Positions 1 through 64,000 are shown, counted from the first letter of the stretch. The stretch is DNA of 64,000 nucleotides from Candidatus Thorarchaeota archaeon (GCA_048882325.1 JBHLRS010000009.1:40901-104900); one strand, 5' to 3'. The notes: a model not told the origin generated them from the sequence alone. Translations and numbers: made by a program.

Positions 1-1019
1 CCAGCAAGAGCTGCAATTTCATCTTGTATACTCTCACGAACCTTGCTTTTGGTGAGGATTTTGGAAACAAATCGATCTTGTGTATGAAGGACCTTTTCAA
101 ATACAGATTTGTAGAGAACACGTGAATCAAGAAGAGTAATCATCCGTATCGCCTCTTTAGCTTCCTCCGATTCGGTTGGATCAATGTTTCGAATTCTAGA
201 TATGAGAAACATGTCATCCAGCTTCATGAATTCTTCAGGTGATGAGAAACTGGTAAGTTCCAGCACCTTGTCTGCTGCCTCAATCAACTTGACAAGCATC
301 ACTTCGACACTACGTACGGTTTTATGATAATAGACATTGAGAAACATCTCGTACCGTGCAACAAGAAATGACTCTAATGCCCCTCTTGCGGCTATGTCAA
401 ATTGCATCTCAAAGTCCTTTGATATTTCGATACTATCAATCAAGCGATGGATATCGACGAGTCCATAATTAACACCACAATAGAACGAATCCCGAATCAG
501 ATAATCCATCTTGTCGGAATCTATCTGTCCAGCGACAATTCCAGCTATGATTTTGTCCTTCTTGGTCTTTTGTCGACCACGAACCAGGTCACCAATTCGT
601 TTCTTTGAGATTCCATCATCTTCCAAAATATCACCTAGTTCACTCTTGAGGATTATCCACTCTGTCACATCTTCATGGTTCATTCGTCGTTTTTCAAGAA
701 GCACTTCTTCAAAGACATGGCTGAAGGGCCCATGACCAATATCGTGAAGAAGACCAGCGATTCTTACTTCTTGCAGTTTTTTATCTCCAAGACCCATTTG
801 ACTCAAAAGCCTTCGACCACTTAGTCCTGCTAAATACATGACCCCAACACAGTGACTAAAGCGTGTATGTTCAGCTGTAGGATAGACAAAGTGACCACCT
901 GAAAGCTGTTTGATTCTTCGTAATCTTTGATATGGTTGTGAGTTGATGATTTTAGATTCAATTTCAGTTATACCTATGAAACCGTGAATTGGGTCATTTA
1001 TCTCTATAGCAAATTCCAT
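1..1019 (-). CDS. HD-superfamily phosphohydrolase (COG1078/SAMHD1-dGTPase-like), 3' end runs off the window
   Basis: Manual translation from ATG 1019: MEFAIEINDPIHGFI...QRLRRIKQLSGGHFVYPTAEHTRFSHCVG...AGLLHDIGHGPFSH; not in the ORF track because it is truncated. Confidence 0.9.
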   Translation of the reverse strand, partial: MEFAIEINDPIHGFIGITEIESKIINSQPYQRLRRIKQLSGGHFVYPTAEHTRFSHCVGVMYLAGLSGRRLLSQMGLGDKKLQEVRIAGLLHDIGHGPFSHVFEEVLLEKRRMNHEDVTEWIILKSELGDILEDDGISKKRIGDLVRGRQKTKKDKIIAGIVAGQIDSDKMDYLIRDSFYCGVNYGLVDIHRLIDSIEISKDFEMQFDIAARGALESFLVARYEMFLNVYYHKTVRSVEVMLVKLIEAADKVLELTSFSSPEEFMKLDDMFLISRIRNIDPTESEEAKEAIRMITLLDSRVLYKSVFEKVLHTQDRFVSKILTKSKVRESIQDEIAALA

Positions 1020-1045
1020 TGTTTGCTCACCATCTTGGAAGATTG

Positions 1046-1789
1046 TCACATCTGAGGGTCGAAAGATCGTATCTCTCGTACTAATTCCTCGGCAGAATCT
1101 ATTTTTGATATACATAAAGGTAGGTGTATGCTGTCAGCTATCTTTACAGCAAGTGGATCCAGCTCTTTCACACCTTGTAGAATCACCACTGCTGGTTTTA
1201 CAGCCACCGAGGTGCCAATCTGACTGGCTTTTATTGCCACCATTGGAGACCGGCCAGTGGTAACATTGGTGAGAACTGCTCCACGTTGAGTCGTTCCACC
1301 ATAAAGACGAAGTAGTTGCTGTGGAGTCAAACTGACAATAGCTTTGATACTATCAAGAACAGTATAACCATAGATGTCCCTATCGAGTAAGTTCCGGTGG
1401 GTCAAGATTTTACAGTCAAGATGATTCACAAGCAGACGTGATGGTATTGGAACCCCAAATTCACGGCTATCAAGGATTGCATCAGAAGAGATTTCGGGAG
1501 TGATAAGTTTCTCCAGGGCTATTGCTACCCTTCCACCCTCAGATGCATCCATCTCAATTAATCCTTCCACAAAACGTTTGATTGTTTCCACTCGGGGTGA
1601 TTTCCGTCTTCCACTCTCATAGTCACTAATTACTGAGGGTGAAACATTGAGATGTTTGGCGAGATTCTTCTGGGAGATGTGAAATCTTTCACGCCACCGT
1701 CGCATTACGGCGCCAGGATCGCTCTCTGCGAGGCAAATCTCACCAGCCATTGCTTCTGCAAGTCTCCGGAGCGCCTCACTATTGTCCAT
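1046..1789 (-). CDS. XRE-type HTH transcriptional regulator (COG1709-like)
   Basis: HTH ISQKNLAKHLNVSPSVISDYESGRRKSP; C-terminal TTGRSPMVAIK motif. Confidence 0.85.
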   Translation of the reverse strand: MDNSEALRRLAEAMAGEICLAESDPGAVMRRWRERFHISQKNLAKHLNVSPSVISDYESGRRKSPRVETIKRFVEGLIEMDASEGGRVAIALEKLITPEISSDAILDSREFGVPIPSRLLVNHLDCKILTHRNLLDRDIYGYTVLDSIKAIVSLTPQQLLRLYGGTTQRGAVLTNVTTGRSPMVAIKASQIGTSVAVKPAVVILQGVKELDPLAVKIADSIHLPLCISKIDSAEELVREIRSFDPQM

Positions 1790-1904
1790 AACCTGTTTGC
1801 TCTTGAGAATCGCTATAAGAGTTGTGCACTACTGGTTAGTGACTGGCGGGATTGTACCGAAGGACTCAAAGCAGTTGCTTGAGCTGTTCGGATTGGTTCT
1901 GCAT

Positions 1905-2669
1905 ATGTTTTTCACGTTCATTGTTGGTACTGCTGGGTCAGGAAAATCTCTACTCACTGCATCACTGGAGAAGTGGCTTGTTGGGTCGGATTTGAGTGTG
2001 GCTGTTGTCAATTTGGACCCTGGTGTTGACTCTCCACCGTATACAAGTAATGTCGATATCAGGGAATACGTAGACTACGGGGAAGTAATGAGTTCATTTG
2101 GCTTGGGTCCAAATGGGGCTCTTGTAGCTTCACTGGACATGGCAGTTAGTAGTGTAAACGATATGAGAGATGAGATTATTGATACCGATCGAGACTATGT
2201 TTTAGTAGACTGTCCTGGACAGATGGAGCTTTTTGCATATCGAAATTCCGGACCTTTGATGGTTTCTAGTCTCAGTGGTGATGATCCTTCACTCTCTCTA
2301 TATTTGCTTGATTCCAATATTGCTAGAACTCCTACTGGCTATCTCTCTTCAACTCTATTGGGAATCTCGATTAGTATACGATTCAGCTTGCCACAACTGA
2401 ATATCTTGAGTAAGCCAGATATCTTGACTGAGGAAGAGGTGGAAGAGATTGTAGGGTGGGGTTCAGAACCATATTTGCTTGAGGAGGCACTAGAATCATC
2501 TTCAGAAGGACTGCGAAGAGAGTACTCGAGGTCGATTATGGAGATGCTCGAATCTCTAGACACTGCAATTGGTAGTGTACCGGTTTCAGCTAAAGAAATG
2601 ACTGGGATTGATTTGTTGTACGGGGAAATGCAACGTATTTTTGCAGGTGGAGACAATCTATACGAGTGA
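1905..2669 (+). CDS. GPN-loop GTPase
   Basis: GTAGSGKS, NLDPG, LGPNG and DCPGQME motifs; start moved to ATG 1905. Confidence 0.92.
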   Translation: MFFTFIVGTAGSGKSLLTASLEKWLVGSDLSVAVVNLDPGVDSPPYTSNVDIREYVDYGEVMSSFGLGPNGALVASLDMAVSSVNDMRDEIIDTDRDYVLVDCPGQMELFAYRNSGPLMVSSLSGDDPSLSLYLLDSNIARTPTGYLSSTLLGISISIRFSLPQLNILSKPDILTEEEVEEIVGWGSEPYLLEEALESSSEGLRREYSRSIMEMLESLDTAIGSVPVSAKEMTGIDLLYGEMQRIFAGGDNLYE

Positions 2670-2676
2670 TGGGTAT

Positions 2677-3702
2677 TTGACCAAATATTTCGTCTATATC
2701 TCTGGTGAAGCTGTTGAGGTGGCAAAAGCAGAGGTAGATGTATTGATTCGTCTATCGGAGATTGATAAACATGTCAATTGGGATGGACGTATAGGTCTAG
2801 TGGACTCGCATGATGATCCAACCCCTTTCTTTCTTGAACGAGCTGCTCTGATCAAAGAGGCGGGAATAGTCTTGGCTGAAGCAGACTCACAGGATGAATT
2901 GCTCAGTGACCTATCAGATGATGTGTTAATGGATGCTATTGGAATTGAACACACCTTTTCTGTAAGAACAGTATCTGAGAATGGAAGTGTTTCTATCCGT
3001 GATAAGCGTGATTTTGAAACCAAGCTTGGTGCATACATCAAACATGCTGTTAGTGCGAAAGTGGACTTAGATTATCCTCAAGCACGTATTCTTGCTATTT
3101 TCACAGCGGGACAAATTCGAGTATGCAAATCTATAGCTTCAAAACTAAGACCAATGTTGAGAGAGAGAGAACCCGGTCGAAAACCATTCTTTCATCCTAG
3201 TATGATGAATGCCTTTCTAGCAAGAGTAATGTGTAATCTTGCAGGAGTTATGCCAAATGAAACAGTACTCGACCCATTTTGTGGAGGTGGAGGAATTCTT
3301 TGCGAGGTTTCACACATTGGCGCAAGATCAATTGGAGTTGATTTGAACTGGCGACTCCTATCGGGAAGTGTGGAAAATCTCTCTTCAGTTGGCCAAAATT
3401 ATAGCGTCATTCAGGGCGATGCTCGGTATATGCCAATTCTAGAATGTGACTGTATTGTGACAGATCCACCCTATGGGAGAGCAAGTTCGACTAGGGGAGC
3501 TCAGGCTATAGGACTCGTGGAGTCACTCTTTGGTAGAGTTGACATGATTCTTCGTCGTCGATATGACAGTGTTTGTATATGTGGGAGCGACAAAATGAAC
3601 CTAAAGGACTTGGCTGAGAGAATGGGTCTTACGGTGAGTCGAATCCTACAAATCAGAGTTCATAGTGGATTGGTTAGAGAGTTACTGGTGCTTGGGGTTT
3701 AG
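2677..3702 (+). CDS. trm11: tRNA (guanine-10-N2)-dimethyltransferase (THUMP + methyltransferase)
   Basis: KPFFHPS, LDPFCGGGG and TDPPYG motifs; TTG start assumed. Confidence 0.85.
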   Translation: MTKYFVYISGEAVEVAKAEVDVLIRLSEIDKHVNWDGRIGLVDSHDDPTPFFLERAALIKEAGIVLAEADSQDELLSDLSDDVLMDAIGIEHTFSVRTVSENGSVSIRDKRDFETKLGAYIKHAVSAKVDLDYPQARILAIFTAGQIRVCKSIASKLRPMLREREPGRKPFFHPSMMNAFLARVMCNLAGVMPNETVLDPFCGGGGILCEVSHIGARSIGVDLNWRLLSGSVENLSSVGQNYSVIQGDARYMPILECDCIVTDPPYGRASSTRGAQAIGLVESLFGRVDMILRRRYDSVCICGSDKMNLKDLAERMGLTVSRILQIRVHSGLVRELLVLGV

Positions 3703-4124
3703 TTGTGAACAATCCTGCCGTCTTTGGTCGGAGGAGTGAACCACTTCACAAATTGATCATATTCTTGTTCTGAAGAAAAGACAAGGACAATTTCTATACA
3801 GCCTAGAGGAGGCAATTCTTGGTTGTCATCAATTATTCGGGTTTTCTTAGCTAGTGCAGCTTGCTTGTCAAAGTAAATCTTGGTCGATGTTCCATTCCAG
3901 TTCGATTCTAATCGTTTCCGAGCTGCATCGATGATTCTTGTTTCATGAATTGCTTGCCGCACGTGATTCATGACATCGCGGTTCTTGAAGGTTCCAGAGA
4001 TATCTGATACTTCACTGCCCTTCGTGATTACAAACTCAAGTCCACCCAGAAGATTATCAAGTGCCTTTCCAACTTTCGTGGTGTCTTCGGTGGGGTTTAC
4101 TGGACATGAAACGAGAACTTCCAT
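3699..4124 (-). CDS. UPF0201/COG1931 predicted RNA-binding protein
   Basis: PVNPTED..KV..AL and DKQAA motifs; usual neighbour of the UPF0200 kinase. Confidence 0.8.
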   Translation of the reverse strand: MEVLVSCPVNPTEDTTKVGKALDNLLGGLEFVITKGSEVSDISGTFKNRDVMNHVRQAIHETRIIDAARKRLESNWNGTSTKIYFDKQAALAKKTRIIDDNQELPPLGCIEIVLVFSSEQEYDQFVKWFTPPTKDGRIVHN

Positions 4125-4125
4125 C

Positions 4126-4665
4126 TCAGACCAGCCTCTTTACCAATTTCTTGGACTGATCTTGAAATTCATCGAGTGAGCCTTCATTTACAATCATAAT
4201 GTCACTTAGGGCTATTACTCCTCCTAGACCCACCGAAATTTCTCTGATGTCACGTTCTCTGAAAACTTCCCAACTAGAAGGTGCATCCTCACGGTTTCGT
4301 TCACAAAGTCGTCTGTAGCGTTCCTTTGGGGAAGTATGGACACAGATGATGACAACAGAATCAGCGCAATCATCAAAGACATCGATCTCAGCAATGCTTC
4401 TACAACCCTCGATGACGACGATGTCTGAATTAAGTTCTTTCAGTTCATCTACACAGAAACTTGCGACTGCTCCAGGACCGTTCTTTTCTCGAAGTTCTAG
4501 CATGACTTTCTTGGTATTTTCTAGGTTTGGCTCAAGTCCGCGCCTTCGAGTTTCATTGCGTATCACATCGCCCATCACAATCACTGGAATACCAGCATCA
4601 TGAAATGCTTGAGCGACACCACTCTTTCCCGCACCTGGCATACCAGTCACTATTATCAGTTTCAT
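4126..4665 (-). CDS. UPF0200 nucleotide-kinase-like P-loop protein (dephospho-CoA kinase-like)
   Basis: IIVTGMPGAGKS, MGDVIR, ERDIRE...GLG; start at ATG 4665. Confidence 0.85.
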   Translation of the reverse strand: MKLIIVTGMPGAGKSGVAQAFHDAGIPVIVMGDVIRNETRRRGLEPNLENTKKVMLELREKNGPGAVASFCVDELKELNSDIVVIEGCRSIAEIDVFDDCADSVVIICVHTSPKERYRRLCERNREDAPSSWEVFRERDIREISVGLGGVIALSDIMIVNEGSLDEFQDQSKKLVKRLV

Positions 4666-4788
4666 TGTTCCCACCTGAAACCTCTCGCCTTCGTCTTGTG
4701 ATTGTCCTTTAAGAATTCCCTTAGAGCCAACTAGCGTCACTGTAATATCGTGGATGTGCATTATTTAATCGTCAATAGAGGTGTTTGT

Positions 4789-5358
4789 GTGACTGATGAA
4801 GTCAGATCTTTTCTTAGTATAGATATCGAAGACCAATCATTGTTGTCACAGATTCTGAATATTCAGGGAAGGTTAGACCAGAGTGCAGCAAAGATGAAGA
4901 TTGTCAAGAGTGAGAACATTCACTTCACACTGCGGTTCTTCGGTGATACGCCTTTGACAAAGTTGGACCAAATCAAGACGCGTCTTGATGAATTAGACTT
5001 CGACCCATTTGAGATTGAAATCGCAGGTGTTGGTGCGTTCCCAAACAAGAAACGACCCAGAGTAATTTGGATTGGAGTTACACAAAATGCATCTGAAGTT
5101 GTGAAACTCAAGGCCAAGATCGATTCTTCATTAATCGATATTGGTTATCAACCTGAGCAAAGAAAGTATACACCTCATGCAACAATTGCCAGGGTTCGTC
5201 ATGTTAAGAATGCGAAAAGAATTGCTGACAATCTGGAATATCTGTCTGGTGAAATTATTGGTAGAATGAGAGTCGTGCGACTAACTATGATGAAGAGTAC
5301 CCTCACTCCCTCAGGACCAATTTATGAACCCCTATGGGAGGTCGGTAATGAATCCTGA
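4789..5358 (+). CDS. thpR: RNA 2',3'-cyclic phosphodiesterase (2H, 2'-5' RNA ligase family)
   Basis: Two HxT motifs (HFTL, HATI), RPRVIWIG, STLTPSGPIYE. Confidence 0.92.
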   Translation: MTDEVRSFLSIDIEDQSLLSQILNIQGRLDQSAAKMKIVKSENIHFTLRFFGDTPLTKLDQIKTRLDELDFDPFEIEIAGVGAFPNKKRPRVIWIGVTQNASEVVKLKAKIDSSLIDIGYQPEQRKYTPHATIARVRHVKNAKRIADNLEYLSGEIIGRMRVVRLTMMKSTLTPSGPIYEPLWEVGNES

Positions 5359-5364
5359 AAGAAG

Positions 5365-5501
5365 TGGTGGGCCGGGGGAGACTTGTTCCGATGGGGGAAG
5401 TCCCGAATCGTTTGAACTCCCGATCTCTTGCATTCTGTGACTTGAGGCGTAAATCCTCAGCCGCCCCAAGCAAGAATCATACCAAGCTAGACTACCGACC
5501 C
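5365..5501 (-). tRNA. tRNA-Pro(GGG) with two introns (37/38: 5433-5463; T-loop 58/59: 5383-5411), CCA encoded
   Basis: Reverse complement folds as a cloverleaf after removing both inserts; the T-loop intron forms a clean BHB (GTTC/GAAC helix, AAA and AAG bulges). Confidence 0.88.
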
Positions 5502-5701
5502 GTGCTGCATGAGTCTTTTGAGATACTCATGACTGAATTGCCGTGTCTCGAACTTAAGATAAACATTACCACTCTTTCGAGTGTTCAAAGAAGTTTGGAA
5601 CACATGTTCTAATAGCTCTCGTAATTGCATGAAAAGATTCAGACTTATCAGTATCTTCACTATCCACCATAGATTGTAGCTCAAACAAGAGATGGCTTAG
5701 G

Positions 5702-6751
5702 ATGGTTACAGATCTAGTATACCACGATATCTTCGTTGAACACGTGATGTCTAGAGGACATCCTGAAGGTCCTGAAAGACTGAGAAGTGCGATGAGTTCT
5801 ATCGGTGGTGCAGGTCTACTGAATGATCAGAAAGTGAATCTATTAACTCCAGAGAAAGCCATTTTGGATGAGGTGTACCAAATTCATGGGAAAGCGTATC
5901 TTGAAGGTATAAGAGCAAAATCGGAGAAAGGAGGTGGTATATACACAATGGACACCTCTGTCAACTCATTCACATATGATGCTGCATTGTTTGCAGCTGG
6001 CGGAGGGATAAAGGCAGTTGATCGGGTCATGTCGGAAGATTCAGAGAATGGCTTTCTGCTGTGCAGACCCCCAGGTCATCATGCGGAGTTTGAACGTGCT
6101 TTTGGTTTCTGTTTTATCAACAACATTGCAGTTGCTGCTAAACATCTCTTGGAAAAACATGATGTTGAACGCGTAATGATAGTTGATTATGACGCGCATC
6201 ATGGAAATGGAACGCAGCGAAGTTTCTATTCCTCGAAGGATGTACTTTATGTTGGACTACATCAGGATGGAAGAACTCTATTCCCAGGATCTGGATTTGC
6301 TAGTGAAATTGGAGTTGGAGAAGGTGAAGGTTACACAGTAAATCTGGCAATGTACCCAGGAGCTGGAGATAGGTCGTATGACTTGGCTTTTACCAAAGTT
6401 CTCGATCCCATTGCTAAATCGTTCAACCCTGACTTCATACTTGTTTCTGTTGGCTACGACGGACATTTCATGGATCCGTTGACAAACCTCGGACTGACTA
6501 CTGCAGGCTTTGCAATGATGAATTCCCGTCTAAAACGGATGGCTGAGAGTCATGCTGATGGGAAGATAGTAGCCTTTCTAGAAGGTGGGTATAATCTTGA
6601 TGTGATGGGTATGTGTGCCTTGAACCTTGTTCAAGAATTTGCTGGTTTGAAAGTTACAAGGTTTGATGATGAGAACACAGAGAGCACAATTGCAACCGAG
6701 TATACCGAGAAACTGATTGAGAAGATCGTAACAGATTCACCCCTGGTTTAG
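5702..6751 (+). CDS. Histone deacetylase / acetoin utilization family deacetylase
   Basis: HPE, RPPGHHA, GFC, DAHHGNGTQ and LEGGY motifs. Confidence 0.95.
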   Translation: MVTDLVYHDIFVEHVMSRGHPEGPERLRSAMSSIGGAGLLNDQKVNLLTPEKAILDEVYQIHGKAYLEGIRAKSEKGGGIYTMDTSVNSFTYDAALFAAGGGIKAVDRVMSEDSENGFLLCRPPGHHAEFERAFGFCFINNIAVAAKHLLEKHDVERVMIVDYDAHHGNGTQRSFYSSKDVLYVGLHQDGRTLFPGSGFASEIGVGEGEGYTVNLAMYPGAGDRSYDLAFTKVLDPIAKSFNPDFILVSVGYDGHFMDPLTNLGLTTAGFAMMNSRLKRMAESHADGKIVAFLEGGYNLDVMGMCALNLVQEFAGLKVTRFDDENTESTIATEYTEKLIEKIVTDSPLV

Positions 6752-6772
6752 ATTGAGATTCGATGACTAGAT

Positions 6773-9700
6773 TCACATCACAAAAGCGGAAACATTGTCA
6801 TCCATTGTTTTTACTATTAGATTTCTTGGAGTGGTTTCACTTTCTTCAAGGTACTCAGACGCAGTGAGAACGCATACCACTTTGCTAGATTTGCATGTTC
6901 TACAGGCTATTTCACTATGTAAATTGAGAAGTGTATTCAGTTGCTGCTGATTTGGAAATATAACATAAGAAGTATCACCAACACAAAGGTCATAGTATCC
7001 ATGATTTTTGGACACTTTGGAATGATGTTTCTTCAGCTCTTCCTCAATGGAGGTGATTGCCTTTTCCTTTAGATGCTTCAAGACTGATGAATTAACTAGC
7101 CAGAGTCCTTCTGTGAGCTCCATGAATTGTGATTCGCCGTTGACACGGAGGGCAATTAAGACCTCATCAGCTAACAGTTCTGTCAGAGCACGCTTCCCTT
7201 CCTCTATGTTTAGTGGAGCGGACCTGCCCTTCAATGACTGAAGAGCTGTAGTTTCTATGAACTCAAGTAGCTCTTCCCATTTGACTTGTCCATTTGATAT
7301 GTCAACTAGGTCTTGAATCAGACCAAACCATAGCCGAATCTGAATCGCTCTATTGGTTGCGGATCCTACACCATGCATAGCTCCAATCAAATCTACTTTT
7401 TCATGTGATTCCTCCTCCACATCCTCTGCTAGCTGAGTCTGGACAATGGAAGCCTCTGACTGACCTGATTTACTCGCTAGTCCATCAATAATTGAATCTA
7501 AGGATCGTGGAAATGCAGAAACGACACTGACCTCATTGAATTCCTCAGATGAGTCCATCAGTTCCCTTAGTTTTGCAGCTGCAACGCTACCTCGTACAAC
7601 CACAATTAGCTCACTTACCCCATTCTGTAGTTTACTCATCTGTCCTCGAATTCTGTCTAGTGTTGAACCGATTGATGATGCTCGTAAGTGTTCAGGAATA
7701 ACTATCACTGCTCTGTCTTCAAGGACTATGTCCGGCCAATCCAGATTGGCTGACATTGAGGAGGTATTGTATTCTATCCCGAGTTTCTCATAGATATATT
7801 CAACAATCACCCGTCTTACAGCACCTAGGGCTTTTCCTGGTAGAGCAAAAACAAATCCTCCATCTACAAGTGCTAATGCTTCTCTTTCAACACTACCCAA
7901 TGATACTAGATTTCGAATCGCTTCTGAAATGTCATCATCCACAACATTAGAGTCAAGTACAGAGAGAAGATTTCGGATTTCACTCTCTGTCGCCCAGCCC
8001 TCTGATGCAAGGAATGCAACAACGTGATTTCCAAGTCTATCTATTCTGTTAAAGACAAGCGTCTGTGCTTTGATATCTTCAACCGCTTCAGTATTATCCA
8101 AGTCACTAGTAATTGCCCCCTCATCCGATACAGTGGATTCGATAACAGAATCGATTTCACTTTCAGTAATGTCATTAGACGGTTGTTCGCTTTGACCCAA
8201 TGTGTCTGGAAATCGTTGAGTGACAATTTCAAAAGTTTCAGTGTCAGGTATACTCATCAAGGCTCTCCCACGTTGTAGACTTCGGAGATACTGTTCTTGA
8301 TCGCTACTCAATGAAAGAAATCTTCCTCCAACATGACTGTCATAGGGTAAGCGAAACACTACCTTGGTAGATGTGTTTGCTAGGATGTTTGTAGAGATGT
8401 TGGGTCTAGTTGAAACTACAATAACACCTTGTCCTGTAGCCCGTTGTAGCATCACCATAGATTCACCAGTAGTTACATCAGCTGCAGAGTGTCTTGTATA
8501 ACTCTCAGGAACAAGATTGCTTGCTTCTTCTAATACAACAACATGATGTAGACCTTCTGTGATACCTCGCTTCATGGCACTGTCGAAGATACGCTTCGCA
8601 ACAAGATTGTAAAGCAATCGAGCAGAATCCATTCCACCAACACGTGCAACATGAGAAAGATCAAGAATTACGCGTTTAGCAAGTAATTCTGAGAACTGAA
8701 CTGATTCACCCTCTTTACCAAGGATTGATCCTAATGGTTCTCTGGTCAAAATCTCCAGACGGTTGATTAAAGCGTCTCTTGTCATATTCCCAGTCCGATC
8801 GTTACCTGATAATTCGTTAATTGCTGATATTAATGATTGAACCGAGTTTCCATGATTTAACGTTTCTGCGACTCGCATCACAGAGTCTCTGAGTAGTTTT
8901 TCCATTGCTGGAGAGAGTTCAGATGAATCACCTCTTTCATTCAATAACTCCTTCAAAATAACAAATGTTGAATGAGCGTGATTCTCATCATCAGCCATCT
9001 CAGGGTCAATAAGGTTAATGGAGAATGAAGTGTCAAGACCAGGTTTCAATACAAGAACTTCTGTTTCACTATGATTGACCAGACCATGATATTCAGACCC
9101 CTTTACGTCAAATATCCACCAAGGTATAGAAGTCTTCATGCTCAGCTGAGCCATAAGATGCTTGACAAGTGTAGTCTTTCCACTGCCAGTTGCTCCTAAG
9201 ATTGCAATATGTTCTCTTAACCAATTCACCTTCAAGCCAACATCAGATAATCGTCGACCTCCGAACACAGTTTTACCAATAACTAGTTCATTGTCCACTA
9301 ACTCTTTTGTGGGGACTGGAAAAACGGGAGCATGTTTCGGAGTGATTACAGGTAGCTGTTGAATTGGTGTATTCACAAGGGACGACAATTTTGCAATGTG
9401 AATTCGCTGACGTTTCAAATGGCGGCGAGTCAGTATTTTGAAGACATTCCGTTTTGAGTACTTATGATATTTCAGCTTGATGGAGTTTCCACCACCCCAT
9501 ATCGAGTGGATCAACCCTATTACTCCATCCATATCCACATCCATGCGGCTGTTTTTGGTCGGGCTTACTTTGAAATATACTGTAGAGTCAAACCATCCAG
9601 CTCCATCCTGAATTTCTTCATAACGGGTCACCAATCTTTTCTTTGCTGCATGGTCTTGTAATGACTCCTCTTTTCGCTTCTCTTTTGATTGAATGCTCCT

Positions 9701-10573
9701 CCATTGATTTTCAAGTGAACGCTTTTCTTTTCCAGGTTTAGCTGAAGAGAATACACAGGTCATACTTGTGGTATATCCCTGTTTAAGAGATGTCGAAAGG
9801 TATGTTCCAATCTGAGAAGCTTCTAGAGTTGGGAATACCCGTGGTTGTCCTTGCAGAGCTAGGAATCCCAGTAAGTCATTCCCATGCTTGATTTTCAGTT
9901 CTCTCGATTCGAGGCAAATCCCATTTATGTGAGTAAGAGCAACAGATTCGAGAGAGTCACCCTCTAGAAGCTTTAATTCCACATTATTGAGAGATGACAA
10001 AAGAATTGCTTCAGTCCGGGTTGCCTCTCTTCTCAATATCTCCTGTATCTGTTTTGACGTGTGACCGGTTGCTGTGATAAAGATACGTAGGAATGGCTCT
10101 CCATTTGTAACTCCAACCTCAAAAGCCATTGTTATTGATTTGTCCATTCCTGCTCTCATCGCAAGTAACATAGTTTCATTGTATCTCGGTTTTCCATTCT
10201 CATCTAGATACACCGAACCAGAAACTGACATAATATCAAGACAACATGTCCCAATCACAAAGTCATCGAGCTGAACAAGTAGTGTGCTGTCCTGAATCGA
10301 TACTGAAGGATTCTGAAGACGAACTTTCTTCATAGTCAGGTAAGACCCAGTTATAACTGGTATAAGACACACAATCACTTCAACCATTATTTTTTGAGGG
10401 ATAAAGGGTTGACTGAACAGTCCAATCAATGGTAGGAGGTAGACTAGTAGTAGATACAATCCCGATGCTATTGTACTAAACACCCAGACTATAGCTAACC
10501 ATGATTTTGGTCGTCTATGCAAATCATGAGAAGCCACAGCTGTGTTCTCTCGTAGGGAAATACGAAATGGCAT
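6773..10573 (-). CDS. Large membrane-anchored HerA/VirB4-like ATPase (DUF87) with long C-terminal extension
   Basis: Two N-terminal hydrophobic helices; HIAILGATGSGKT, IFDVKGSEY, VVVLEEA, ILANTSTKVVFRL. Confidence 0.8.
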   Translation of the reverse strand: MPFRISLRENTAVASHDLHRRPKSWLAIVWVFSTIASGLYLLLVYLLPLIGLFSQPFIPQKIMVEVIVCLIPVITGSYLTMKKVRLQNPSVSIQDSTLLVQLDDFVIGTCCLDIMSVSGSVYLDENGKPRYNETMLLAMRAGMDKSITMAFEVGVTNGEPFLRIFITATGHTSKQIQEILRREATRTEAILLSSLNNVELKLLEGDSLESVALTHINGICLESRELKIKHGNDLLGFLALQGQPRVFPTLEASQIGTYLSTSLKQGYTTSMTCVFSSAKPGKEKRSLENQWRSIQSKEKRKEESLQDHAAKKRLVTRYEEIQDGAGWFDSTVYFKVSPTKNSRMDVDMDGVIGLIHSIWGGGNSIKLKYHKYSKRNVFKILTRRHLKRQRIHIAKLSSLVNTPIQQLPVITPKHAPVFPVPTKELVDNELVIGKTVFGGRRLSDVGLKVNWLREHIAILGATGSGKTTLVKHLMAQLSMKTSIPWWIFDVKGSEYHGLVNHSETEVLVLKPGLDTSFSINLIDPEMADDENHAHSTFVILKELLNERGDSSELSPAMEKLLRDSVMRVAETLNHGNSVQSLISAINELSGNDRTGNMTRDALINRLEILTREPLGSILGKEGESVQFSELLAKRVILDLSHVARVGGMDSARLLYNLVAKRIFDSAMKRGITEGLHHVVVLEEASNLVPESYTRHSAADVTTGESMVMLQRATGQGVIVVSTRPNISTNILANTSTKVVFRLPYDSHVGGRFLSLSSDQEQYLRSLQRGRALMSIPDTETFEIVTQRFPDTLGQSEQPSNDITESEIDSVIESTVSDEGAITSDLDNTEAVEDIKAQTLVFNRIDRLGNHVVAFLASEGWATESEIRNLLSVLDSNVVDDDISEAIRNLVSLGSVEREALALVDGGFVFALPGKALGAVRRVIVEYIYEKLGIEYNTSSMSANLDWPDIVLEDRAVIVIPEHLRASSIGSTLDRIRGQMSKLQNGVSELIVVVRGSVAAAKLRELMDSSEEFNEVSVVSAFPRSLDSIIDGLASKSGQSEASIVQTQLAEDVEEESHEKVDLIGAMHGVGSATNRAIQIRLWFGLIQDLVDISNGQVKWEELLEFIETTALQSLKGRSAPLNIEEGKRALTELLADEVLIALRVNGESQFMELTEGLWLVNSSVLKHLKEKAITSIEEELKKHHSKVSKNHGYYDLCVGDTSYVIFPNQQQLNTLLNLHSEIACRTCKSSKVVCVLTASEYLEESETTPRNLIVKTMDDNVSAFVM

Positions 10574-10821
10574 CTACATCTTCCTCATCATACTAACTCT
10601 AGACCAAGAGAGATTGTTTTTGGAGTTGAACCATCGTACCTTTGTTGAGCATATGAACACCCCTAAACAAATCATCCAATACTATGCACTCTATAGGAGA
10701 ATAAAAACCCAGAAACAGAATGATGAACTGGTGACGAAACCCTAGAAGAGTGATTTCGGTACCTACCTCTCAAAATCCCTAGGGGGTATAGACAATCAAG
10801 AAATCAGACTGGTTCCCAATA

Positions 10822-12762
10822 ATGTTGCTTGTTCTACTCTTGATATCACTAACTACGTTGACGACTGAACCAATATCTGCAGAGGGCGAGATTGTGGTTG
10901 TTCGAGGAAACACTATCTTAATCACCGTCACACTTCTTCAGAATGGTAGCTTCGGAGAACCAGTACCAGACCAGTGGATACATTTCTTTGACCAGAGCTA
11001 TAACTCGTTCTTAGGTTCTGAAAAGACAGATGCAAACGGTATCGCTTCACTTTCATGGGGCATTCCCATTGATCATGCACTTGGAATGACAACCATCAAT
11101 GCAACATTTTTGGGTAATGAGTCACTGTCACTAGCTCCGTCATATCAATGGAGTGTCTTGACAGTAGTTTCCTCTACAACTATCGAGATTGACCAGGTGC
11201 CTGATTCACTCGCCCCAGGAGATTTCTTATCATTCTTAGTTCACCTGACTGATGACACAGATAGTCCAATTGAGAACGCCTCTGTGAAAGTGTTTAAGGA
11301 TTATACACCTATTGCTGTTGCTAAGACCAACTCATCAGGAGATATTCACTTCAAGATTGATTGCAACAGCACATGGATAACACTAGGAAACAATGACATA
11401 AGAGTTGTATTTGAACAAGATTTGGCAAAGCACCTCAATGGATCTGAGTTTACGTTCATTGTCGATATATCAAAAATACCTACGTTTCTGCTTCCTCATG
11501 GTTGGTATCCAACTAATGTCACTCTTGGTGAATTTGTTGATTTGTATATTGAGCTCTCTGAAACAGCTAATCCCATGCCGAATGAGGCTATCCAAGTCCT
11601 CCTAGATGATTCTCCTCTAGTTCTTGTTACCTCTAACAATTCTGGAATCGCCCGTGCTCTGTTGGATATCGATGAACGATTCACTCTTGGGGTTCATATC
11701 CTGCAATTTTTGTACAATGGTACATCGAGGTACTCTGTATCAAATTACGAATATCCTTTATCTATAACCAGCCCAGCACAGTTGAGCATTGAAGTTCCGG
11801 AATCTGCTTCGATAGGCTCAATCGTCGATCTTGAAATTGCAATTTCGGATTCATTAGGTCGTCCGATTCCTGATTCGCTTATCACACTAGTTGACACTAC
11901 ATCTGATCAGACCTTTACGGTTCCTTCGAGCTCAACTAAAACAGTTATCAATTTTCAATATGTGGTGCAAGGTCCTACCGGCACCCACATTCTCAATGTA
12001 GAAGTGTCAGAGAATCTATTTGTGACGAACGGAAATTGCAGTGCTACCTTTGTTGCATGGTCCAAGCCTGTTATGTTCATTCTCAACGTCAATGTGGATC
12101 ACTATGCCTCTCCCAATCAAGAGATCTTTTTTGAATTACAGATGACTGATTGGAATGGAAATTGTTCCTATAGACCTCTCTATCTTATGTTAGATGGCCA
12201 GGTCTATCTATCAAGAACGACAGGCATAGATGGGAAACTTACTCTTGCTCTTACTGCTCCACTGATTGAAAAGGTGTACAATATATCAATGGTCTATGAG
12301 GGAAATAATACACTCTTTGAAAGTCCAACAAAGCTCGATTATGACCTTCATGTGACTAGTCAAATGCCTGTGCGACTTGAACTCGATTCCTATGAGGTTA
12401 ATGCTGCACGACATGAACTAGATATACGTCTAATATTGAAAGCATTCAATGGCTCTACACTACAAGGAGTGAATGTGAATTTTGTCTGGTTAGATTCACA
12501 CTTCGACTCCCAAACAAGCGATGGGGGATTGGTTATTCTTCATCTTAGAGTTCCTGCAATAAATGGTATCTATGTCTTATACTATGAAATTGAGGACGCA
12601 GCATCAATAGTTCCAACAAATGGAACATACCTGATTGAGATTACGATTTCTGATGTAATGTCACTACAGGGAATTGGTGTTGTTGGTCTAGCAATAGCTC
12701 TTTTTGCTTCAGTTGGAATCTCAGCCGTACCAATCCTAAGACGAAGATATCTTGTAGGATAA
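10822..12762 (+). CDS. Cell-surface protein with Ig-like beta repeats and C-terminal membrane anchor
   Basis: Signal peptide, repeated T(D/N)xxG motifs, many NxS/T sequons, C-terminal TM followed by RRR. Confidence 0.75.
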   Translation: MLLVLLLISLTTLTTEPISAEGEIVVVRGNTILITVTLLQNGSFGEPVPDQWIHFFDQSYNSFLGSEKTDANGIASLSWGIPIDHALGMTTINATFLGNESLSLAPSYQWSVLTVVSSTTIEIDQVPDSLAPGDFLSFLVHLTDDTDSPIENASVKVFKDYTPIAVAKTNSSGDIHFKIDCNSTWITLGNNDIRVVFEQDLAKHLNGSEFTFIVDISKIPTFLLPHGWYPTNVTLGEFVDLYIELSETANPMPNEAIQVLLDDSPLVLVTSNNSGIARALLDIDERFTLGVHILQFLYNGTSRYSVSNYEYPLSITSPAQLSIEVPESASIGSIVDLEIAISDSLGRPIPDSLITLVDTTSDQTFTVPSSSTKTVINFQYVVQGPTGTHILNVEVSENLFVTNGNCSATFVAWSKPVMFILNVNVDHYASPNQEIFFELQMTDWNGNCSYRPLYLMLDGQVYLSRTTGIDGKLTLALTAPLIEKVYNISMVYEGNNTLFESPTKLDYDLHVTSQMPVRLELDSYEVNAARHELDIRLILKAFNGSTLQGVNVNFVWLDSHFDSQTSDGGLVILHLRVPAINGIYVLYYEIEDAASIVPTNGTYLIEITISDVMSLQGIGVVGLAIALFASVGISAVPILRRRYLVG

Positions 12763-12772
12763 AGACAAGAAG

Positions 12773-12881
12773 TGGTGCTCCGGCCGGGATTCGAACCCGG
12801 GTCGGGGGATCGAGAGTCCCCCATGCTGGGCCGGACTACAGTCGGTATCATTGTAAGGAATATACAATGCTCTACCGGAGC
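12773..12881 (-). tRNA. tRNA-Glu(CTC) with a 31-nt intron at position 10/11 (12841-12871)
   Basis: GCTCCGG acceptor stem, GGGGA-CT-CTC-GA-TCCCC anticodon arm, CCA; the insert interrupts the D stem. Confidence 0.88.
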
Positions 12882-12969
12882 CGTGAATGGATTGCCAGTC
12901 CGGAGCGCGAGAAGGCTCGTTTGGAATTATGCAAATAAGCCTTTCCCCGCAACATGAGGACTAAAGAAT

Positions 12970-13179
12970 CTAAGGTGCACTGAATAATTGAGTTAGACTA
13001 CTCCAACTATCCTGTAATAACTGCAGTAATCCTCCCACAACATCTTGTGCCCACCCTGTGGCTTGAAGGATGACCGCAATAACAATAGAAACTGTGACAA
13101 CTGCAAGCCCAAGGAGCAGACTCTCCTCAACTAGCGGTCCTCCCTGTTCATTACGAATTAAACCATCATCCTTTGTCAA
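12970..13179 (-). CDS. Flp/type IV pilin-like small protein
   Basis: RNEQG|GPLVEESLLLGLAVV resembles a class III signal peptide with +5 Glu; TTG start after GGTGG; directly follows a TadA-like ATPase. Confidence 0.65.
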   Translation of the reverse strand: MTKDDGLIRNEQGGPLVEESLLLGLAVVTVSIVIAVILQATGWAQDVVGGLLQLLQDSWSSLTQLFSAP

Positions 13180-13244
13180 AGATATCCACCTTGAACTGAT
13201 GTTTTGCTGGTTCCTTTTAAGGTCCCCAAAAGATCTGGACCACT

Positions 13245-14939
13245 CTATGCTTCTGACTTGATGAATTTCATCGGGTGTCCCTTTGACCACATCTCTTCGC
13301 TTATTGTGTGAAAACTCATGGGATTGCTATTTAGGCGGATGATTTCAGTCAGATTCCTTAGAGCTGGAATATGGCTTTTGACCCCGGACTCTCTTGCATG
13401 GTTTAGAAAAGCTCCATCATCTGCCCAGTCCTCATTAATACCTTCGATGGAATCATAGATTTTATTGAGACCTGAGAATACAACTAATCCGTTTACCACC
13501 CTTCGTCGTATTTCTGAGATTTCGCTCACGATTCGTTTAGACTCCCCTGGTTTCGGTCTTTCTAAAGTAACAATGATATCCAAGAGCGCAATGTTGTCTT
13601 CTTGAATTCTATGGCCGAGTTTCCACCTAGAAATAAGACTGGACGCCGACTCGCTGTGACATGTTTGAATAGTACGAAGACCTGCTATAATAGCCTGAAA
13701 AAGGGCGTTGCTGTGTTCTGCAGTCTGAATCTCTCCTAGAATGAGATAGTCTGGCGACCGATGGAGACATTTGATTATTTCATCACTTTTGTTAAATTTC
13801 GTCAATTGCTCATCCATGGGGTCAACTCTGAAACGTACCTGATGGTGATCTTTCTGTGGTCTGCTTTCAATGGCATCTTCAATGTAGATTTTTCTCCACC
13901 ACTTTGGTGTAGTCATATCCAAGGCATTCAACAAAGTTGTTTTTCCAGTACCTGGACCTCCAGTTATAGTAATGTTGAACCTGCATGAAACAGCGAAGAC
14001 TAGAATTGCTGCAACATCAGATGTCATAGTTTCATTCTCTATCAATTCACTAATAGTAAACGGATTGTTCCTCGCTCGACGAATTTCGAGATGTAGTCCA
14101 TCTGGACTTAATGGTGGCATACTTGCAGAGAAACGAAGTGCGGCATCTTGAATACGTATATCCATTTTGAGAGAGGGGTTGCTTCTATCTAGGTGGAGAT
14201 TGCTTTCAGCGCGAATTAGAGTGATAATTTTTGAAACATCCTGCTTATAAAAAGTGAAATCTGTTATACATCTACCATATCGTTGATGATCAAAATAGAT
14301 TGGTACTCCAGGACTATCAAGGTATATTTCCTCTACCCAATCATCATGGATAAGGGGCATAAGTACGCCAAGGATGTTTCGACGATGAGCGACGATCTCA
14401 GCGAGTCGCATCCGAGTTGCTTCATTCATCTCAGGAATTAAGTCCAAGATGTGAATGGAAATATCCTTGATTGCCTGATTTAATTTCTGTGTTATTCCCA
14501 CCTTCAAAGAGTTAGTTCTGTTTCCAGATTGGAAAGGTTTCTCAATCAAATCTTCAACAAGTGAGTTTTCTAGTGCGGTTCTGACCAATGGAACAGTTGT
14601 GTATCGTGCTTGATTATTTTCTGTCTGATGAAAAACAGATAGATGAGAGCCCACTTTGTAAATTGCTAAGATATCGTCTAACATGTCAACTAGGTGCATG
14701 TTAGAACCAATAAAGACAGTTTCCCAACCCTCAGTTCGCCATGATGGTTCAGGTAATTTCAGACTCTTCAGAGTACAGAAGTGAAACAAACCTCTTCCAG
14801 TTTCAACTATGATAATCTGTGATTTTTCGTTTCCAGATTCCTTGATATGGTTGAGCCTCTGACAACCAAAATCACTCCTCTGAGAACACTTTTCACAACG
14901 TCCAACAGGACATTGGACAACATGGATATCTGAATTCAA
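13245..14939 (-). CDS. Type II/IV secretion ATPase (CpaF/TadA/VirB11 family)
   Basis: ITGGPGTGKTT, IED, LHRSPDYLILGEI and TCH motifs. Confidence 0.9.
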   Translation of the reverse strand: MNSDIHVVQCPVGRCEKCSQRSDFGCQRLNHIKESGNEKSQIIIVETGRGLFHFCTLKSLKLPEPSWRTEGWETVFIGSNMHLVDMLDDILAIYKVGSHLSVFHQTENNQARYTTVPLVRTALENSLVEDLIEKPFQSGNRTNSLKVGITQKLNQAIKDISIHILDLIPEMNEATRMRLAEIVAHRRNILGVLMPLIHDDWVEEIYLDSPGVPIYFDHQRYGRCITDFTFYKQDVSKIITLIRAESNLHLDRSNPSLKMDIRIQDAALRFSASMPPLSPDGLHLEIRRARNNPFTISELIENETMTSDVAAILVFAVSCRFNITITGGPGTGKTTLLNALDMTTPKWWRKIYIEDAIESRPQKDHHQVRFRVDPMDEQLTKFNKSDEIIKCLHRSPDYLILGEIQTAEHSNALFQAIIAGLRTIQTCHSESASSLISRWKLGHRIQEDNIALLDIIVTLERPKPGESKRIVSEISEIRRRVVNGLVVFSGLNKIYDSIEGINEDWADDGAFLNHARESGVKSHIPALRNLTEIIRLNSNPMSFHTISEEMWSKGHPMKFIKSEA

Positions 14940-15008
14940 CTAGTAGAGCACCTCATGATTTCTACATCTTATTCAGACAAATCCTACATAATCTCCTAGA
15001 CATTCAAG

Positions 15009-16046
15009 TCACTGGGCTTGTGATACTTCGATGACCTTTTTCATCATTCCAAAGTGATCTCTGATACTATACTCGGCCACCTCGGTTGCAATTGAAGCAA
15101 GCTTTTGTGTTAGCACGGCTCTCCTTCCATATTGTATCGCAATCAGTCGGTCACTCGCATAGGCAGCTGAAACTGTAAATATGAACGGATTTCTTCCGCC
15201 GCGTTTTGAAGCAGGTATTATTTTGAGAACTTCGAGTATCTTGTTTCTAAGAGCGTTCTCATAGTCCTTTGGTTCCCAACCTCGTGATTGAACCTTACTG
15301 ACTACTCTTGGGTTGTTCATCAACATTGAAAGCACTCTTGGAACATAGTCCTCTGGTTTTCGGATTTCCGGTGAGTAGCCTGTGAGCGACTTGAGCCTGA
15401 GTGCTTCTCGCACAATTGCTCTCACATTGACTCGGTGTCCGCATTTTTCAAACACATCAGCTATTTCATCAAGTGTTATCGGAGCCTCCTCTTTGAACTC
15501 CCTTACAGCCATGAGAAGACACACAGCAATCAACAGTATGTTATTACTGACGTTTCCTGCTGCTTCATTCACCACTTTCTTGTATAGATACGCAGTCCGA
15601 TCGCGAACTTGCTCATTGATCATGAGTAGCTTTGACACATGATTGAGAGTTCTAAGAGCTCTGTATTTTGCCTCATTCTTGCCAATTCTGATTCTGGTGC
15701 TGTATATTGTTTTCAGCCGCTTGAATTTCTTCTGCATTCTTCCTGAGAGTGCCTGTCCTTGTGCATCTTGAAAATACCGATCTTTATGGAAGCCAATGTA
15801 GCTGCCAAGACCGTCCACAATATGCATTCGGTTTCCTAATGATACATACATAGTTGCATCAGGGGAATCGCCAGTGGGTCGTTCGCCCATCTGATATGTA
15901 GGCAAAACGTATTCTCTAGAAAGCACCAAACCGCATTCAGCACATACTATGTGTCCCTGACTAGTGACCAAAAAACCACTACAGTCAGGACAGGATTTTG
16001 AATTCGTTAAACGAGATTCACATGTTCCATCAGTCAAAAACCACAC
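15009..16046 (-). CDS. tfb: Divergent transcription initiation factor TFB paralog
   Basis: Zn ribbon CPDC...CAECGLV, GLGSYIG, two cyclin repeats (KPEDYVPR, GRNP, LTQK). Confidence 0.85.
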   Translation of the reverse strand: MWFLTDGTCESRLTNSKSCPDCSGFLVTSQGHIVCAECGLVLSREYVLPTYQMGERPTGDSPDATMYVSLGNRMHIVDGLGSYIGFHKDRYFQDAQGQALSGRMQKKFKRLKTIYSTRIRIGKNEAKYRALRTLNHVSKLLMINEQVRDRTAYLYKKVVNEAAGNVSNNILLIAVCLLMAVREFKEEAPITLDEIADVFEKCGHRVNVRAIVREALRLKSLTGYSPEIRKPEDYVPRVLSMLMNNPRVVSKVQSRGWEPKDYENALRNKILEVLKIIPASKRGGRNPFIFTVSAAYASDRLIAIQYGRRAVLTQKLASIATEVAEYSIRDHFGMMKKVIEVSQAQ

Positions 16047-16203
16047 CCATTAGAGATGTGCACAATCATTCCTAACTAAGTTTCAGATACCAATTATACA
16101 TTCACAGAGAATAACAATCTGTTCAAGTAGACTTTGACTGATATTGAGCGGTCTTTGTCGGTCTGGTCAGAAAGAGAGGTGACCGAAAGTAATCTTAATG
16201 GGA

Positions 16204-16569
16204 TTACATAAAAGCCAGAAAGAACTTCTCTGAGTTGAAAACGTTACTCTGACTTGGAGTTGGTTTTCCTAGTGTGAAGACTAGTCGCAATCCACCTACG
16301 GATCCAATTACTTCAAGACCATTTTTCTCAGTCTTTTTGAAGACGCCACTCTCTACATAGAGCTTTGCTTGTTCACCTTTTGTAATTGGCTTAGAATCGA
16401 TGATAACAGTGATTGAATCATTAGCATTCAGTGTGTCACAAAGTGCATCCGGAAGCTCGAGTGAGAGTGTTGCTCCATCACTTTTCGAGGAAACCTTCAA
16501 TAACTTCAATCTTCTCGTTTCCGTTTCCTCAACAGAGTCAATGACTGCAGTCTTAAGCCTAATTACCAT
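16204..16569 (-). CDS. RNA polymerase subunit Rpo8/Rpb8 (RpoG)-like OB-fold protein
   Basis: 121 aa, beta-rich; SVGGLRL matches the Rpb8 S(F/Y)GGLL motif. Confidence 0.65.
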   Translation of the reverse strand: MVIRLKTAVIDSVEETETRRLKLLKVSSKSDGATLSLELPDALCDTLNANDSITVIIDSKPITKGEQAKLYVESGVFKKTEKNGLEVIGSVGGLRLVFTLGKPTPSQSNVFNSEKFFLAFM

Positions 16570-16691
16570 AAATGATCCACCTCTATATGCTAGAGTCTAT
16601 TTTTCACGGCATGCCTTTGCGAATTAAACCTACCGTTGAAACCATGTGCCGTTTTTTAGGAAGCATAATGACGATTTTCTGGTGTAGCTAA

Positions 16692-18482
16692 GTGAATCGG
16701 AAAGTGGTAGCACTCGCCCCCCTCTCTTTGCTTCTAGTCACATGTCTTGTTGTTCCAGTTTCAGCATTCTACTTTGACTTTCAGTCCTTCGAAACTGACA
16801 AGTTGGTATATGAAGTTGGAGAAACGATTAACATGGTCGCAAAGTTAATCGCAGATTTCAGTGACGAGGGGTGGTGCAACGTATCATTTGGAGTTGTTAC
16901 AGATCTTGGTCCTTCTTTTGCGGAAGGATACTCTATTCCTCCATCTCCATTGGTCCGTTACCTAAATTCGTCATATACAATTCTTCCAGAGCATACTTCG
17001 CCCACTGAAACAGGTGTACAAGCTTTTGTCATCTTTACTGTTCAGATTTTCGATGTAGGAGAACAAAGTGAGGGTGATAACATCCTAATCACAATTAACA
17101 GAGGACATCTCAATGCTTTTCCACAAATTCCTCTCATTGCGCAGTATGGATTGAATACATCACTCCCATTGAAAATTGCTAGTATTCATAATAGTGATGT
17201 TGTCTACTCTGGCGAGTCTGTTACATTGCATGTGGAGAATTCAACTTCACATACTGTGTTACATACTAATGTAACCACAACTTCCGAAGGAATGGTACAC
17301 CTCAATTGGAGTGACTCGTTTGGTGCTCCTGGTCTGTATAATCTGACTGTTTCCAGCGATGGAAATGAAGACTTTCTACCACTAGCTGATTCATTCGAAC
17401 TAACAGTTCTTCCAGCGCCTTCAAATTTAACCGCAATCTCTACACCCGGCACAGTATATTGTCAAGCACCTGATGGTAGTCATGTTCAACTTGCTGAGAT
17501 TATAGTTGAGCATACGGATGTAGATTCAATCCCTATCAATGATAGTCTAGTACGATGGACTGCAAGCTTTGGATCTGGTTCGTTGGCCAAATTGGGTGCT
17601 GGTCTGTATTCTGGTATGATTCCCTTCAATACAAGTCCAGGGTCTTATACCATCAATATCACATCCACTAATCCTCAATATCAGAGTAGTGGAACTGAAG
17701 TCATTGTGGATGTCCTAGCAAATATATTGCAATTCACTCCAGTACAGTCATCTTGGAATGTGACAAGAGGTGACAATGTGACTGTTGAGTTCCTTCTGGA
17801 ATCAACCCTTGATTGGAATCAATCAATACAACTAGATTTCATAGATGAAAAAACGCAGTTCTCAGTAACATCAAGTGTCCTGCCGGGCATTCCTAAGTTT
17901 CAACAAATCCCAATCTGGCACAACATCTCTGTAGGACAACATATCGTTGATATTTCCTCAACAAGTGAGTACTATGAGTTTACTACTACTCCTCAAATTG
18001 AATTGGTTGCTATTGGGACAATGAATGTTTCAATGTTGATACAAACTGTATACTATAGTGAAACATTAGATTTCAATCTAGATATCGTTGATGATGATAA
18101 TCAACTGGTTTCAAATGCTGAGGTTTCTATTTTCTGTGATGAGGATATCACGTCTTTTGCGACCACCGGTTATGTCAATACGAGTGCAAACCAAACTGTA
18201 GGATTGCCGTTATGGATTCAACTAGGCATACACAATCTTACCTTTATTGTCAACAGTCAATACTATGAGTCGATTATCTATATCGTAACCATCAAAGTCT
18301 GGATGCGGACTAACCTCACCATTGTTATATCAAGTGATTCGAATTCAATTGCTGAAGATACTCAGTTTGACATCACACTAAGTATCTCATCTGGATTAAT
18401 CATGAGTCCTCCACCAATTTTGTGTAATGGAGTTACCTCTACAATACCTTTCACAGCTCGACTCACTTCATTTGACAATTGA
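16692..18482 (+). CDS. Secreted/surface Ig-like repeat protein
   Basis: Signal peptide, TDKLVYEVGETI, PGLYNLTV and PGSYTINI motifs; last 121 bp overlap the convergent gene. Confidence 0.7.
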   Translation: MNRKVVALAPLSLLLVTCLVVPVSAFYFDFQSFETDKLVYEVGETINMVAKLIADFSDEGWCNVSFGVVTDLGPSFAEGYSIPPSPLVRYLNSSYTILPEHTSPTETGVQAFVIFTVQIFDVGEQSEGDNILITINRGHLNAFPQIPLIAQYGLNTSLPLKIASIHNSDVVYSGESVTLHVENSTSHTVLHTNVTTTSEGMVHLNWSDSFGAPGLYNLTVSSDGNEDFLPLADSFELTVLPAPSNLTAISTPGTVYCQAPDGSHVQLAEIIVEHTDVDSIPINDSLVRWTASFGSGSLAKLGAGLYSGMIPFNTSPGSYTINITSTNPQYQSSGTEVIVDVLANILQFTPVQSSWNVTRGDNVTVEFLLESTLDWNQSIQLDFIDEKTQFSVTSSVLPGIPKFQQIPIWHNISVGQHIVDISSTSEYYEFTTTPQIELVAIGTMNVSMLIQTVYYSETLDFNLDIVDDDNQLVSNAEVSIFCDEDITSFATTGYVNTSANQTVGLPLWIQLGIHNLTFIVNSQYYESIIYIVTIKVWMRTNLTIVISSDSNSIAEDTQFDITLSISSGLIMSPPPILCNGVTSTIPFTARLTSFDN

Positions 18483-19489
18483 CCAAGACTGAGTTCAGGG
18501 ACTAACAACTTGTCCACTGATTTTGCGAATTTCCTTATCGCATCATCTGGGAAAGGCCAAAGTGTCTTCAGTCTCATGGACCGGATGGTGGGTTCTGAGG
18601 TCAACTCCATTAGTTCTTCCACTGATCTCGAAGTAGAACCGTATGAAATTATACCCCATGTAGCAATGTCTGGTCCTGTAATTTCATAATCCTCAAGGAT
18701 ATGAGCCGCATTCTGAATCTTTGCAGATAGTCGCCGAATCAATTTGTCATGAACTTCTGGGTCTGCAGTCTTTCTAAGTCCTAGCTCATTATGAGTTGAT
18801 CCAGTAATGAGTAAGTCATGCCCGTCACCAAATCTAGGCATCAATGCATGTCCATCATCATCAGTACTCCCATAAGGTGTTGCTCCCACTGATGCAAACC
18901 GCCTCTTCACTGTAGTGTCACGAGTTACATCAATCACCACCTTTTCCCGGGAATGAGCTACAATTTCATCTGAGAGTAAAATAACTGGATGCCTCAGCCT
19001 TTCAGACAACTCAAAGGCCCTCAAAGTTAGTTCGTAGGTTTCTTGTGCAGAGTTAGGAGCGAGTACAACGCTTTCATGATCTCCATGAGTTCCCCATCGT
19101 GCTTGCATGAAATCTCCTTGAGCAGCTTTTGTTGCCTGCCCTGTGCTTGGACCAGCTCTCTGAACATCAACAATGACACAAGGAGTTTCCGTCATTATTG
19201 CATATCCGATATTCTCTTGCATCAGACTGAATCCTGGACCTGATGTTGCAGTCATAGACAATGCTCCACCCCAAGAACTCCCAATGATTGCAGATATGGC
19301 TGCAATTTCGTCCTCCATCTGAACATATACCCCTCCGATTTTCGGAAGTCTAGCTGACATAATCTCAGCAATCTCAGAAGCAGGAGTAATAGGATATCCA
19401 GCAAAGAATTTACAACCTGCAGCAATTGCAGCTTCAGCGCAGGCTTGATTTCCCTGCCAGAATTCGACTGATTGATTTTTGGCAGACAT
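18362..19489 (-). CDS. korA: 2-oxoacid:ferredoxin oxidoreductase alpha subunit
   Basis: GNQACAEAA, AGYPITPASE, QMEDEIAA, TATSGPGFSLMQE. Confidence 0.9.
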   Translation of the reverse strand: MSAKNQSVEFWQGNQACAEAAIAAGCKFFAGYPITPASEIAEIMSARLPKIGGVYVQMEDEIAAISAIIGSSWGGALSMTATSGPGFSLMQENIGYAIMTETPCVIVDVQRAGPSTGQATKAAQGDFMQARWGTHGDHESVVLAPNSAQETYELTLRAFELSERLRHPVILLSDEIVAHSREKVVIDVTRDTTVKRRFASVGATPYGSTDDDGHALMPRFGDGHDLLITGSTHNELGLRKTADPEVHDKLIRRLSAKIQNAAHILEDYEITGPDIATWGIISYGSTSRSVEELMELTSEPTIRSMRLKTLWPFPDDAIRKFAKSVDKLLVPELSLGQLSNEVSRAVKGIVEVTPLHKIGGGLMINPDEILSVMSN

Positions 19490-19599
19490 AGTTACGACTC
19501 CAATTTGTCGTTGGTCAACATGGTCAAGATAAGCATACTCTTACAGCAGTACTAAATTGCCGATAGTCTTTTATCAAATTTAACTTGGTGAGTCACGAA

Positions 19600-19676
19600 G
19601 CGACCGTGGTCTAGCCTGGTTAGGACGGAAGCCTCCCAAGCTTCCAAGCCGGGTTCAAATCCCGGCGGTCGCACCA
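19600..19676 (+). tRNA. tRNA-Gly(CCC), no intron, CCA encoded
   Basis: Canonical cloverleaf; GAAGC-CT-CCC-AA-GCTTC anticodon arm. Confidence 0.95.
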
Positions 19677-19719
19677 CTGATTTTCGTCAGATTTAAGGGA
19701 GGATAATTAATTATATTCT

Positions 19720-19794
19720 TGGCGAGCGATGATTGCGATGACCCCTATGAGTCAGAATTGACGATGATATGGATCTTGAGTTAGGAGCTCGCCA
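19720..19794 (+). ncRNA. Box C/D-like guide sRNA predicted to target tRNA wobble position 34
   Basis: Terminal stem TGGCGAGC/GCTCGCCA; C ATGATTG, D' ATGA, hairpin GTCA-GAAT-TGAC, C' ATGATAT, D AGGA; 11- and 12-nt guides; TTTAAG about 25 nt upstream. Confidence 0.7.
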
Positions 19795-19887
19795 TTACTT
19801 TCGGTAACCTCCCCTTTTATCATACATTTAATCGTACGCTCCGCAAATGCTTTTAAGGTGCCTCAGCGAAATTGCATTTGGACTGTC

Positions 19888-21099
19888 ATGCCGCACGACT
19901 ATGTTGAAGATGAACTCAGTAGGCGTAGTGTCTTCAAATCTGAACAATTCCTATCGATAGACTATGTGCCAGAGAGTCTTCCCCATCGACAGTCCGAGAT
20001 TAGAACACTTGTTCAAAGTTTCAAGACTTTGATCAGTTCACCGGGGCGCACTAGTCACAAGTTCATCATTGAAGGTCCTGTGGGAACAGGGAAGACAGCG
20101 GTGGCTAAGCGGTTTTCTGAACAGATGATTCAAGCTGCAAAGCGGAGAAATATCAGACTCCACAGTATCCATATTAACTGCCGTGTTAACAAGACCGCAT
20201 ATCTCGTTTTTCTTAGAGCTCTAAGGGAGTTCAAACCGAAATTTCCTAGACGTGGTCATTCTCCTGACGAGTTACTACAGATGCTAGTTGAAGTCCTTGA
20301 TGAGGAGGATCGCTATCTCCTTCTGATTCTTGACGAACTTGATTACTTCATTAGGCAAAGGGGATCAGACATTCTCTATGACCTCACAAGACTAATGGAT
20401 GACCGACTAAATGCCACACAGCGCCTCTCAATAATAGGAATTGGTCGTAAGATTCCTCTTGATGATGAAATTCTGGATTCTAGTACACGTAGTACGCTCC
20501 AGCGTAATGTCCTCCGTTTCTCGAGGTATAATCGCGATGCGCTTTCTGACATCCTCACCGACCGTGTAGATATGGCATTTGAGAGTAAGGCAGTCATGGA
20601 TGAAACGATTCAAGTAATCTGTGATATTGCAGCTGAACATGGTGATGCACGATATGCAATTGAACTCCTCTGGCGTGCAGGAAAACGTGCAGATCGTGAC
20701 CGAGTAGATGTTGTAATTCCTGACTATGCCCGTCGTGCAAAAGCTGACACACATCCAGAACTCAGAAAAGAGATTTTTGCTGCATTGCCAACACAACACA
20801 AACTTCTGCTCCTAGCTGCAGCAAGACAGCTTAGGGAAATTCGTAGTGCCTATGTCACCATAGGCGAAGTCGAAGAGATGTATCGTACAATTTGTGAAGA
20901 GTATTATGAAGAACCTAGAGCTCATACTCAGATTTGGGAATGGGTACAAGATCTTCACTCTCATGGTATAATTGATACGAAAAAATCAGGGACAGGACAA
21001 AGAGGACAGACAACTCTCATAGGCTTTTCAGACGTTCCAGCTGAGATGTTGGAGCAATTTCTCTCAGGATTACTTGATACATCTAAGGAGGCTGTGTGA
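19888..21099 (+). CDS. cdc6: Orc1/Cdc6 replication initiator
   Basis: YVPESLPHR, GPVGTGKT, LILDELD, HGDARYAI, C-terminal winged helix. Confidence 0.95.
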   Translation: MPHDYVEDELSRRSVFKSEQFLSIDYVPESLPHRQSEIRTLVQSFKTLISSPGRTSHKFIIEGPVGTGKTAVAKRFSEQMIQAAKRRNIRLHSIHINCRVNKTAYLVFLRALREFKPKFPRRGHSPDELLQMLVEVLDEEDRYLLLILDELDYFIRQRGSDILYDLTRLMDDRLNATQRLSIIGIGRKIPLDDEILDSSTRSTLQRNVLRFSRYNRDALSDILTDRVDMAFESKAVMDETIQVICDIAAEHGDARYAIELLWRAGKRADRDRVDVVIPDYARRAKADTHPELRKEIFAALPTQHKLLLLAAARQLREIRSAYVTIGEVEEMYRTICEEYYEEPRAHTQIWEWVQDLHSHGIIDTKKSGTGQRGQTTLIGFSDVPAEMLEQFLSGLLDTSKEAV

Positions 21100-21105
21100 A
21101 AATAG

Positions 21106-21390
21106 ATGAACGACGATAATGTGTCAAAGATTCCTATAGAGGAGATATTCTCGTCAAGAGGTCGAATCAAAATTCTCAAGGAACTGGCTGCTTCAAATGA
21201 GCTGAATATCTCAGAATTATGTAGGAGAGTAGATCTCAATCATAGCTCTACTAAATCACATCTAGAAGTGTTGTTGAGTTCGGGTCTGATAGAAGAAAAG
21301 AAATTTGGCAGAATCAAAATTTACCGATACAAGATTGAGGACCTCAGAGCACGTTCATTAAGAAGTTTGTTTAATCTTTGGGAGTCATGA
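21106..21390 (+). CDS. ArsR-type winged-helix regulator
   Basis: FSSRGRIKILK...LNISELCRR...HLEVL..SGLIEEKKFGR. Confidence 0.85.
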   Translation: MNDDNVSKIPIEEIFSSRGRIKILKELAASNELNISELCRRVDLNHSSTKSHLEVLLSSGLIEEKKFGRIKIYRYKIEDLRARSLRSLFNLWES

Positions 21391-21404
21391 GAGGGTTCCA
21401 GAAT

Positions 21405-22280
21405 ATGGTTAGCTATCTCTCTCGCCTATTCTATCTTGGTGACAACTATTATGGCTCACAATACCAACCAGGACTTACCACTGTCCAAGGAGAACTAATT
21501 GATGCACTTTCAGATTGGAGTGGAGAGCATCATTCCACCCAAACAGTTCAGATCTCCGGTAGAACCGACAGAGGAGTTCACAGTATTGGTCAGTTAGTGA
21601 TGGTGTCCACGGAAAAACAGTTCAATATTGACAAAATAAATCGGTACCTCCCTGATGACATCATATTATGGGCTTTTACAGTTGCACCTTCTAATTTCGT
21701 GCCTCGCTATGATGTATTGATGCGACACTATCGATACTATCTTGATCAATCTTGGTCACAGGTGAATCTGACATCTGTTAAGAAGGCTGTATCACTTCTT
21801 GTTGGGTCAAATGATTTCAATCGCCTTGCAAAACCTGATGGTGATAGAAACACAGTCACAACAATTCTGAATATATCAATACATGAATTCAACGGATCAT
21901 ACTTTTTAGATATCTTTGGAACTCGATTTCTTTGGAAACTCATTCGTAAAATGATCACTCTGCTCACAGAAATTGGCAAAGAAAGAATCAGACTTGATGC
22001 AATTAATGACATTCTCTCAGGAAAACGAGTTCTTGCAAGTGGCGTTCAGCCAGCACCTCCAGAGAATTTGGTTCTTATGGAATCAGTTGTACCAATTAGG
22101 ATGACGACAAGCAAAAACGCAGTCAGACTAATTCGAACTATGTTGGCGGATCAACTTGGTAGATATAGACGCGCAATTACGACAATCGAAAATGTCAGTG
22201 GTTTCTTTTCTGAACCAAAGATGACTTTTCAACATTCAACCAAGCAGCAAAATCACTCAGACTCTTTGGATTTATCTTGA
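21405..22280 (+). CDS. truA: tRNA pseudouridine(38-40) synthase
   Basis: YLGDNYYGSQYQP, SGRTDRGVHS, FLWKLIRK. Confidence 0.92.
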   Translation: MVSYLSRLFYLGDNYYGSQYQPGLTTVQGELIDALSDWSGEHHSTQTVQISGRTDRGVHSIGQLVMVSTEKQFNIDKINRYLPDDIILWAFTVAPSNFVPRYDVLMRHYRYYLDQSWSQVNLTSVKKAVSLLVGSNDFNRLAKPDGDRNTVTTILNISIHEFNGSYFLDIFGTRFLWKLIRKMITLLTEIGKERIRLDAINDILSGKRVLASGVQPAPPENLVLMESVVPIRMTTSKNAVRLIRTMLADQLGRYRRAITTIENVSGFFSEPKMTFQHSTKQQNHSDSLDLS

Positions 22281-23415
22281 TAATCTCATGAATAACATCA
22301 AGATGAGTACTTCTTACTCTCCTTTTTGAAACTCCTGTGAGAGAAGATAGGGCGCTACGAACCTCAGACTGTTTGTCGCGTTTTCTATTCCCTTGCCAAA
22401 CTAATAATGGCCATGTGGGTTGTGAATACTTAACTCGCCGGAATGGTGATTCAGATCGACTCATTGCCACTCCCAGTGAAAGGAAATCGTAAAAGTATGC
22501 AAGAAGTTTCCAGTTCTGGTCTCTCATAATTCTTCCAAGCGTCATATCAGCAAGAGAGAGCTGTTCAAACCCCTCATCCAGTTCTTTTGGAGTTAAAAGA
22601 TGAAGATGAAGGTTCTCTTCTAGCCATAGCACCAATGAATCGTGGTTAAGCTCAGATTCAGATACTGCTCTTTTTGCCATTTTAGAATCAGCTGATGCAA
22701 ACAGATGCCAGAGTGTTTCTTCTGTTCCTCTTTTTGAATCTCTAAAGACTGTCTCTATTGCTGAAGATGTCAAACCACTTCTTACATGTGACTCCAAATC
22801 AGAGATTGCAGCACGCAGGTCACCTCCAGAACCTTCGATAATCTCATCCAGAACGTCACTTGAAACATCCGCCTTGTTTTCAGATAATATGCGTTTCAAG
22901 ACCTTTTCCATGTCGTCGTTATCGATAAGACCGAAATTGAAGACTTGACATACCTTCATCAAGTCCTTGAGACGTGGACTGTTCGGATCATTTGCAGTCA
23001 TCACAATCGGATGAACTGTATCTTTGATCACCTTCAAGATTGCACCAACGCCACCTCTGTCGCTAGTCCCAGAGAGACCATCAACTTCATCAAGCAGTAT
23101 AATTCGTGGTCTGCCATCAAGAGTTTGTTGAGATACGGCTCGCCAAACAAGTGTTTCAATACTATCCTTGTTCCTTTTATCACTCGAATTGAATTCTACA
23201 AGTTCCATATTCATTTCATTTGCTAATGCGCCTACTGACGCTGTCTTTCCTGTTCCTGGAGGACCAATTAGGAGTGCTGCTCTCTTACTCGGTATCTGTG
23301 ATGACCATGATTTAACCCATGTTTTGAGTGATGTCAGAGTTTCTTGATTTCCAACAAGACTGTCCGTTTTTTTCGGACGATGTTTCTCGGGCCAAGGTAG
23401 ACTTTCGTTGGTCAT
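22195..23415 (-). CDS. rfcL: Replication factor C large subunit
   Basis: WPEKHRP, GPPGTGKT, EFNSSDKR, LLDEVDG. Confidence 0.93.
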   Translation of the reverse strand: MTNESLPWPEKHRPKKTDSLVGNQETLTSLKTWVKSWSSQIPSKRAALLIGPPGTGKTASVGALANEMNMELVEFNSSDKRNKDSIETLVWRAVSQQTLDGRPRIILLDEVDGLSGTSDRGGVGAILKVIKDTVHPIVMTANDPNSPRLKDLMKVCQVFNFGLIDNDDMEKVLKRILSENKADVSSDVLDEIIEGSGGDLRAAISDLESHVRSGLTSSAIETVFRDSKRGTEETLWHLFASADSKMAKRAVSESELNHDSLVLWLEENLHLHLLTPKELDEGFEQLSLADMTLGRIMRDQNWKLLAYFYDFLSLGVAMSRSESPFRRVKYSQPTWPLLVWQGNRKRDKQSEVRSALSSLTGVSKRRVRSTHLDVIHEIIKINPKSLSDFAAWLNVEKSSLVQKRNH

Positions 23416-24371
23416 TCCGAATCACTACCAAATCCTAACCGAGCTAATAGTGATGAGAGCTGTATCTCACCATTAGCCCCTTCGCCAACTCGAAATTCTA
23501 TCTCTGCCGTTTGATCAAGTATATCCATTCGTTTTCGATTATCTAGACCGAGACTCTCAATCTCTCGATGCATTTGTTTCACTAAATCCACAGGCGATAC
23601 TCCTTGTTGATAGATAAGATTCCTAAGACTGTCAAGTGATTCGAGGTAGTTACCCTCTTTAGCATCGCTAAGCATTTTTCTCACAATTTCGGGACTAGCT
23701 CTGCCTGATATTGAATAAACAATCTCATCGGTCACTTTCTGACCTGTTGATGATGCGGCTTGAAGAAGGTTGATAGCTGCTCTCATATCACCCTCAGCAA
23801 GATACAAGATTGCTTCAGTTCCAGCTGCAAGAAGACTCACTCCTTCCGCCTTAGAAATAAACTTGAGCCTGCTTGCTATATCCTCATTATCAAGTCGAGA
23901 GAATCGAAATATTGCACATCTTGATTGGATAGGTGGAATGATACGACTAGAGTAATTACAAATCAATACCATTCGACATGAGGAAGCATAGGACTCCATG
24001 GTTCGTCTCAGAGCATGCTGAGCATCTGCGGTGAGATGGTCGGCTTCATCAAGAATAAGTATCTTGAATGGTGCATCGCCTGATGGCATAGTTCTTGCAA
24101 AATTCTTGATCTGATTTCGCACAACGTCAATACCTCGTTCGTCACTAGCATTTAGCTCCATGAAATTTCTTTCAAATGTGTCACCAAAGAGATCTCTTGC
24201 CATTGCCATTGCTGCAGTAGTCTTACTTGTTCCTGGTGGTCCTGCAAACAAACAATGAGGTACTGCTTTGGTTTCTACAAATTTCTTCAAGCTCTCTACT
24301 AATGATTCTTGACCTATTATCTCGCCAAGAGTCGGAGGCCGATACTTTTCAGTCCACAGGTCCAAATCCAT
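23412..24371 (-). CDS. rfcS: Replication factor C small subunit
   Basis: WTEKYRP, ELNASDERG, LDEADHLT, IQSRC. Confidence 0.95.
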   Translation of the reverse strand: MDLDLWTEKYRPPTLGEIIGQESLVESLKKFVETKAVPHCLFAGPPGTSKTTAAMAMARDLFGDTFERNFMELNASDERGIDVVRNQIKNFARTMPSGDAPFKILILDEADHLTADAQHALRRTMESYASSCRMVLICNYSSRIIPPIQSRCAIFRFSRLDNEDIASRLKFISKAEGVSLLAAGTEAILYLAEGDMRAAINLLQAASSTGQKVTDEIVYSISGRASPEIVRKMLSDAKEGNYLESLDSLRNLIYQQGVSPVDLVKQMHREIESLGLDNRKRMDILDQTAEIEFRVGEGANGEIQLSSLLARLGFGSDSE

Positions 24372-24601
24372 TTGTTGTTTCCATCCATTATTGATGAATA
24401 GGTTGCCAGCAGCACTGGTCAAATCTATAACGACTCTTTCTTTGCGCCTTAAAAGATTCTCTGGCAACACAACTATTTCTCACAGACAAAGCATAGGATT
24501 AATCACTCTGGCTCGTAATCATAGAGCAAGGGCTTTATCTCGGCACGGTAAGAATGAGGTGTGGAAATTTCATGAAGCTTTGTAGTGAAGCAAAAGAGGA
24601 A

Positions 24602-25129
24602 ATGAAACGCTTTGAAATGATGTTTCTTAATGAAACTCGAGAGTGTATATTCCAAAAGCCAATATCTAGGATTGTCGTTGGCGGAACCAAACTTGGTCCT
24701 TTCAAGAAAGGAGACCGTGTCACCTTTCCTAATTGGGTAATAGAACAGTTTCTGAAACATGACTTAGTAGACATTGTACCTGAGGACGCCTATGACTCGC
24801 TAAGACGACTTCAGAATCTCTATCGAGAAGAAGAGAAGCAACCGCACAAGCTACAGACATTTCAACCATATCTCTATACTGCGCTCAGCAGGAAAATACT
24901 TCGATTGCAAAGTGACAGAACATCGATAGATCCGAGAAAGTACGACGAGATTGAAAGACTGCAGCGTATGCTTCCATTTTTGGTCGAAACTAGATTATCA
25001 AAGATACTTCGAGTTGCCAAATCTGGTGCTTACCAAGACAAGAGAAAACAGATGGCTCATGAGGAGCGATGGCTGTGCGAAGAGCTGATTAGTTTACTCT
25101 CTGGATGGCGCCAAAACATCATGGAATGA
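24602..25129 (+). CDS. GINS subunit, B-A domain order (Gins23/Psf2-like)
   Basis: N-terminal LGPFKKGDRVTFPNW B-domain, RLSKIL helix, EERW; directly upstream of mcm. Confidence 0.8.
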   Translation: MKRFEMMFLNETRECIFQKPISRIVVGGTKLGPFKKGDRVTFPNWVIEQFLKHDLVDIVPEDAYDSLRRLQNLYREEEKQPHKLQTFQPYLYTALSRKILRLQSDRTSIDPRKYDEIERLQRMLPFLVETRLSKILRVAKSGAYQDKRKQMAHEERWLCEELISLLSGWRQNIME

Positions 25130-25221
25130 ACAATTAGTATTAGTGCCCTTAAATACAAGTCAAAAAGAACAAGGAGTCGAATACTGACAAACGAAAATGA
25201 ACGATATCGAGGCTGAGAAAA

Positions 25222-27282
25222 ATGTCAGATGAACAAGAAAGATTCGAAGAGTTCCTAAGAACCTACAAAGATGAACAGGGAACTCTGACTTATTGGTCAA
25301 GAATCCAACAAATGTCAATTAATGATGAAATTTCACTCACTATCGATTTTCAGGATTTGACAAGCTTTGATAATGTATTCATGGCACTAGCAGCGGAAGA
25401 CCCTCAGAAATTTTTGGAGTTGTCTGACAATGCTCTAATTTCAGTTCTTCGAATAGAGGACCCTGATTATGTTAACAGCCTCGATGTCAGTTTCATAAAG
25501 ACACGGTTTGTCAATTATCCTGATCATGTAGCTCTTCGTGCGCTTCGTTCGCGGCATATTGGAAAACTGATCCATATCAGTGGTATCATGATGAGAGCCA
25601 GTGAGGTCAAGCCATTACTGGTTCAAGCTATGTTCCTGTGCAGAATCTGTCAGGCTGAGATTCCTCAACCACAGGAAGAAGGAAGATATACTGAACCAGC
25701 ATTGTGTCCTGTTTGTACAAAGAAGACGCCTATGCGTCTGATTCCTCAGAAATCACAGTTTAAGGACTGGCAGAAAGTACGAATCCAAGAATCACCGGAA
25801 GAACTCCCTCCTGGACAAATGCCTCGTTCAGTTGATGTCATCTTGGAGGGGGATATCGTAGATATTTCTCGTCCTGGGGAACTTGTCAAGGTGACTGGAA
25901 CCCTTCAAACATCTCCTGACTTCTCAAGAAGAGGTGGAAAACTAGCAACTTTCAACGTCTTCATTGAAGCAAATGGAGTAGAAATATCTGAAAAGGAATA
26001 CGAGCAGCTTGAGATATCAGAGGATGATGAGAAGCTGATAAAGGAACTTGCTGAGGACCCATATGTACATGAAAGAATATTCGCATCGATAGCCCCTTCA
26101 ATACAGGGTCATGAACATATCAAAGAATCAATTGCGCTGCTCCTCTTTGGAGGGGTTGGGAAGACGCTCCCCGATGGTACACGCCTTCGAGGCAAGTCAA
26201 ACATTCTGATGATTGGAGACCCTGGAACAGGAAAAAGCCAGATTCTCAAGTTTGTTTCTGGACTAGCAGCTCGAGGATTATACACATCTGGGAAAGGGAC
26301 TACTGCAGCCGGACTCACTGCAGCTGTTGTTCATGATACTGAATCTGGTGCTATGACTTTGGAAGCTGGGGCACTGGTTCTATCCGATCAGGGAGTTGCA
26401 TGCATAGATGAATTTGACAAAATGGACCCCAATGATCGCACTGCAATACATGAAGCTATGGAGCAGCACACAGTAAGCATCGCAAAAGCTGGAATTGTTG
26501 CAACTTTGAATGCAAGAACCTCTATTCTTGCAGCTGCCAACCCTACCTTAGGACGATATGAATCTTCACTCTCTGTTCAAGATAATATCAGACTACCATT
26601 CACTATTCTTTCAAGGTTTGATTTGATTTGGATTCTGGTGGACACTGTCGAAGCAACAAGAGACCGTGAGCTTGCACAGTTCATTCTTAATATGCATCAA
26701 ATGAAGAAGGAAAAAGGTCAGACTGCAACACCCACTATTGCTCCTGAGTTCTTGAAAAAGTACATAGGATATGCAAATCGATACGTCATACCCCAGTTAA
26801 CACCGGAAGCCGCAGAAGTAATCGAGAACTTCTATGTTGACCTCCGGAAGAGTGCAGAAGGAGGAGCCTCACCAGTACCAATCACAGCACGTCAACTGGA
26901 ATCACTTGTTCGTCTATCTGAGGCGAGAGCACGCATGGCCTTACGGACCAAAGTTACCAAGGAAGATGCTCAAGCAGCCATTAGACTCATGGAAGAATCC
27001 TTGCGGATGGTAGCACTTGATAGAATAACGGGGAAGATCGATATCGATCGTCTTGTATCTAAGATGAGTGCATCACAACGTAGCTCATCAGATATAATCA
27101 TCAAAGCAATTCGTGATATGGAGGCTGAAGGGACCTCGACTGTGAACAGGGACGCTCTGATTCAGAGAGCAGTTTCGATGGGTCTACCTCGTGAACGTGC
27201 TGAAGAGGTTATTGAGAAACTGTTAGCTGAAGGGATTCTGTATAGTCCACGCGAAGGCAAAATAAGACACTCTCAGAGCTAG
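25222..27282 (+). CDS. mcm: MCM replicative helicase
   Basis: Zn finger, GDPGTGKSQ, IDEFDKM, SRFD, ITARQLE. Confidence 0.97.
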   Translation: MSDEQERFEEFLRTYKDEQGTLTYWSRIQQMSINDEISLTIDFQDLTSFDNVFMALAAEDPQKFLELSDNALISVLRIEDPDYVNSLDVSFIKTRFVNYPDHVALRALRSRHIGKLIHISGIMMRASEVKPLLVQAMFLCRICQAEIPQPQEEGRYTEPALCPVCTKKTPMRLIPQKSQFKDWQKVRIQESPEELPPGQMPRSVDVILEGDIVDISRPGELVKVTGTLQTSPDFSRRGGKLATFNVFIEANGVEISEKEYEQLEISEDDEKLIKELAEDPYVHERIFASIAPSIQGHEHIKESIALLLFGGVGKTLPDGTRLRGKSNILMIGDPGTGKSQILKFVSGLAARGLYTSGKGTTAAGLTAAVVHDTESGAMTLEAGALVLSDQGVACIDEFDKMDPNDRTAIHEAMEQHTVSIAKAGIVATLNARTSILAAANPTLGRYESSLSVQDNIRLPFTILSRFDLIWILVDTVEATRDRELAQFILNMHQMKKEKGQTATPTIAPEFLKKYIGYANRYVIPQLTPEAAEVIENFYVDLRKSAEGGASPVPITARQLESLVRLSEARARMALRTKVTKEDAQAAIRLMEESLRMVALDRITGKIDIDRLVSKMSASQRSSSDIIIKAIRDMEAEGTSTVNRDALIQRAVSMGLPRERAEEVIEKLLAEGILYSPREGKIRHSQS

Positions 27283-27310
27283 GTCATATCGCACTGCGGA
27301 GAGGAAGAAT

Positions 27311-29542
27311 ATTCGACTGGAAGAACTAGATATCAACAAGAGAATAATCACACACCTTGAATCTCAAGGAATTTCTGATCTTTTTCCTCCACAGGCTAGT
27401 GCATTTAAAACAGGAGTTCTTGAGGGAAAAAATCTCGTTCTAGCAATACCAACTAGTTCAGGTAAGACACTTGTTGCAGAGATTTGCATGTTGAAAGCTA
27501 TACTTGATGGCAGAGGTAAAGCATTGTATCTTGTACCACTAAAATCATTGGCTCGTGAGAAATATGCGGAGTTCAAGAGATACGAGTCTCTGGGTATCAC
27601 CACATCAATGTCAGTAGGTGATTATGACTCGCCTGGAACTCGTTTGAGTGAAGCAGATATTGTGATTGTGACGACTGAAAGAGCTGACTCTTTGGTCCGT
27701 CATAAGGCTGAATGGATTGATGATGTTGGAATTGTCATCGCTGATGAAATCCATCTCATCAACGATTCAAAAAGAGGACCCACACTAGAGATGGTTCTGG
27801 CAAAGCTCACTCAATTAGTGGAAGACATTCAGATTGTGGCATTAAGTGCAACAATATCAAATGCGAGTCTAATTGCTGAATGGCTTGAAGCTGAGCTTGT
27901 GCGGGATACATGGAGACCAGTACCTCTACATGAAGGGGTCTATCTTGATGGGAAAATCAGTTTTTATCGAGATGGAAAAAACAAACCACGGAAGGTCAAT
28001 AGAACAAGAAAAGAAGAGCTGGCAGATGTTGTCTGTGATACACTTGATGAAGGTGGACAGGTTCTAGTTTTCGTTTCAAGTCGTCGATCAGCAGTTGCAG
28101 TTGCAAAGAAACTTGCACCCTTTCTACGACGATATATTTCCGACGAAGTAATGCGTAAGCTCTCCAAAGGAGCGACTAAGATTGGAGGAACTCCTTCTGC
28201 GCCTGAAGCCTCTAAGACCCTAGCGCGGTTAATAGCGAACGGAGCTGCATTTCATCATGCAGGTCTTGACAATCAGGAACGTGCTCTGGTGGAGGACTAT
28301 TTCAAAGATGACTTGTTGAAAGTGATTGTTGCGACTCCGACACTTGCAGCTGGCGTGAACCTTCCTTCAAGACGTGTTATTATTCGTGATTACAGACGGT
28401 ACGAGTCTGACCGTGGAAGCTACCCAATTCCAGTTCTTGAATACAAACAAATGGCTGGAAGAGCAGGTAGGCCCAAATATGATGACTATGGAGAAGCTGT
28501 TCTCATAGCCCGGACAGAACCGGAACATGATTTTCTAATTGATAATTATACGCTTTCAGAGCCCGAGGAAATTACTTCTAAACTAGCCTCCCCCCGAGCA
28601 GTTCGGGTTCACATCTTGGCATCAATAGCAGCCGAAATGACCAGAAACCGTGAAGAGATAGACTCTCTGATGGCAGGGACTTTCTTCTCACGTCAGTTTG
28701 ATCAATGGGAAATCAATCATCATGTTTCTTCGGCTCTGGGATTTCTTAAAGAAGGAGGGCTCGTAGACTCAACATCAGATAACTCGTATATTGCTACACC
28801 TCTTGGAAGAAGGACCTCGCAGTTGTATATTGACCCCTTCACAACAATCCTGTTTCGTGATGTCCTGTCAGGAACTGACAAACACAGCATCTTTGGAGTT
28901 TTACATTTATTATGTCATACACCAGACCAAGCCCTTACATACGTGACGAGCTCAGAAACTGAAGAGTATGAAATCGCTGTAGACGAACATCTTGATGAAC
29001 TCATGATTGAACCACCTATTGAAGAAGATCCTCGAACCTACTCGGAATTCCTTGCACAAATTAAGACAGCAGCACTACTCCAAGATTGGATTTCAGAGAA
29101 AACTGAGAAAGATATCACAGAACAGTATAATGTAGGAATGGGAGATGTTCATAGATTCGTTCAGACTGCAGAATGGTTGGCATATGCAGCATCGGAGATT
29201 TCGAGAATAGCCAATGCAACTAGCCATGTCCCATTTCTCCATAATCTGCGATCACGGCTTCGATATGGAGTACGCTCAGATATTCTGGAACTTGTTGGTC
29301 TTAGAGGTGTTGGACGTGTCAGAGGTAGAATGCTCCACAATCATAATTTGGTCAACCTACCGGATTTATACAAAGTTCCAATAGAAGAACTTGCAAGAAT
29401 ACCAGCTATCGGTTCAGCGATAGCAGAGTCAATTAAGAAGCAACTAGGTTTTGATGTAAAGCTGACTGGTTCTGATGGAGAAGTAGTAGCTAACGATGAT
29501 GATATTGATTCAATGCAGACCTTGTTGGAGGACTATGACTGA
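27311..29542 (+). CDS. hel308: Hel308/Hjm SF2 helicase (non-canonical ATT or CTG start inferred)
   Basis: Q motif LFPPQ and Walker A PTSSGKT lie upstream of the first ATG; DEIH, QMAGRAGR, RLRYGV. Confidence 0.92.
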   Translation: MRLEELDINKRIITHLESQGISDLFPPQASAFKTGVLEGKNLVLAIPTSSGKTLVAEICMLKAILDGRGKALYLVPLKSLAREKYAEFKRYESLGITTSMSVGDYDSPGTRLSEADIVIVTTERADSLVRHKAEWIDDVGIVIADEIHLINDSKRGPTLEMVLAKLTQLVEDIQIVALSATISNASLIAEWLEAELVRDTWRPVPLHEGVYLDGKISFYRDGKNKPRKVNRTRKEELADVVCDTLDEGGQVLVFVSSRRSAVAVAKKLAPFLRRYISDEVMRKLSKGATKIGGTPSAPEASKTLARLIANGAAFHHAGLDNQERALVEDYFKDDLLKVIVATPTLAAGVNLPSRRVIIRDYRRYESDRGSYPIPVLEYKQMAGRAGRPKYDDYGEAVLIARTEPEHDFLIDNYTLSEPEEITSKLASPRAVRVHILASIAAEMTRNREEIDSLMAGTFFSRQFDQWEINHHVSSALGFLKEGGLVDSTSDNSYIATPLGRRTSQLYIDPFTTILFRDVLSGTDKHSIFGVLHLLCHTPDQALTYVTSSETEEYEIAVDEHLDELMIEPPIEEDPRTYSEFLAQIKTAALLQDWISEKTEKDITEQYNVGMGDVHRFVQTAEWLAYAASEISRIANATSHVPFLHNLRSRLRYGVRSDILELVGLRGVGRVRGRMLHNHNLVNLPDLYKVPIEELARIPAIGSAIAESIKKQLGFDVKLTGSDGEVVANDDDIDSMQTLLEDYD

Positions 29543-30336
29543 ATTCTTGTACAAACAGTCGATTCTTTTTGAAGTAGAGATTTGAGACGATCAGGAACTG
29601 TAAGGTTAAAGATGATGATCTCCCGATTCTGTTTGGTGAGTTCTAGAAGCTCACTGAGTTTCTTTGCCATACCGCCAGTGACATCAGTATTGGTAGAGGG
29701 TCCAGCCTTTGAAAGAATAGAGTCCATGTTTTCTTGATTGATTACAGGAATGTGTTTTGCAGATGGATTCAGTTTTGGATTGTCATCCATAACTCCATCC
29801 ACGTCTGTTCCAATGAGGATTGTTTCTGCGTCCATCTGTTCCGCAAGATAGACTGCAATCGTATCGCCGCTAAGTATGGAAGCTGTACTTTCTTCATCAA
29901 AACAGACATCTCCATGTGTCACCACAACAAGTCCATTGTCCAGTGCTTTTTGAATTATGTTTGTGGGAAAGTCTTGTATCAACCCATTTTTTAGTATAGT
30001 AGTGCAGAATGGAGGAATAACAACTGCTGGAATACATTCTCCATTTAGACTAGTTTCTACAGCCATCGCAAGCTCCGACATGTTGTGACGTATTGGTGCG
30101 ATGCCTTTCAAGAGAAGGTCTTTGGGACTTTTAGGGTCGCCATAACCATGCGAATGTGCAGCTTGGTGACCATGAGCTCCACCACCAAGAACAAGGATCA
30201 GCTCCCCTTGCCGTGTCTGAAGCTCTCTTGCTATGCGAGCTAGGTTCTCCTCGTTGACCTTTGGAGGTGATGAATCCTTGAAAGTAATTACGGATCCACC
30301 TAGTTTCACAATTGTGAGTGATTTCAATAACACCAC
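29533..30336 (-). CDS. Isopentenyl phosphate kinase (amino-acid kinase family)
   Basis: KLGGSVIT, GAHGH, HGDV, ILSGD, DVTGGM. Confidence 0.85.
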   Translation of the reverse strand: MVLLKSLTIVKLGGSVITFKDSSPPKVNEENLARIARELQTRQGELILVLGGGAHGHQAAHSHGYGDPKSPKDLLLKGIAPIRHNMSELAMAVETSLNGECIPAVVIPPFCTTILKNGLIQDFPTNIIQKALDNGLVVVTHGDVCFDEESTASILSGDTIAVYLAEQMDAETILIGTDVDGVMDDNPKLNPSAKHIPVINQENMDSILSKAGPSTNTDVTGGMAKKLSELLELTKQNREIIIFNLTVPDRLKSLLQKESTVCTRIQS

Positions 30337-30472
30337 ATATTGTCAAAGTGTGGGGCATGCTTATGGACGTTGCTTTTCTTAAGAGCTGAATTTTGTCACA
30401 CACAAGACAAGGTTTTTATCCGGTTCAGATTTGGAAACGTCGGACACCTCGCTTAAATTGAGGGATTCTTAA

Positions 30473-30784
30473 ATGACTCAAAGAGCAAGAATCAGATTAT
30501 CTAGCACAAGTACAGAACACCTAGATGGTGTGTGTAATCAAATTAAGAGGATTACTCGCAAGACAGGTGTCCGAATGGCTGGGCCTATTCCTTTGCCTAC
30601 TCGTAGAATGGTCATACCCACAAGAAAGACCCCATGTGGTCAGGGATCTGAGTCTTGGGACAAGTGGGAGATGAGGGTTCACAAGCGTCTAATCGATATT
30701 GATGCAGATGAACGAGCAATTCGTCAGATAATGCGTGTTAGGATTCCCGATTCTGTATACATCGAAATAGAGCTGACTGGATAA
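30473..30784 (+). CDS. rps10: 30S ribosomal protein uS10
   Basis: [30 protein letters not shown]. Confidence 0.98.
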
Positions 30785-30893
30785 GTTGTACTTACCCTAG
30801 CAATTCTTACTTTATTGTACAAACTTAGTTGAATACAAACCCTTTTTGCACAATTCTACAAGAGAGTTCTACTACTCATGAGGTCTCTCAGAG

Positions 30894-32717
30894 ATGTGTG
30901 GAATAATTGCTGTAGTACAAGAACGCGGTGTTGTAGCCCCTTTTCTACATCAGGCGTTAAAACGTCTAGAATACAGGGGTTATGACTCAGTGGGAGTAAC
31001 TACTATAGCAGATAATAAACTGCACACCAAGAAAGACAAGGGAAAGATTGAGGAAGTTCACAATCGCCTTAATCTCGATGAGATGCCAGGACTTATCGGG
31101 ATTGGTCATACTCGTTGGGCTACTCATGGAGCACCATCAATGTCAAATGCACACCCACATTTTGATTGTGAGGACAAAATTGCAATAGTGCATAATGGTG
31201 TGATTGACAATTTCATGGAACTCAGAAAAGAGCTGAGTGAGGGAGGTCACAGATTCAACTCCGAAACTGATACTGAAGTAATCCCTCACATGGTTGAGGA
31301 CTATATGAAAGATGGGTTGAATCTGACTGAAGCTATCAAAGAAGTTGCCAAGCGTATTGAGGGAACATATGCCATAGTAGCAATGTCAACCAAAGAAGAC
31401 GGTAAGATTGTATGCACACGTGATGGAAACCCCTTGGTTATTGGGACCAAATCTGGAACCTCATATGTTTCTTCTGACATTCCTGCGTTCTTACCAATGA
31501 CAAATGACATGATTCTGCTGCTTGATGGAGAAATTGCAACTCTAACGACGAAAGGTGTGCAAATTGAGAAACTGTCAGATGGTTCAGTAGTAGACCGAGA
31601 GTCTATCAGGATTAGTTGGACCGCTGATCAGGCACAAAAGAGTGGATATCCTCACTTCATGTTGAAGGAGATACATGAGCAACCTGATGCCGTCAAGAAC
31701 ACGCTTAGGCTCCCAGCAGCAAGTATCAGAAGCGCAGCTGAGATAATCAAAGAATCGGAAAATGTGTACCTGTTGGCAATGGGTACTTCAGGCCATGCTG
31801 CACAAGCAGGAAAACATATGTTTGCATCGCTTTCAGGCATACTACCATCCTTCGTACTGGCAAGCGATTTCCCAGATACGGTGTATGGAGCACTAACTGA
31901 GAGGGATTGTATTATTGCTATTACACAGTCAGGCGAAACTACAGATACCATCACTGCTGTGAAATATGCCAAACAATATGGTGCAAAGATAGTTACGATT
32001 ACAAATGTTGTTGGTAGTTCAATAACTCGTCTTGCAGATCACACAGTGATAACTCAAGCCGGTCCTGAGATAGGCGTCGCTGCTACAAAGACCTTCATGG
32101 TTCAGCTAACTTCTCTCGCACTGATTGCTCTAGCATTAGGAGAATTGAGTGAGTTCAGTGATTCTAAAGAGATACTAAGGAAACGTAGATTCTTGGATGC
32201 ATTACCCGAGCTCATTTCAGAAGTCATCTCAAGGAATGAAGAAAAGGCTCGACGTTTGGCATCGGTCTTGTATGAGAAACCAAGCCTCCTCTTCTTAGGA
32301 AGAGGAGTATCAATATCCACCGCTGAGGAAGGAGCATTAAAGCTCAAGGAGATTGCATACAATCATGCAGAAGCATACTCCGCAGGGGAGTCTAAGCATG
32401 GACCCATTGCACTTGTTCAAAATGGCTATCCAGTCATTTTCATTGCTCCTTCAGATGATACGAGAAATCGAATTGTTGGCAATATCATGGAGATGAAAGC
32501 AAGAGGAGCAACCATTATTTCTGTGATTCAGAAGGATGATGATGAGATTGCTGGTTTGTCAGATCATGTGTTTGCAATTCCAAAAATAGATGAACCTGAG
32601 TTTTCGACTATGCCATACATTGTTCCATTGCAGTTATTCAGTTATTACATGGCTTTGAGAAAAGGGTATGACCCTGATAAGCCACGTAATCTTGCCAAGT
32701 CAGTCACCGTTCTTTAG
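30894..32717 (+). CDS. glmS: Glutamine--fructose-6-phosphate transaminase (isomerizing)
   Basis: MCGI, LEYRGYDS, GHTRWATHG, PRNLAKSVT. Confidence 0.97.
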   Translation: MCGIIAVVQERGVVAPFLHQALKRLEYRGYDSVGVTTIADNKLHTKKDKGKIEEVHNRLNLDEMPGLIGIGHTRWATHGAPSMSNAHPHFDCEDKIAIVHNGVIDNFMELRKELSEGGHRFNSETDTEVIPHMVEDYMKDGLNLTEAIKEVAKRIEGTYAIVAMSTKEDGKIVCTRDGNPLVIGTKSGTSYVSSDIPAFLPMTNDMILLLDGEIATLTTKGVQIEKLSDGSVVDRESIRISWTADQAQKSGYPHFMLKEIHEQPDAVKNTLRLPAASIRSAAEIIKESENVYLLAMGTSGHAAQAGKHMFASLSGILPSFVLASDFPDTVYGALTERDCIIAITQSGETTDTITAVKYAKQYGAKIVTITNVVGSSITRLADHTVITQAGPEIGVAATKTFMVQLTSLALIALALGELSEFSDSKEILRKRRFLDALPELISEVISRNEEKARRLASVLYEKPSLLFLGRGVSISTAEEGALKLKEIAYNHAEAYSAGESKHGPIALVQNGYPVIFIAPSDDTRNRIVGNIMEMKARGATIISVIQKDDDEIAGLSDHVFAIPKIDEPEFSTMPYIVPLQLFSYYMALRKGYDPDKPRNLAKSVTVL

Positions 32718-32759
32718 GTCTTTAAATCACACTGAACAACAAGATAGTGTGTGAAACCA

Positions 32760-33008
32760 ATGTGGCTGTATTCGATTCTTAGTCCGCTGACCGACTTCGC
32801 GAGCCTGATAGCTGGCTATTTCATGGAGATATGGGATTTCTTGATCTTCATTGGAAATATCTCAGCCTTTGTAGTGGTTCTAGTTGGTGCAATTCTGTGG
32901 TTTACTGGAGTCAATGAAAAAAGAGGTAAGGGGTTGGTGCTCAGCGGCATTCTCTTAGCAATCATCGTTCAATATTTCGTATTCTACCCACCATCGTTTG
33001 TCCTATAA
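32760..33008 (+). CDS. Small two-helix membrane protein (VirB2/TrbC pilin-like pattern)
   Basis: Two hydrophobic helices separated by GVNEKRGK. Confidence 0.55.
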   Translation: MWLYSILSPLTDFASLIAGYFMEIWDFLIFIGNISAFVVVLVGAILWFTGVNEKRGKGLVLSGILLAIIVQYFVFYPPSFVL

Positions 33009-34217
33009 TAGCTCTGAGGCAATGATTGTAATAGTATCTACAAGACGGTCTATGTCATCTTGCGAATTGTAGCCATGAATCGATGCTTGGATCAGTCCTT
33101 CATCTGCAATTGCCTGAACAAGAGGGTGTGCGCATATTATGCCGCTTCTCACAGCGATGTTAGACTCATCTAGGAATAGTGCTACATCATGACAACTAAT
33201 CCCAGCATCAGGATTGAGGTTGAATCCGAAGATAGTGCTATTTTCATCAGGCGTACCATAGAGTATGAGGTCATCTATCTCAGTGAGCCTTTGAACCATG
33301 TATCTTGAGAGCTTTGCAAGGTGTTTGACCAAGCCCTGTGATTTGAGCCGGATTAGATAGTCAAGAGAGCTATTCAGACCTGCAATAGCTGGTAGATTGA
33401 GAAATCCTGGTTCAAACTTGTCTGGCTGTAACGCAACCTCAAAAGATCCATTTTCCACCTTAGTGACTGAAGAGGCACCCAGGATACCTGGTTTGTGAGC
33501 TTCACCAATGGATTTGTCAATCCATTGAACAGCTAGTCCTGGGGGTCCCATGAAACCTATGTTGCCTGATAGAAGTAGAATGTCTGGCCCAAGTTTTGTT
33601 AGTTTTTCATTGGTGAGTCCTGCTGAACGAGTGGCATCTGTTATCAAAAGCGCATTGCTCTGATGAACAATATCTGAAACTGTCTGTATTGGATTACGGA
33701 TGCCCGGGCCCGGCGACACATGACTGACTGCTACTAGACCGGTGTTGTCATCCACACTCTTCTCTAATTCATCAATCCGTAATGTTCCCTTTTCATCAAT
33801 TGGGACTATGTCTATCTCTAATCCTAAGACTTTAGCTGACCGAAGTAATGAAACAAGAATTGAGTTTTCCTCGCTCTGTCCTATCACAAGTTTGTTCTTC
33901 CCGCTAGTCTTCCAGTCAAAACCATATACAAACGATGCAACAGCTGAAGAGATTGACTTCTGAAATGAGATCTGAGAACTATCAGTTTCCAAGAAGGTTG
34001 CTAGTTTTTTCCTAGTTTCTTCGACAATAGCTCCACCTTTCACAGCAAGACGATGGGCTCCACGACGTGCGGAAGCTACCACTGAATCAAGAAAAGAACT
34101 CGTCGCAGAAACAGCCACACGTGGGACAAGCGTCGTGCTCGCGGAGTCGAAGTATGCCAAGTCTGGCATGTTATCATAGACTCCAAAATCGTGCTTTATA
34201 TCAAAGTCATTAGACAT
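33003..34217 (-). CDS. SufS/class V aminotransferase homolog lacking the PLP-binding lysine
   Basis: AYFDSAST, KFEPGFLN and RSGIICAHPL retained; SGHK replaced by SGNI. Confidence 0.85.
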   Translation of the reverse strand: MSNDFDIKHDFGVYDNMPDLAYFDSASTTLVPRVAVSATSSFLDSVVASARRGAHRLAVKGGAIVEETRKKLATFLETDSSQISFQKSISSAVASFVYGFDWKTSGKNKLVIGQSEENSILVSLLRSAKVLGLEIDIVPIDEKGTLRIDELEKSVDDNTGLVAVSHVSPGPGIRNPIQTVSDIVHQSNALLITDATRSAGLTNEKLTKLGPDILLLSGNIGFMGPPGLAVQWIDKSIGEAHKPGILGASSVTKVENGSFEVALQPDKFEPGFLNLPAIAGLNSSLDYLIRLKSQGLVKHLAKLSRYMVQRLTEIDDLILYGTPDENSTIFGFNLNPDAGISCHDVALFLDESNIAVRSGIICAHPLVQAIADEGLIQASIHGYNSQDDIDRLVDTITIIASELL

Positions 34218-34261
34218 GATTAGTATTCATGTGATGAGCGACTTTAATACCATGCTATACA

Positions 34262-35257
34262 TTGGCCGCAGTGATTGTAGTGAGTATAGAACTTGTTGAA
34301 GGTTACTTCATCATCACTGTTGACAATCTCATCTTTGAGGTCAAGGGCATAGTTCATCCTAGAAACCGCGTTGTTGCATACCTTCGATATGTTCCAACTT
34401 CTAGTGGGTATAAGAAAATCTATGATCTCAATGAGAGAGAATCCTATCTTCAGAAAAACTACCCGTCGTATCTTTGGTTCAGTGAACCTCACGGAAGAGT
34501 GATACAGTCTGTATCCAGTGATAAAATCAAATCAATACTAAATCCTGTGGATTGTCTGAAAAGCCTTCAAAACCGTGTTGGAGATATATCAGACCTTGAA
34601 GAGTCTTCCGTGAATCTCGCTGAGAAACTAATAGAGTCAACAGGGATTAGATGGTCAGATATAGGTATCACAGGATCACAGCTTGTGGGAGTTGCAAAGA
34701 AGGACTCCGATATTGATCTGGTAGTTTTTGGCGAGAGAGCTTGCCGGAAGTTTTACTCAGAGCTATTTCAGGCAATAACAACAATTCCAGGCGTGACACG
34801 CTATGTTGGTTCATTGCTTGATGAACATGTTTCCTTCAGATGGAAAGCGCATACAAAGTTGAGACCTATTCTTCGTGAAATTGAGCACGCGAAAATCTTG
34901 CAGGGTATGTTTGGAGGTTATCACTTCTTCGTGAGACTAGTCAAGACTCCAAAGGATTTTGATCAAGTCTTTGGTGATTTGTCATTTCAGATGAGAGGTC
35001 AACAATTTGTTTCAGGTTCAGTGATTGAAGACAGTGAATCTATGTTCACACCGTGTGAGTATCTGGTTGTGTGTGATGAAATACCAAATCTTAGGAAACT
35101 CGTAAGCTATCGAGGTCGGTTTACTGAGCAGGTTTCAAAAGGTGCATCGTTTCAAGCGCAAGGAAGACTCGAGTTGGTTAGAGATCATAGGGAGAATGAT
35201 CAATACTTACAGCTTGTCTTAGGTGAACTCCCAACTGACTATCTGATTCCCACTTAG
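34262..35257 (+). CDS. Predicted nucleotidyltransferase (COG1665-like)
   Basis: FEVKG..HP...AYLRY, IGITGS and SDIDLVVFG motifs. Confidence 0.8.
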   Translation: MAAVIVVSIELVEGYFIITVDNLIFEVKGIVHPRNRVVAYLRYVPTSSGYKKIYDLNERESYLQKNYPSYLWFSEPHGRVIQSVSSDKIKSILNPVDCLKSLQNRVGDISDLEESSVNLAEKLIESTGIRWSDIGITGSQLVGVAKKDSDIDLVVFGERACRKFYSELFQAITTIPGVTRYVGSLLDEHVSFRWKAHTKLRPILREIEHAKILQGMFGGYHFFVRLVKTPKDFDQVFGDLSFQMRGQQFVSGSVIEDSESMFTPCEYLVVCDEIPNLRKLVSYRGRFTEQVSKGASFQAQGRLELVRDHRENDQYLQLVLGELPTDYLIPT

Positions 35258-35260
35258 GCT

Positions 35261-35700
35261 TTCACATCTTGTTCATATTTACATTAATTCACACATAGTT
35301 TGTGTGAATGGCGCCTTTATTGTGAACACTCCGGGAGAAACGGGCCTCTTATTGCCTTAATAACAGAATGAAGGCATGATATGTTCTATGATACCTGTGA
35401 ATGGACACACCCCTTCGTTTCCTGTGGAAACAAGAAAGAAGACATATGAAATGGTTACATCCTCATTCACAAGAATCATAGATTAGTGAATGGTGAACAG
35501 GCTGGAGAATACCGTGTTTTCAGTGAAAAAAGCGTTCATATTGCTCTTTTATGGTCAAGAAGACCTGACAGGACGTCAGCACAGCAAAAACGAAGCGGAC
35601 GAGTTCTATATGTGTACAGACACACTATGTAGCTCTTATCACTGTATACATAATTCACATACTCACACTTATTTGGAATTTGACTCTACTTCATTGTGAA
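35261..35700. promoter_or_regulatory. Intergenic array of 11 GTGAA/TTCAC motifs with one full ORB (35410-35433)
   Basis: Motifs counted by eye; CCCCTTCGTTTCCTGTGGAAAC is an ORB with G-string on the minus strand. Confidence 0.6.
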
Positions 35701-35727
35701 TAGTCAATAGTATCGGAGAGAATTGGT

Positions 35728-36357
35728 TTGACAAGTGAAGACAGGACTAACTATGTGTATGAGTTCACATACAGTTCCGCACCAGGTCTTCGTGAAATAT
35801 TCCAGTGTAAATATGTCAGACCAGATGAAGCACTTAACAGGTTCAGAAAGATCCTCGCACTAACCGAGTCTCCTTTTGATTTCAAGATTATAGTTTCTGA
35901 TGAAACGATGGGTGAAGAATCTAGTTTTCAAGTGAAGGGTGGTAGTATAGAGGAGATGTTCGTCAAGTTCAAGGTTTTTCTAGAAACTAGTACAGGCTTT
36001 GTCTTTAAGCCTATCAGTGAAGAGGCCGCAGAGGTCGGGATGGAAGACATCCGATTTGAGTCTATGAGCAATTATGACAAGATGCAGGTGATAATTTACG
36101 CTTCTTTCAAACATGGAAAGTTCTCCTCCCTTGATGTCACTGAGATTTATCAGGACTCGTTCAACGAGGATTTGCCAAAGAGTACGGCATCTACCTACTT
36201 GGCCAGAATGTGGAATAATGGAAAGGGTCACCTGGAACGTTATGGAAACCGCTCTGGTTACACATATCGTCTCAGAACAGAGATTGCAGAAGTTCAGAAA
36301 GAAACAGAAAGAGCTGAAGAACTTCTCGCCGCGATACAGATGAGAGTAAGAGATTGA
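35728..36357 (+). CDS. Protein with C-terminal winged-helix DNA-binding domain
   Basis: FSSLDVTEIYQDSFNEDLPKSTASTYLARM...LERYGNRSGYTYRL. Confidence 0.75.
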   Translation: MTSEDRTNYVYEFTYSSAPGLREIFQCKYVRPDEALNRFRKILALTESPFDFKIIVSDETMGEESSFQVKGGSIEEMFVKFKVFLETSTGFVFKPISEEAAEVGMEDIRFESMSNYDKMQVIIYASFKHGKFSSLDVTEIYQDSFNEDLPKSTASTYLARMWNNGKGHLERYGNRSGYTYRLRTEIAEVQKETERAEELLAAIQMRVRD

Positions 36358-36397
36358 ACTAGGTCACTGAAGACCCAATTCAAACCCATGATGGTCA

Positions 36398-37714
36398 TTA
36401 TAGGTCAAATATCTTCTCATCCAACTTAATATCTAGCGTTTCAAGTTCTTCGAGAATTGGTTCATAGATTTCAGGGATAATAGGTCTATGAACACCAGTC
36501 AAAGCAATCTTCCCCTCAAGGATCATTTTGCTGGCGATTGCAACTGGGAGAGCTACAGTCCTGGACATCGAGCTATCCCCATTTGGAATGCCGTAATCAA
36601 TGAGAGTCGAAGTGATTTTCTGTTTCTTGTCAGGATACTCAGCTATGAACTCGTGATGCATGACTATCATGTCGCGTTCTCCTGGTGCATACTGTAATTT
36701 TTCTTCGAAAAGGTTACACAGAGCATCAAGAACTGTGCTGATTCCTGAAGGAATCTCATTGTCTTCAAACAGGCCTAGCCATTCTAAGCGTGTGATAATT
36801 TGATCACTTGGATCAAGACCACAGGCCTTGGCAACTGCAGACTTCACATCAGAATCACTTGTCGATGTTAATTCACGCATTAGACCAGCATATGTCATTC
36901 CAGCAAAGGATCTTTCTTCTATATCGAGAAGACCCAAGTCTGCAATCTTGTCAAGCGTTCCACACCATCCGACATTCCTGAATGTACCACGAAGCATTGT
37001 GTCTGTTTCAGGGATATTGTAGATGTCTATGTAGGAAAGACTATCTCGATTTGGATATCCTTCAAAAGTACCCATTCCAGGGACTTCCATCAGCTCACAG
37101 TTTTCAAATAGCTCAGGGCCAGGAATCCTAACTTCTTTTCCATCACGCAAGAAATGTGCATCATTGCGTCCTGCCAAGAGAACCCCCCTGGGACTCCAAG
37201 AGAGTTTGTATCCGTATGGATTATTGTTCGCATCTGGAGCAGGAAGACCCCCCGTGAATGAAGTGAAGCTTACAATCTTTCCACTGTTATTGTGGACATC
37301 ATCAATGATTTTCATAGCACTCATATGGTCGATACCTGGATCGACTCCACATTCGTTTAAAAGAAGTATACCAGCATTCTTTGCATCATCTTCGAGTGCT
37401 TTCATTTCATCCGAGATATAGGATGTTGTGCAGAAGTGGGTCCTGTGTTTGATTGCTACTCTGGCAGCCCTGACATGGTATGTGTAAGGCAATAAAGAAC
37501 AAACAAGATCTGCCTTCTCTGTAAGCTCTTCAAGGAGCTCGTAATCTTCTGCAATGTTGAAGGCTACTGCCTCTGCATTCTTGCAGCCCTCAATTAGACG
37601 TTCGGCTTTGCTTATAGTACGGCTCGCAACAATGACATGAAAACCATTGTCTGAGAGATATTGGATGTATGGACGGGCGACTAAGCCTGCGCCCAGACAC
37701 ACTATTTTCTTCAT
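36398..37714 (-). CDS. Saccharopine dehydrogenase (LYS9/AASS SDH-domain type)
   Basis: LGAGLV, TTSY, GVDPGIDHM, GYKLSWSPRG, EGYPNRDS, RGTFR. Confidence 0.92.
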   Translation of the reverse strand: MKKIVCLGAGLVARPYIQYLSDNGFHVIVASRTISKAERLIEGCKNAEAVAFNIAEDYELLEELTEKADLVCSLLPYTYHVRAARVAIKHRTHFCTTSYISDEMKALEDDAKNAGILLLNECGVDPGIDHMSAMKIIDDVHNNSGKIVSFTSFTGGLPAPDANNNPYGYKLSWSPRGVLLAGRNDAHFLRDGKEVRIPGPELFENCELMEVPGMGTFEGYPNRDSLSYIDIYNIPETDTMLRGTFRNVGWCGTLDKIADLGLLDIEERSFAGMTYAGLMRELTSTSDSDVKSAVAKACGLDPSDQIITRLEWLGLFEDNEIPSGISTVLDALCNLFEEKLQYAPGERDMIVMHHEFIAEYPDKKQKITSTLIDYGIPNGDSSMSRTVALPVAIASKMILEGKIALTGVHRPIIPEIYEPILEELETLDIKLDEKIFDL

Positions 37715-37725
37715 TTGTTGTCCTC

Positions 37726-39018
37726 CTATTGGATATATTGAGTGAGATATTGATAGTTCTCTGTTAGTTTACCTTGGTATACGATAATGGCGTCTTTGAG
37801 CTCTCGGGGTAGATTGAGTTCTGTGAACTTAACAGTAAAGTCAGCCTTTGCTAAAGCCGGAATGAAATCAAGGAGTGTTTCACTGAATGACATAGATGAT
37901 TCACGTGGAAGCTCGGCTGGTAGATTGTCAACTGCCATCACGACTGGACCATCGCCTATGACACCTAGTTTGGCTTGGTCCTCATCAACTATGTAGGTGA
38001 ATGCTGGTTTGTCTGGTTTTGTACAGTTTAGAGTGAACTCAATTGCACCTTGTATGTCACAGGATATGTCTCCTACAATCTGGAGTCTTCGGGATTCTTG
38101 TTTCCAATGGTGCTGAATGAACTCCTTCGTTACTAAACGAGGATACTTGTCAGACCAATAAATGCAGTTCATCAACACAGTGATGTATGGAATGTATTTG
38201 TGGAATACTCCAACATACTTTGATTTTCCATTCTTGTAGTAGTCTTGGAGGTCAAACTGTTGAGAAGTATCTCGAGGTTCAACCATATGTTCCTCCTTGA
38301 AAACACACTTGTAGATTATTTCTGAATTAGGAGAAACATCTTCGATTTCTTCAGGATCAATATCCTTGTGTGGAAGAATATCGAATATCTCTTGAGCTCC
38401 CCTTGACACGTTGCCATAACCAGCGAAGCCAATCACAAATGGGTTGATTTCCTTTGGAAGCCCTTGTTCTTTAATTCGTTTACCAAGAGCAGCGAACTCC
38501 TGTTTTACTTGTTCGACTCCTCCAAGTTCAAGTGTTGGTTTCATCTCCGCAAATGGATTTGGTTTTATGCCTAGACTCTCTAGGCGTTTACCAAGCATGC
38601 GAAATGTGTTGGATATCCCAGCCATGCCGGCCCAGTTTCCAAAGAATATTAATCTTCGACCTTTTTCATCAACGACTCGTTCATAGTCAATCAATGTCGC
38701 TCCAATATCCAAGATCCGTTTGAGCATGGGCATATTGTAATCCTGACCTTTGATAGTATGACTAAAGAATACGTAGACAATATTCTTCTCGAAGAAATCA
38801 ATTGGCATCTCCTTGATACCCAGTACCACTGGTGTGTTGGTACCTTTTAATGGTAAAACATCTGCTTGATACTCGTCTTCCTTGAAAGCGCGCTGATTGC
38901 TTGGTTCGATCACAAATTCAATGCCATATCTGTCATGTAACAGCTTTGCATGATCAGGTACAACTGGAACTCGGGTTTCGTATGCTTTCTCCTCTTTTCT
39001 AAGACCAATCCGGTTCAT
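37726..39018 (-). CDS. Lysine-ketoglutarate reductase (AASS LKR-domain type)
   Basis: FFSHTIKGQ..NM, LIDYE, GNVSRGAQE, DISCD, VDNLP. Confidence 0.88.
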   Translation of the reverse strand: MNRIGLRKEEKAYETRVPVVPDHAKLLHDRYGIEFVIEPSNQRAFKEDEYQADVLPLKGTNTPVVLGIKEMPIDFFEKNIVYVFFSHTIKGQDYNMPMLKRILDIGATLIDYERVVDEKGRRLIFFGNWAGMAGISNTFRMLGKRLESLGIKPNPFAEMKPTLELGGVEQVKQEFAALGKRIKEQGLPKEINPFVIGFAGYGNVSRGAQEIFDILPHKDIDPEEIEDVSPNSEIIYKCVFKEEHMVEPRDTSQQFDLQDYYKNGKSKYVGVFHKYIPYITVLMNCIYWSDKYPRLVTKEFIQHHWKQESRRLQIVGDISCDIQGAIEFTLNCTKPDKPAFTYIVDEDQAKLGVIGDGPVVMAVDNLPAELPRESSMSFSETLLDFIPALAKADFTVKFTELNLPRELKDAIIVYQGKLTENYQYLTQYIQ

Positions 39019-39133
39019 TGATTGACCTCCTGGTCAGGTGCAGACTGTATGCATTGGTGAGGTCGTGGGCCATGCTTCTCCTGCTTTAACCTTTCTCTCT
39101 CGGCCAAGATTGTATTACTAGAACTAAAAATCA

Positions 39134-39831
39134 GAACACGTGTTCTTCAAAGTGTTGATTCACATGACTTCGTACTTGTATCTGTATGACTGTCAACATG
39201 CTAGACGAACTAACGCAAGACGTGTAGCATTCACGAAGGAGCTCTATGGATACTATTACACTTGGAGAACAAAGTCTGGAGTCAAACAGAAACGTCGACA
39301 AGGTCTCTTAGACGAGTGTCCAGGTTCTGAAGCTGTTGCAGATTCAGCCATCCTTGTTCCTTCCGAACATCGAATAGTTTTTGATACACTGTTCAGGACG
39401 TATGATGATATTCTCAAGTTGAAGATCTTCGAGGTTGTCCAAGAGATAGAGTGATGTGTGAATCTTCGAACACGTGTTCTAATATTTATTACATGTATTA
39501 CAATTGATAATCTTCTGGATCTCACTCTTTCATTTCCACTGGAACTCTTTCTTGTGTCACTTATTTCCACTGGAACACGTGTTCTACAAACAATTGGACC
39601 CCCTTGTTTCCACTAGAGATTATTAACAACTATCTAATCGGTTAAATATCAAAAAATATATATAATCGTTTAAAGAGCTGACTTTTATCTCCATTTTTTT
39701 AATGCATAATAATACCCGCTGCAAAGATTCTCCATAAGATCTCTCGAGTGGAAGCCAAGGGGTCTTATCCAGACACTATTTTAAAGAATACAGGGACGTG
39801 ACGAGCGTAATATTCACTAGAACACGTGTTC
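39134..39831. repeat. Four perfect 12-bp palindromes GAACACGTGTTC (39134, 39468, 39573, 39820)
   Basis: Read directly from the sequence. Confidence 0.95.
39164..39454 (+). CDS. Small Cas2/VapD-like (ferredoxin-like) hypothetical protein
   Basis: YLYD...RRVAF.KELYGY...GLL...SAILVP pattern; fold assignment is inferred. Confidence 0.55.
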   Translation: MTSYLYLYDCQHARRTNARRVAFTKELYGYYYTWRTKSGVKQKRRQGLLDECPGSEAVADSAILVPSEHRIVFDTLFRTYDDILKLKIFEVVQEIE

Positions 39832-39900
39832 CAAATGTAAAAATCACTTTGTCCAGTACCACAAAACTGATACAGTTCGCATATTTCCACCCGAAATACC
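39481..39900. other. oriC: Putative replication origin: ORBs flanking an AT-rich DUE
   Basis: Minus-strand ORBs GTTCCAGTGGAAATGAAAG (39525-39545), GTTCCAGTGGAAAT (39563-39576) and CTCTAGTGGAAACAAGGGGG (39599-39618); plus-strand CTCGAGTGGAAGCCAAGGGG (39743-39762); AT-rich 39619-39720. Confidence 0.75.
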
Positions 39901-39920
39901 CATACGCGGAGGATCAGTGA

Positions 39921-41813
39921 TTGGCAAAGCCCAAGGAACTTCTTGAGGACAAACCTGGGAAGGAGATTCTTCTTCTTGCCAATGAAGCAATTGCTCGAGG
40001 TGTATTGGAAGCAGGTGTCAGACTAGTGGCACTATATCCTGGAACACCAAGTAGCGAGATTGGAAACAATCTGACACTCATGGCTCCACATATCCAGAAC
40101 TTCTACTTCGAATTTAGCACCAACGAAAAGGTTGCCTTGGAAGTGGCTGGCGCTGCCGCGGTTGCGGGTGTGAGATCCATGATGGTCTGCAAAGGTCCAG
40201 GTCTCAATGTCGCAGCTGACCCATTTTTCTCACTGGCATATGTTGGGGTCCGAGGAGGAATGGTGATTGTCGTTGCCGATGACCCAAGCATGTGGAGCTC
40301 ACAGAATGAGAACGATAGTCGATATTATGCGCTGATGGGAAATATGCCAATGATGGAACCAGCTGATCCTATTGAAGCAAAATCTATGTTACTTGAGGCT
40401 TACAAATTCTCTGAGAAGCTAGAACTTCCGGTTCTCTTTCGAACCACAACAAGAGTGAATCACACACGAGCTCCAGTGAAATTTGGCAAAATCCTCTCAC
40501 GCCCTGATAAGATTGAGTTCGAAAAGGAACCGTTCCGTTTTGTGCCAGTTCCATCTGTTGCACGCAAACGACATCCCTGGCTTTTGGGACAGATTGAGAA
40601 AGCACGTGAGCTCTCTGAGAAAAGTGCTCTGAACTTTACTGAAGGTAAGGGTGATCTTGGTATAATCACATCTGGTGTTTCCTACAATTATGTGGTCGAG
40701 GCTTTATCGACGATGGAAATCGAAGCAGAAGTCCTGAAGCTTGGAATCACCCATCCAATCCCTGAGAAGATGATGACAGAATTCCTACGCCGCCACAAGC
40801 AGGTCATGGCTGTGGAAGAGCTCGAACCAGTCCTTGAAACACACGCAAGACGCTTGGCTCATCTGAATAAACTCAATGTAGAAATTCTTGGAAAAGAACA
40901 AGGCATTTTCTCACGCACTTACGAATATAGCCCTAGGATTGTCATGGATGCTTTGAAGAAGGTTACTACACGTAATACACCTATTAACTGGGAAGAAATC
41001 GACCAGAAGACAGGTGAACTACCAGAACTACCTCCTAGACCACCACTTCTTTGTGCAGGCTGTCCTCACAGAGCAACCTATTATGCAATCCGCACAGCGA
41101 CTAGAGGAAAAGCAATCTATCCTTCTGACATTGGTTGCTATACTCTGAGTATTGCGCCTCCACTGGAAACAGCCGACATTCTCTTTGACATGGGATCCTC
41201 AATAACTACGGCATGCGGTCTTGCTGAAGTTACAGAACAGGATGTTGTAGCCACAATTGGTGATAGTACATTCTTTGCCTCAGGTCTTCCAGGTATTGCA
41301 AATGCAGTCTATAACCAGCATCGAATCTGCATAGTGATACTTGACAATCGAACCACAGCAATGACTGGTCACCAACCGCATCCAGGTACCGGGATTACAG
41401 GTATGCAGAAAGAGGTTCCACCCTTAGACATTGCGGAAGCATGCAAAGGTCTAGGTGTGAAATATGTCAAGACTGTTGAACCGTTTGAATCAATGGCAGG
41501 TCTCGTTGCTGAAGTTCGTGAGATGGTCAAATGGGTAAGAGAAAACCATAGTCCTGCAGTACTAGTTTCAATAGAACCATGTGCACTTCTTACTGCCGCG
41601 GATCGTCGACGAGCTGGGGAATTCCCACCCAAGTACTATGTCGACTCAGAGATTTGCAATGCATGCAAACGTTGTCTCAATCGTTTATCTTGTCCTGCCA
41701 TGTACATGGATCCAGAAACAGAACAGGCTGTGATTGATGAAACTCTGTGCAATCTCTGTGGAACCTGTGTTTCAGTTTGTCCACAGGGCGCAATAAAACA
41801 GGAGGATAAATGA
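39921..41813 (+). CDS. iorA: Indolepyruvate:ferredoxin oxidoreductase alpha subunit
   Basis: YPGTPSSEI, NEKVALE, LCAGCPHR, DIGCY, C-terminal 2x[4Fe-4S] motifs. Confidence 0.95.
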   Translation: MAKPKELLEDKPGKEILLLANEAIARGVLEAGVRLVALYPGTPSSEIGNNLTLMAPHIQNFYFEFSTNEKVALEVAGAAAVAGVRSMMVCKGPGLNVAADPFFSLAYVGVRGGMVIVVADDPSMWSSQNENDSRYYALMGNMPMMEPADPIEAKSMLLEAYKFSEKLELPVLFRTTTRVNHTRAPVKFGKILSRPDKIEFEKEPFRFVPVPSVARKRHPWLLGQIEKARELSEKSALNFTEGKGDLGIITSGVSYNYVVEALSTMEIEAEVLKLGITHPIPEKMMTEFLRRHKQVMAVEELEPVLETHARRLAHLNKLNVEILGKEQGIFSRTYEYSPRIVMDALKKVTTRNTPINWEEIDQKTGELPELPPRPPLLCAGCPHRATYYAIRTATRGKAIYPSDIGCYTLSIAPPLETADILFDMGSSITTACGLAEVTEQDVVATIGDSTFFASGLPGIANAVYNQHRICIVILDNRTTAMTGHQPHPGTGITGMQKEVPPLDIAEACKGLGVKYVKTVEPFESMAGLVAEVREMVKWVRENHSPAVLVSIEPCALLTAADRRRAGEFPPKYYVDSEICNACKRCLNRLSCPAMYMDPETEQAVIDETLCNLCGTCVSVCPQGAIKQEDK

Positions 41814-41814
41814 G

Positions 41815-42429
41815 ATGTCCGGTAATAATGGTAATACAATTAATATTGCGATTACTGGTGTGGGAGGCCAAGGGGTTCTGACTCTTGCTGAGATTCTAGC
41901 CAAAGCGGCACTACAGTGTGGGCTCAACGTTCGTGTTGGAGAGATTCATGGGATGGCTCAAAGAGGTGGCCATGTTGTCTGTACAGTTCGTGTGGGCAAG
42001 AACGCAAGAGGACCCATTGTAGATCCAGGTTCTGCACATCTTCTAGTTGGTTTCGAACCTGTAGAAACTCTCAGGGAGATTCAGCTAGTGAAACAAGGCG
42101 GCTGTGTTTTGATGAGTTCCCACGTCCAACATCCAGTTGCGGTTTCAATGGGACAGGCTGAGTATCCTGATCATGATGAAATAATCACGAACATGAACAA
42201 GTACACTGACAGGATTATCGAGTTTGATGCTATGGAGCTTGCAGTGAAAGCAGGCAGTACACGTGCACTTAACATGGTCATGCTAGGAGCTATCGTTGGT
42301 ACTGGTCTTGTACCAATCACAGAAAAAGCCGCAATGGATGTTGTTCGTGAGGCATTTCCAAAAAAGTTTGAGAAAATCAATACTACAGCAACTAAATTAG
42401 GCTTCGAACAGGCAAAATCGTGTAGCTAA
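41815..42429 (+). CDS. iorB: Indolepyruvate:ferredoxin oxidoreductase beta subunit
   Basis: GVGGQGVLT, EIHGMAQRGG. Confidence 0.93.
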   Translation: MSGNNGNTINIAITGVGGQGVLTLAEILAKAALQCGLNVRVGEIHGMAQRGGHVVCTVRVGKNARGPIVDPGSAHLLVGFEPVETLREIQLVKQGGCVLMSSHVQHPVAVSMGQAEYPDHDEIITNMNKYTDRIIEFDAMELAVKAGSTRALNMVMLGAIVGTGLVPITEKAAMDVVREAFPKKFEKINTTATKLGFEQAKSCS

Positions 42430-42443
42430 TACAAGTATTACAA

Positions 42444-43689
42444 CTACCAGTCAATCAGATTCCCTGCAGCAACTGCAACCTGACCAATAGAAATCCCTCC
42501 ATCACCTAGAGGAACATCTCTGTGGATAAGGGGTATGAGATCATCTCTACTGACGTGATTTACCACAGCTCGTGTGATGATTCTGTTAAGTGCAACACCA
42601 CCAGAGAAACCAACATGCTGAACCTGATTCTCTTTAGCCACCTTACACGCAATATATGCCAAAGCTTCTCCCAAGTACCACTGTGCAGCATAGGCTATCT
42701 CATGTTCGCTAACACATTGTTCCTTTAACTCATGGACCTGCATCAAACCATGTGAGGTATCCAAGTTCAGTCCATCCCTTGATTTTATGAATCTAGGCTT
42801 GATCTGTTTCTTAGTAGGTTTCGCAAAAGCCTCGAGCTTCATAGGACATTCTCTATCATAGGAATTCATTGAACTTATTCCGAGAACTATAGCTACAGCA
42901 TCAAGGAACCTTCCAGCGCTTGTACTGTTCATCACACCAATCTGACGATTGATTGAATCAATTAGAATACTCAATATGTCAGATGTAATTCGGGTATCAG
43001 GCGCGATAGGCACTGATTCAATAACTCTGAGGAGGAGGTCATTTCTCTCTAGTGAGTTACCCAAATAGCTATTCAGAATCCCAATCGCAGACCTGGCAGC
43101 AAAAACAGCAGAGAGATCTCCACTTGGATAATCTACACCTTTAAGACCGCCAACTTTCTTGAAGTCTCTTAGACCACCAATCAATACTTCTTCTCCCCAT
43201 CCGTTACTGTCCATGCCAAACCCATACTCGTCAACTGTAATACAAACAATACTTGTATCACATAGCAATTTGCGGTCCACATGCTGCACATGAGGTGAAT
43301 GGGTAACGATACCATCGTGACTTTGAGTCTGTTAAGTCATGAATACAATAAACACACATTGCAATGTCTGACTGTAAAACAGGAATCGCTCCCTCTGTTC
43401 TCTTGTCCGAAGACATCTGTATCTCGAAGAATGTGAAGGAATCCGTGACATCTGTCCAATCAACGGTCAATGAATCAATGCGCGATATTGATGGAGGATT
43501 GTTCTTTATACTTTCAATCAGATCATTGATTCCTGTTTCTTCTCCTTCTGCTACAATCTTTACTCCTGCATCATCCAAGTTGAGAACAAATCCAGTGAGT
43601 GAGAACGAATCAGCAACATTGTAGACAAATGGTCTAAATCCAACTCCTTGGACTATCCCTGCTACATGAATCTCAGCTCTTTTCCTCAC
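42444..43689 (-). pseudogene. hypF: Degraded hydrogenase maturation carbamoyltransferase HypF
   Basis: GIVQGVGFRPFVY and RYPFTSCAACGP, then a stop/frame change near 43258 and a large internal deletion; SAGRFLDA and GDGGISIGQ in the second frame. Confidence 0.8.
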
Positions 43690-43840
43690 TGGCCATGACA
43701 CCTTTGATTTTTCCGTGATCATTTCCGATATTAATTCGTTGAAGTGGCTGAACCTATCCTGTATTACAAGAAATACCAGTACCATGCCTGCTCTTTGTAG
43801 GTCCTCTTAAGGTCCATGTAGGAAAAAGGTTTGAGCTGCT

Positions 43841-44257
43841 TTGACGACTCATAGTACACGTACCCGGTCCTTGGTTAGAGAACCTGAAGTCACTCCTTCA
43901 ATACTAGCTTCAATACCAGAATGTCTTAGAGATGCTCTGAAAGAAGCAATCAGTACAAGAGGGAAAGGAAGGAAATCGGTCTTGATTTCAAGCAACAGTC
44001 TCACTAACAGGTTCATCTTCTCCAGATGGGGCATACGTCCGTCTCAACGAAGGAGATACAAGAATCTCTTTGCATCAGTGAGAAAACAGAGTCGAGTTGT
44101 GTTTCAGCATTTTCTTCTTAGAGGTCGAATTGAATGGACTGATGGTTCAGAGAAACACATCTTTGGAGTCTACAAATTCGATGAGATACGAGGAAATCTC
44201 ATTCTTGGGTTCGTGGTAATGACACCAGAGTCAGAATGGACCCTTTCTAAGCGATGA
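43841..44257 (+). CDS. Hypothetical basic protein
   Basis: 138-aa ORF, Arg/Lys-rich, no recognised family. Confidence 0.55.
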   Translation: MTTHSTRTRSLVREPEVTPSILASIPECLRDALKEAISTRGKGRKSVLISSNSLTNRFIFSRWGIRPSQRRRYKNLFASVRKQSRVVFQHFLLRGRIEWTDGSEKHIFGVYKFDEIRGNLILGFVVMTPESEWTLSKR

Positions 44258-44453
44258 TCCATACCAAACTGAAAGCTACATAAGCCTCCACTACTCTCGT
44301 CTGTATACAAAACTGTATCCACCCATTGATACTTCTTGGGAGTATTAGAAAAAGGCGTTATAACGCTTTATTTTCGATTTAAACGATGAATAGGACTGAT
44401 ACAGAGAATGGTCAAACACACACAGAAACCACAATTGAAAATGGTGAATTGAC

Positions 44454-45002
44454 TTGGGACCTGAGAACACTAAACAAGTTGGAGAAAAAACACGTATGAA
44501 ACAGTTGACATCTGGAGCTCGACAGGTACTGAAAGAACCAATTCTGAAGAAGCTCCAAGAAGGTTCAGTACTGAGCGAGGCACAGATAGAAACATTGCTC
44601 ATTGATTTAGTGGTAGAGGATGGATATGGGGTCCATATCACATATGAGGACAAAGCCGCATATCGGTCAAGACAAGGGAGTAGATCTCGAGGTGTTTCAA
44701 GAGGAGCATTCAATAGAACTCTGAAACAAGCCAGACGAAATCTGTCTCGTTGTCTTTACACTATGTTACTTCTCGCATACTTGGGTCTCTTTGAACTCAC
44801 AATATTCCGACCATTCGAAGAGGTTGCAGCTCGGATAGGTGACTATCGAAGAATCCGTGACATTCTTGCTGGAAAGACTGAGTTGACTACAGAAGAACTG
44901 GAGAGTGTCAGAACGACTGAACGAATTATCATGTCAGCACTAGATGAATTATCATCCTCACTTGCACTGAAATCTGAGATATCAAAGAAGAAGTCGGACT
45001 GA
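44454..45002 (+). CDS. Hypothetical HTH-like DNA-binding protein
   Basis: LSEAQIETL...VSRGAFNRTLKQARRN resembles a sigma-4/Tfx-type HTH. Confidence 0.6.
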   Translation: MGPENTKQVGEKTRMKQLTSGARQVLKEPILKKLQEGSVLSEAQIETLLIDLVVEDGYGVHITYEDKAAYRSRQGSRSRGVSRGAFNRTLKQARRNLSRCLYTMLLLAYLGLFELTIFRPFEEVAARIGDYRRIRDILAGKTELTTEELESVRTTERIIMSALDELSSSLALKSEISKKKSD

Positions 45003-45020
45003 TCGGATAAAGAAAAGAAA

Positions 45021-45196
45021 ATGGCTCGAGCGTGTCGCACCGGAAGGATTCCGACGCAATTTGAGCACAGTCGTTCTCCAGCACTCAAGCAACCATTAGG
45101 TCATCCTGGAGGTTTGTTTGAGGAGATAGAGATGACAATGACGAGCGCCTGAAACGTCGGAGAGATGTGTCCAGTCGACGTCGGCCTTCTTGCCAT
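45021..45196. ncRNA. Candidate structured RNA (long irregular hairpin, about 175 nt)
   Basis: ATGGC/GCCAT ends, TCCGACG/CGTCGGA and CTCCAG/CTGGAG stems; adjacent poly-T on the minus strand. Confidence 0.35.
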
Positions 45197-45395
45197 TGTA
45201 CGACACACTCATATTTTACATGGTAACAATGATACATAGTTCTAATCTTAGAACGAACTTTTTACCAGATTTTTCTTCGAAATTTGGCGCGTTTGATACA
45301 TGTAATACAACGAATACAATTCTCAATATCCCACGAAACCTTAACCGTAATCACATATGCACTAACACAATATACAGCTACAGAAGTGATTTTAC

Positions 45396-46649
45396 TTGAC
45401 TGACGAGAATACCCGCGATAGGATTTTCAGAGCAGTCAAGGAACGCATCAAGGAAACCGATGAGCAAGACAGAATACAGATGATAACCAACGCAATTGGG
45501 GATCGACGATATAGAGACCTTGTTGACATCGTTGCAAGGATTGAGGGTGAAAGTGACTGGCCCACAGCACTTGAGTATCTGATGAAGGCACAAGATAAGA
45601 AGTATTCCTCACCTATGACTATTGGTCAAGACAAGACAAGTTTGGAAGCGCTGAAATATAGGGAGATGATATTCGAGCTGCTATCCTGTCGCGGATTAGA
45701 GCCTGTCCCAATATCAATGACCAATCTTCTCACAAGCTTGAAAAACGAACCTTCACTTGTTGCTGCATCACGAGTTCTTTTGACCAAGCTAGAAGAAATG
45801 ACTATAAAGCAGATTGAAGCTGGCGATACCCTGTTCTTTGATTTCTCTGAGAACGTATCTATTTCTCAAGAAGTTGTAAACCTACTAGATCAAACTAGAA
45901 AAGAGAACATCCAAAACATCTCCATAAATCAAAACGGAAATCTATTCAATGTGGCTCCTCTCTGGCACAGTGAGTATGGTCGGCTTGCCATGTCTAATCT
46001 GGGGATTAAGGGGAATATTGTGGATTCCGACACATTCGATAGTGTATTATCAGTATTACAAGTATCCTCTATCATCAAAACAAGAACCGTGAACGTTCCT
46101 CTGCCTAGGAACATGAATGAGGATTCGTGGACTCGTCCCACAAACCAATCCTATAGAAAACTTCACTCTCATCTGATACATCATGAAGTGAACGACCTGA
46201 AGCTCTCGGCAAGCCGACACTCGATACCACTACTCAATGCACTTCTCAACGAAGCACTATCCACTTACGATAATGAATCATCCACTAACAAGTATAGGAA
46301 CATACTCGATTATATCAATGCACACATCTCGGTTCGTGACATAGAATCCCTACTTGCTTTGGAGAAAGCATCACGAATGAAGAACGTACGTATCGCAACT
46401 GCAGCAATCCTAGCTATTGGCAATTTTTATAATGAATCATCAGTCGCAACGCTGTTGAACCTCTTTTGTGCTGGAAGAGATGATGCGATAATTCAATCAA
46501 CTTCAAAAGCTATTGAGAATGTGTACAAGAAATGTCCAGAAGCAGATCATGCAATTTCCATTTCAGTGGATTCTGAATGCAGAAACCGTGGTACACTAAA
46601 GAAACTCTACAGACGTCTTAGCAAGGAAAAACCAGTGTATTACCGGTAG
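45396..46649 (+). CDS. Hypothetical alpha-helical protein with HEAT-like C-terminus
   Basis: 417-aa ORF; IATAAILAIGNF HEAT-like segment. Confidence 0.6.
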   Translation: MTDENTRDRIFRAVKERIKETDEQDRIQMITNAIGDRRYRDLVDIVARIEGESDWPTALEYLMKAQDKKYSSPMTIGQDKTSLEALKYREMIFELLSCRGLEPVPISMTNLLTSLKNEPSLVAASRVLLTKLEEMTIKQIEAGDTLFFDFSENVSISQEVVNLLDQTRKENIQNISINQNGNLFNVAPLWHSEYGRLAMSNLGIKGNIVDSDTFDSVLSVLQVSSIIKTRTVNVPLPRNMNEDSWTRPTNQSYRKLHSHLIHHEVNDLKLSASRHSIPLLNALLNEALSTYDNESSTNKYRNILDYINAHISVRDIESLLALEKASRMKNVRIATAAILAIGNFYNESSVATLLNLFCAGRDDAIIQSTSKAIENVYKKCPEADHAISISVDSECRNRGTLKKLYRRLSKEKPVYYR

Positions 46650-46708
46650 TACATAGAATACTGACCCTGACGACAGACATAAATCACACTCACTTCTGGC
46701 GTGAACCC

Positions 46709-48094
46709 ATGAAGAGTTCTGAGACCAAGCTAATCAAGAGCATGGATTCTTTCTTCAACCCAAAACGTGTTGCTCTTGTTGGTGCGTCTACAGACTACAG
46801 AAAACTTGGCAATTCAATACTGATGAATCTGCTAGCATCTGAGATAGAAGTGTATCCAGTAACTCGGAGTAGAGACCGTGTACTCGGAGTACAAGCTTAC
46901 AAAAGTCTCGCTGATCTACCAGAACCTGTTGATTTAGTCATCGTGGCTGTCGCTGCAAAGTACTGTTCTTCACTTATGCCTGAAATTAGAAAAGCCGGAG
47001 CAAGAAACGCAGTAGTGATTTCTGGTGGATTCAGTGAGGCTGGTCCCGATGGAGCTGAATTAGAACAAAGTCTTGTGAAGTCCGCCCAAGATGCAGGAGT
47101 ACGAATAATCGGCCCTAACTGTGTAGGCGTTTCCAACACCCGCTTGTTCAATGGCACATTTACGATGATGCCAGAACGAGGTAATATTGCATTTGTTTCC
47201 CAAAGTGGTGCTCTTGGTGGGATGCTTATTTACACAACTAGCGCTAAGAGGATTGGGATGAGTAAATTTGCTAGTATAGGTAATTCTGCAGACGTCGGTT
47301 TTGTTGAAATTCTTGACTATTTTAGAGAGGACCCAAAATCATCAGTCATTGCAGCCTATGTTGAAGGTGTTGATGAGGGCCGGGCACTGTTCCAGTCTTT
47401 ACATAATGCAGCGAAAGTGAAACCTGTGGTTTTATTGAAAGGTGGAAGGAGTGAGGCTGGTGGTCGTGCCGCATTATCACACACTGGATCTCTAGCTGGA
47501 TCTACGAAGATGTTTGAAGGAATGATACGGCAAGCTGGGTGTGTTAATGCCCCGACTTTAGATACCCTCTTTGAAATCTGTAAGCTTTTTGATTATCAAC
47601 CGCTACCAAAGGGGAACCGCATTGGTATTATTAGTAATACAGGTGGAGCAGGAGTTCTTGCTACCGATGCAGCAGCTGAGCTTGGCCTTGAAATTACAAC
47701 TCTCTCAAATAACACAAAAGAAGAACTTCGCCAAGTATTACCTCCAATGGCCTCAACCAACAATCCAATTGATATTGTCGCAAGTGGCGGTAGGAGAGAA
47801 TACAGAATAGCAACCGAACTCCTGTTAAGAGACACCAATGTTGACGTACTCCTCGTCATTTGTGCAGTTCCAACATTTGCAGGAATGACACAGACTGAAC
47901 ACGCAGCAGGAACTCTGGAAGGTGTTCGATCTGCCTCGATGAACAAACCAGTTGTAGGTGTTTGGCTAGCTGGAGATGTAGGTAAACCAGGAAAGGATCT
48001 TCTTGAAATGAATCGAATACCATGCTACGACGACCCAGCTGAAGCGGCACTTTGTATATCACGAGTAGTTGAGTATTCTGAAATGCATCGTTAG
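46709..48094 (+). CDS. acdA: ADP-forming acetate/acyl-CoA ligase alpha subunit
   Basis: IIGPNCVG, SQSGA, SHTGSLAG, NPID. Confidence 0.9.
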   Translation: MKSSETKLIKSMDSFFNPKRVALVGASTDYRKLGNSILMNLLASEIEVYPVTRSRDRVLGVQAYKSLADLPEPVDLVIVAVAAKYCSSLMPEIRKAGARNAVVISGGFSEAGPDGAELEQSLVKSAQDAGVRIIGPNCVGVSNTRLFNGTFTMMPERGNIAFVSQSGALGGMLIYTTSAKRIGMSKFASIGNSADVGFVEILDYFREDPKSSVIAAYVEGVDEGRALFQSLHNAAKVKPVVLLKGGRSEAGGRAALSHTGSLAGSTKMFEGMIRQAGCVNAPTLDTLFEICKLFDYQPLPKGNRIGIISNTGGAGVLATDAAAELGLEITTLSNNTKEELRQVLPPMASTNNPIDIVASGGRREYRIATELLLRDTNVDVLLVICAVPTFAGMTQTEHAAGTLEGVRSASMNKPVVGVWLAGDVGKPGKDLLEMNRIPCYDDPAEAALCISRVVEYSEMHR

Positions 48095-48148
48095 GCTAAT
48101 ACTATCTATACTCACTTGTATCCTAATACCAGTATTACAAGTGATAAT

Positions 48149-48451
48149 CTACTGCGATTCAAGATATTCCTCTGCGATTTGCGGAAATTCTTGTGCAACT
48201 GCTTCACGAAGCTGCTTTTCTACCCACATACTCAGGTTGATTGCCTTTGACTTTCTGATGGCTTTCAGGCAAGCTCTGAGGTCGGTTGGAATTGAGAAAG
48301 AAACGATTGGGCTCTTACGTTCCTTGTTTGGAACAGATATCAGCTCACTGTGTCTTTCTATTGGAACAGTTTCCCTAGTTGTCATCCGAGTCGGTTTATC
48401 CTCTCCGTCTTCTTTTTCCGCTTCTTTTCTATACTTTCCAAGTAGACTCAT
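48149..48451 (-). CDS. Ribbon-helix-helix DNA-binding protein with charged N-terminal tail
   Basis: PIVSFSIPTDLRACLKAI...INLSMWVEKQLREA; GGAGG upstream of ATG 48451; abuts the ATPase gene. Confidence 0.65.
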   Translation of the reverse strand: MSLLGKYRKEAEKEDGEDKPTRMTTRETVPIERHSELISVPNKERKSPIVSFSIPTDLRACLKAIRKSKAINLSMWVEKQLREAVAQEFPQIAEEYLESQ

Positions 48452-48452
48452 G

Positions 48453-49427
48453 TCATTGTACCTCCTTGAGTAGCGTTGCGTATGCTTCCGAAACAAGTTC
48501 AGCAATGTCCTTGGTCACTTCTGGACTTCCAGCGTTTCTAAAATTCTCAGCTGCTACTTGTTGACATCCGCGGGCAAGCATTCTAATATCACGTGGATTT
48601 CCTTTTGCTGCGGTATTGATTACCCTCACCGCATCATCACTAAAGGGGTATATTTCAAAGTCATTAGGATTGAATCCATCAATCCGGCCTTGTGCATATG
48701 CAATCCGACGTCCTATGAATTCCCTTGCCTTCGCGTCATTAAGTGGTGGAACATCGAGTGGCTCAGTACGATCTGCAATCTGCGGCAGAAATGAAAGCAT
48801 TGCATTCCAGTATATCAGAGTTCCAGACATGACCAAGGTAAAAATCGGTTCATCAAGAGCTCCCGAATATGCATCAATCATTTCCTCAGTCGGTAGGTCC
48901 GCAAGGAATCTCAACTTGTGAAAAGCTGCTTCTTGATTGTCAGCAACATCTTCAATGAACAGTGCTGTTCGACTTTGTTCTTCAAGATATCTTCGAAGAC
49001 TTTCTTTCGCAACTGCATCAATAATCTGGCTAGACTCCCATGACCTTCTGTATTTTATTCTGAGGGAATCAGCAATTGCAGAAGCCATTTGTTTCTCATA
49101 GAGACCAGTCATTCCAACATAGCCAGTGATGAATTTGTTGCCCTTACGATCCGCCAACGTAGGCAAATCTCTTAGTGCCAACAGCATCAACGTGCTCTTG
49201 CCTGAGCCTACGGGTCCTCGAATGAAGACATGACGTTCATTCGTAATAATCAAGTCAACAATGGAATCCAAAAAGTCACTGTCCTCTATGTACAAGCGAC
49301 TGTCTGGCATCTTGAAGCCACGAAAAGGTGAGAATCTAGCACCAATCTTTTCTTCCCACGCCCGGAGAACTTCCTTACGTGTATTGAAGTGACGAATCAA
49401 TGCACTCTCATGAATTGCAATTGTCAT
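48453..49427 (-). CDS. AAA+ ATPase (ExeA/Cdc6-like clade)
   Basis: GPVGSGKST, LFIED, IADR, YPFSDDAV, KGNPRDI; GGAGG upstream of ATG 49427. Confidence 0.8.
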   Translation of the reverse strand: MTIAIHESALIRHFNTRKEVLRAWEEKIGARFSPFRGFKMPDSRLYIEDSDFLDSIVDLIITNERHVFIRGPVGSGKSTLMLLALRDLPTLADRKGNKFITGYVGMTGLYEKQMASAIADSLRIKYRRSWESSQIIDAVAKESLRRYLEEQSRTALFIEDVADNQEAAFHKLRFLADLPTEEMIDAYSGALDEPIFTLVMSGTLIYWNAMLSFLPQIADRTEPLDVPPLNDAKAREFIGRRIAYAQGRIDGFNPNDFEIYPFSDDAVRVINTAAKGNPRDIRMLARGCQQVAAENFRNAGSPEVTKDIAELVSEAYATLLKEVQ

Positions 49428-49596
49428 CTTGTGGACCTCCAAAGATGTGGTATCACAAGTACTTCTTGTAATACAATTTTGAAACTGTAGTTGAGGATAT
49501 AAAATGTATGGTAAATCTTGTCTATCAGACACAACCTTTTTGAAGAGAATGTACTGGCTGGAAGTTCAATCCACAGCTTTACAGGAGTCATTTAGT

Positions 49597-49875
49597 ATGG
49601 ATGTAGATCGAATCAAGCATATCATGAACTCTCTGATGATTCTCTCCTTTCTCATCTTTGGTGCTCTCTCAGGAATCATACTGATAACAGATGTCCGACT
49701 AACTGCTACATCCGTTTCTCTACCTTTTGCTTTCCTGTATCTTTCTCTAGCCACCTTCATAATCACAGCTCAAATCGAAGAGCGTCCGAAACTGATACAT
49801 AAATATCTCCGCGACTGGTTGGTAATCTGTCTAATCGGAATCATCATCAGTGCATTAGCCTTCACAATCTACTGA
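49597..49875 (+). CDS. Small membrane protein (3 TM)
   Basis: Three hydrophobic segments. Confidence 0.6.
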   Translation: MDVDRIKHIMNSLMILSFLIFGALSGIILITDVRLTATSVSLPFAFLYLSLATFIITAQIEERPKLIHKYLRDWLVICLIGIIISALAFTIY

Positions 49876-49942
49876 TACAGAACACAAGAGTTTAGAACTG
49901 CTATGATGTACACCACGCTACCCCTCTAACGAAGTGAAAACC

Positions 49943-50578
49943 ATGAGTAAGATTCTCCCTGGCACAAAGACCACTCGCATGGAACTACTCGCACTGAAGA
50001 ATAGAATGCGGCTAGCTGAGAGGGGGCATGATCTTCTGCGAGAGAAACGAGACTCACTCATTATGGAGTTCTTTAATGCTATTGCAGAAATAAAAGAAGC
50101 CAGAGAAAAAGTTGATGCTGCACTTAATGAAGCATTCTCAGCACTCACCCAAGCAAAGATGGTAATGGGCCCAGCAAGAGTAGTCGAGTTCGCATATGCA
50201 AGTAGATTCGAGGCAAATCTTAGTATCTCAACCAGATCAATGATGGGAGTTAGAGTGCCAGTCCTGTCAGTGGAGCAACACACCCCTGACCTTCCCTACT
50301 CACTCTCAGACTCAAGCGCAAAATTTGATGTCATGAGTGAGAAGTTCAAGGAAGCACTGAACGCCATTGTTCGTCTGGCTGAGATTGAGTCTACAGTGAA
50401 ACGTCTCGCACTTGAAATTGAGCGTACAAAGCGGCGAGTGTCTGCCTTAGAAACAGTGGTAATTCCTCGACTTGATGCAACTGCTCGTTTCGTAAAGCTA
50501 GCACTCGAAGAACGTGAACGTGAGGACTTTGTTAGACTGAAGATGGTCCGTGATTGGATTACTGCTGAAGAAGAATGA
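49943..50578 (+). CDS. atpD: A/V-type ATP synthase subunit D
   Basis: TRMELL, RGHDLLREKRD, EIERTKRRV.ALE..VIP, LEEREREDF.RLK. Confidence 0.95.
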   Translation: MSKILPGTKTTRMELLALKNRMRLAERGHDLLREKRDSLIMEFFNAIAEIKEAREKVDAALNEAFSALTQAKMVMGPARVVEFAYASRFEANLSISTRSMMGVRVPVLSVEQHTPDLPYSLSDSSAKFDVMSEKFKEALNAIVRLAEIESTVKRLALEIERTKRRVSALETVVIPRLDATARFVKLALEEREREDFVRLKMVRDWITAEEE

Positions 50579-50606
50579 CCGAACGTATTATTTGTAATAC
50601 AAATAA

Positions 50607-50993
50607 TTAGCGTCTGAGTTTGAGGATTGCAGCAGCCAAGTCGCCTTCGGTCTCTTCCAAGGCCTGCTTAGCCACTTGAATGTCAACACCTGTTTGACTA
50701 GCAACCAAAGCTGCATCTTCCATTGGAACTTCGACCTTCTTCTCAACTTCAGGAACTGTTTCAGTTTTAGTTTCAGTACTACCTGAAGGACCTCGTTCAG
50801 TCTTTGTTCCTGCTACCTGATATGACTCACTACCACCTTGTTTGATCATCGTAACCTGAGCATTAGAGATGACCCACTCTTTGTCTGCGAAGCGGAAAAT
50901 CACTTCTTTCACACCTTCAATCTCTTTCTGCTCTATACCCATCTTCTTCATCATTCGAGCCATCTGTTTTGGCGACATTCCTCTAAATCCCAT
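50607..50993 (-). CDS. nac: Nascent polypeptide-associated complex protein
   Basis: MSPKQMARMMKKMGI; C-terminal UBA-like LVASQTGV...GDLAAAIL. Confidence 0.93.
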   Translation of the reverse strand: MGFRGMSPKQMARMMKKMGIEQKEIEGVKEVIFRFADKEWVISNAQVTMIKQGGSESYQVAGTKTERGPSGSTETKTETVPEVEKKVEVPMEDAALVASQTGVDIQVAKQALEETEGDLAAAILKLRR

Positions 50994-51080
50994 ACTGACC
51001 AGTTCCGTTTCTCATCAGATAGTGCAGGTTGTTCCTTTACACGTTTTCCACACCTGCTGAATCTACAATGGATAAAACGA

Positions 51081-51920
51081 TTACGATTCGGATGTAACAA
51101 TGATGTCAAACACATAATGACCCATTCCTGGAGAATAGTTCTTGACAAGTCTGACATCAATAGCAGACTCATATCCGCGGTCCTTGGACGTACTTTTGAT
51201 TTCAGTTATGATAGTTGCTAGCCTAGTTTCTGGGGCGTTCATATGCATATGGATAACCCCCCCTTCTTCAACCAAGGTGTCGAGAGCAAAAGGAAGATAC
51301 TCGATTGTATCATGTAGATATCCCATGACAACCCGATTAGCCTCTTTCTTTGGATGAACTTCCCGGCAATCTCCAAGTATCGCTTTCACACTTTGAGTAA
51401 AACCATTCAAGGTGATATTCTCAAGTAGGAATTGGTATGCATCTTGATTAATCTCAATCGCAGTGACCTCAACCTCAGCTGCTTTCGCAATGTGAAGAGC
51501 AAATTGACCTACGCAAGAGAACATATCCACAACTTTCTCTCCATCATTGACCAGATCTGATAGACGTATTCTCTCTCTCCTGTTACCTCCTGAGAATGTT
51601 AGACGAAGTGGATCAAGGCGAAACTTGATTCCTCTCTCAACATGTGTAGTAATTGTATTACTATTCCCAGCAACCAGCTCATACGAAGGTAATCTTGTTG
51701 CACCTGCAGTGGGACCCGTTCTCACAGCGACTGACTGAATACGTGGATCGAATTCCAGGGTCTTCTCACCAATAACTGAAACATATTTCATTGTGTTAAA
51801 ATCTAGATGTAGTAGGGCAACATATCCTACGAGATGAAAACCTGAAGGTAACACAATTTCATTGGGAACTATACCATCTAATTCACGTCTGAGGAAATCT
51901 CTATACCTCATTGTTTTCAC
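51081..51920 (-). CDS. Trm5/Taw2(TYW2)-family SAM-dependent tRNA-modifying enzyme
   Basis: FSGGNRRER, VVDMFSCVGQF, ANRVVMGY, VKNYSPG. Confidence 0.85.
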   Translation of the reverse strand: MKTMRYRDFLRRELDGIVPNEIVLPSGFHLVGYVALLHLDFNTMKYVSVIGEKTLEFDPRIQSVAVRTGPTAGATRLPSYELVAGNSNTITTHVERGIKFRLDPLRLTFSGGNRRERIRLSDLVNDGEKVVDMFSCVGQFALHIAKAAEVEVTAIEINQDAYQFLLENITLNGFTQSVKAILGDCREVHPKKEANRVVMGYLHDTIEYLPFALDTLVEEGGVIHMHMNAPETRLATIITEIKSTSKDRGYESAIDVRLVKNYSPGMGHYVFDIIVTSES

Positions 51921-51936
51921 AAATCGCTAGACCTGT

Positions 51937-53139
51937 CTAGCAGTATATGTTTCCAGGAGCTCGATCACCTGAACCCCGATCTTGGACCTTTGATATTGCC
52001 TTCCGGAAGTCATCCTGCGTAACACATGTTCTATTATCACGAATCGCGAACATACCTGCTTCTGTACAAATTGTCTTGATGTCTGCACCAGTTCTTCCAT
52101 GTGTTGCAGAGAGCAACTGGTCGAAATCAACTGTATCGTGAATATTCATTCCACGAATGTGTATCTTGAAAATCTCTTTTCTGCTCTCATCATCAGGTAA
52201 TGGAAATTCGATGATTCGATCAAATCGACCTGGTCTCAAGAGTGCTGGGTCCAAAATGTCTGGGCGATTGGTTGCACCCAGAACGGCTACTTGGCCGCGG
52301 GTCTCGAAACCATCCAACTCACTCAGAAGTTGCATCAATGTACGTTGTACTTCTCTGTCTCCTGATGTTGCAATATCAAGCCTATGAGAACCTACTGCAT
52401 CAAGTTCATCAACAAATATGATTGCTGGGGCCTTCTCTTTGGCAAGCATGAAAATTTCACGAACAAGTCGGGCTCCTTCACCAATGAACTTCTGAACCAG
52501 CTCTGAACCTATAACACGGATAAAGGTCGCATTAGTTTCTTGAGCAACAGCTCGAGCTGACAGTGTCTTACCAGTTCCTGGTTTACCTGTTAGTAAAATT
52601 CCCTTTGGTGGTTCAATACCTACTTCTTCAAACAGTTCAGGTTTCAGGAGCGGGAGTTCTACAGTTTCCCTAATTTCTCTGATTTGCTCTTGTAGACCAC
52701 CAATGTCTTGGTATGATACATTTGGAGCCTCCTCAATTTCCATGGCTCTGATTATTGGATCACGAGAGGGAGGAAGCTCCTGAGTGATTGCAAATGATCT
52801 TTGATTAAGTGCCACAAGAGCTCCAGGCTGAAGTTTGTCTTTTGGAATTGATGATGCCACATGAACGACAAAATTAGGTCCTGTGGAGCTTTTGACTATG
52901 GCTCTGCCGTCTTCAAGCATCTCAGTAATCGTGGCAGTAATGAGTGGTGACTGTCGTAATTTCTCTAGTTCAGTCCTTAAAGTCTGAGTTTCTTTCTCAA
53001 GTCGACTACGTTCAGTTTGGAGTATCTGTTTCTCAGTTTCCAATGCCCTGAGTCTACGTTCAAGATGCCTAGTGTAGCTCTGTGAGTAAGTTGAGTCATC
53101 AACGCTACTTTCGTCGTTTGTATCTGTAGTACCCGGCAT
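51937..53139 (-). CDS. pan: Proteasome-activating nucleotidase
   Basis: Coiled coil, [23 protein letters not shown]-terminal HbYX (IYC); start reset to ATG 53139. Confidence 0.95.
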
Positions 53140-53290
53140 TGAATGGCACCTCAGGACCTCATCCGCTGAAATTGTTTTAAGGATTGCTTTGAGGGAGCCG
53201 CTAGCAATATCTAATCTCACTTGTGTATATGTATAGTCGGCAATCTTTATCAACACACCTCGATTCAATAACAAACTGAGGGAATCTGCT

Positions 53291-53881
53291 ATGCCCAGTT
53301 GTGAACTATGTGGCAGAAACATGAAGGGTCGCGGTCGAAACGTGACAATTGAAGGAGCTTCAATGCTAGTTTGCCCCCAGTGTGCCTCCAAATTTGGTGG
53401 TCCGTCCACATCTTCCGAATCTCGATTATCATCTACTCCCAAAACGCGCCCTTCCTGGACTGGTGGTCCTGAAAAACAGACACCTTCGTCTAGTGGACCA
53501 AGAAGGGTTTCCGCTCCAAAACCCAAGCCCAGAACCAGATCGGGTGTTTTGATTGATGATATGGAACTTATCGAAGACTATGCACAAAAAATCCGGACTG
53601 CTAGACAAAAGAAAGGCTATTCTCAAGAAGAACTAGCTCAGAAGATTGGCGAGAGAATCTCAACACTACAATCAATCGAATCAGGCCGATTAAAACCGAC
53701 AGGCAAAACAATACGTGGTCTTGAACGAGAACTCGATATATCACTCCTTGAAGCAGTCGGGACATCGCCAATTAAGGTGAGTAAAAGTAGGTCAAGTGCT
53801 GGCCCTACTCTTGGAGATAGAGTTGTTGTGAAGAGAAAAATGTCGCAGAAGACACGACAAGAAGATACCGAAGCGAAGTGA
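53291..53881 (+). CDS. Multiprotein bridging factor aMBF1
   Basis: CELCG...VCPQC Zn ribbon, HTH, TLGD. Confidence 0.92.
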
Positions 53882-53991
53882 ATATATAGTATCTGGACGT
53901 ATAATATTATAGGTGTAAATTTCCACTGCGGATGTTTTCGCTATTATCTAGGTCAGTCGACTATCCACATTACATTTGGGTGAATACTTCA

Positions 53992-54513
53992 ATGGTTCAT
54001 AGTAATTTCAATCACGACCTCTTCCGCCTTGTTGTTGAGGAAATTGCGGGTAAGGAAGGGGTAGATGTATCGACTGTCCTAGTTAACGCAGAAGAAACTA
54101 CCGACGAAGAGATCGCAACCAAAACAGATCTCAAGCTCAATATCGTACGAAGAATACTCTACAAACTCCATGATAACCATCTTGCATCATATCGACGAAT
54201 TAGGGATGCAAATACTGGCTGGTTCTTATATTACTGGAAAATTGACCCCAAAAAGGCACAAGCTTTAGTCAATAGAAAGAAGAGAATGGTACTAAATCTA
54301 CTTGAACAGAGACTTGAACACGAGAGCAATAATGATCTCTATGCTTGTGTCAATCGTGACTCATCACCGGTACCATTTGAAGAGGCAATGAACCTTTCTT
54401 TCCGTTGCCCCACTTGCAATGGACAACTAGAATTTGTAAATAATGAACAAGCAATCTCATTTTTGAGAAAACGCGTCGAAGAGCTCAAGGCTGACCTTGA
54501 AGCCACATCCTAG
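53992..54513 (+). CDS. tfe: Transcription factor E alpha
   Basis: TDEEIA, VRRILYKL, GWFLYYW, FRCPTC. Confidence 0.93.
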   Translation: MVHSNFNHDLFRLVVEEIAGKEGVDVSTVLVNAEETTDEEIATKTDLKLNIVRRILYKLHDNHLASYRRIRDANTGWFLYYWKIDPKKAQALVNRKKRMVLNLLEQRLEHESNNDLYACVNRDSSPVPFEEAMNLSFRCPTCNGQLEFVNNEQAISFLRKRVEELKADLEATS

Positions 54514-54590
54514 ACAATAGTACGATTACTTCTTCTTTTCTACAAAAGGTACTTAGCACAACTCAGAAACATGTAGTTTGGGGTTCCCAA

Positions 54591-55361
54591 TTGAAGACCA
54601 TTGTTCTGCTTTCAAAGGCATATGGCTCATACCGAGGACGATTATTAGAAACTGTCAGATCCGAAGTTTCAGAGATGATAGCAGAACTTGATGCTGAAAT
54701 TGTTGGTATTGGTACCGACAGCAAGAATCACATCACAGTGAAAATTCGGGGTGATGATGAGGAGTTCGTAGCCAATGTACTCGTTAAAGAGTACGGAAAT
54801 TCACTCCAATCAGAAAGTCTTGTCCCAAACAAGACATACTTTGGTCAACTCTTAGATGTTGGAAAGGTAGGGTATGGAATATACTCTGACATAGGTGTCA
54901 CTGACTCAAAAAGAATGGATGCATTAGTCCCACTTCATCGGTTACGTGAGCAGCTTGATTTGAATGGTCCGCTCAAGACAATCATTGATGTATTTGTACT
55001 TGTAGATCATCTCCCCGTAGAAGTGAATCTCACAAGTATTGATTTGTATAGTGAAAGGGTAGAAGCTGATCTTAGTGAAACGACATTAACGCGAATCACC
55101 GAGTGGCTCTATGATGACCATGAACGTCTTTTGGTGTTTGGCGCCAATCAAAGACAGATTGAGAGCTCTCTGAAGAAAACAAGCCACAGAGAAGATATCT
55201 ATGAAATTGAACGACTCGGCCAGTTCGAGTTTTCACTCAGATGCAAAAGAAGCACACGTGCATCAGGGATACTTGCAGCCATTGGCCCCAGACTCAGAGG
55301 TGTTCCAATGCATCTCTTCATCCCAAAGGAGCTTGAGGCGAAGAAAAATGCCCAGACTTGA
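54591..55361 (+). CDS. DUF2110 family protein
   Basis: GKVGYGIYSDIG, LVDHLPVEV; typical context after tfe. Confidence 0.8.
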   Translation: MKTIVLLSKAYGSYRGRLLETVRSEVSEMIAELDAEIVGIGTDSKNHITVKIRGDDEEFVANVLVKEYGNSLQSESLVPNKTYFGQLLDVGKVGYGIYSDIGVTDSKRMDALVPLHRLREQLDLNGPLKTIIDVFVLVDHLPVEVNLTSIDLYSERVEADLSETTLTRITEWLYDDHERLLVFGANQRQIESSLKKTSHREDIYEIERLGQFEFSLRCKRSTRASGILAAIGPRLRGVPMHLFIPKELEAKKNAQT

Positions 55362-56025
55362 TGTATGGCTTGTAGAAACGGGTCGATTTGTGTCGCGTCA
55401 AACAGCAAAACGAGCCATCAGGAATGGTCTTGTCACAGTCAATGGAAAAGCGTGTAAACCATCAACTCAAGTTTCTGAAAAGGATACTATCAAGCTGTTG
55501 AGTACAGAAATCGATGTCCCCCAGGGTTTTCAGAAGCTGAAAGAACTCGATGAACAGCTTCAGGGTAAACTCGTTTCTGACTCCTGTCTTGCTCTTGATA
55601 TTGGTAGCTCAGCAGGTGGATTTCTCATCTATCTGGCTGAAAAAGGTGCAAACGCTGTAGGAATAGAGGTGTCTGACAGATTCGCAGAAGAGTTGCGCGC
55701 AATTGTAGATAGACACCCTCAAATTTCATTGATTTTTACCGATGCATTCGACTTAGATCCAGCAATCATAGCAGATGAAGGTCAGCTTGATCTCTTACTT
55801 GTTGATGTAACAACGGAACCTGCAGGTACTATGAAATTGATAGAGAAGTTTACGCCCCTGCTAAAGAAGGGAGGGAGAATGCTTGCAGCATTCAAATCTG
55901 GCCATGAATCAGAAGCAATTGCATCGGTCAAGGACGATATCTCCAAGTTCGGGTATAATCAAGTACAAGATATTGTACTAGACAAAACCCGGAAGGAAGT
56001 CCATATCACTGCGCTTCACCTGTAA
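55348..56025 (+). CDS. S4-domain RNA methyltransferase (TlyA/FtsJ-like)
   Basis: RLDVWLV...SRQTAKRAI..G.V.VNG; LDIGSSAGGF. Confidence 0.85.
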   Translation: MPRLDVWLVETGRFVSRQTAKRAIRNGLVTVNGKACKPSTQVSEKDTIKLLSTEIDVPQGFQKLKELDEQLQGKLVSDSCLALDIGSSAGGFLIYLAEKGANAVGIEVSDRFAEELRAIVDRHPQISLIFTDAFDLDPAIIADEGQLDLLLVDVTTEPAGTMKLIEKFTPLLKKGGRMLAAFKSGHESEAIASVKDDISKFGYNQVQDIVLDKTRKEVHITALHL

Positions 56026-56062
56026 ACAACTTTTTAATGGATTAACAGACCAAACTCTCTCA

Positions 56063-56172
56063 GGGCCGCTAGTCTAGCCCGGCTATGATGTCTCGCTTAC
56101 ACCGAGAATCCAAATGAGCTTTGTACTCATTGGTATCGTTGGTCGCTGGTTCGAATCCGGCGCGGCCCACCA
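56063..56172 (+). tRNA. tRNA-Val(TAC) with a 32-nt intron in the variable region (about 44/45; 56109-56140)
   Basis: TCTCG-CT-TAC-AC-CGAGA arm; removing the insert restores the AGGTC variable loop; CCA encoded. Confidence 0.85.
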
Positions 56173-56285
56173 TTTCTTACAGCAAGCCAATTCCGTACCA
56201 AAGAGTTGAAGAGTCGGCATGCCGCAGAGAAGCAACGCGGTGAGTTCCTTCGGAAACGTGGATTACCGTCGTCTGACCGAGTATT

Positions 56286-56404
56286 GCGGGAGTAGCCAAG
56301 CCCGGTCAAAGGCGGCGGACTTAAGATCGTAACAAAAGATGGGGTCACGATAAGATATCCGCTCTCGTAGGAGTTCGTGGGTTCGAACCCCACCTCCCGC
56401 ACCA
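56286..56404 (+). tRNA. tRNA-Leu(TAA) with a canonical 31-nt intron (56326-56356)
   Basis: Perfect BHB (CTTA/TAAG helix); long variable arm; CCA encoded. Confidence 0.93.
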
Positions 56405-56460
56405 TATGTTCTGATACATATCCTAACCTCTAAAACCATCTTCAAAACGAGGACATCATC

Positions 56461-57024
56461 ATGCCTATCCAGACTTTGATAGCTTCAACAGGACTTGTCC
56501 TATTGATGGAGCTAGGCGACAAAACTATGTTTACCACAATGTGCCTTAGTGCACAGTATCGTCGTCCAGGGCTGGTTCTTCTTGCTACAATGTTTGCTCT
56601 AGCCACATCATCGATTATCGCTGTGATTTTAGGTTACGTGCTTTCCGCTACATTACCCATTGACATCATAACCTATGTTTCTGGAATTCTGTTTATTGGA
56701 CTAGGTATCTTTACATTTGCCAGAGCTAACTCTGAGGTTCCAGATACATGTGATAATCCCGGTACACTGTTTGGCATGTTTTCATTAGTCTTATTGTCAG
56801 AACTTGGCGACAAGAGTCAAATCACAATTCTTGCTTTAGCCGCTGAATCCACATATGTGGCCATAGTTTTCATTGGATCTTTAATTGGATTTCTCATAGT
56901 AAACTCAATTGGTGCTCTAGCTGGAAACCGTGTTGCTTCACGGATACCACTCAGAGTTGTCAAGATAGTAGTTGGATTGGTTTTCATTCTGTTTGGTGTG
57001 TTCGTAGTATTTGGTATCCTCTGA
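56461..57024 (+). CDS. TMEM165/GDT1 (UPF0016) cation transporter
   Basis: Two ELGDK(T/S) motifs. Confidence 0.93.
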   Translation: MPIQTLIASTGLVLLMELGDKTMFTTMCLSAQYRRPGLVLLATMFALATSSIIAVILGYVLSATLPIDIITYVSGILFIGLGIFTFARANSEVPDTCDNPGTLFGMFSLVLLSELGDKSQITILALAAESTYVAIVFIGSLIGFLIVNSIGALAGNRVASRIPLRVVKIVVGLVFILFGVFVVFGIL

Positions 57025-57090
57025 TATGATGACGAAGCCTTTTATGACGCATCTGACCTCATTCAATCCGAAATCCAAGGTGAGGATATA

Positions 57091-58440
57091 TTGAGTCTTG
57101 ACAACTCGGGATACAGTGGTCTGGTTCTAGAGAAGCTCACTAGTGCCAATATCAAAACTGGTGATGAGATTCGTATTACAAGTAATGGGAATGAATATAC
57201 AGGAGTCCTCATGCCTCGAAGTCAAGTTGGCAGTGATCCATTTCATATTATCATAAAACTTGATACTGGATATAATATTGGTATCAAGCTGAACCAAGAC
57301 TCCGCAATTCGTAGAACCAAGTCAGGAAAGAAGAAACAACCTACCCCATCAGAAGAATCCTCATTCACGAAAGGTATGCCTACAGTTTCAATCCTAAGTA
57401 CAGGCGGAACAATTGCCAGCAAGGTAGATTATCAAACTGGGGCTGTCAATCCTGCATTAACTGCCCAGGATCTCTATGATACTGTTCCAGAACTCAAAAA
57501 CTATGCCAATGTCCGCGCAAAAGTAATCATGAGCGTGCTGTCGGAGAATATTCAACCAAATGACTGGAGTAAAATCGCTCGAAATGTAGCTTCTGAGATA
57601 AAAACCGGAACAGATGGAGTTGTAATCGCGCATGGAACGGATACACTCGGGTCCACCTCTGCAGCGTTGTCATTTGCCCTCCAGAATCTTCCAGTCCCTG
57701 TGGTTCTAGTAGGGTCACAGAGGTCATCGGATCGTCCATCATCTGACGCAGCAATGAATCTGATAGGTGCAATTAATCTAGCAGCAAAAGCTGATGCTGC
57801 AGAAGTTTATGTCATAATGCATGCAGAGTCTGGAGACACTCATCTTCATGCTCATCGTGGAACGCGTACTCGCAAGTTACATACAAGCCGTCGTGATGCT
57901 TTCCAGTCAGTCAATGATTATCCAGTATATCGTATAGTTGGTGAAGATGTGGAAGAGCTACATCAACCACTGTTACGAAGAGATGCAGAGAGGAAATTAA
58001 TTCTGAAACCTAAATTCGAAGAGAAAGTAGCCCTTGTGAAAACAAATCCGGGTGTCGACGCTCCACTCATCGACTATTATGTAGACGCTGGTTTCAGAGG
58101 AATCGTGATTGAGGGTACGGGTCTAGGACACGCTCCCAATCGTCTTCATTCGTCAATTAACACGGCGGTTGATGCAGGTCTCATTGTGACCATGACTAGC
58201 CAGTGTTTGTTCGGACGTGTAGACATGAATGTCTATCGTTCAGGTGTTGAGCTTCTTGATATTGGGGTGGTTCCCTGCGAGGACATGTTTCCAGAAACAG
58301 CTTTGGTGAAACTCATGTGGGTTTTAGCAAACAGCAAGGATCAAGAAGCTGCAAAAGAACTTCTTCTGAAACCTCTCGCTGGCGAGATTGATATGCGTAG
58401 TGAAGAAGCCGAGTATGTATCACGTCCAGGAGGAAACTGA
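57091..58440 (+). CDS. gatD: Glu-tRNA(Gln) amidotransferase subunit D
   Basis: KLDTGYNIG, TGGTIAS, HGTDT, GSQRSSDRPSSD. Confidence 0.96.
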   Translation: MSLDNSGYSGLVLEKLTSANIKTGDEIRITSNGNEYTGVLMPRSQVGSDPFHIIIKLDTGYNIGIKLNQDSAIRRTKSGKKKQPTPSEESSFTKGMPTVSILSTGGTIASKVDYQTGAVNPALTAQDLYDTVPELKNYANVRAKVIMSVLSENIQPNDWSKIARNVASEIKTGTDGVVIAHGTDTLGSTSAALSFALQNLPVPVVLVGSQRSSDRPSSDAAMNLIGAINLAAKADAAEVYVIMHAESGDTHLHAHRGTRTRKLHTSRRDAFQSVNDYPVYRIVGEDVEELHQPLLRRDAERKLILKPKFEEKVALVKTNPGVDAPLIDYYVDAGFRGIVIEGTGLGHAPNRLHSSINTAVDAGLIVTMTSQCLFGRVDMNVYRSGVELLDIGVVPCEDMFPETALVKLMWVLANSKDQEAAKELLLKPLAGEIDMRSEEAEYVSRPGGN

Positions 58441-60358
58441 GCTGGCTGAGTATGAGAGGTACAAGAAACTAGGTCTAATGGTCGGTCTCGAGCTGCATCA
58501 GCAATTAGATACTCAACGTAAATTATTCTGCCACTGTCCGACAATAATCCGTGATGAAGAGCCAGATGGGAATTTCATTCGGAGGATGCGTCCGACACAG
58601 AGTGAGATGGGAGAAATTGATCCAGCGGCACTATTCGAGTTCCAAAGACAGAAACGTTTCTGCTACGAGTATTACAATGATGCAACATGTCTGGTAGAGG
58701 CTGATGAAGAACCACCGCATGACCTCTGTGATGAAGCTATCGATATCTGCTTGACAATGGCTGAATTTCTTAAATCCCGACCTGTTGATGAAATACATCC
58801 TATGCGGAAGATAGTGATTGACGGGTCTAACACGACTGGCTTCCAGCGAACAACAATCATCGCGAACGGTGGAGAAATAGTTGTTGGCGAGAAGACAATT
58901 GGAATTCAGACAATCTGTCTTGAGGAGGATGCGGCACGAAAGATTGCTGATGATGATAAGAACAACATGAGAATCTACAGACTCGATCGTCTTGGTATTC
59001 CTCTGATTGAGGTCGCGACAGACCCTGATATACGAACACCTCAAGAGGCGCAAGAGGTCGCGCTTGCAATCGGACTACTCCTTAGATCAACGGGGTCTGT
59101 CAAACGAGGACTAGGTACAATTCGTCAGGATGTCAATGTTTCAATCAAAGGAGGGGCCATCATCGAGATCAAGGGGTTTCAACAGCTTGATATGTTATCG
59201 ACTCTCGTCGAATTTGAGACACAGAGACAAGAAACGCTCCTTGAAATTCGGGACACACTGAAGAAACGAGGTGTTTCCCCAAGCAATCTCAAGCAAAAAT
59301 TCGTTGATATCACGCAAATCTTCGATAAAAGTGAATCAAAAGTCATCAAGAATGTTGTAAAATCAGGCGGATCTGTGTATGCAGTACGACTCCCCGGGTT
59401 TGTAGATTTGTTAGGTATTGAGGTCCAGCCCAATCGAAGACTCGGCACCGAGCTTTCCGACTATGCGAAGTTCTGGGGCGGAGTCGGTGGGATATTTCAC
59501 ACAGATGAACTTCCCAAATACGGAATCACCGATACTGATGTTTCAAAGATGCGAGAAATGCTCAAAGCTACCGAACAAGATGCAATAGTTCTTGTTGCTT
59601 CCACAAAAGACCAGTGCCAGGATGCATTGGAAGCTGTTGTCAATAGAGCCCGAGAGGCAGTAAAAGGAGTTCCAGCTGAAACCAGAACACCACTTCCTGA
59701 TGGCACATCAAAATATGCACGACCTAGACCTGGATCATCTAGAATGTATCCCGAAACTGATGTGAGACCAGTCAAGATTACTGAATCACTTCTGAAACGA
59801 ATCAGAAAGAATATGCCCGAAACTATTGAGAATAGAGAGAAACGGTTCATAAAAGAATACGAACTGAGTCCAGACCTTGCCTATCAGATAACTAGGTCTC
59901 AGAATTTGGACCTCTTCGAGCAGATTGTCAAGGAAACAAAGGTTTCTCCAACAATGATTGCTGCAACTCTGGAAAACACAGTAGTGAGCCTTCATAGAGA
60001 TCAGGTTCCTACCGAGAATCTTAGTGACAGCCATTTTCTTGAGATATTCCAAGCCATCTCGCAAAAGGCTGTGTCGTCAGAAGCAATTCCTACAATACTG
60101 ACATTCCTCGCTAATCAACCAAAAGCAACCATTGAAGCTGCAATCGAATCAACTGGCATAGGACTGGCTACTAGCAGTGAGGTTGAAGATGTCATCAAGA
60201 GGATAGTAACTGAGCGAGAGAGTTTCATCCGTGAACAAGGAGAGCGATCGGTAGGAGGTCTCATGGGCATCGCCATGAAGGAACTTCGTGGGAAAGCTGA
60301 TGGTAAGACAGTCAAAGAGTTACTTGAAAAAGAGGTCCGAAAACTTCTCGGTTCTTAG
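58415..60358 (+). CDS. gatE: Glu-tRNA(Gln) amidotransferase subunit E (start uncertain, possibly CTG 58442)
   Basis: GLELHQQL, RKIVIDGSNTTGFQRT, LDRLGIPLIE, RMYPETD. Confidence 0.96.
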   Translation: MYHVQEETELAEYERYKKLGLMVGLELHQQLDTQRKLFCHCPTIIRDEEPDGNFIRRMRPTQSEMGEIDPAALFEFQRQKRFCYEYYNDATCLVEADEEPPHDLCDEAIDICLTMAEFLKSRPVDEIHPMRKIVIDGSNTTGFQRTTIIANGGEIVVGEKTIGIQTICLEEDAARKIADDDKNNMRIYRLDRLGIPLIEVATDPDIRTPQEAQEVALAIGLLLRSTGSVKRGLGTIRQDVNVSIKGGAIIEIKGFQQLDMLSTLVEFETQRQETLLEIRDTLKKRGVSPSNLKQKFVDITQIFDKSESKVIKNVVKSGGSVYAVRLPGFVDLLGIEVQPNRRLGTELSDYAKFWGGVGGIFHTDELPKYGITDTDVSKMREMLKATEQDAIVLVASTKDQCQDALEAVVNRAREAVKGVPAETRTPLPDGTSKYARPRPGSSRMYPETDVRPVKITESLLKRIRKNMPETIENREKRFIKEYELSPDLAYQITRSQNLDLFEQIVKETKVSPTMIAATLENTVVSLHRDQVPTENLSDSHFLEIFQAISQKAVSSEAIPTILTFLANQPKATIEAAIESTGIGLATSSEVEDVIKRIVTERESFIREQGERSVGGLMGIAMKELRGKADGKTVKELLEKEVRKLLGS

Positions 60359-60439
60359 ATATTCGATGACTAAGGATAAGGTTAATTAGAGCTACCCAGT
60401 GTGCACGTTCGCCAGACTTCGATAATGGGTACTAAGCGT

Positions 60440-60609
60440 GCCGCAGTGGCCTAGCCTGGTTAGGGCGCGAGACTCATAATCTGACTGGAATTCCCAGTCT
60501 AAATTACGGGGTCAGTTCTCGGCCCGACCTCAGATGAGGCATCTCGAAGTCGTGGGCTCGAAGCTATGCCACATTGCGTGGTATAGACAGTTTCCCACCT
60601 GCGGCACCA
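60440..60609 (+). tRNA. Elongator tRNA-Met(CAT) with two introns (37/38: 60479-60540; T-loop about 59/60: 60563-60592)
   Basis: GCCGCAG/CTGCGGC acceptor stem, CGAGA-CT-CAT arm, BHB CTCA/TGAG; second hairpin insert in the T loop; CCA encoded. Confidence 0.85.
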
Positions 60610-60622
60610 GCCCTCTAGTCAG

Positions 60623-61984
60623 CTATCGTCTTTTGAACAATATCACTATAGCTACTAGAACTAAGACTCCGAGCACAACAGAAGAAACAAGAGCTGAATC
60701 TGTCATACCATTCGGAATAGATTCTGTGTCTGATGTAGTAGTCGTCTGCGTCATGTCTGAGCTTGTTGTTACATTAGTGGTTGAAGTTGTCGAAACCTCC
60801 TCTAATTCCATCGAAAAGATTGAGCCAGAGTAAGATAGAATGTACAACTCCTTGTTCTCGTCCACTCCGAAACTTGAGATACCTAGAGATGTATCAAAAA
60901 GCTCTACATTGCTAACAACAACTCCATCCTGCTGTTCAAGTGACCATATTCGACCAGTCACGAAGTCTCCATAGATATACTTACCAAGAAGTTGAGTGAG
61001 TTTTGCCCCTCGATAGACGTAGCCACCTGTGATTGAGTGTCCAATATTATGTGTGTACTCCCAAATCGGATCAATCAGACCAGTGTCATTGCACGTTGCT
61101 GAGGCATAACATTGCGACCCTTCCTTGATATTCCACCCATAATTTCCTCCATTCTCTACGATGTCAATCTCTTCTATCTCATTTTGTCCAACATCAGCTA
61201 CAAAGAGCTGCCCCGATTCAGAGTCAAAGCTGAACCTCCAAGGATTCCTAAGACCATAAGCGAAAATCTCCTCTGCAAATCCTATGGAGTTACCATAGAA
61301 CGGGTTTGAGTCAGGGATACTATAATTCAAACCAGGATCAGTCTGATCGACATTGATTCTCAGTAATGAACCAAGAAGAGTGGAACGGTCCTGGCCGTGA
61401 CCCAAGGGGTCTCCTCCAGACCCCCCATCTCCCATTCCAATGTACAGGTACCCATCAGGACCAAAGACTATCTGTCCTCCATTATGGTTCGTGTATGGTT
61501 GCAAGATTTCTAGAATCACTTGTTCACTTGAGATGTCCGCTTGATTCAAGTTCCCACTATCAACTTGATATCTAGCAATAACCGTCCGACGTGGACTACT
61601 TGCTGTGTAATCAACAAAAAAGTAGCCATTTGATTCAAACTGTGGATGGAAGGCAAGTCCCAGAAGTCCCATCTCATTCCCCTCTTCACTCACTAGATGA
61701 GATATGTCAAGGAAGATCTGAGTTTCATCTGCAAAGGGTGTATTGTTAAACACGTGGATTCGACCTGGTTTCTCAACAACAAAGAGTCGATTAGTGCTAT
61801 CATTGACGTACTGGAGGTCCACTGGTCGTGTAAATGATAGGTCTGGGAAGGCATTACTCAGTATCAACCCTTCCTCACTCACTCCGTTCACTTCTGAAAG
61901 ACCGCTCCATACAAAGAATAATGTAACTCCTAAAAGACTCAACAAAAACAATACTATACCCTTTCTTCTGGACAGCGGTTCCAT
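60623..61984 (-). CDS. PQQ-dependent glucose/sorbosone dehydrogenase family, membrane-anchored
   Basis: GLLGLAFHP, NHNGG, YGLRNPWR, GGNYGW; Thr-rich linker and C-terminal TM. Confidence 0.92.
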   Translation of the reverse strand: MEPLSRRKGIVLFLLSLLGVTLFFVWSGLSEVNGVSEEGLILSNAFPDLSFTRPVDLQYVNDSTNRLFVVEKPGRIHVFNNTPFADETQIFLDISHLVSEEGNEMGLLGLAFHPQFESNGYFFVDYTASSPRRTVIARYQVDSGNLNQADISSEQVILEILQPYTNHNGGQIVFGPDGYLYIGMGDGGSGGDPLGHGQDRSTLLGSLLRINVDQTDPGLNYSIPDSNPFYGNSIGFAEEIFAYGLRNPWRFSFDSESGQLFVADVGQNEIEEIDIVENGGNYGWNIKEGSQCYASATCNDTGLIDPIWEYTHNIGHSITGGYVYRGAKLTQLLGKYIYGDFVTGRIWSLEQQDGVVVSNVELFDTSLGISSFGVDENKELYILSYSGSIFSMELEEVSTTSTTNVTTSSDMTQTTTTSDTESIPNGMTDSALVSSVVLGVLVLVAIVILFKRR

Positions 61985-62104
61985 CTTAATCCATTAACAA
62001 TAGTTAATATTCCTTTTATTAATCATTCCTTCAAACCACGAGTCATCTCGACCTTTCGATTTTTACCATGACGGGATTATTAGGCAAAGAACAGACTTAA
62101 CGCC

Positions 62105-62317
62105 ATGAAGAAAGAAAAGTGGAAATTGGTAGGTGGCCGCGTCTATAGATTAGCAGACATCTTTGACAACATGTATGACGCGGCTCAAAGAGCCAAAGAG
62201 CTGAAGGAAAGCAATCGCGTGTTTCTATCAAAAGTTGGTCAAAGCCGATGGGCTGTGTATTACAGACCCAAAGATCCCAAAGTTGAATGTACTCCTAAAC
62301 ACTACAATGTTGCATGA
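62105..62317 (+). CDS. Small hypothetical protein
   Basis: 70-aa ORF in its own intergenic space. Confidence 0.55.
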   Translation: MKKEKWKLVGGRVYRLADIFDNMYDAAQRAKELKESNRVFLSKVGQSRWAVYYRPKDPKVECTPKHYNVA

Positions 62318-62368
62318 CTAGACTCAACCTCTATTGGTGCTTAATAGAGCCCATTCACACATAGAAGC

Positions 62369-62680
62369 ATGCCAATTGACTCAATTCTCGCGGAAGCTGA
62401 TGATGATAATAGGAGAATCCGAGTGGAATCTTTGGGTAGAATTGTCAGTAAACTTCAACGTCCGCATTTTGAGAAACTTATTCGCGAATCTATCAAATCA
62501 GGTGTTGTAGACATCACGGACTGGACAATAGAAGCTCTACGAGCATTATTGAAAGTCTGTGCTGAAGAAGACCTTAGAGTCTCACTGAAGGATGGCACAC
62601 GTTACTTCATGCCAGTCAGATATCCAAAAGGCCCAATGCTAGAATCTCTCGCAAATGCCATTGCGTCCGGTGAATGGTGA
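62369..62680 (+). CDS. Hypothetical protein
   Basis: 103-aa ORF. Confidence 0.6.
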   Translation: MPIDSILAEADDDNRRIRVESLGRIVSKLQRPHFEKLIRESIKSGVVDITDWTIEALRALLKVCAEEDLRVSLKDGTRYFMPVRYPKGPMLESLANAIASGEW

Positions 62681-62742
62681 ACTTCTGGTTCTTCGGTAAC
62701 CTCTTTATTGGAGTCGGTCCCAGTCATGACTGGAGATGGAGT

Positions 62743-63954
62743 ATGAATCTCGCATTCAAAACACTTGATGATGTAGATGTAAAGAGAAAACGTGTACTAG
62801 TCCGAGTCGACATTAATTGCTCAGTTGATCCAGAAACCAAGAAAATCACCGATATCTCCAGGATTGAAGCCATTCAACAGACTTTGAAAGAATTAAGCAA
62901 TAGCAAGGTTGTTCTCATGGCTCACCAAGGTCGACCAGGAAGTGACGATTTTATCTCTCTTGAACAACACGCACAAGCTTTGAAAAATCTTGGATTCAAT
63001 GCTAGTTTTGTTGACGATATCTTTGGACAGAAAGCAAAAGATGCCATTACTCAGGTCAGTGATGGAGAAATCCTAGTACTCCAAAATGTCCGATACTTTG
63101 AAGGTGAGTTGAAGAAAGCACCGGCTCTTGAAGTTGCTCAAGAAGCCCTTGTTCAAGAGCTTTATCCTCTGTTCGACATCTTCGTGAATGATGCCTTTGG
63201 CGCAGCCCATCGGTCTCAGGCTTCTTTAGTAGGATTCACTACTGTATTACCATCTTATGCAGGACGGTTGGTCGAGAAAGAGATTCGCACATTGACTTCA
63301 GCCACTGACACAGAGCAACATCCATGGACTCTTATTCTAGGTGGAAGCAAGGTAGAGGATAAGGTCAATATTCTGAACAGACTCTTGGCAACAGACAGGG
63401 TTGATCATGCCGTGCTTGGAGGATTGATTGGCACACTCTTCCTGATTGCAGCTAAAAAAGTTTCAGAGTCCTACTCAAAACCAATCAAAGGATTTGAATC
63501 GTCTATAGATATTGCGCGAGAACTGTTGAAGAAATATGCTGATGTAATCGTTCTTCCAGAAGATGCAGCGGTTGAGCGGTCTGGTGCAAGACACGACTGC
63601 AATTTTAGCGAGATGAACAATGATCCGTTCTTAGATATTGGTCCCAAGACAACTACCAAGTATGTGAAACTCATTACCGACTCAGCTGTAGTCTTTGCCA
63701 ATGGTCCAATGGGTTACTTTGAGAAAGAGGTGTTTGCCAAAGGCACCTCAGATGTACTTGATGCCATTGCAAAATGTAGAGGAATCACTGTTGTTGGTGG
63801 CGGGCACATGGGTGCAATGGCAAAGAAGATGTTACTTGAGAATCAAATCACGCATATCAGTACAGGTGGAGGCGCTACTATCAATTTCTTGACAGGGAAG
63901 AAGCTTGATCTAGTGATTGCCCTGGAAGCTGCAGCCAAGAGGATGGACGAGTAG
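62743..63954 (+). CDS. pgk: Phosphoglycerate kinase
   Basis: LVRVDIN, HQGRPG, NDAFGAAHRS, NGPMG, HISTGGGA. Confidence 0.97.
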   Translation: MNLAFKTLDDVDVKRKRVLVRVDINCSVDPETKKITDISRIEAIQQTLKELSNSKVVLMAHQGRPGSDDFISLEQHAQALKNLGFNASFVDDIFGQKAKDAITQVSDGEILVLQNVRYFEGELKKAPALEVAQEALVQELYPLFDIFVNDAFGAAHRSQASLVGFTTVLPSYAGRLVEKEIRTLTSATDTEQHPWTLILGGSKVEDKVNILNRLLATDRVDHAVLGGLIGTLFLIAAKKVSESYSKPIKGFESSIDIARELLKKYADVIVLPEDAAVERSGARHDCNFSEMNNDPFLDIGPKTTTKYVKLITDSAVVFANGPMGYFEKEVFAKGTSDVLDAIAKCRGITVVGGGHMGAMAKKMLLENQITHISTGGGATINFLTGKKLDLVIALEAAAKRMDE

Positions 63955-64000
63955 ATACAATTTTTCATTCTGCTACAGCATCTTTGAATCTGTATTACAA

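Follow-up and report, generated by a model that had tools for sequence, protein, structure and literature searches.

A box C/D sRNA encoded at positions 19720-19794 (+ strand) of the 64,000-nucleotide stretch of DNA analysed here (the window) carries a D' guide whose pairing with a short motif, GGGGUCA, in the introns of several tRNAs was shown by sequence comparison to be a selected, co-varying RNA-RNA interaction. Judged from its sequence, this RNA belongs to the box C/D sRNAs, among which its substrate recognition makes it a variant. The best explanation of its two guides, and in our estimation a fairly likely one, is that unspliced tRNAs would dock on the sRNA through two duplexes, one of them with an intron tag, for methylation of nucleotide (nt) 34 before splicing.

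The two kink-turns with degenerate boxes and the 8-bp terminal stem that a first-pass annotation had described were found again in the window and were supported by compensatory changes. The 75-nt RNA is supported by a covariance model, an alignment and a fold. Its terminal stem consists of UGGCGAGC (19720-19727) and GCUCGCCA (19787-19794), which form eight base pairs, with G-C to A-U compensatory changes in homologs. The C box AUGAUUG (19729-19735) comes with a 3-nt bulge, GAU (19728-19730), and a sheared GA (19731-19732), and is followed by the 11-nt D' guide spacer (19736-19746), whose core UGACCCC (19739-19745) occupies N+2 to N+8, and by the D' box AUGA (19747-19750), of which the GA is invariant and which reads CUGA in some genera with a compensating change in the C' box. 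The internal C'/D' motif (AUGA ... GAU-GA-UAU) is closed by a co-varying hairpin of 3-5 bp, which in the window is GUCA-GAAU-UGAC (19751-19762; compensatory changes at three of three stem pairs and 100% of cells paired), and its C' box AUGAUAU (19764-19770) has the bulge GAU at 19763-19765, then GA and UAU. The 12-nt D guide GGAUCUUGAGUU (19771-19782), in which G19778 is N+5, the fifth base 5' of the D box, and the D box AGGA (19783-19786; GA invariant, positions 1-2 co-varying with the C box) complete the RNA, and all of these features lie on the + strand. The spacers of 11 nt (D') and 12 nt (D) agree with the ~12-nt norm of archaeal C/D RNAs.

The fold of the sRNA strand had an energy of -27.6 kcal/mol (z = -3.6 vs dinucleotide shuffles). 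The boxes AUGAUUG and AGGA are degenerate, yet the GA/GA of the kink-turn was invariant, and position 6 of the C box co-varied with position 1 of the D box (U-A, G-C or A-U in homologs), as did position 5 of the C box with position 2 of the D box. In one genus both the D and the D' box read the canonical CUGA, and C and C' have the corresponding G. The adjacent stem and the C6/D1 covariation fix the register of the kink-turn. An alternative C box, GYGAUGA at 19726-19732, was rejected, since with it the stem would run into the sheared GA with no bulge in between and covariation favours the other register; the canonical-looking GUGAUGA of relatives stands three bases out of register. No family of Rfam 15 matched at its gathering score, the best C/D models reaching 12-14 bits against cut-offs of 44-55.

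The sRNA sits in the 180-nt spacer between tRNA-Gly(CCC) (19600-19676, + strand), directly upstream of it in a conserved synteny, and the orc1/cdc6 gene (19858-21099) on the far side. The TATA-like box ATTTAAGG (19691-19698, + strand), a putative promoter element, lies 22-29 nt 5' of the sRNA start, and TTTAAG or TTTATC was found 22-31 nt 5' of the start in nearly all copies, including those of the sister family G037, where even the tRNA-Gly(CCC) neighbour is retained. A TATA-like promoter of its own, just 3' of tRNA-Gly(CCC), probably drives transcription of the sRNA. Two metatranscriptome contigs overlapping the sRNA, at a depth of 2-3 and from relatives ~90% identical, cannot prove its transcription. 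DNA matches to the sRNA came from sediment and mangrove metagenomes.

By BLAST, the sRNA was present in each of 27 genomes sampled from the genus and also in nine more genera. An alignment of 37 copies showed that the GA dinucleotides of the boxes, both guide cores and the stems were conserved, and that variation lay in the loops and at the 5' side of the D' spacer. When the proposed fold was scored on 19, then 28 diverse homologs, compensatory changes were counted at 6-7 pairs, vs 1.5-3.4 after shuffling of columns and 0-4 in slid controls. The covariance model derived from the alignment found one copy in 80 of the 87 genomes of the class and gave matches in 100 of the 151 genomes sampled from the phylum. 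On contig C46, a gene for fibrillarin (290 bits) neighbours one for Nop5 (226 bits).

The D guide places G19778 (N+5) opposite C34 of tRNA-Leu(CAA), Met and Trp and opposite U34 of Leu(UAA), and its GAUCUUGAGU was invariant in all of the 50+ homologs read phylum-wide. The 11-nt pairing with GACUUAAGAUC (56318-56328, + strand) of tRNA-Leu(UAA) (56286-56404, + strand; 31-nt intron at 56326-56356), with a G.U pair at U34 (56322), was present in the window as the first-pass annotation had it, and this duplex counts 11 bp in the precursor and 13 in the mature tRNA (-14.2 and -17.4 kcal/mol, respectively). The elongator tRNA-Met(CAU) gene (60440-60609, + strand), which has a long 37/38 intron and a T-loop intron, contains the target GACUCAUAAUCU (60471-60482, + strand), for which the proposed 10 of 12 pairs with C34 (60475) at N+5 were recovered, with an energy of -10.5 kcal/mol and mismatches at nt 36 and 37 (N+7 and N+8). 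A tRNA-Leu(CAA) with a Watson-Crick pair at C34 had been predicted and was found in the genome, outside the window, at G000:C40:13627-13744, where it carries GACUCAAGAUC. Its D duplex has 11 bp in the precursor (-16.2 kcal/mol) and 12 in the mature tRNA (-19.6 kcal/mol; 13 with U19770, the last base of the C' box), the 12 pairs being 11 Watson-Crick pairs, with C34 at N+5 among them, and a terminal G.U. The pre-tRNA-Trp (G000:C30:955-1092, minus strand) has one mismatch, at nt 35, and its D duplex needs the first intron bases, AUCU (-13.5 vs -7.9 kcal/mol for the mature tRNA).

Measured against a complementarity of at least 9 bp with a Watson-Crick pair at N+5, Leu(CAA) is in full agreement; the other three targets agree in part, with the G.U at N+5 in Leu(UAA), two mismatches in Met and one in Trp. 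A Watson-Crick pair at N+5 is reported to be essential (PMC6009581). The G.U pair of Leu(UAA) and the two mismatches of Met are caveats for the predicted methylation of nt 34. The D guide also matches Leu(UAG) with 12 pairs and Leu(CAG) with 11, and tRNA-Glu(CUC) reaches 10 of 12 pairs, like Met; all three are without the intron motif, so that Met is not singled out by complementarity to the D guide alone. No additional guide to nt 34 of Met, Trp or Leu(UAA) turned up when the genome was scanned with constraints on the boxes, in an assembly (MAG) that is 93% complete and in which dedicated nt-34 guides could thus have been missed. The sole further candidate of that scan, a site on contig C2, was unconvincing.

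The D' core UGACCCC is complementary to the intron motif GGGGUCA, which was confirmed at 56341-56347 in the Leu(UAA) intron and at 60508-60514 in the Met intron (both + strand), and the D'-intron duplexes, at -14.2 to -15.8 kcal/mol, are about equal to the D duplexes. The D' match to the Leu(CAA) intron reached -6.3 kcal/mol only. Among the 32 tRNA genes listed, 19 of them with introns, GGGGTCA occurs in three, the introns of Leu(UAA), Met and Trp, so that just Trp was added to the two known from the annotation; all three are targets of the D guide. The third, tRNA-Trp, lies outside the window, and its intron consists of a hairpin, a linker and GGGGUCA, with no C box. No other 7-mer was common to the introns of at least three of the 19 intron-bearing genes. 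The motif is not enriched in the window (8 sites vs 4.6 expected) and occurs at 273 sites in the 7.2 Mb of the genome, both strands counted, which gives an expectation of ~0.03 sites in ~730 nt of intron, compared with the three introns that carry it. As potential D' target, rRNA yielded no GGGGUCA and no 8-bp match in the 16S and 23S of the family members G035 and G070; the source MAG itself is without rRNA.

The order of the D and D' target sites along the substrate was correctly given as antiparallel in the first-pass annotation: the substrate exits the D duplex beside C' and enters the D' duplex beside D', so that the linker need cross the internal kink-turn only. Between the two target sites of the Met precursor lies a hairpin, GACUGG-AAUU-CCAGUC (60483-60498, + strand), which is kept by covariation in 30 homologous introns. 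The D' duplex counts 7 bp in the class (6 in G037), under the usual 9-bp criterion. The D' pairing also satisfies the N+5 rule on a G of the intron and could therefore serve a purpose other than docking.

The intron-motif search in related genomes that the first-pass annotation had suggested was carried out on a family sample of 40 genomes from 16 genera. GGGGUCA was present in all 30 Met genes fetched, 21-27 nt after AAUC, and the layout of their introns was the same 30 times out of 30 (AAUC, a co-varying hairpin, an A-rich linker of 6-9 nt, GGGGUCA). Likewise, 27 of the 27 Leu(UAA) genes with a 37/38 intron carried the motif, 10-13 nt after GAUC, and the positions flanking it in the Met and Leu(UAA) introns were only 50-54% identical. 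The Trp introns carried the motif in ~17 of 24 cases and were one nucleotide off in the remainder. None of the 28 Leu(CAA) introns had it, and all of these genes had the perfect D target. The absence of the motif from Leu(CAA), the only perfect D target, fits an "address tag" that compensates for imperfect pairing. In six genomes of the family, Leu(UAA) had neither the 37/38 intron nor the motif, so that docking would be dispensable there. The earlier proposal that one guide serves several tRNAs by means of an intron tag was thus upheld as far as pairing and co-evolution go, and it does not extend to Leu(CAA), which is without the tag in the family.

Across the family the D' guide, AUGACCCC, was invariant. 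In the sister family G037 (33% G+C) it reads AAGACCCC, the U beside GACCCC being lost, and the motif is GGGGUCG in Met, GGGGUCA in Leu(UAA) and GGGGUCG in Leu(CAA); position 7 of the motif is thus relaxed (A/G/G) where the U of the guide is lost. The Leu(UAA) and Leu(CAA) of G037 have no 37/38 intron, and their motif is found in an intron upstream of the anticodon arm. The tag therefore stays with the targets of the D guide despite a changed intron position. With the motif in the upstream intron, the topology is mirrored and the linker crosses the terminal kink-turn.

The sRNAs of 20 genomes from other families, for which pre-tRNAs were located by pattern scans, kept the D guide, and their D' guides were mostly UCUGACCC(C/U/A), with variants. 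The proposed check on covariation between motif and guide turned up compensatory changes phylum-wide, in two pre-tRNAs per genome. In G042 the D' guide GUCUGACCCC goes with the Met motif GGGGUCAGAC and, in a D-loop intron, the Leu(UAA) motif GGGGUCAGA; in G122 the D' guide AUCUGACCCC goes with the Met motif GGGGUCAGAU and the same Leu(UAA) motif, GGGGUCAGA, again in a D-loop intron. These two genomes have D'-intron duplexes of 10 bp, with a compensatory difference at position 10. The D' guide UCUGACCCU of G041 faces AGGGUCGGA in Met and AGGGUCAGA in Leu(UAA), where the motif takes the form AGGGUC(A/G)GA. In G040 (D' guide UCUAGCCCU) the Met and Leu(UAA) motifs are both AGGGCUAGA, and in G203 (D' guide UCUAACCCU) they are both AGGGUUAGA. 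The D' guide UCCAGCCCU of G060 goes with the Met motif AGGGCUGGA, the Leu(UAA) motif of this genome not being found, and in G134 and G198 the D' guide UCUGACCC goes with the Met motif GGGUCAGA, located in an upstream intron. In G039, a partial exception, the guide variant fits the Met intron and mismatches the Leu introns.

Comparison of 21 guide-target pairs from 13 genomes showed that four positions of the helix switch Watson-Crick type, with counts of 12 G-C and 6 A-U, 17 A-U and 4 G-C, 12 C-G and 7 U-A, and 15 U-A and 2 C-G. The mean energy of duplexes between a guide and the intron of its own genome was -17.3 kcal/mol, vs -14.1 ± 0.7 kcal/mol when pairs were permuted, and none of 20000 permutations reached the observed value; divergent D' guides ranked first on their own introns. 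These genomes are related, so that the guide-target pairs are not independent samples. However, a compensatory switch that recurs in identical form in two different pre-tRNAs of a genome is hard to account for unless the RNAs pair.

In the mechanism that we propose, L7Ae would bind both kink-turns and Nop5-fibrillarin would assemble on them. The D guide would pair with nt 30-41 of the anticodon arm, placing the wobble nucleotide 34 at N+5, while the D' core UGACCCC would pair simultaneously with GGGGUCA in the introns of exactly the imperfect targets, and this second duplex would contribute about -14 to -16 kcal/mol. In this way, two duplexes bridging the internal kink-turn would capture Leu(UAA), Met and Trp in their unspliced form, and nt 34 would be methylated. 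With the intron motif as an address tag, a single degenerate guide could serve several tRNAs, and splicing, taking place after modification, would discard the tag. The D target overlaps the helix of the bulge-helix-bulge (CUCA/UGAG, CUUA/UAAG); guide binding and splicing would therefore be mutually exclusive and modification would precede splicing. We infer the expression of the sRNA, the assembly of the RNP, the formation of 2'-O-methylated nt 34 (Nm34) and the need for docking.

The same overlap with the central helix of the bulge-helix-bulge could be read otherwise: the sRNP would be structural on Leu(UAA), Met and Trp, its two duplexes blocking formation of the bulge-helix-bulge or aiding later correct folding and so ordering or licensing splicing, and it would be catalytic, forming Nm34, on Leu(CAA) only. 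Imperfect D duplexes would be poor methylation substrates under the published rules (PMC6009581), and dual guides are thought to act as chaperones on rRNA (PMC7994747). However, each of the four tRNAs has its nt 34 precisely at N+5 of the D guide, the same four tRNAs receive guide-directed Nm34 in Pyrococcus (PMC7994747), and Leu(CAA) also has a 37/38 intron yet needs no tag, and we consider such a role of chaperone or timer unlikely. It is somewhat less probable still that the D' guide is a true methylation guide in its own right, working independently of the D guide and aimed at the motif's fourth G (N+5), where a methyl group could, for example, modulate cleavage by the endonuclease or the fate of the excised intron. 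The D'-intron pairing is strongly selected and, in other families, the D' duplex of 9-10 bp with a Watson-Crick G-C at N+5 agrees fully with the canonical rules; against this, the tag is found only on targets of the D guide, at a constrained spacing from the anticodon, it occurs in introns at two different positions with mirror topology, the duplex has shrunk to 6-7 bp in the class and is still perfectly conserved, and a methyl on a discarded intron has no obvious benefit.

This shrinkage could also mean that the 7-bp match is a decaying relic of an ancestral one of 9-10 bp, and that only Leu(CAA), perhaps with other Leu isoacceptors, is a real substrate in this lineage. The guide reads AUGACCCC and not UCUGACCCC, the Met intron of the genome itself pairs better with the ancestral guide (-19.5 vs -15.5 kcal/mol), and six relatives have an intron-less Leu(UAA). 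Retention of GGGGUCA in every one of the 30 Met and the 27 Leu(UAA) introns while its neighbours drift to ~50% identity, together with an invariant AUGACCCC in the guide, points instead to purifying selection, which makes decay quite improbable. Finally, tRNA introns can spread between genes, and the short Trp and Leu(UAA) introns are alike in some genera, so the motif might be shared by coincidence or through common ancestry of transposed introns and be unrelated to the sRNA; we give this next to no credence, in view of the compensatory changes of guide and motif at at least four positions and in two tRNAs per genome, of the permutation test (0 of 20000) and of the conservation of the motif in introns at different positions.

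Docking on an intron tag has partial counterparts among known systems. In Pyrococcus, nt 34 of Leu(CAA), Leu(UAA), Met and Trp is targeted by four separate sRNAs, according to PMC7994747, which summarises Clouet-d'Orval 2001. Those guides and the present sRNA share the chemistry of 2'-O-methylation (predicted here), the set of four target tRNAs and the N+5 logic; in Pyrococcus, however, there is one guide per tRNA, one of them inside the Trp intron, whereas the present sRNA meets all four with one and the same D guide, which is invariant, and uses its second guide to pair with an intron tag. In Haloferax volcanii, sR-tMet (Joardar 2011) is described, in PMC4033218 and PMC6601510, as a trans-acting C/D sRNA that methylates elongator tRNA-Met at C34, working on the precursor that still has its intron. 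The sRNA described here is likewise a trans-acting C/D RNA aimed at C34 of an intron-containing pre-tRNA-Met. The sR-tMet RNA reportedly forms a single continuous guide-target duplex, and by that description it differs from ours, in which the Met duplex is broken by two mismatches and a second duplex lies 21-27 nt downstream in the intron. The euryarchaeal pre-tRNA-Trp intron embeds a C/D guide for Cm34 and Um39 (PMC11408192, PMC4090602). In both cases an intron takes part in the methylation of nt 34 and modification comes before splicing (as we propose here), but the intron plays the opposite part: it is the guide in the euryarchaeal case and would be the target tag in ours, where the Trp intron contains no C/D boxes.

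The use of both guides of one sRNA on rRNA is known, as are tRNA-sRNA neighbourhoods (Breuer 2021, PMC7994747), and dual guides on one tRNA are reported to be rare (Lui 2018, PMC6009581). According to the latter paper, the nt-34 guides of Pyrobaculum have one target each and ~80% of its tRNA-targeting sRNAs have an orphan second guide, only mature tRNAs having been scanned. Like the dual-guide sRNAs of rRNA, the present sRNA touches nearby sites of one substrate with its two guides; unlike the orphan second guides, its second guide has a target, located in an intron. In human cells, SNORD97/SCARNA97 directs the formation of wobble Cm34 in tRNA-Met (PMC6601510). Pairing outside the methylation duplex would, in our proposal as in yeast accessory pairing, boost a weak guide. 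In yeast, extra base-pairing of box C/D snoRNAs with pre-rRNA is said, from the 2011 work of van Nues, to have this effect, whereas here the additional contact uses a second canonical guide position and a removable intron and has co-evolved phylum-wide. The literature searched contained no second guide docking on an intron tag common to several tRNAs, and no Asgard example was found in it.

Why archaeal and eukaryotic tRNA genes keep introns is a long-standing question. To our knowledge, one case has provided an archaeal answer so far, that of the Trp intron which is itself a guide. The pairing described here is a selected, co-evolving one: a guide RNA acting in trans pairs with a tag that two to three different tRNAs carry in their introns, and the tag keeps its link to these tRNAs even when the intron sits elsewhere in the gene. 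It gives the motif-bearing introns a plausible job, and the idea of introns as recruitment tags for modification is directly testable with simple mutants. It also points to a blind spot of target prediction, in which scans normally cover mature tRNAs only (PMC6009581) and so label second guides of this kind as orphans. If the docking reading is true, the work of the four dedicated nt-34 guides of Pyrococcus can be done by a single degenerate one, and many "orphan" guides of tRNA-targeting sRNAs would have intron targets. We lean towards the view that some archaeal tRNA introns persist as address tags that recruit a shared, phylum-conserved guide for wobble methylation before splicing, which, if true, would be an RNA counterpart, and possibly a forerunner, of the intron-dependent tRNA modification of eukaryotes.

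The 12-nt D guide of the predicted box C/D sRNA (window 19720-19794, plus strand; guide 19771-19782) also matched tRNAs encoded outside the window in the same genome (G000). Pairing was 12/12, including three G.U pairs, with tRNA-Leu(UAG) (contig C9, 22704-22817, minus strand) and 11/12 with tRNA-Leu(CAG) (contig C13, 89252-89367, minus strand), and in each case nucleotide 34 falls at N+5, the fifth base upstream of the D box. The intron motif GGGGUCA, which pairs with the D' guide core, is absent from both of these genes. Within the window, tRNA-Glu(CUC) (12777-12847, minus strand) showed a D-guide complementarity of 10/12, equal to that of tRNA-Met, yet it does not carry the motif, and the D guide by itself would therefore not be specific.

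ARAGORN typed the Leu(UAG) and Leu(CAG) genes wrongly as Thr and Glu, respectively, because both contain introns. The tRNA-Met gene (window 60440-60609) was detected neither by ARAGORN nor by the Rfam tRNA model; it is interrupted twice, by a long insert of ~62 nt between nucleotides 37 and 38 and by another intron, ~30 nt in length, within the T-loop.

In a same-genus genome (G010) the sRNA is present three times (L006, L036 and L037), each copy on its own contig and differing slightly from the others, likely reflecting a mixture of strains in the bin (contamination 7%). A C/D-like string on contig C2 of G000 (minus-strand coordinate 27359) reads ATGATTG, then GCATCTTGAGCC, then AGGA; its guide is similar to the D guide, but the string lacks a convincing terminal stem and may be coding sequence. 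Immediately downstream of the sRNA and before the TATA-like box of orc1/cdc6, the element ACUUUCGG-N-AACCUCC (window 19797-19815) is kept in nearly all family members. Possible roles are that of a terminator, of a regulatory or origin element, or of sequence extending the sRNA at its 3' end.

Among the related genomes, ~59 kb separates the SSU and LSU rRNA genes of G070 (contig C2, L172/L171), and the SSU match of G035 (contig C2, L173) extends over 2411 nt, a length suggestive of a large insertion or intron.

In several other families and in the sister family (G037), there are tRNA-Leu genes (L383, L386, L387, L382, L267 and L272) whose tagged intron follows the D-loop and precedes the 3' strand of the D-stem instead of lying at 37/38, so that the same tag is placed at two intron positions.

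What the first reader, a model, noticed from the sequence alone, without database searches (positions are those of the whole stretch)
39111..51662. AAA+ ATPase, RHH protein and clustered TGTAWTACA palindromes: candidate new origin-proximal partition system
Seen: a tightly coupled operon, ATPase (48453-49427) then RHH protein with a charged flexible N-terminal tail (48149-48451), flanked by sites at 49467 and 48131. Perfect TGTAWTACA occurs at 39494 (origin edge), 43236, 43760, 45301, 49467 and 50593, with more GTAWTAC cores at 39112, 41831, 42435, 46053, 46637, 47634, 47735, 48132 and 51655: about 15 cores in 13 kb against 2-3 expected by a rough estimate. I noticed none in the first 39 kb, but the scan was not exhaustive. 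Some sites lie between convergent genes or inside genes, which fits centromere-like sites better than promoters. Known: NTPase + RHH adaptor + repeats is the layout of ParFG, ParMR and SegAB systems, but those use ParA or actin-like motors. Inference: the same logic with an ExeA/Cdc6-like AAA+ motor.
Basis: partly seen in the sequence, partly recalled or inferred. Interest (0 to 1): 0.85.

Follow-up and report, generated by a model that had tools for sequence, protein, structure and literature searches.

The report
Origin-side repeat field with ORC-like ATPase
Next to a predicted replication origin, this Asgard (Thorarchaeota) chromosome carries its only field of short phased DNA boxes, wrapped around a conserved operon for an ORC/Cdc6-like ATPase and a small tailed DNA-binding protein; the layout matches a DNA-partition cassette with a motor type never described for that job, but no function has been tested.

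Summary
GTAWTAC boxes, each flanked by weaker copies 9 bp to either side, form 15 composite sites at 39112-51661. A matrix built only from relatives puts 14 of the 15 best hits in the 3.6-Mb genome there.

- **Conservation:** the field recurs at matching positions across Thorarchaeota. In a closed 2.58-Mb relative, 7 of 8 perfect 9-mers lie in one 13-kb stretch. Boxes are conserved 71% of the time against 16% for other 7-mers.
- **Boundaries:** the field runs from an ORB-DUE-ORB origin-like region to about 2 kb past the ATPase/RHH operon. One site overlies the operon promoter.
- **ATPase:** it folds like Orc1/Cdc6, TnsC and MuB but has no winged helix.
- **Small protein:** it is RHH-like with a conserved N-terminal helix.
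- **Other lineages:** the pair is single-copy in six Asgard families. One of them uses a different genome-unique repeat (GATATC), which tracks a different RHH strand.
- **Plasmids:** homologous cassettes flanked by iterons sit beside orc1/cdc6 on archaeal plasmids that lack ParA.

My best reading is a partition-like or origin-handling nucleoprotein system (about 0.5). Function is untested. I found no paper describing it. This scan has noted the same system before on other genomes.

The parts
39112..51661 (.). Field of 15 composite binding sites. Each is a strong palindromic heptad GTAWTAC with weaker heptads 9 bp to either side. Mean spacing is 896 bp.
   Evidence: 14 of the top 15 genome-wide matrix hits lie here. 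Spacing is more regular than random (minimum gap 383 bp, CV 0.40, P about 1e-4 to 6e-4).
39112..39118 (.). Site 1 core, upstream of the divergent AlaDH-like gene and orf104.
   Evidence: Matrix score 16.9. Conserved in 5 of 6 relatives.
39495..39501 (.). Site 2 core (perfect 9-mer), at the edge of the ORB cluster.
   Evidence: Score 23.5. Conserved in 3 of 3 aligned relatives.
40972..40978 (.). Site 3 core, inside iorA.
   Evidence: Score 20.5. Conserved in 6 of 6.
41831..41837 (.). Site 4 core, 16 nt into iorB.
   Evidence: Score 23.2. Conserved in 4 of 5.
42435..42441 (.). Site 5 core, in the convergent gap between iorB and hypF.
   Evidence: Score 20.2. Conserved in 4 of 5.
43237..43243 (.). 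Site 6 core (perfect 9-mer), at the junction of the two hypF fragments.
   Evidence: Score 18.3. Conserved in 3 of 3.
43761..43767 (.). Site 7 core (perfect 9-mer), at the 5' end of hypF and upstream of orf138.
   Evidence: Score 18.7. Conserved in 4 of 4.
45302..45308 (.). Site 8 core (perfect 9-mer), 94 nt upstream of orf417.
   Evidence: Score 21.8. Conserved in 3 of 3.
46053..46059 (.). Site 9 core, inside orf417.
   Evidence: Score 19.6. Conserved in 1 of 3.
46637..46643 (.). Site 10 core, at the end of orf417 and 72 nt upstream of acs.
   Evidence: Score 15.4. Conserved in 1 of 4, with near-matches in the others.
47634..47640 (.). Site 11 core, inside acs.
   Evidence: Score 18.2. Conserved in 6 of 6, although protein constraint may contribute.
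48132..48138 (.). Site 12 core, in the convergent gap just after the RHH gene stop.
   Evidence: Score 22.0. Relatives carry ATATTAC or GTACTAC here.
49468..49474 (.). Site 13 core (perfect 9-mer). A three-heptad operator between a TTTTATAT box (49506-49499) and the ATPase ATG (49427).
   Evidence: Score 22.8. Conserved in 6 of 6. In all relatives a 9-mer lies 38-48 bp upstream of the ATPase start.
50594..50600 (.). Site 14 core (perfect 9-mer), in the convergent gap between atpD and nac.
   Evidence: Score 24.3. Conserved in 5 of 6.
51655..51661 (.). Site 15 core, inside trm5/taw2. This is the last strong site.
   Evidence: Score 19.5. Conserved in 3 of 6.
48453..49427 (-). AAA+ ATPase of 324 aa, ORC/Cdc6-ExeA-TnsC-like, with no winged helix. 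Motifs: Walker A GPVGSGKST, Walker B FIED (order swapped), sensor 1 SGT, IADR, sensor 2 GNPRDIRML.
   Evidence: 87-97% identical within the genus. Single copy.
48149..48451 (-). Tailed RHH-like protein of 100 aa. It has an N-terminal helix MSLLGKYRK (Lys6 invariant), a disordered acidic/basic linker, and then strand-helix-helix.
44454..45002 (+). orf182, a third co-conserved gene with an HTH of sigma70-r4/DUF134 type (weak evidence). It lies in one operon with the pair in Frey- and Odinarchaeia.
39455..39900 (.). Origin-like region. ORB cores lie at 39533-39545 and 39564-39576. ORBs with G-strings lie at 39597-39619 (-) and 39743-39763 (+), flanking an AT-rich tract at about 39620-39720.
57173..63998 (.). 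Five weaker outlying GTATTAC cores at 57173, 58669, 62257, 63244 and 63992, running to the contig end.
   Evidence: 57173 scores 15.4 and 58669 scores 13.5; the other three were below the 11.0 cut-off of the list printed.

Best explanation
This is a partition-type (centromere-like) nucleoprotein system built from non-ParA parts. In the steps below, only step 1 and the general architecture are shown by the sequence data; steps 2-6 are inferred.

1. **The field (shown):** 15 composite sites form a single, genome-unique field of about 12.5 kb that starts at the ORB/DUE origin-like region.
2. **Binding (inferred):** dimers of the tailed RHH protein bind the palindromic GTAWTAC heptads. The 9-bp phasing lets about three dimers sit side by side on each site.
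3. **Autoregulation (inferred):** the site over the operon promoter gives autorepression.
4. **Tail contact (inferred):** the conserved N-terminal helix of the RHH protein (SLLGKYRK, Lys6 invariant) contacts the ATPase.
5. **ATPase action (inferred):** the ATPase has no sequence-specific DNA-binding domain. It would bind DNA non-specifically and oligomerise in its ATP form, as its fold relatives TnsC and MuB do. The RHH tails would then switch it.
6. **Outcome (inferred):** the origin-flanking DNA, or a plasmid, is compacted and positioned for inheritance.
For: 1. **Uniqueness:** the field is unique in the genome and far above chance.
2. **One field per chromosome:** closed relative G031 has 7 of 8 perfect 9-mers within 1,794,377-1,807,389. 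Nine other Thor genomes and loci of several genera show the same pattern.
3. **Selection on the boxes:** 71% are conserved against 16% for other 7-mers, including boxes inside genes and in convergent gaps.
4. **Spacing:** it is more regular than random.
5. **Cassette anatomy:** an NTPase gene is followed by a tailed RHH gene, with one site over the promoter in every relative.
   - In a Heimdall/Gerd lineage, 12 heptads flank the operon within 2.1 kb: upstream of it, between the two genes, and in a 700-bp array after it.
6. **Motif tracks the RHH strand:** lineages with an IVSFSIP-type strand use GTAWTAC. Those with NFNVRxP (f7, f19) use GATATC in 12-13-bp tandems.
   - In closed genome G058, 8 of the 9 such tandems lie around the operon.
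   - The rival binder orf182 keeps a nearly invariant helix across these lineages.
7. **The tail is a portable module:** it is triplicated on a KaiC-like protein placed after an ATPase homologue.
8. **Plasmid homologues:** cassettes with hhalign probability 98% sit beside orc1/cdc6 on pNG100, pMETEV01 and a Natrinema plasmid.
   - On pNG100, cassette-specific iterons lie in the same three positions.
   - Neither of the two plasmids tested has a ParA-type gene.
9. **Strong constraint:** the ATPase is among the most conserved local genes, on a par with atpD.
Against: - No experiment exists.
- ORC/Cdc6-clade AAA+ proteins are known as loaders and target selectors, not as partition motors.
- The genome also has five ParA/MinD-superfamily matches elsewhere, so a classical motor is not lacking.
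- The family was not found in most Asgard families sampled: 0 of 25 in f9 and 0 of 13 in f5.
- In Freyarchaeia, G024 has only operator-scale repeats beside the operon and no GTAWTAC field; whether it has a GATATC field was not tested.
- A position next to a rep gene fits replication control as well as partition.
- Whether the ORB region is an active origin is not confirmed in Thorarchaeota.
- The identity of the binding protein rests on covariation alone.
Confidence: 0.5

Rival explanations
1. This is an origin-control or origin-organising device rather than a segregation machine. The RHH protein recruits the ORC-like ATPase to the flank of oriC. There it could regulate initiation (for example by titrating or blocking Orc1/Cdc6 or MCM loading, or by setting copy number on plasmids), or it could build a private chromatin domain beside the origin, much as MatP-matS does for the E. 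coli Ter domain.
For: - The closest folds are the Orc1/Cdc6 initiators.
- The operon lies within 1-10 kb of ORB elements or cdc6 in Thor, Frey, Odin, f19, Heimdall/Gerd and the P0132 lineage.
- In closed Odin genome G020, the gene-orientation switch expected of an origin falls at 602-637 kb. That is exactly where the ORB pair (622.7 kb) and the operon (628 kb) lie.
- On plasmids the cassette abuts the orc1/cdc6 rep gene.
- The field is one-sided and stops at the ORB region.
- MatP appears among the RHH fold hits.
Against: - The protein lacks the winged-helix domain that defines Orc1/Cdc6, and two bona fide cdc6 genes exist elsewhere on the contig.
- The arrangement of NTPase, tailed binder and iterons on both sides of the operon is the signature of partition cassettes.
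- A 12-kb field of evenly spaced sites is not needed for simple initiation control.
- Large ParA-less plasmids need some means of stable inheritance.
Confidence: 0.27
2. The RHH protein is an ordinary local transcription repressor. The boxes are operators of a small regulon made up of its own operon and neighbouring metabolic genes, and the ATPase has an unrelated job.
For: - One site overlies the likely transcription start of the operon.
- About five sites lie within 100 nt upstream of gene starts.
- The single strong site outside the field lies in a divergent promoter (LysE/DUF389) at C7:55107.
Against: - Three conserved sites lie in convergent gaps with no promoter, and about six lie inside genes.
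- Spacing is regular.
- The field keeps the same boundaries across genera while covering functionally unrelated genes.
- The ATPase and RHH genes are translationally coupled everywhere.
Confidence: 0.08
3. The boxes are bound not by the RHH protein but by the co-conserved orf182 HTH-like protein or by another factor. The RHH protein would then only autoregulate the operon.
For: - orf182 is single-copy and lies 3-5 kb from the ATPase in 53 of 59 Thor-family genomes.
- It is in the same operon as the pair in Frey- and Odinarchaeia.
- G024 has an NFNVR-type RHH protein yet still carries three GTAWTAC boxes upstream of the operon.
Against: - The orf182 helix is nearly invariant while the repeat changes between lineages.
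- Palindromic heptads in tight tandem fit the way RHH dimers pack. This rests on established knowledge of MetJ, omega and ParG.
- The plasmid cassettes consist of the ATPase gene and the small gene only.
Confidence: 0.2
4. The pair is a domesticated remnant of a mobile element or a defence module, with a TniB/TnsC/MuB-like target selector, and the boxes are relics of element ends.
For: Fold hits to TnsC and MuB. JGI labels the protein ExeA.
Against: - No transposase or integrase lies in the conserved neighbourhood.
- Synteny with housekeeping genes is stable across a whole family.
- The gene is single-copy and very highly conserved.
- The boxes are under selection inside genes.
Confidence: 0.03

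Closest known systems
Archaeal SegAB with segS (Sulfolobales; PMC12139799, PMC7617429) and HpaAB of Haloferax volcanii pHV3 (bioRxiv 10.1101/2025.11.19.689047)
   Same: A two-gene operon in which an NTPase gene is followed by a small RHH site-binder. The binder's N-terminal part deals with the NTPase. Repeated sites lie next to the operon, with more sites elsewhere.
   Different: SegA and HpaA are ParA-type deviant-Walker ATPases. Here the NTPase is an ORC/Cdc6-ExeA-clade AAA+. The sites form one dense field of 12-13 kb that ends at an origin-like region. There is no detectable sequence similarity to SegB or HpaB.
Type Ib plasmid partition cassettes (ParF-ParG of TP228; delta-omega of pSM19035)
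   Same: A small tailed RHH centromere-binding protein that also autoregulates. Short tandem repeats are bound by adjacent dimers (omega uses 7-bp heptads). Repeats flank the operon. Plasmid homologues sit beside the rep gene.
   Different: The motor fold is unrelated. The chromosomal version spreads its sites over 12 kb, including sites inside genes.
Orc1/Cdc6 initiators (for example 1w5t, 2qby, 1fnn)
   Same: These are the best structural matches for the AAA+ and lid domains. The GxPR-type sensor 2 is shared, and the gene lies near an origin.
   Different: There is no C-terminal winged-helix domain (324 aa). Sequence identity is 12-15%. DNA specificity would come from a separate RHH protein.
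MuB and TnsC (transposition target selectors; 8xvb, 7m99, 7plh)
   Same: Same AAA+ clade by fold. These are ATP-dependent, non-specific DNA-binding oligomers whose ATPase is triggered by a partner protein. That is a possible working model for this ATPase.
   Different: No transposase or element ends are present. The context is housekeeping, single-copy and origin-linked.
MatP-matS of E. coli
   Same: An RHH-containing protein with palindromic sites confined to one chromosomal domain (fold hit).
   Different: matS sites span 800 kb at the terminus and involve no ATPase partner. Here the domain is 12 kb and lies beside an origin-like region.

Membership tests
ParA-type (type I) partition systems, including SegAB and HpaAB | The motor is a deviant-Walker-A ParA/MinD-fold ATPase. 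| tested here: not met
   Pfam gives only sub-threshold AAA_16, NB-ARC and AAA_22 hits. Foldseek's best hits are Orc1/Cdc6, TnsC and MuB.
ParA-type (type I) partition systems, including SegAB and HpaAB | A small centromere-binding protein (RHH or HTH) is encoded downstream of the NTPase gene. | tested here: met
   The genes are 1 nt apart. The model shows strand-helix-helix. All the weak PDB hits are RHH proteins, and 2 of 11 family members hit Pfam RHH_1.
ParA-type (type I) partition systems, including SegAB and HpaAB | Repeated centromere sites lie adjacent to the operon, including at its promoter. | tested here: met
ParA-type (type I) partition systems, including SegAB and HpaAB | The system stabilises or segregates its replicon. 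| not testable with these tools
   This needs genetics or imaging.
Orc1/Cdc6 initiators | An AAA+ initiator-clade fold with a lid domain. | tested here: met
   1w5t, 2qby and 1fnn at E 1e-9 to 2e-8, with TM 0.47-0.53 normalised by the query.
Orc1/Cdc6 initiators | A C-terminal winged-helix DNA-binding domain (PF09079). | tested here: not met
   The protein ends after the lid domain. In this genome PF09079 matches two other genes above its cut-off plus one weak sub-threshold hit, and not this gene.
ExeA/GspA (type II secretion) | An AAA_22 domain plus a C-terminal peptidoglycan-binding region, in an ExeB/secretin context. | tested here: not met
   AAA_22 scores 21.4 bits, below the 27-bit cut-off. 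The protein has no C-terminal extension. The profile search shows a gap from 1e-73 (full-length members) to 1e-24 and below for generic ExeA-like proteins. The context is archaeal and origin-linked.
TnsC/TniB/MuB transposition ATPases | Encoded next to a transposase, within an element bounded by end repeats. | tested here: not met
   The conserved neighbourhood consists of PAN, trm5, nac, atpD, acs, hypF and iorAB.
Ribbon-helix-helix superfamily | An N-terminal strand followed by two helices that forms an intertwined dimer. | tested here: inconclusive
   The monomer model has an extended segment at 45-55 and helices at 56-69 and 73-88, with pLDDT about 90. Fold and HMM hits are all RHH proteins but are statistically weak. 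The dimer was not modelled.

The most novel reading that the evidence does not exclude
This is a further class of DNA-segregation machine whose NTPase is an ORC/Cdc6-family AAA+ protein that is switched by a tailed RHH centromere-binder. It would be used both by chromosomes of several Asgard lineages, as a 12-kb centromere-like field abutting oriC, and by euryarchaeal plasmids that lack ParA. That would tie origin-recognition-type ATPases to centromere-like function in the closest archaeal relatives of eukaryotes.
Probability: 0.4. Interest if true: 0.92.

Novelty: new variant of a known kind. Interest (0 to 1): 0.85.

Why it matters
How Asgard archaea segregate and organise their chromosomes is unknown. 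Reviews only note that they have ParA and ParB homologues (PMC7617429).

This finding gives a concrete, conserved and testable candidate. It has defined DNA sites, a defined binder and a defined ATPase, and the genome-unique field marks one locus per chromosome.

If the system partitions DNA, it adds a motor class to the known ParA, actin-like and tubulin-like ones. The homologous plasmid cassettes are in cultured hosts: Haloarcula marismortui pNG100, a Natrinema plasmid and Methanohalobium pMETEV01. The question can therefore be tested directly in culturable, and probably tractable, hosts.

If the system instead controls the origin, it would be a new ORC-like accessory in the lineage nearest to eukaryotes.

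Tried and rejected
- **Complex prediction:** the ATPase with RHH residues 1-45 gave no verdict (score 0.01). This is not evidence either way.
- **Thor ATPase against PLSDB plasmids:** tblastn found no match. Only more distant family members (P0132, P0140) reached the plasmid homologues.
- **Skew in closed Thor genome G031:**
  - Coarse sampling suggested a + to - switch near 1.65 Mb and a minimum near cdc6-1 at 0.65-0.78 Mb.
  - Full coverage of 1.55-1.95 Mb showed only noise, with a local cumulative GC-skew maximum at the field.
  - I judge this uninformative.
  - No ORB cluster lies beside cdc6-1 in G031.
- **Unbiased k-mer enrichment in L019, L020 and G019:** it returned only codon-like words. 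The lineage motifs were found by restricting the search to palindromes.
- **GTAWTAC in other families:** there is no field in G024, only three boxes at the operon. There is none in G058.
- **L022's record:** it is not held for whole-record search.
- **Odin orf182:** I first thought the Odin homologue lacked its HTH. Translation showed the frame is open across it, with no canonical start codon, so I dropped that idea.
- **ParA-ParB in the same slot:** I could not test it, because the class-level sample held only f1 and f2.
- **Integrated element:** I rejected the idea that the 39-kb boundary marks an integrated element. Composition is flat and the genes are housekeeping.

Full report
**Context.** The window is G000:C9:40901-104900 of a 3.6-Mb, 89-contig assembly, and it ends at a contig end. 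Gene content is archaeal: NAC, TFE, PAN and A-type ATPase subunit D. Close homologues are named Thorarchaeota, so this is an Asgard archaeon.

**Observation.**
- GTAWTAC occurs 21 times in the window against 3.5 expected. All copies lie at or beyond 39112.
- The genome holds 13 perfect TGTAWTACA 9-mers, and 8 of them are here.
- Aligning the sites shows a composite of three heptads phased at 9 bp: a strong palindromic centre with weaker copies on each side. The same pattern appears in 134 sites from relatives.
- A 25-bp matrix built only from those relatives places 14 of the 15 best hits in the whole genome at 39112-51655. The exception is C7:55107, in an ordinary divergent promoter.
The five cores beyond 57 kb are weaker.

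**Conservation.**
- In six same-genus genomes the 9-mers again cluster in 12-15 kb around the ATPase gene. One always lies 38-48 bp upstream of its start codon.
- Sites sit at matching positions although overall DNA identity is only 70-80%.
- Boxes are retained in 54 of 76 aligned cases (71%), against 15.8% for all other 7-mers in the same alignments.
- Other Thor genera show the same field with the same limits, from the PAN/trm5 boundary to the origin palindromes.
- In the closed 2.58-Mb genome G031, 7 of 8 perfect 9-mers lie in 1,794,377-1,807,389.
- Site spacing in the window is more regular than random: minimum gap 383 bp, mean 896 bp, CV 0.40, P about 1e-4 to 6e-4.
- About five sites are promoter-proximal, three lie in convergent gaps, and about six lie inside genes.

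**The genes.**
- *ATPase (48453-49427, minus strand).*
  - It has Walker A GPVGSGKST, a swapped Walker B (FIED), sensor 1 SGT, IADR, and sensor 2 GNPRDIRML.
  - Its model has pLDDT 85. It matches archaeal Orc1/Cdc6 best, then eukaryotic Cdc6/ORC, TnsC and MuB. It has no winged helix.
  - It is one of the best-conserved genes locally, at 87-97% identity within the genus.
- *RHH gene (48149-48451).*
  - It starts 1 nt after the ATPase stop.
  - Its product has an N-terminal helix (MSLLGKYRK, Lys6 invariant across 11 diverse members), a disordered charged linker, and a strand-helix-helix domain.
  - All the weak HMM and fold hits are RHH proteins.
- *The promoter site.* The box at 49467 lies between a TATA-like element and the ATG. 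That is where an archaeal repressor would sit.

**Family range.**
- A profile search of 1.8 billion representative proteins finds only about six full-length 50%-identity clusters before generic ExeA-like proteins begin.
- Named members are Thor-, Heimdall/Gerd-, Frey- and Odinarchaeia.
- Among 151 Asgard genomes the gene is single-copy in six families. It was not found in the others sampled.
- A tailed RHH-like gene follows it in the chromosomal lineages examined. The exception is the L024 lineage, where a small RHH-like gene precedes it.
- A third gene, orf182, has an HTH of DUF134/sigma70-r4 type, on weak evidence. It is co-conserved and shares the operon in Frey- and Odinarchaeia.

**Lineage-specific repeats.**
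- A Heimdall/Gerd contig has 12 GTAWTAC heptads within 2.1 kb: upstream of the ATPase, between the two genes, and in tandem arrays after the RHH gene.
- Families f7 and f19 have a different RHH strand (NFNVRxP). They instead carry GATATC in 12-13-bp tandems at the same three positions.
- In closed genome G058, 8 of the 9 such tandems lie within 11.4 kb around the operon.
- The repeat therefore changes with the RHH strand while the orf182 helix barely changes. This favours the RHH protein as the binder. G024 complicates the picture, because it carries both kinds of box.
- In one lineage the N-terminal peptide is triplicated on a KaiC-like protein placed after the ATPase homologue. That suggests the peptide is a portable handle for the ATPase.

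**Origin.**
- The region 39455-39900 has canonical ORB cores and two G-string ORBs inverted around an AT-rich tract. It holds the genome's only pair of the ORB core TTCCACTGGAA.
- ORBs or cdc6 lie within 1-10 kb of the operon in six lineages.
- In closed Odin genome G020, the gene-orientation switch expected of an origin coincides with the ORB pair and the operon.
- In closed Thor genome G031, skew is uninformative.
- Two cdc6 genes lie 18 and 63 kb away on this contig.
- "Origin-proximal" is therefore well supported by sequence architecture but is not proven for Thorarchaeota.

**Plasmids.**
- Homologous ATPase genes (hhalign probability 98%) with a small tailed partner lie directly beside orc1/cdc6 on H. 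marismortui pNG100, M. evestigatum pMETEV01 and a Natrinema plasmid.
- A Haladaptatus plasmid carries the same pair beside an unnamed ATP-binding gene.
- On pNG100 the 10-mer TTAAGAYTAR occurs only four times, all at the cassette edges and between its two genes.
- Six-frame searches find no ParA/MinD-type gene on pNG100 or pMETEV01.

**Reading.**
- The anatomy is that of a partition cassette with a non-ParA motor. The closest described systems are SegAB, HpaAB, ParFG and delta-omega.
- Membership in the ParA-type family fails on the motor. Membership in Orc1/Cdc6 fails on the winged helix.
- I put partition-like function at about 0.5 and origin control or organisation at about 0.27.
- Points against partition:
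  - there is no experiment;
  - ParA-superfamily genes exist elsewhere in the genome;
  - the family's distribution across Asgard is patchy.
- Three literature searches found no description of such a system.
- Other windows of this scan have reported the same system.

Noticed in passing
window 39134-39831: Four of the genome's eight exact GAACACGTGTTC palindromes bracket orf104 and the ORBs. Similar palindromes, together with an orf104 homologue, lie beside ORBs in Freyarchaeia (L019 11735, 12439, 12458; gene 12469-12825). An orf104-like gene also sits near the ORB in G058 and G096. This looks like a second, separate origin-associated factor and site.
   Followed up: partly
window 42444-43785: hypF is in two pieces here: 175 aa (acylphosphatase plus one zinc finger) and 281 aa (Kae1-like C-terminal part). 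The YrdC-like middle is missing. Other Thor genera and other Asgard lineages have an intact gene of 772-788 aa. One repeat box lies at the junction (43237).
   Followed up: partly
window 44454-45002: orf182 is a conserved HTH-like protein of unknown function. It is single-copy in 53 of 59 Thor-family genomes and travels with the ATPase/RHH pair across Asgard families. It may be a third component of the system.
   Followed up: partly
L024 486-2472: In one metagenomic lineage the order is RHH (66 aa), then the AAA+ ATPase, then a KaiC-like protein. The N-terminus of the KaiC-like protein carries three copies of the (S)VLSKY(R/K)K peptide that heads the RHH protein elsewhere.
   Followed up: partly
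G000:C7:55107 (L018 6107): The single best-scoring composite site in the genome lies outside the field. It sits in the divergent promoter between a LysE-type exporter gene and a DUF389 gene.
   Followed up: partly
window 48940-48960 (ATPase Walker B): Walker B reads FIED in Thorarchaeota (order swapped), IDD in Freyarchaeia and the canonical IDE in Odinarchaeia. This may mean slow, switch-like hydrolysis.
   Followed up: no
window 19858-21099 and G000:C9 about 16.4-17.7 kb: Both Orc1/Cdc6 genes of the genome lie on this contig, 18 kb and 63 kb from the ORB region, and neither is adjacent to it. In closed relative G031 one is 25 kb from the ORB region and the other is 1 Mb away.
   Followed up: partly
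L020 11307-11867 (Odinarchaeia): The orf182 homologue has an open frame of about 185 codons, but there is no ATG, GTG or TTG in its first 110 or so codons. It may use a non-canonical start codon after an AGGAGG.
   Followed up: no
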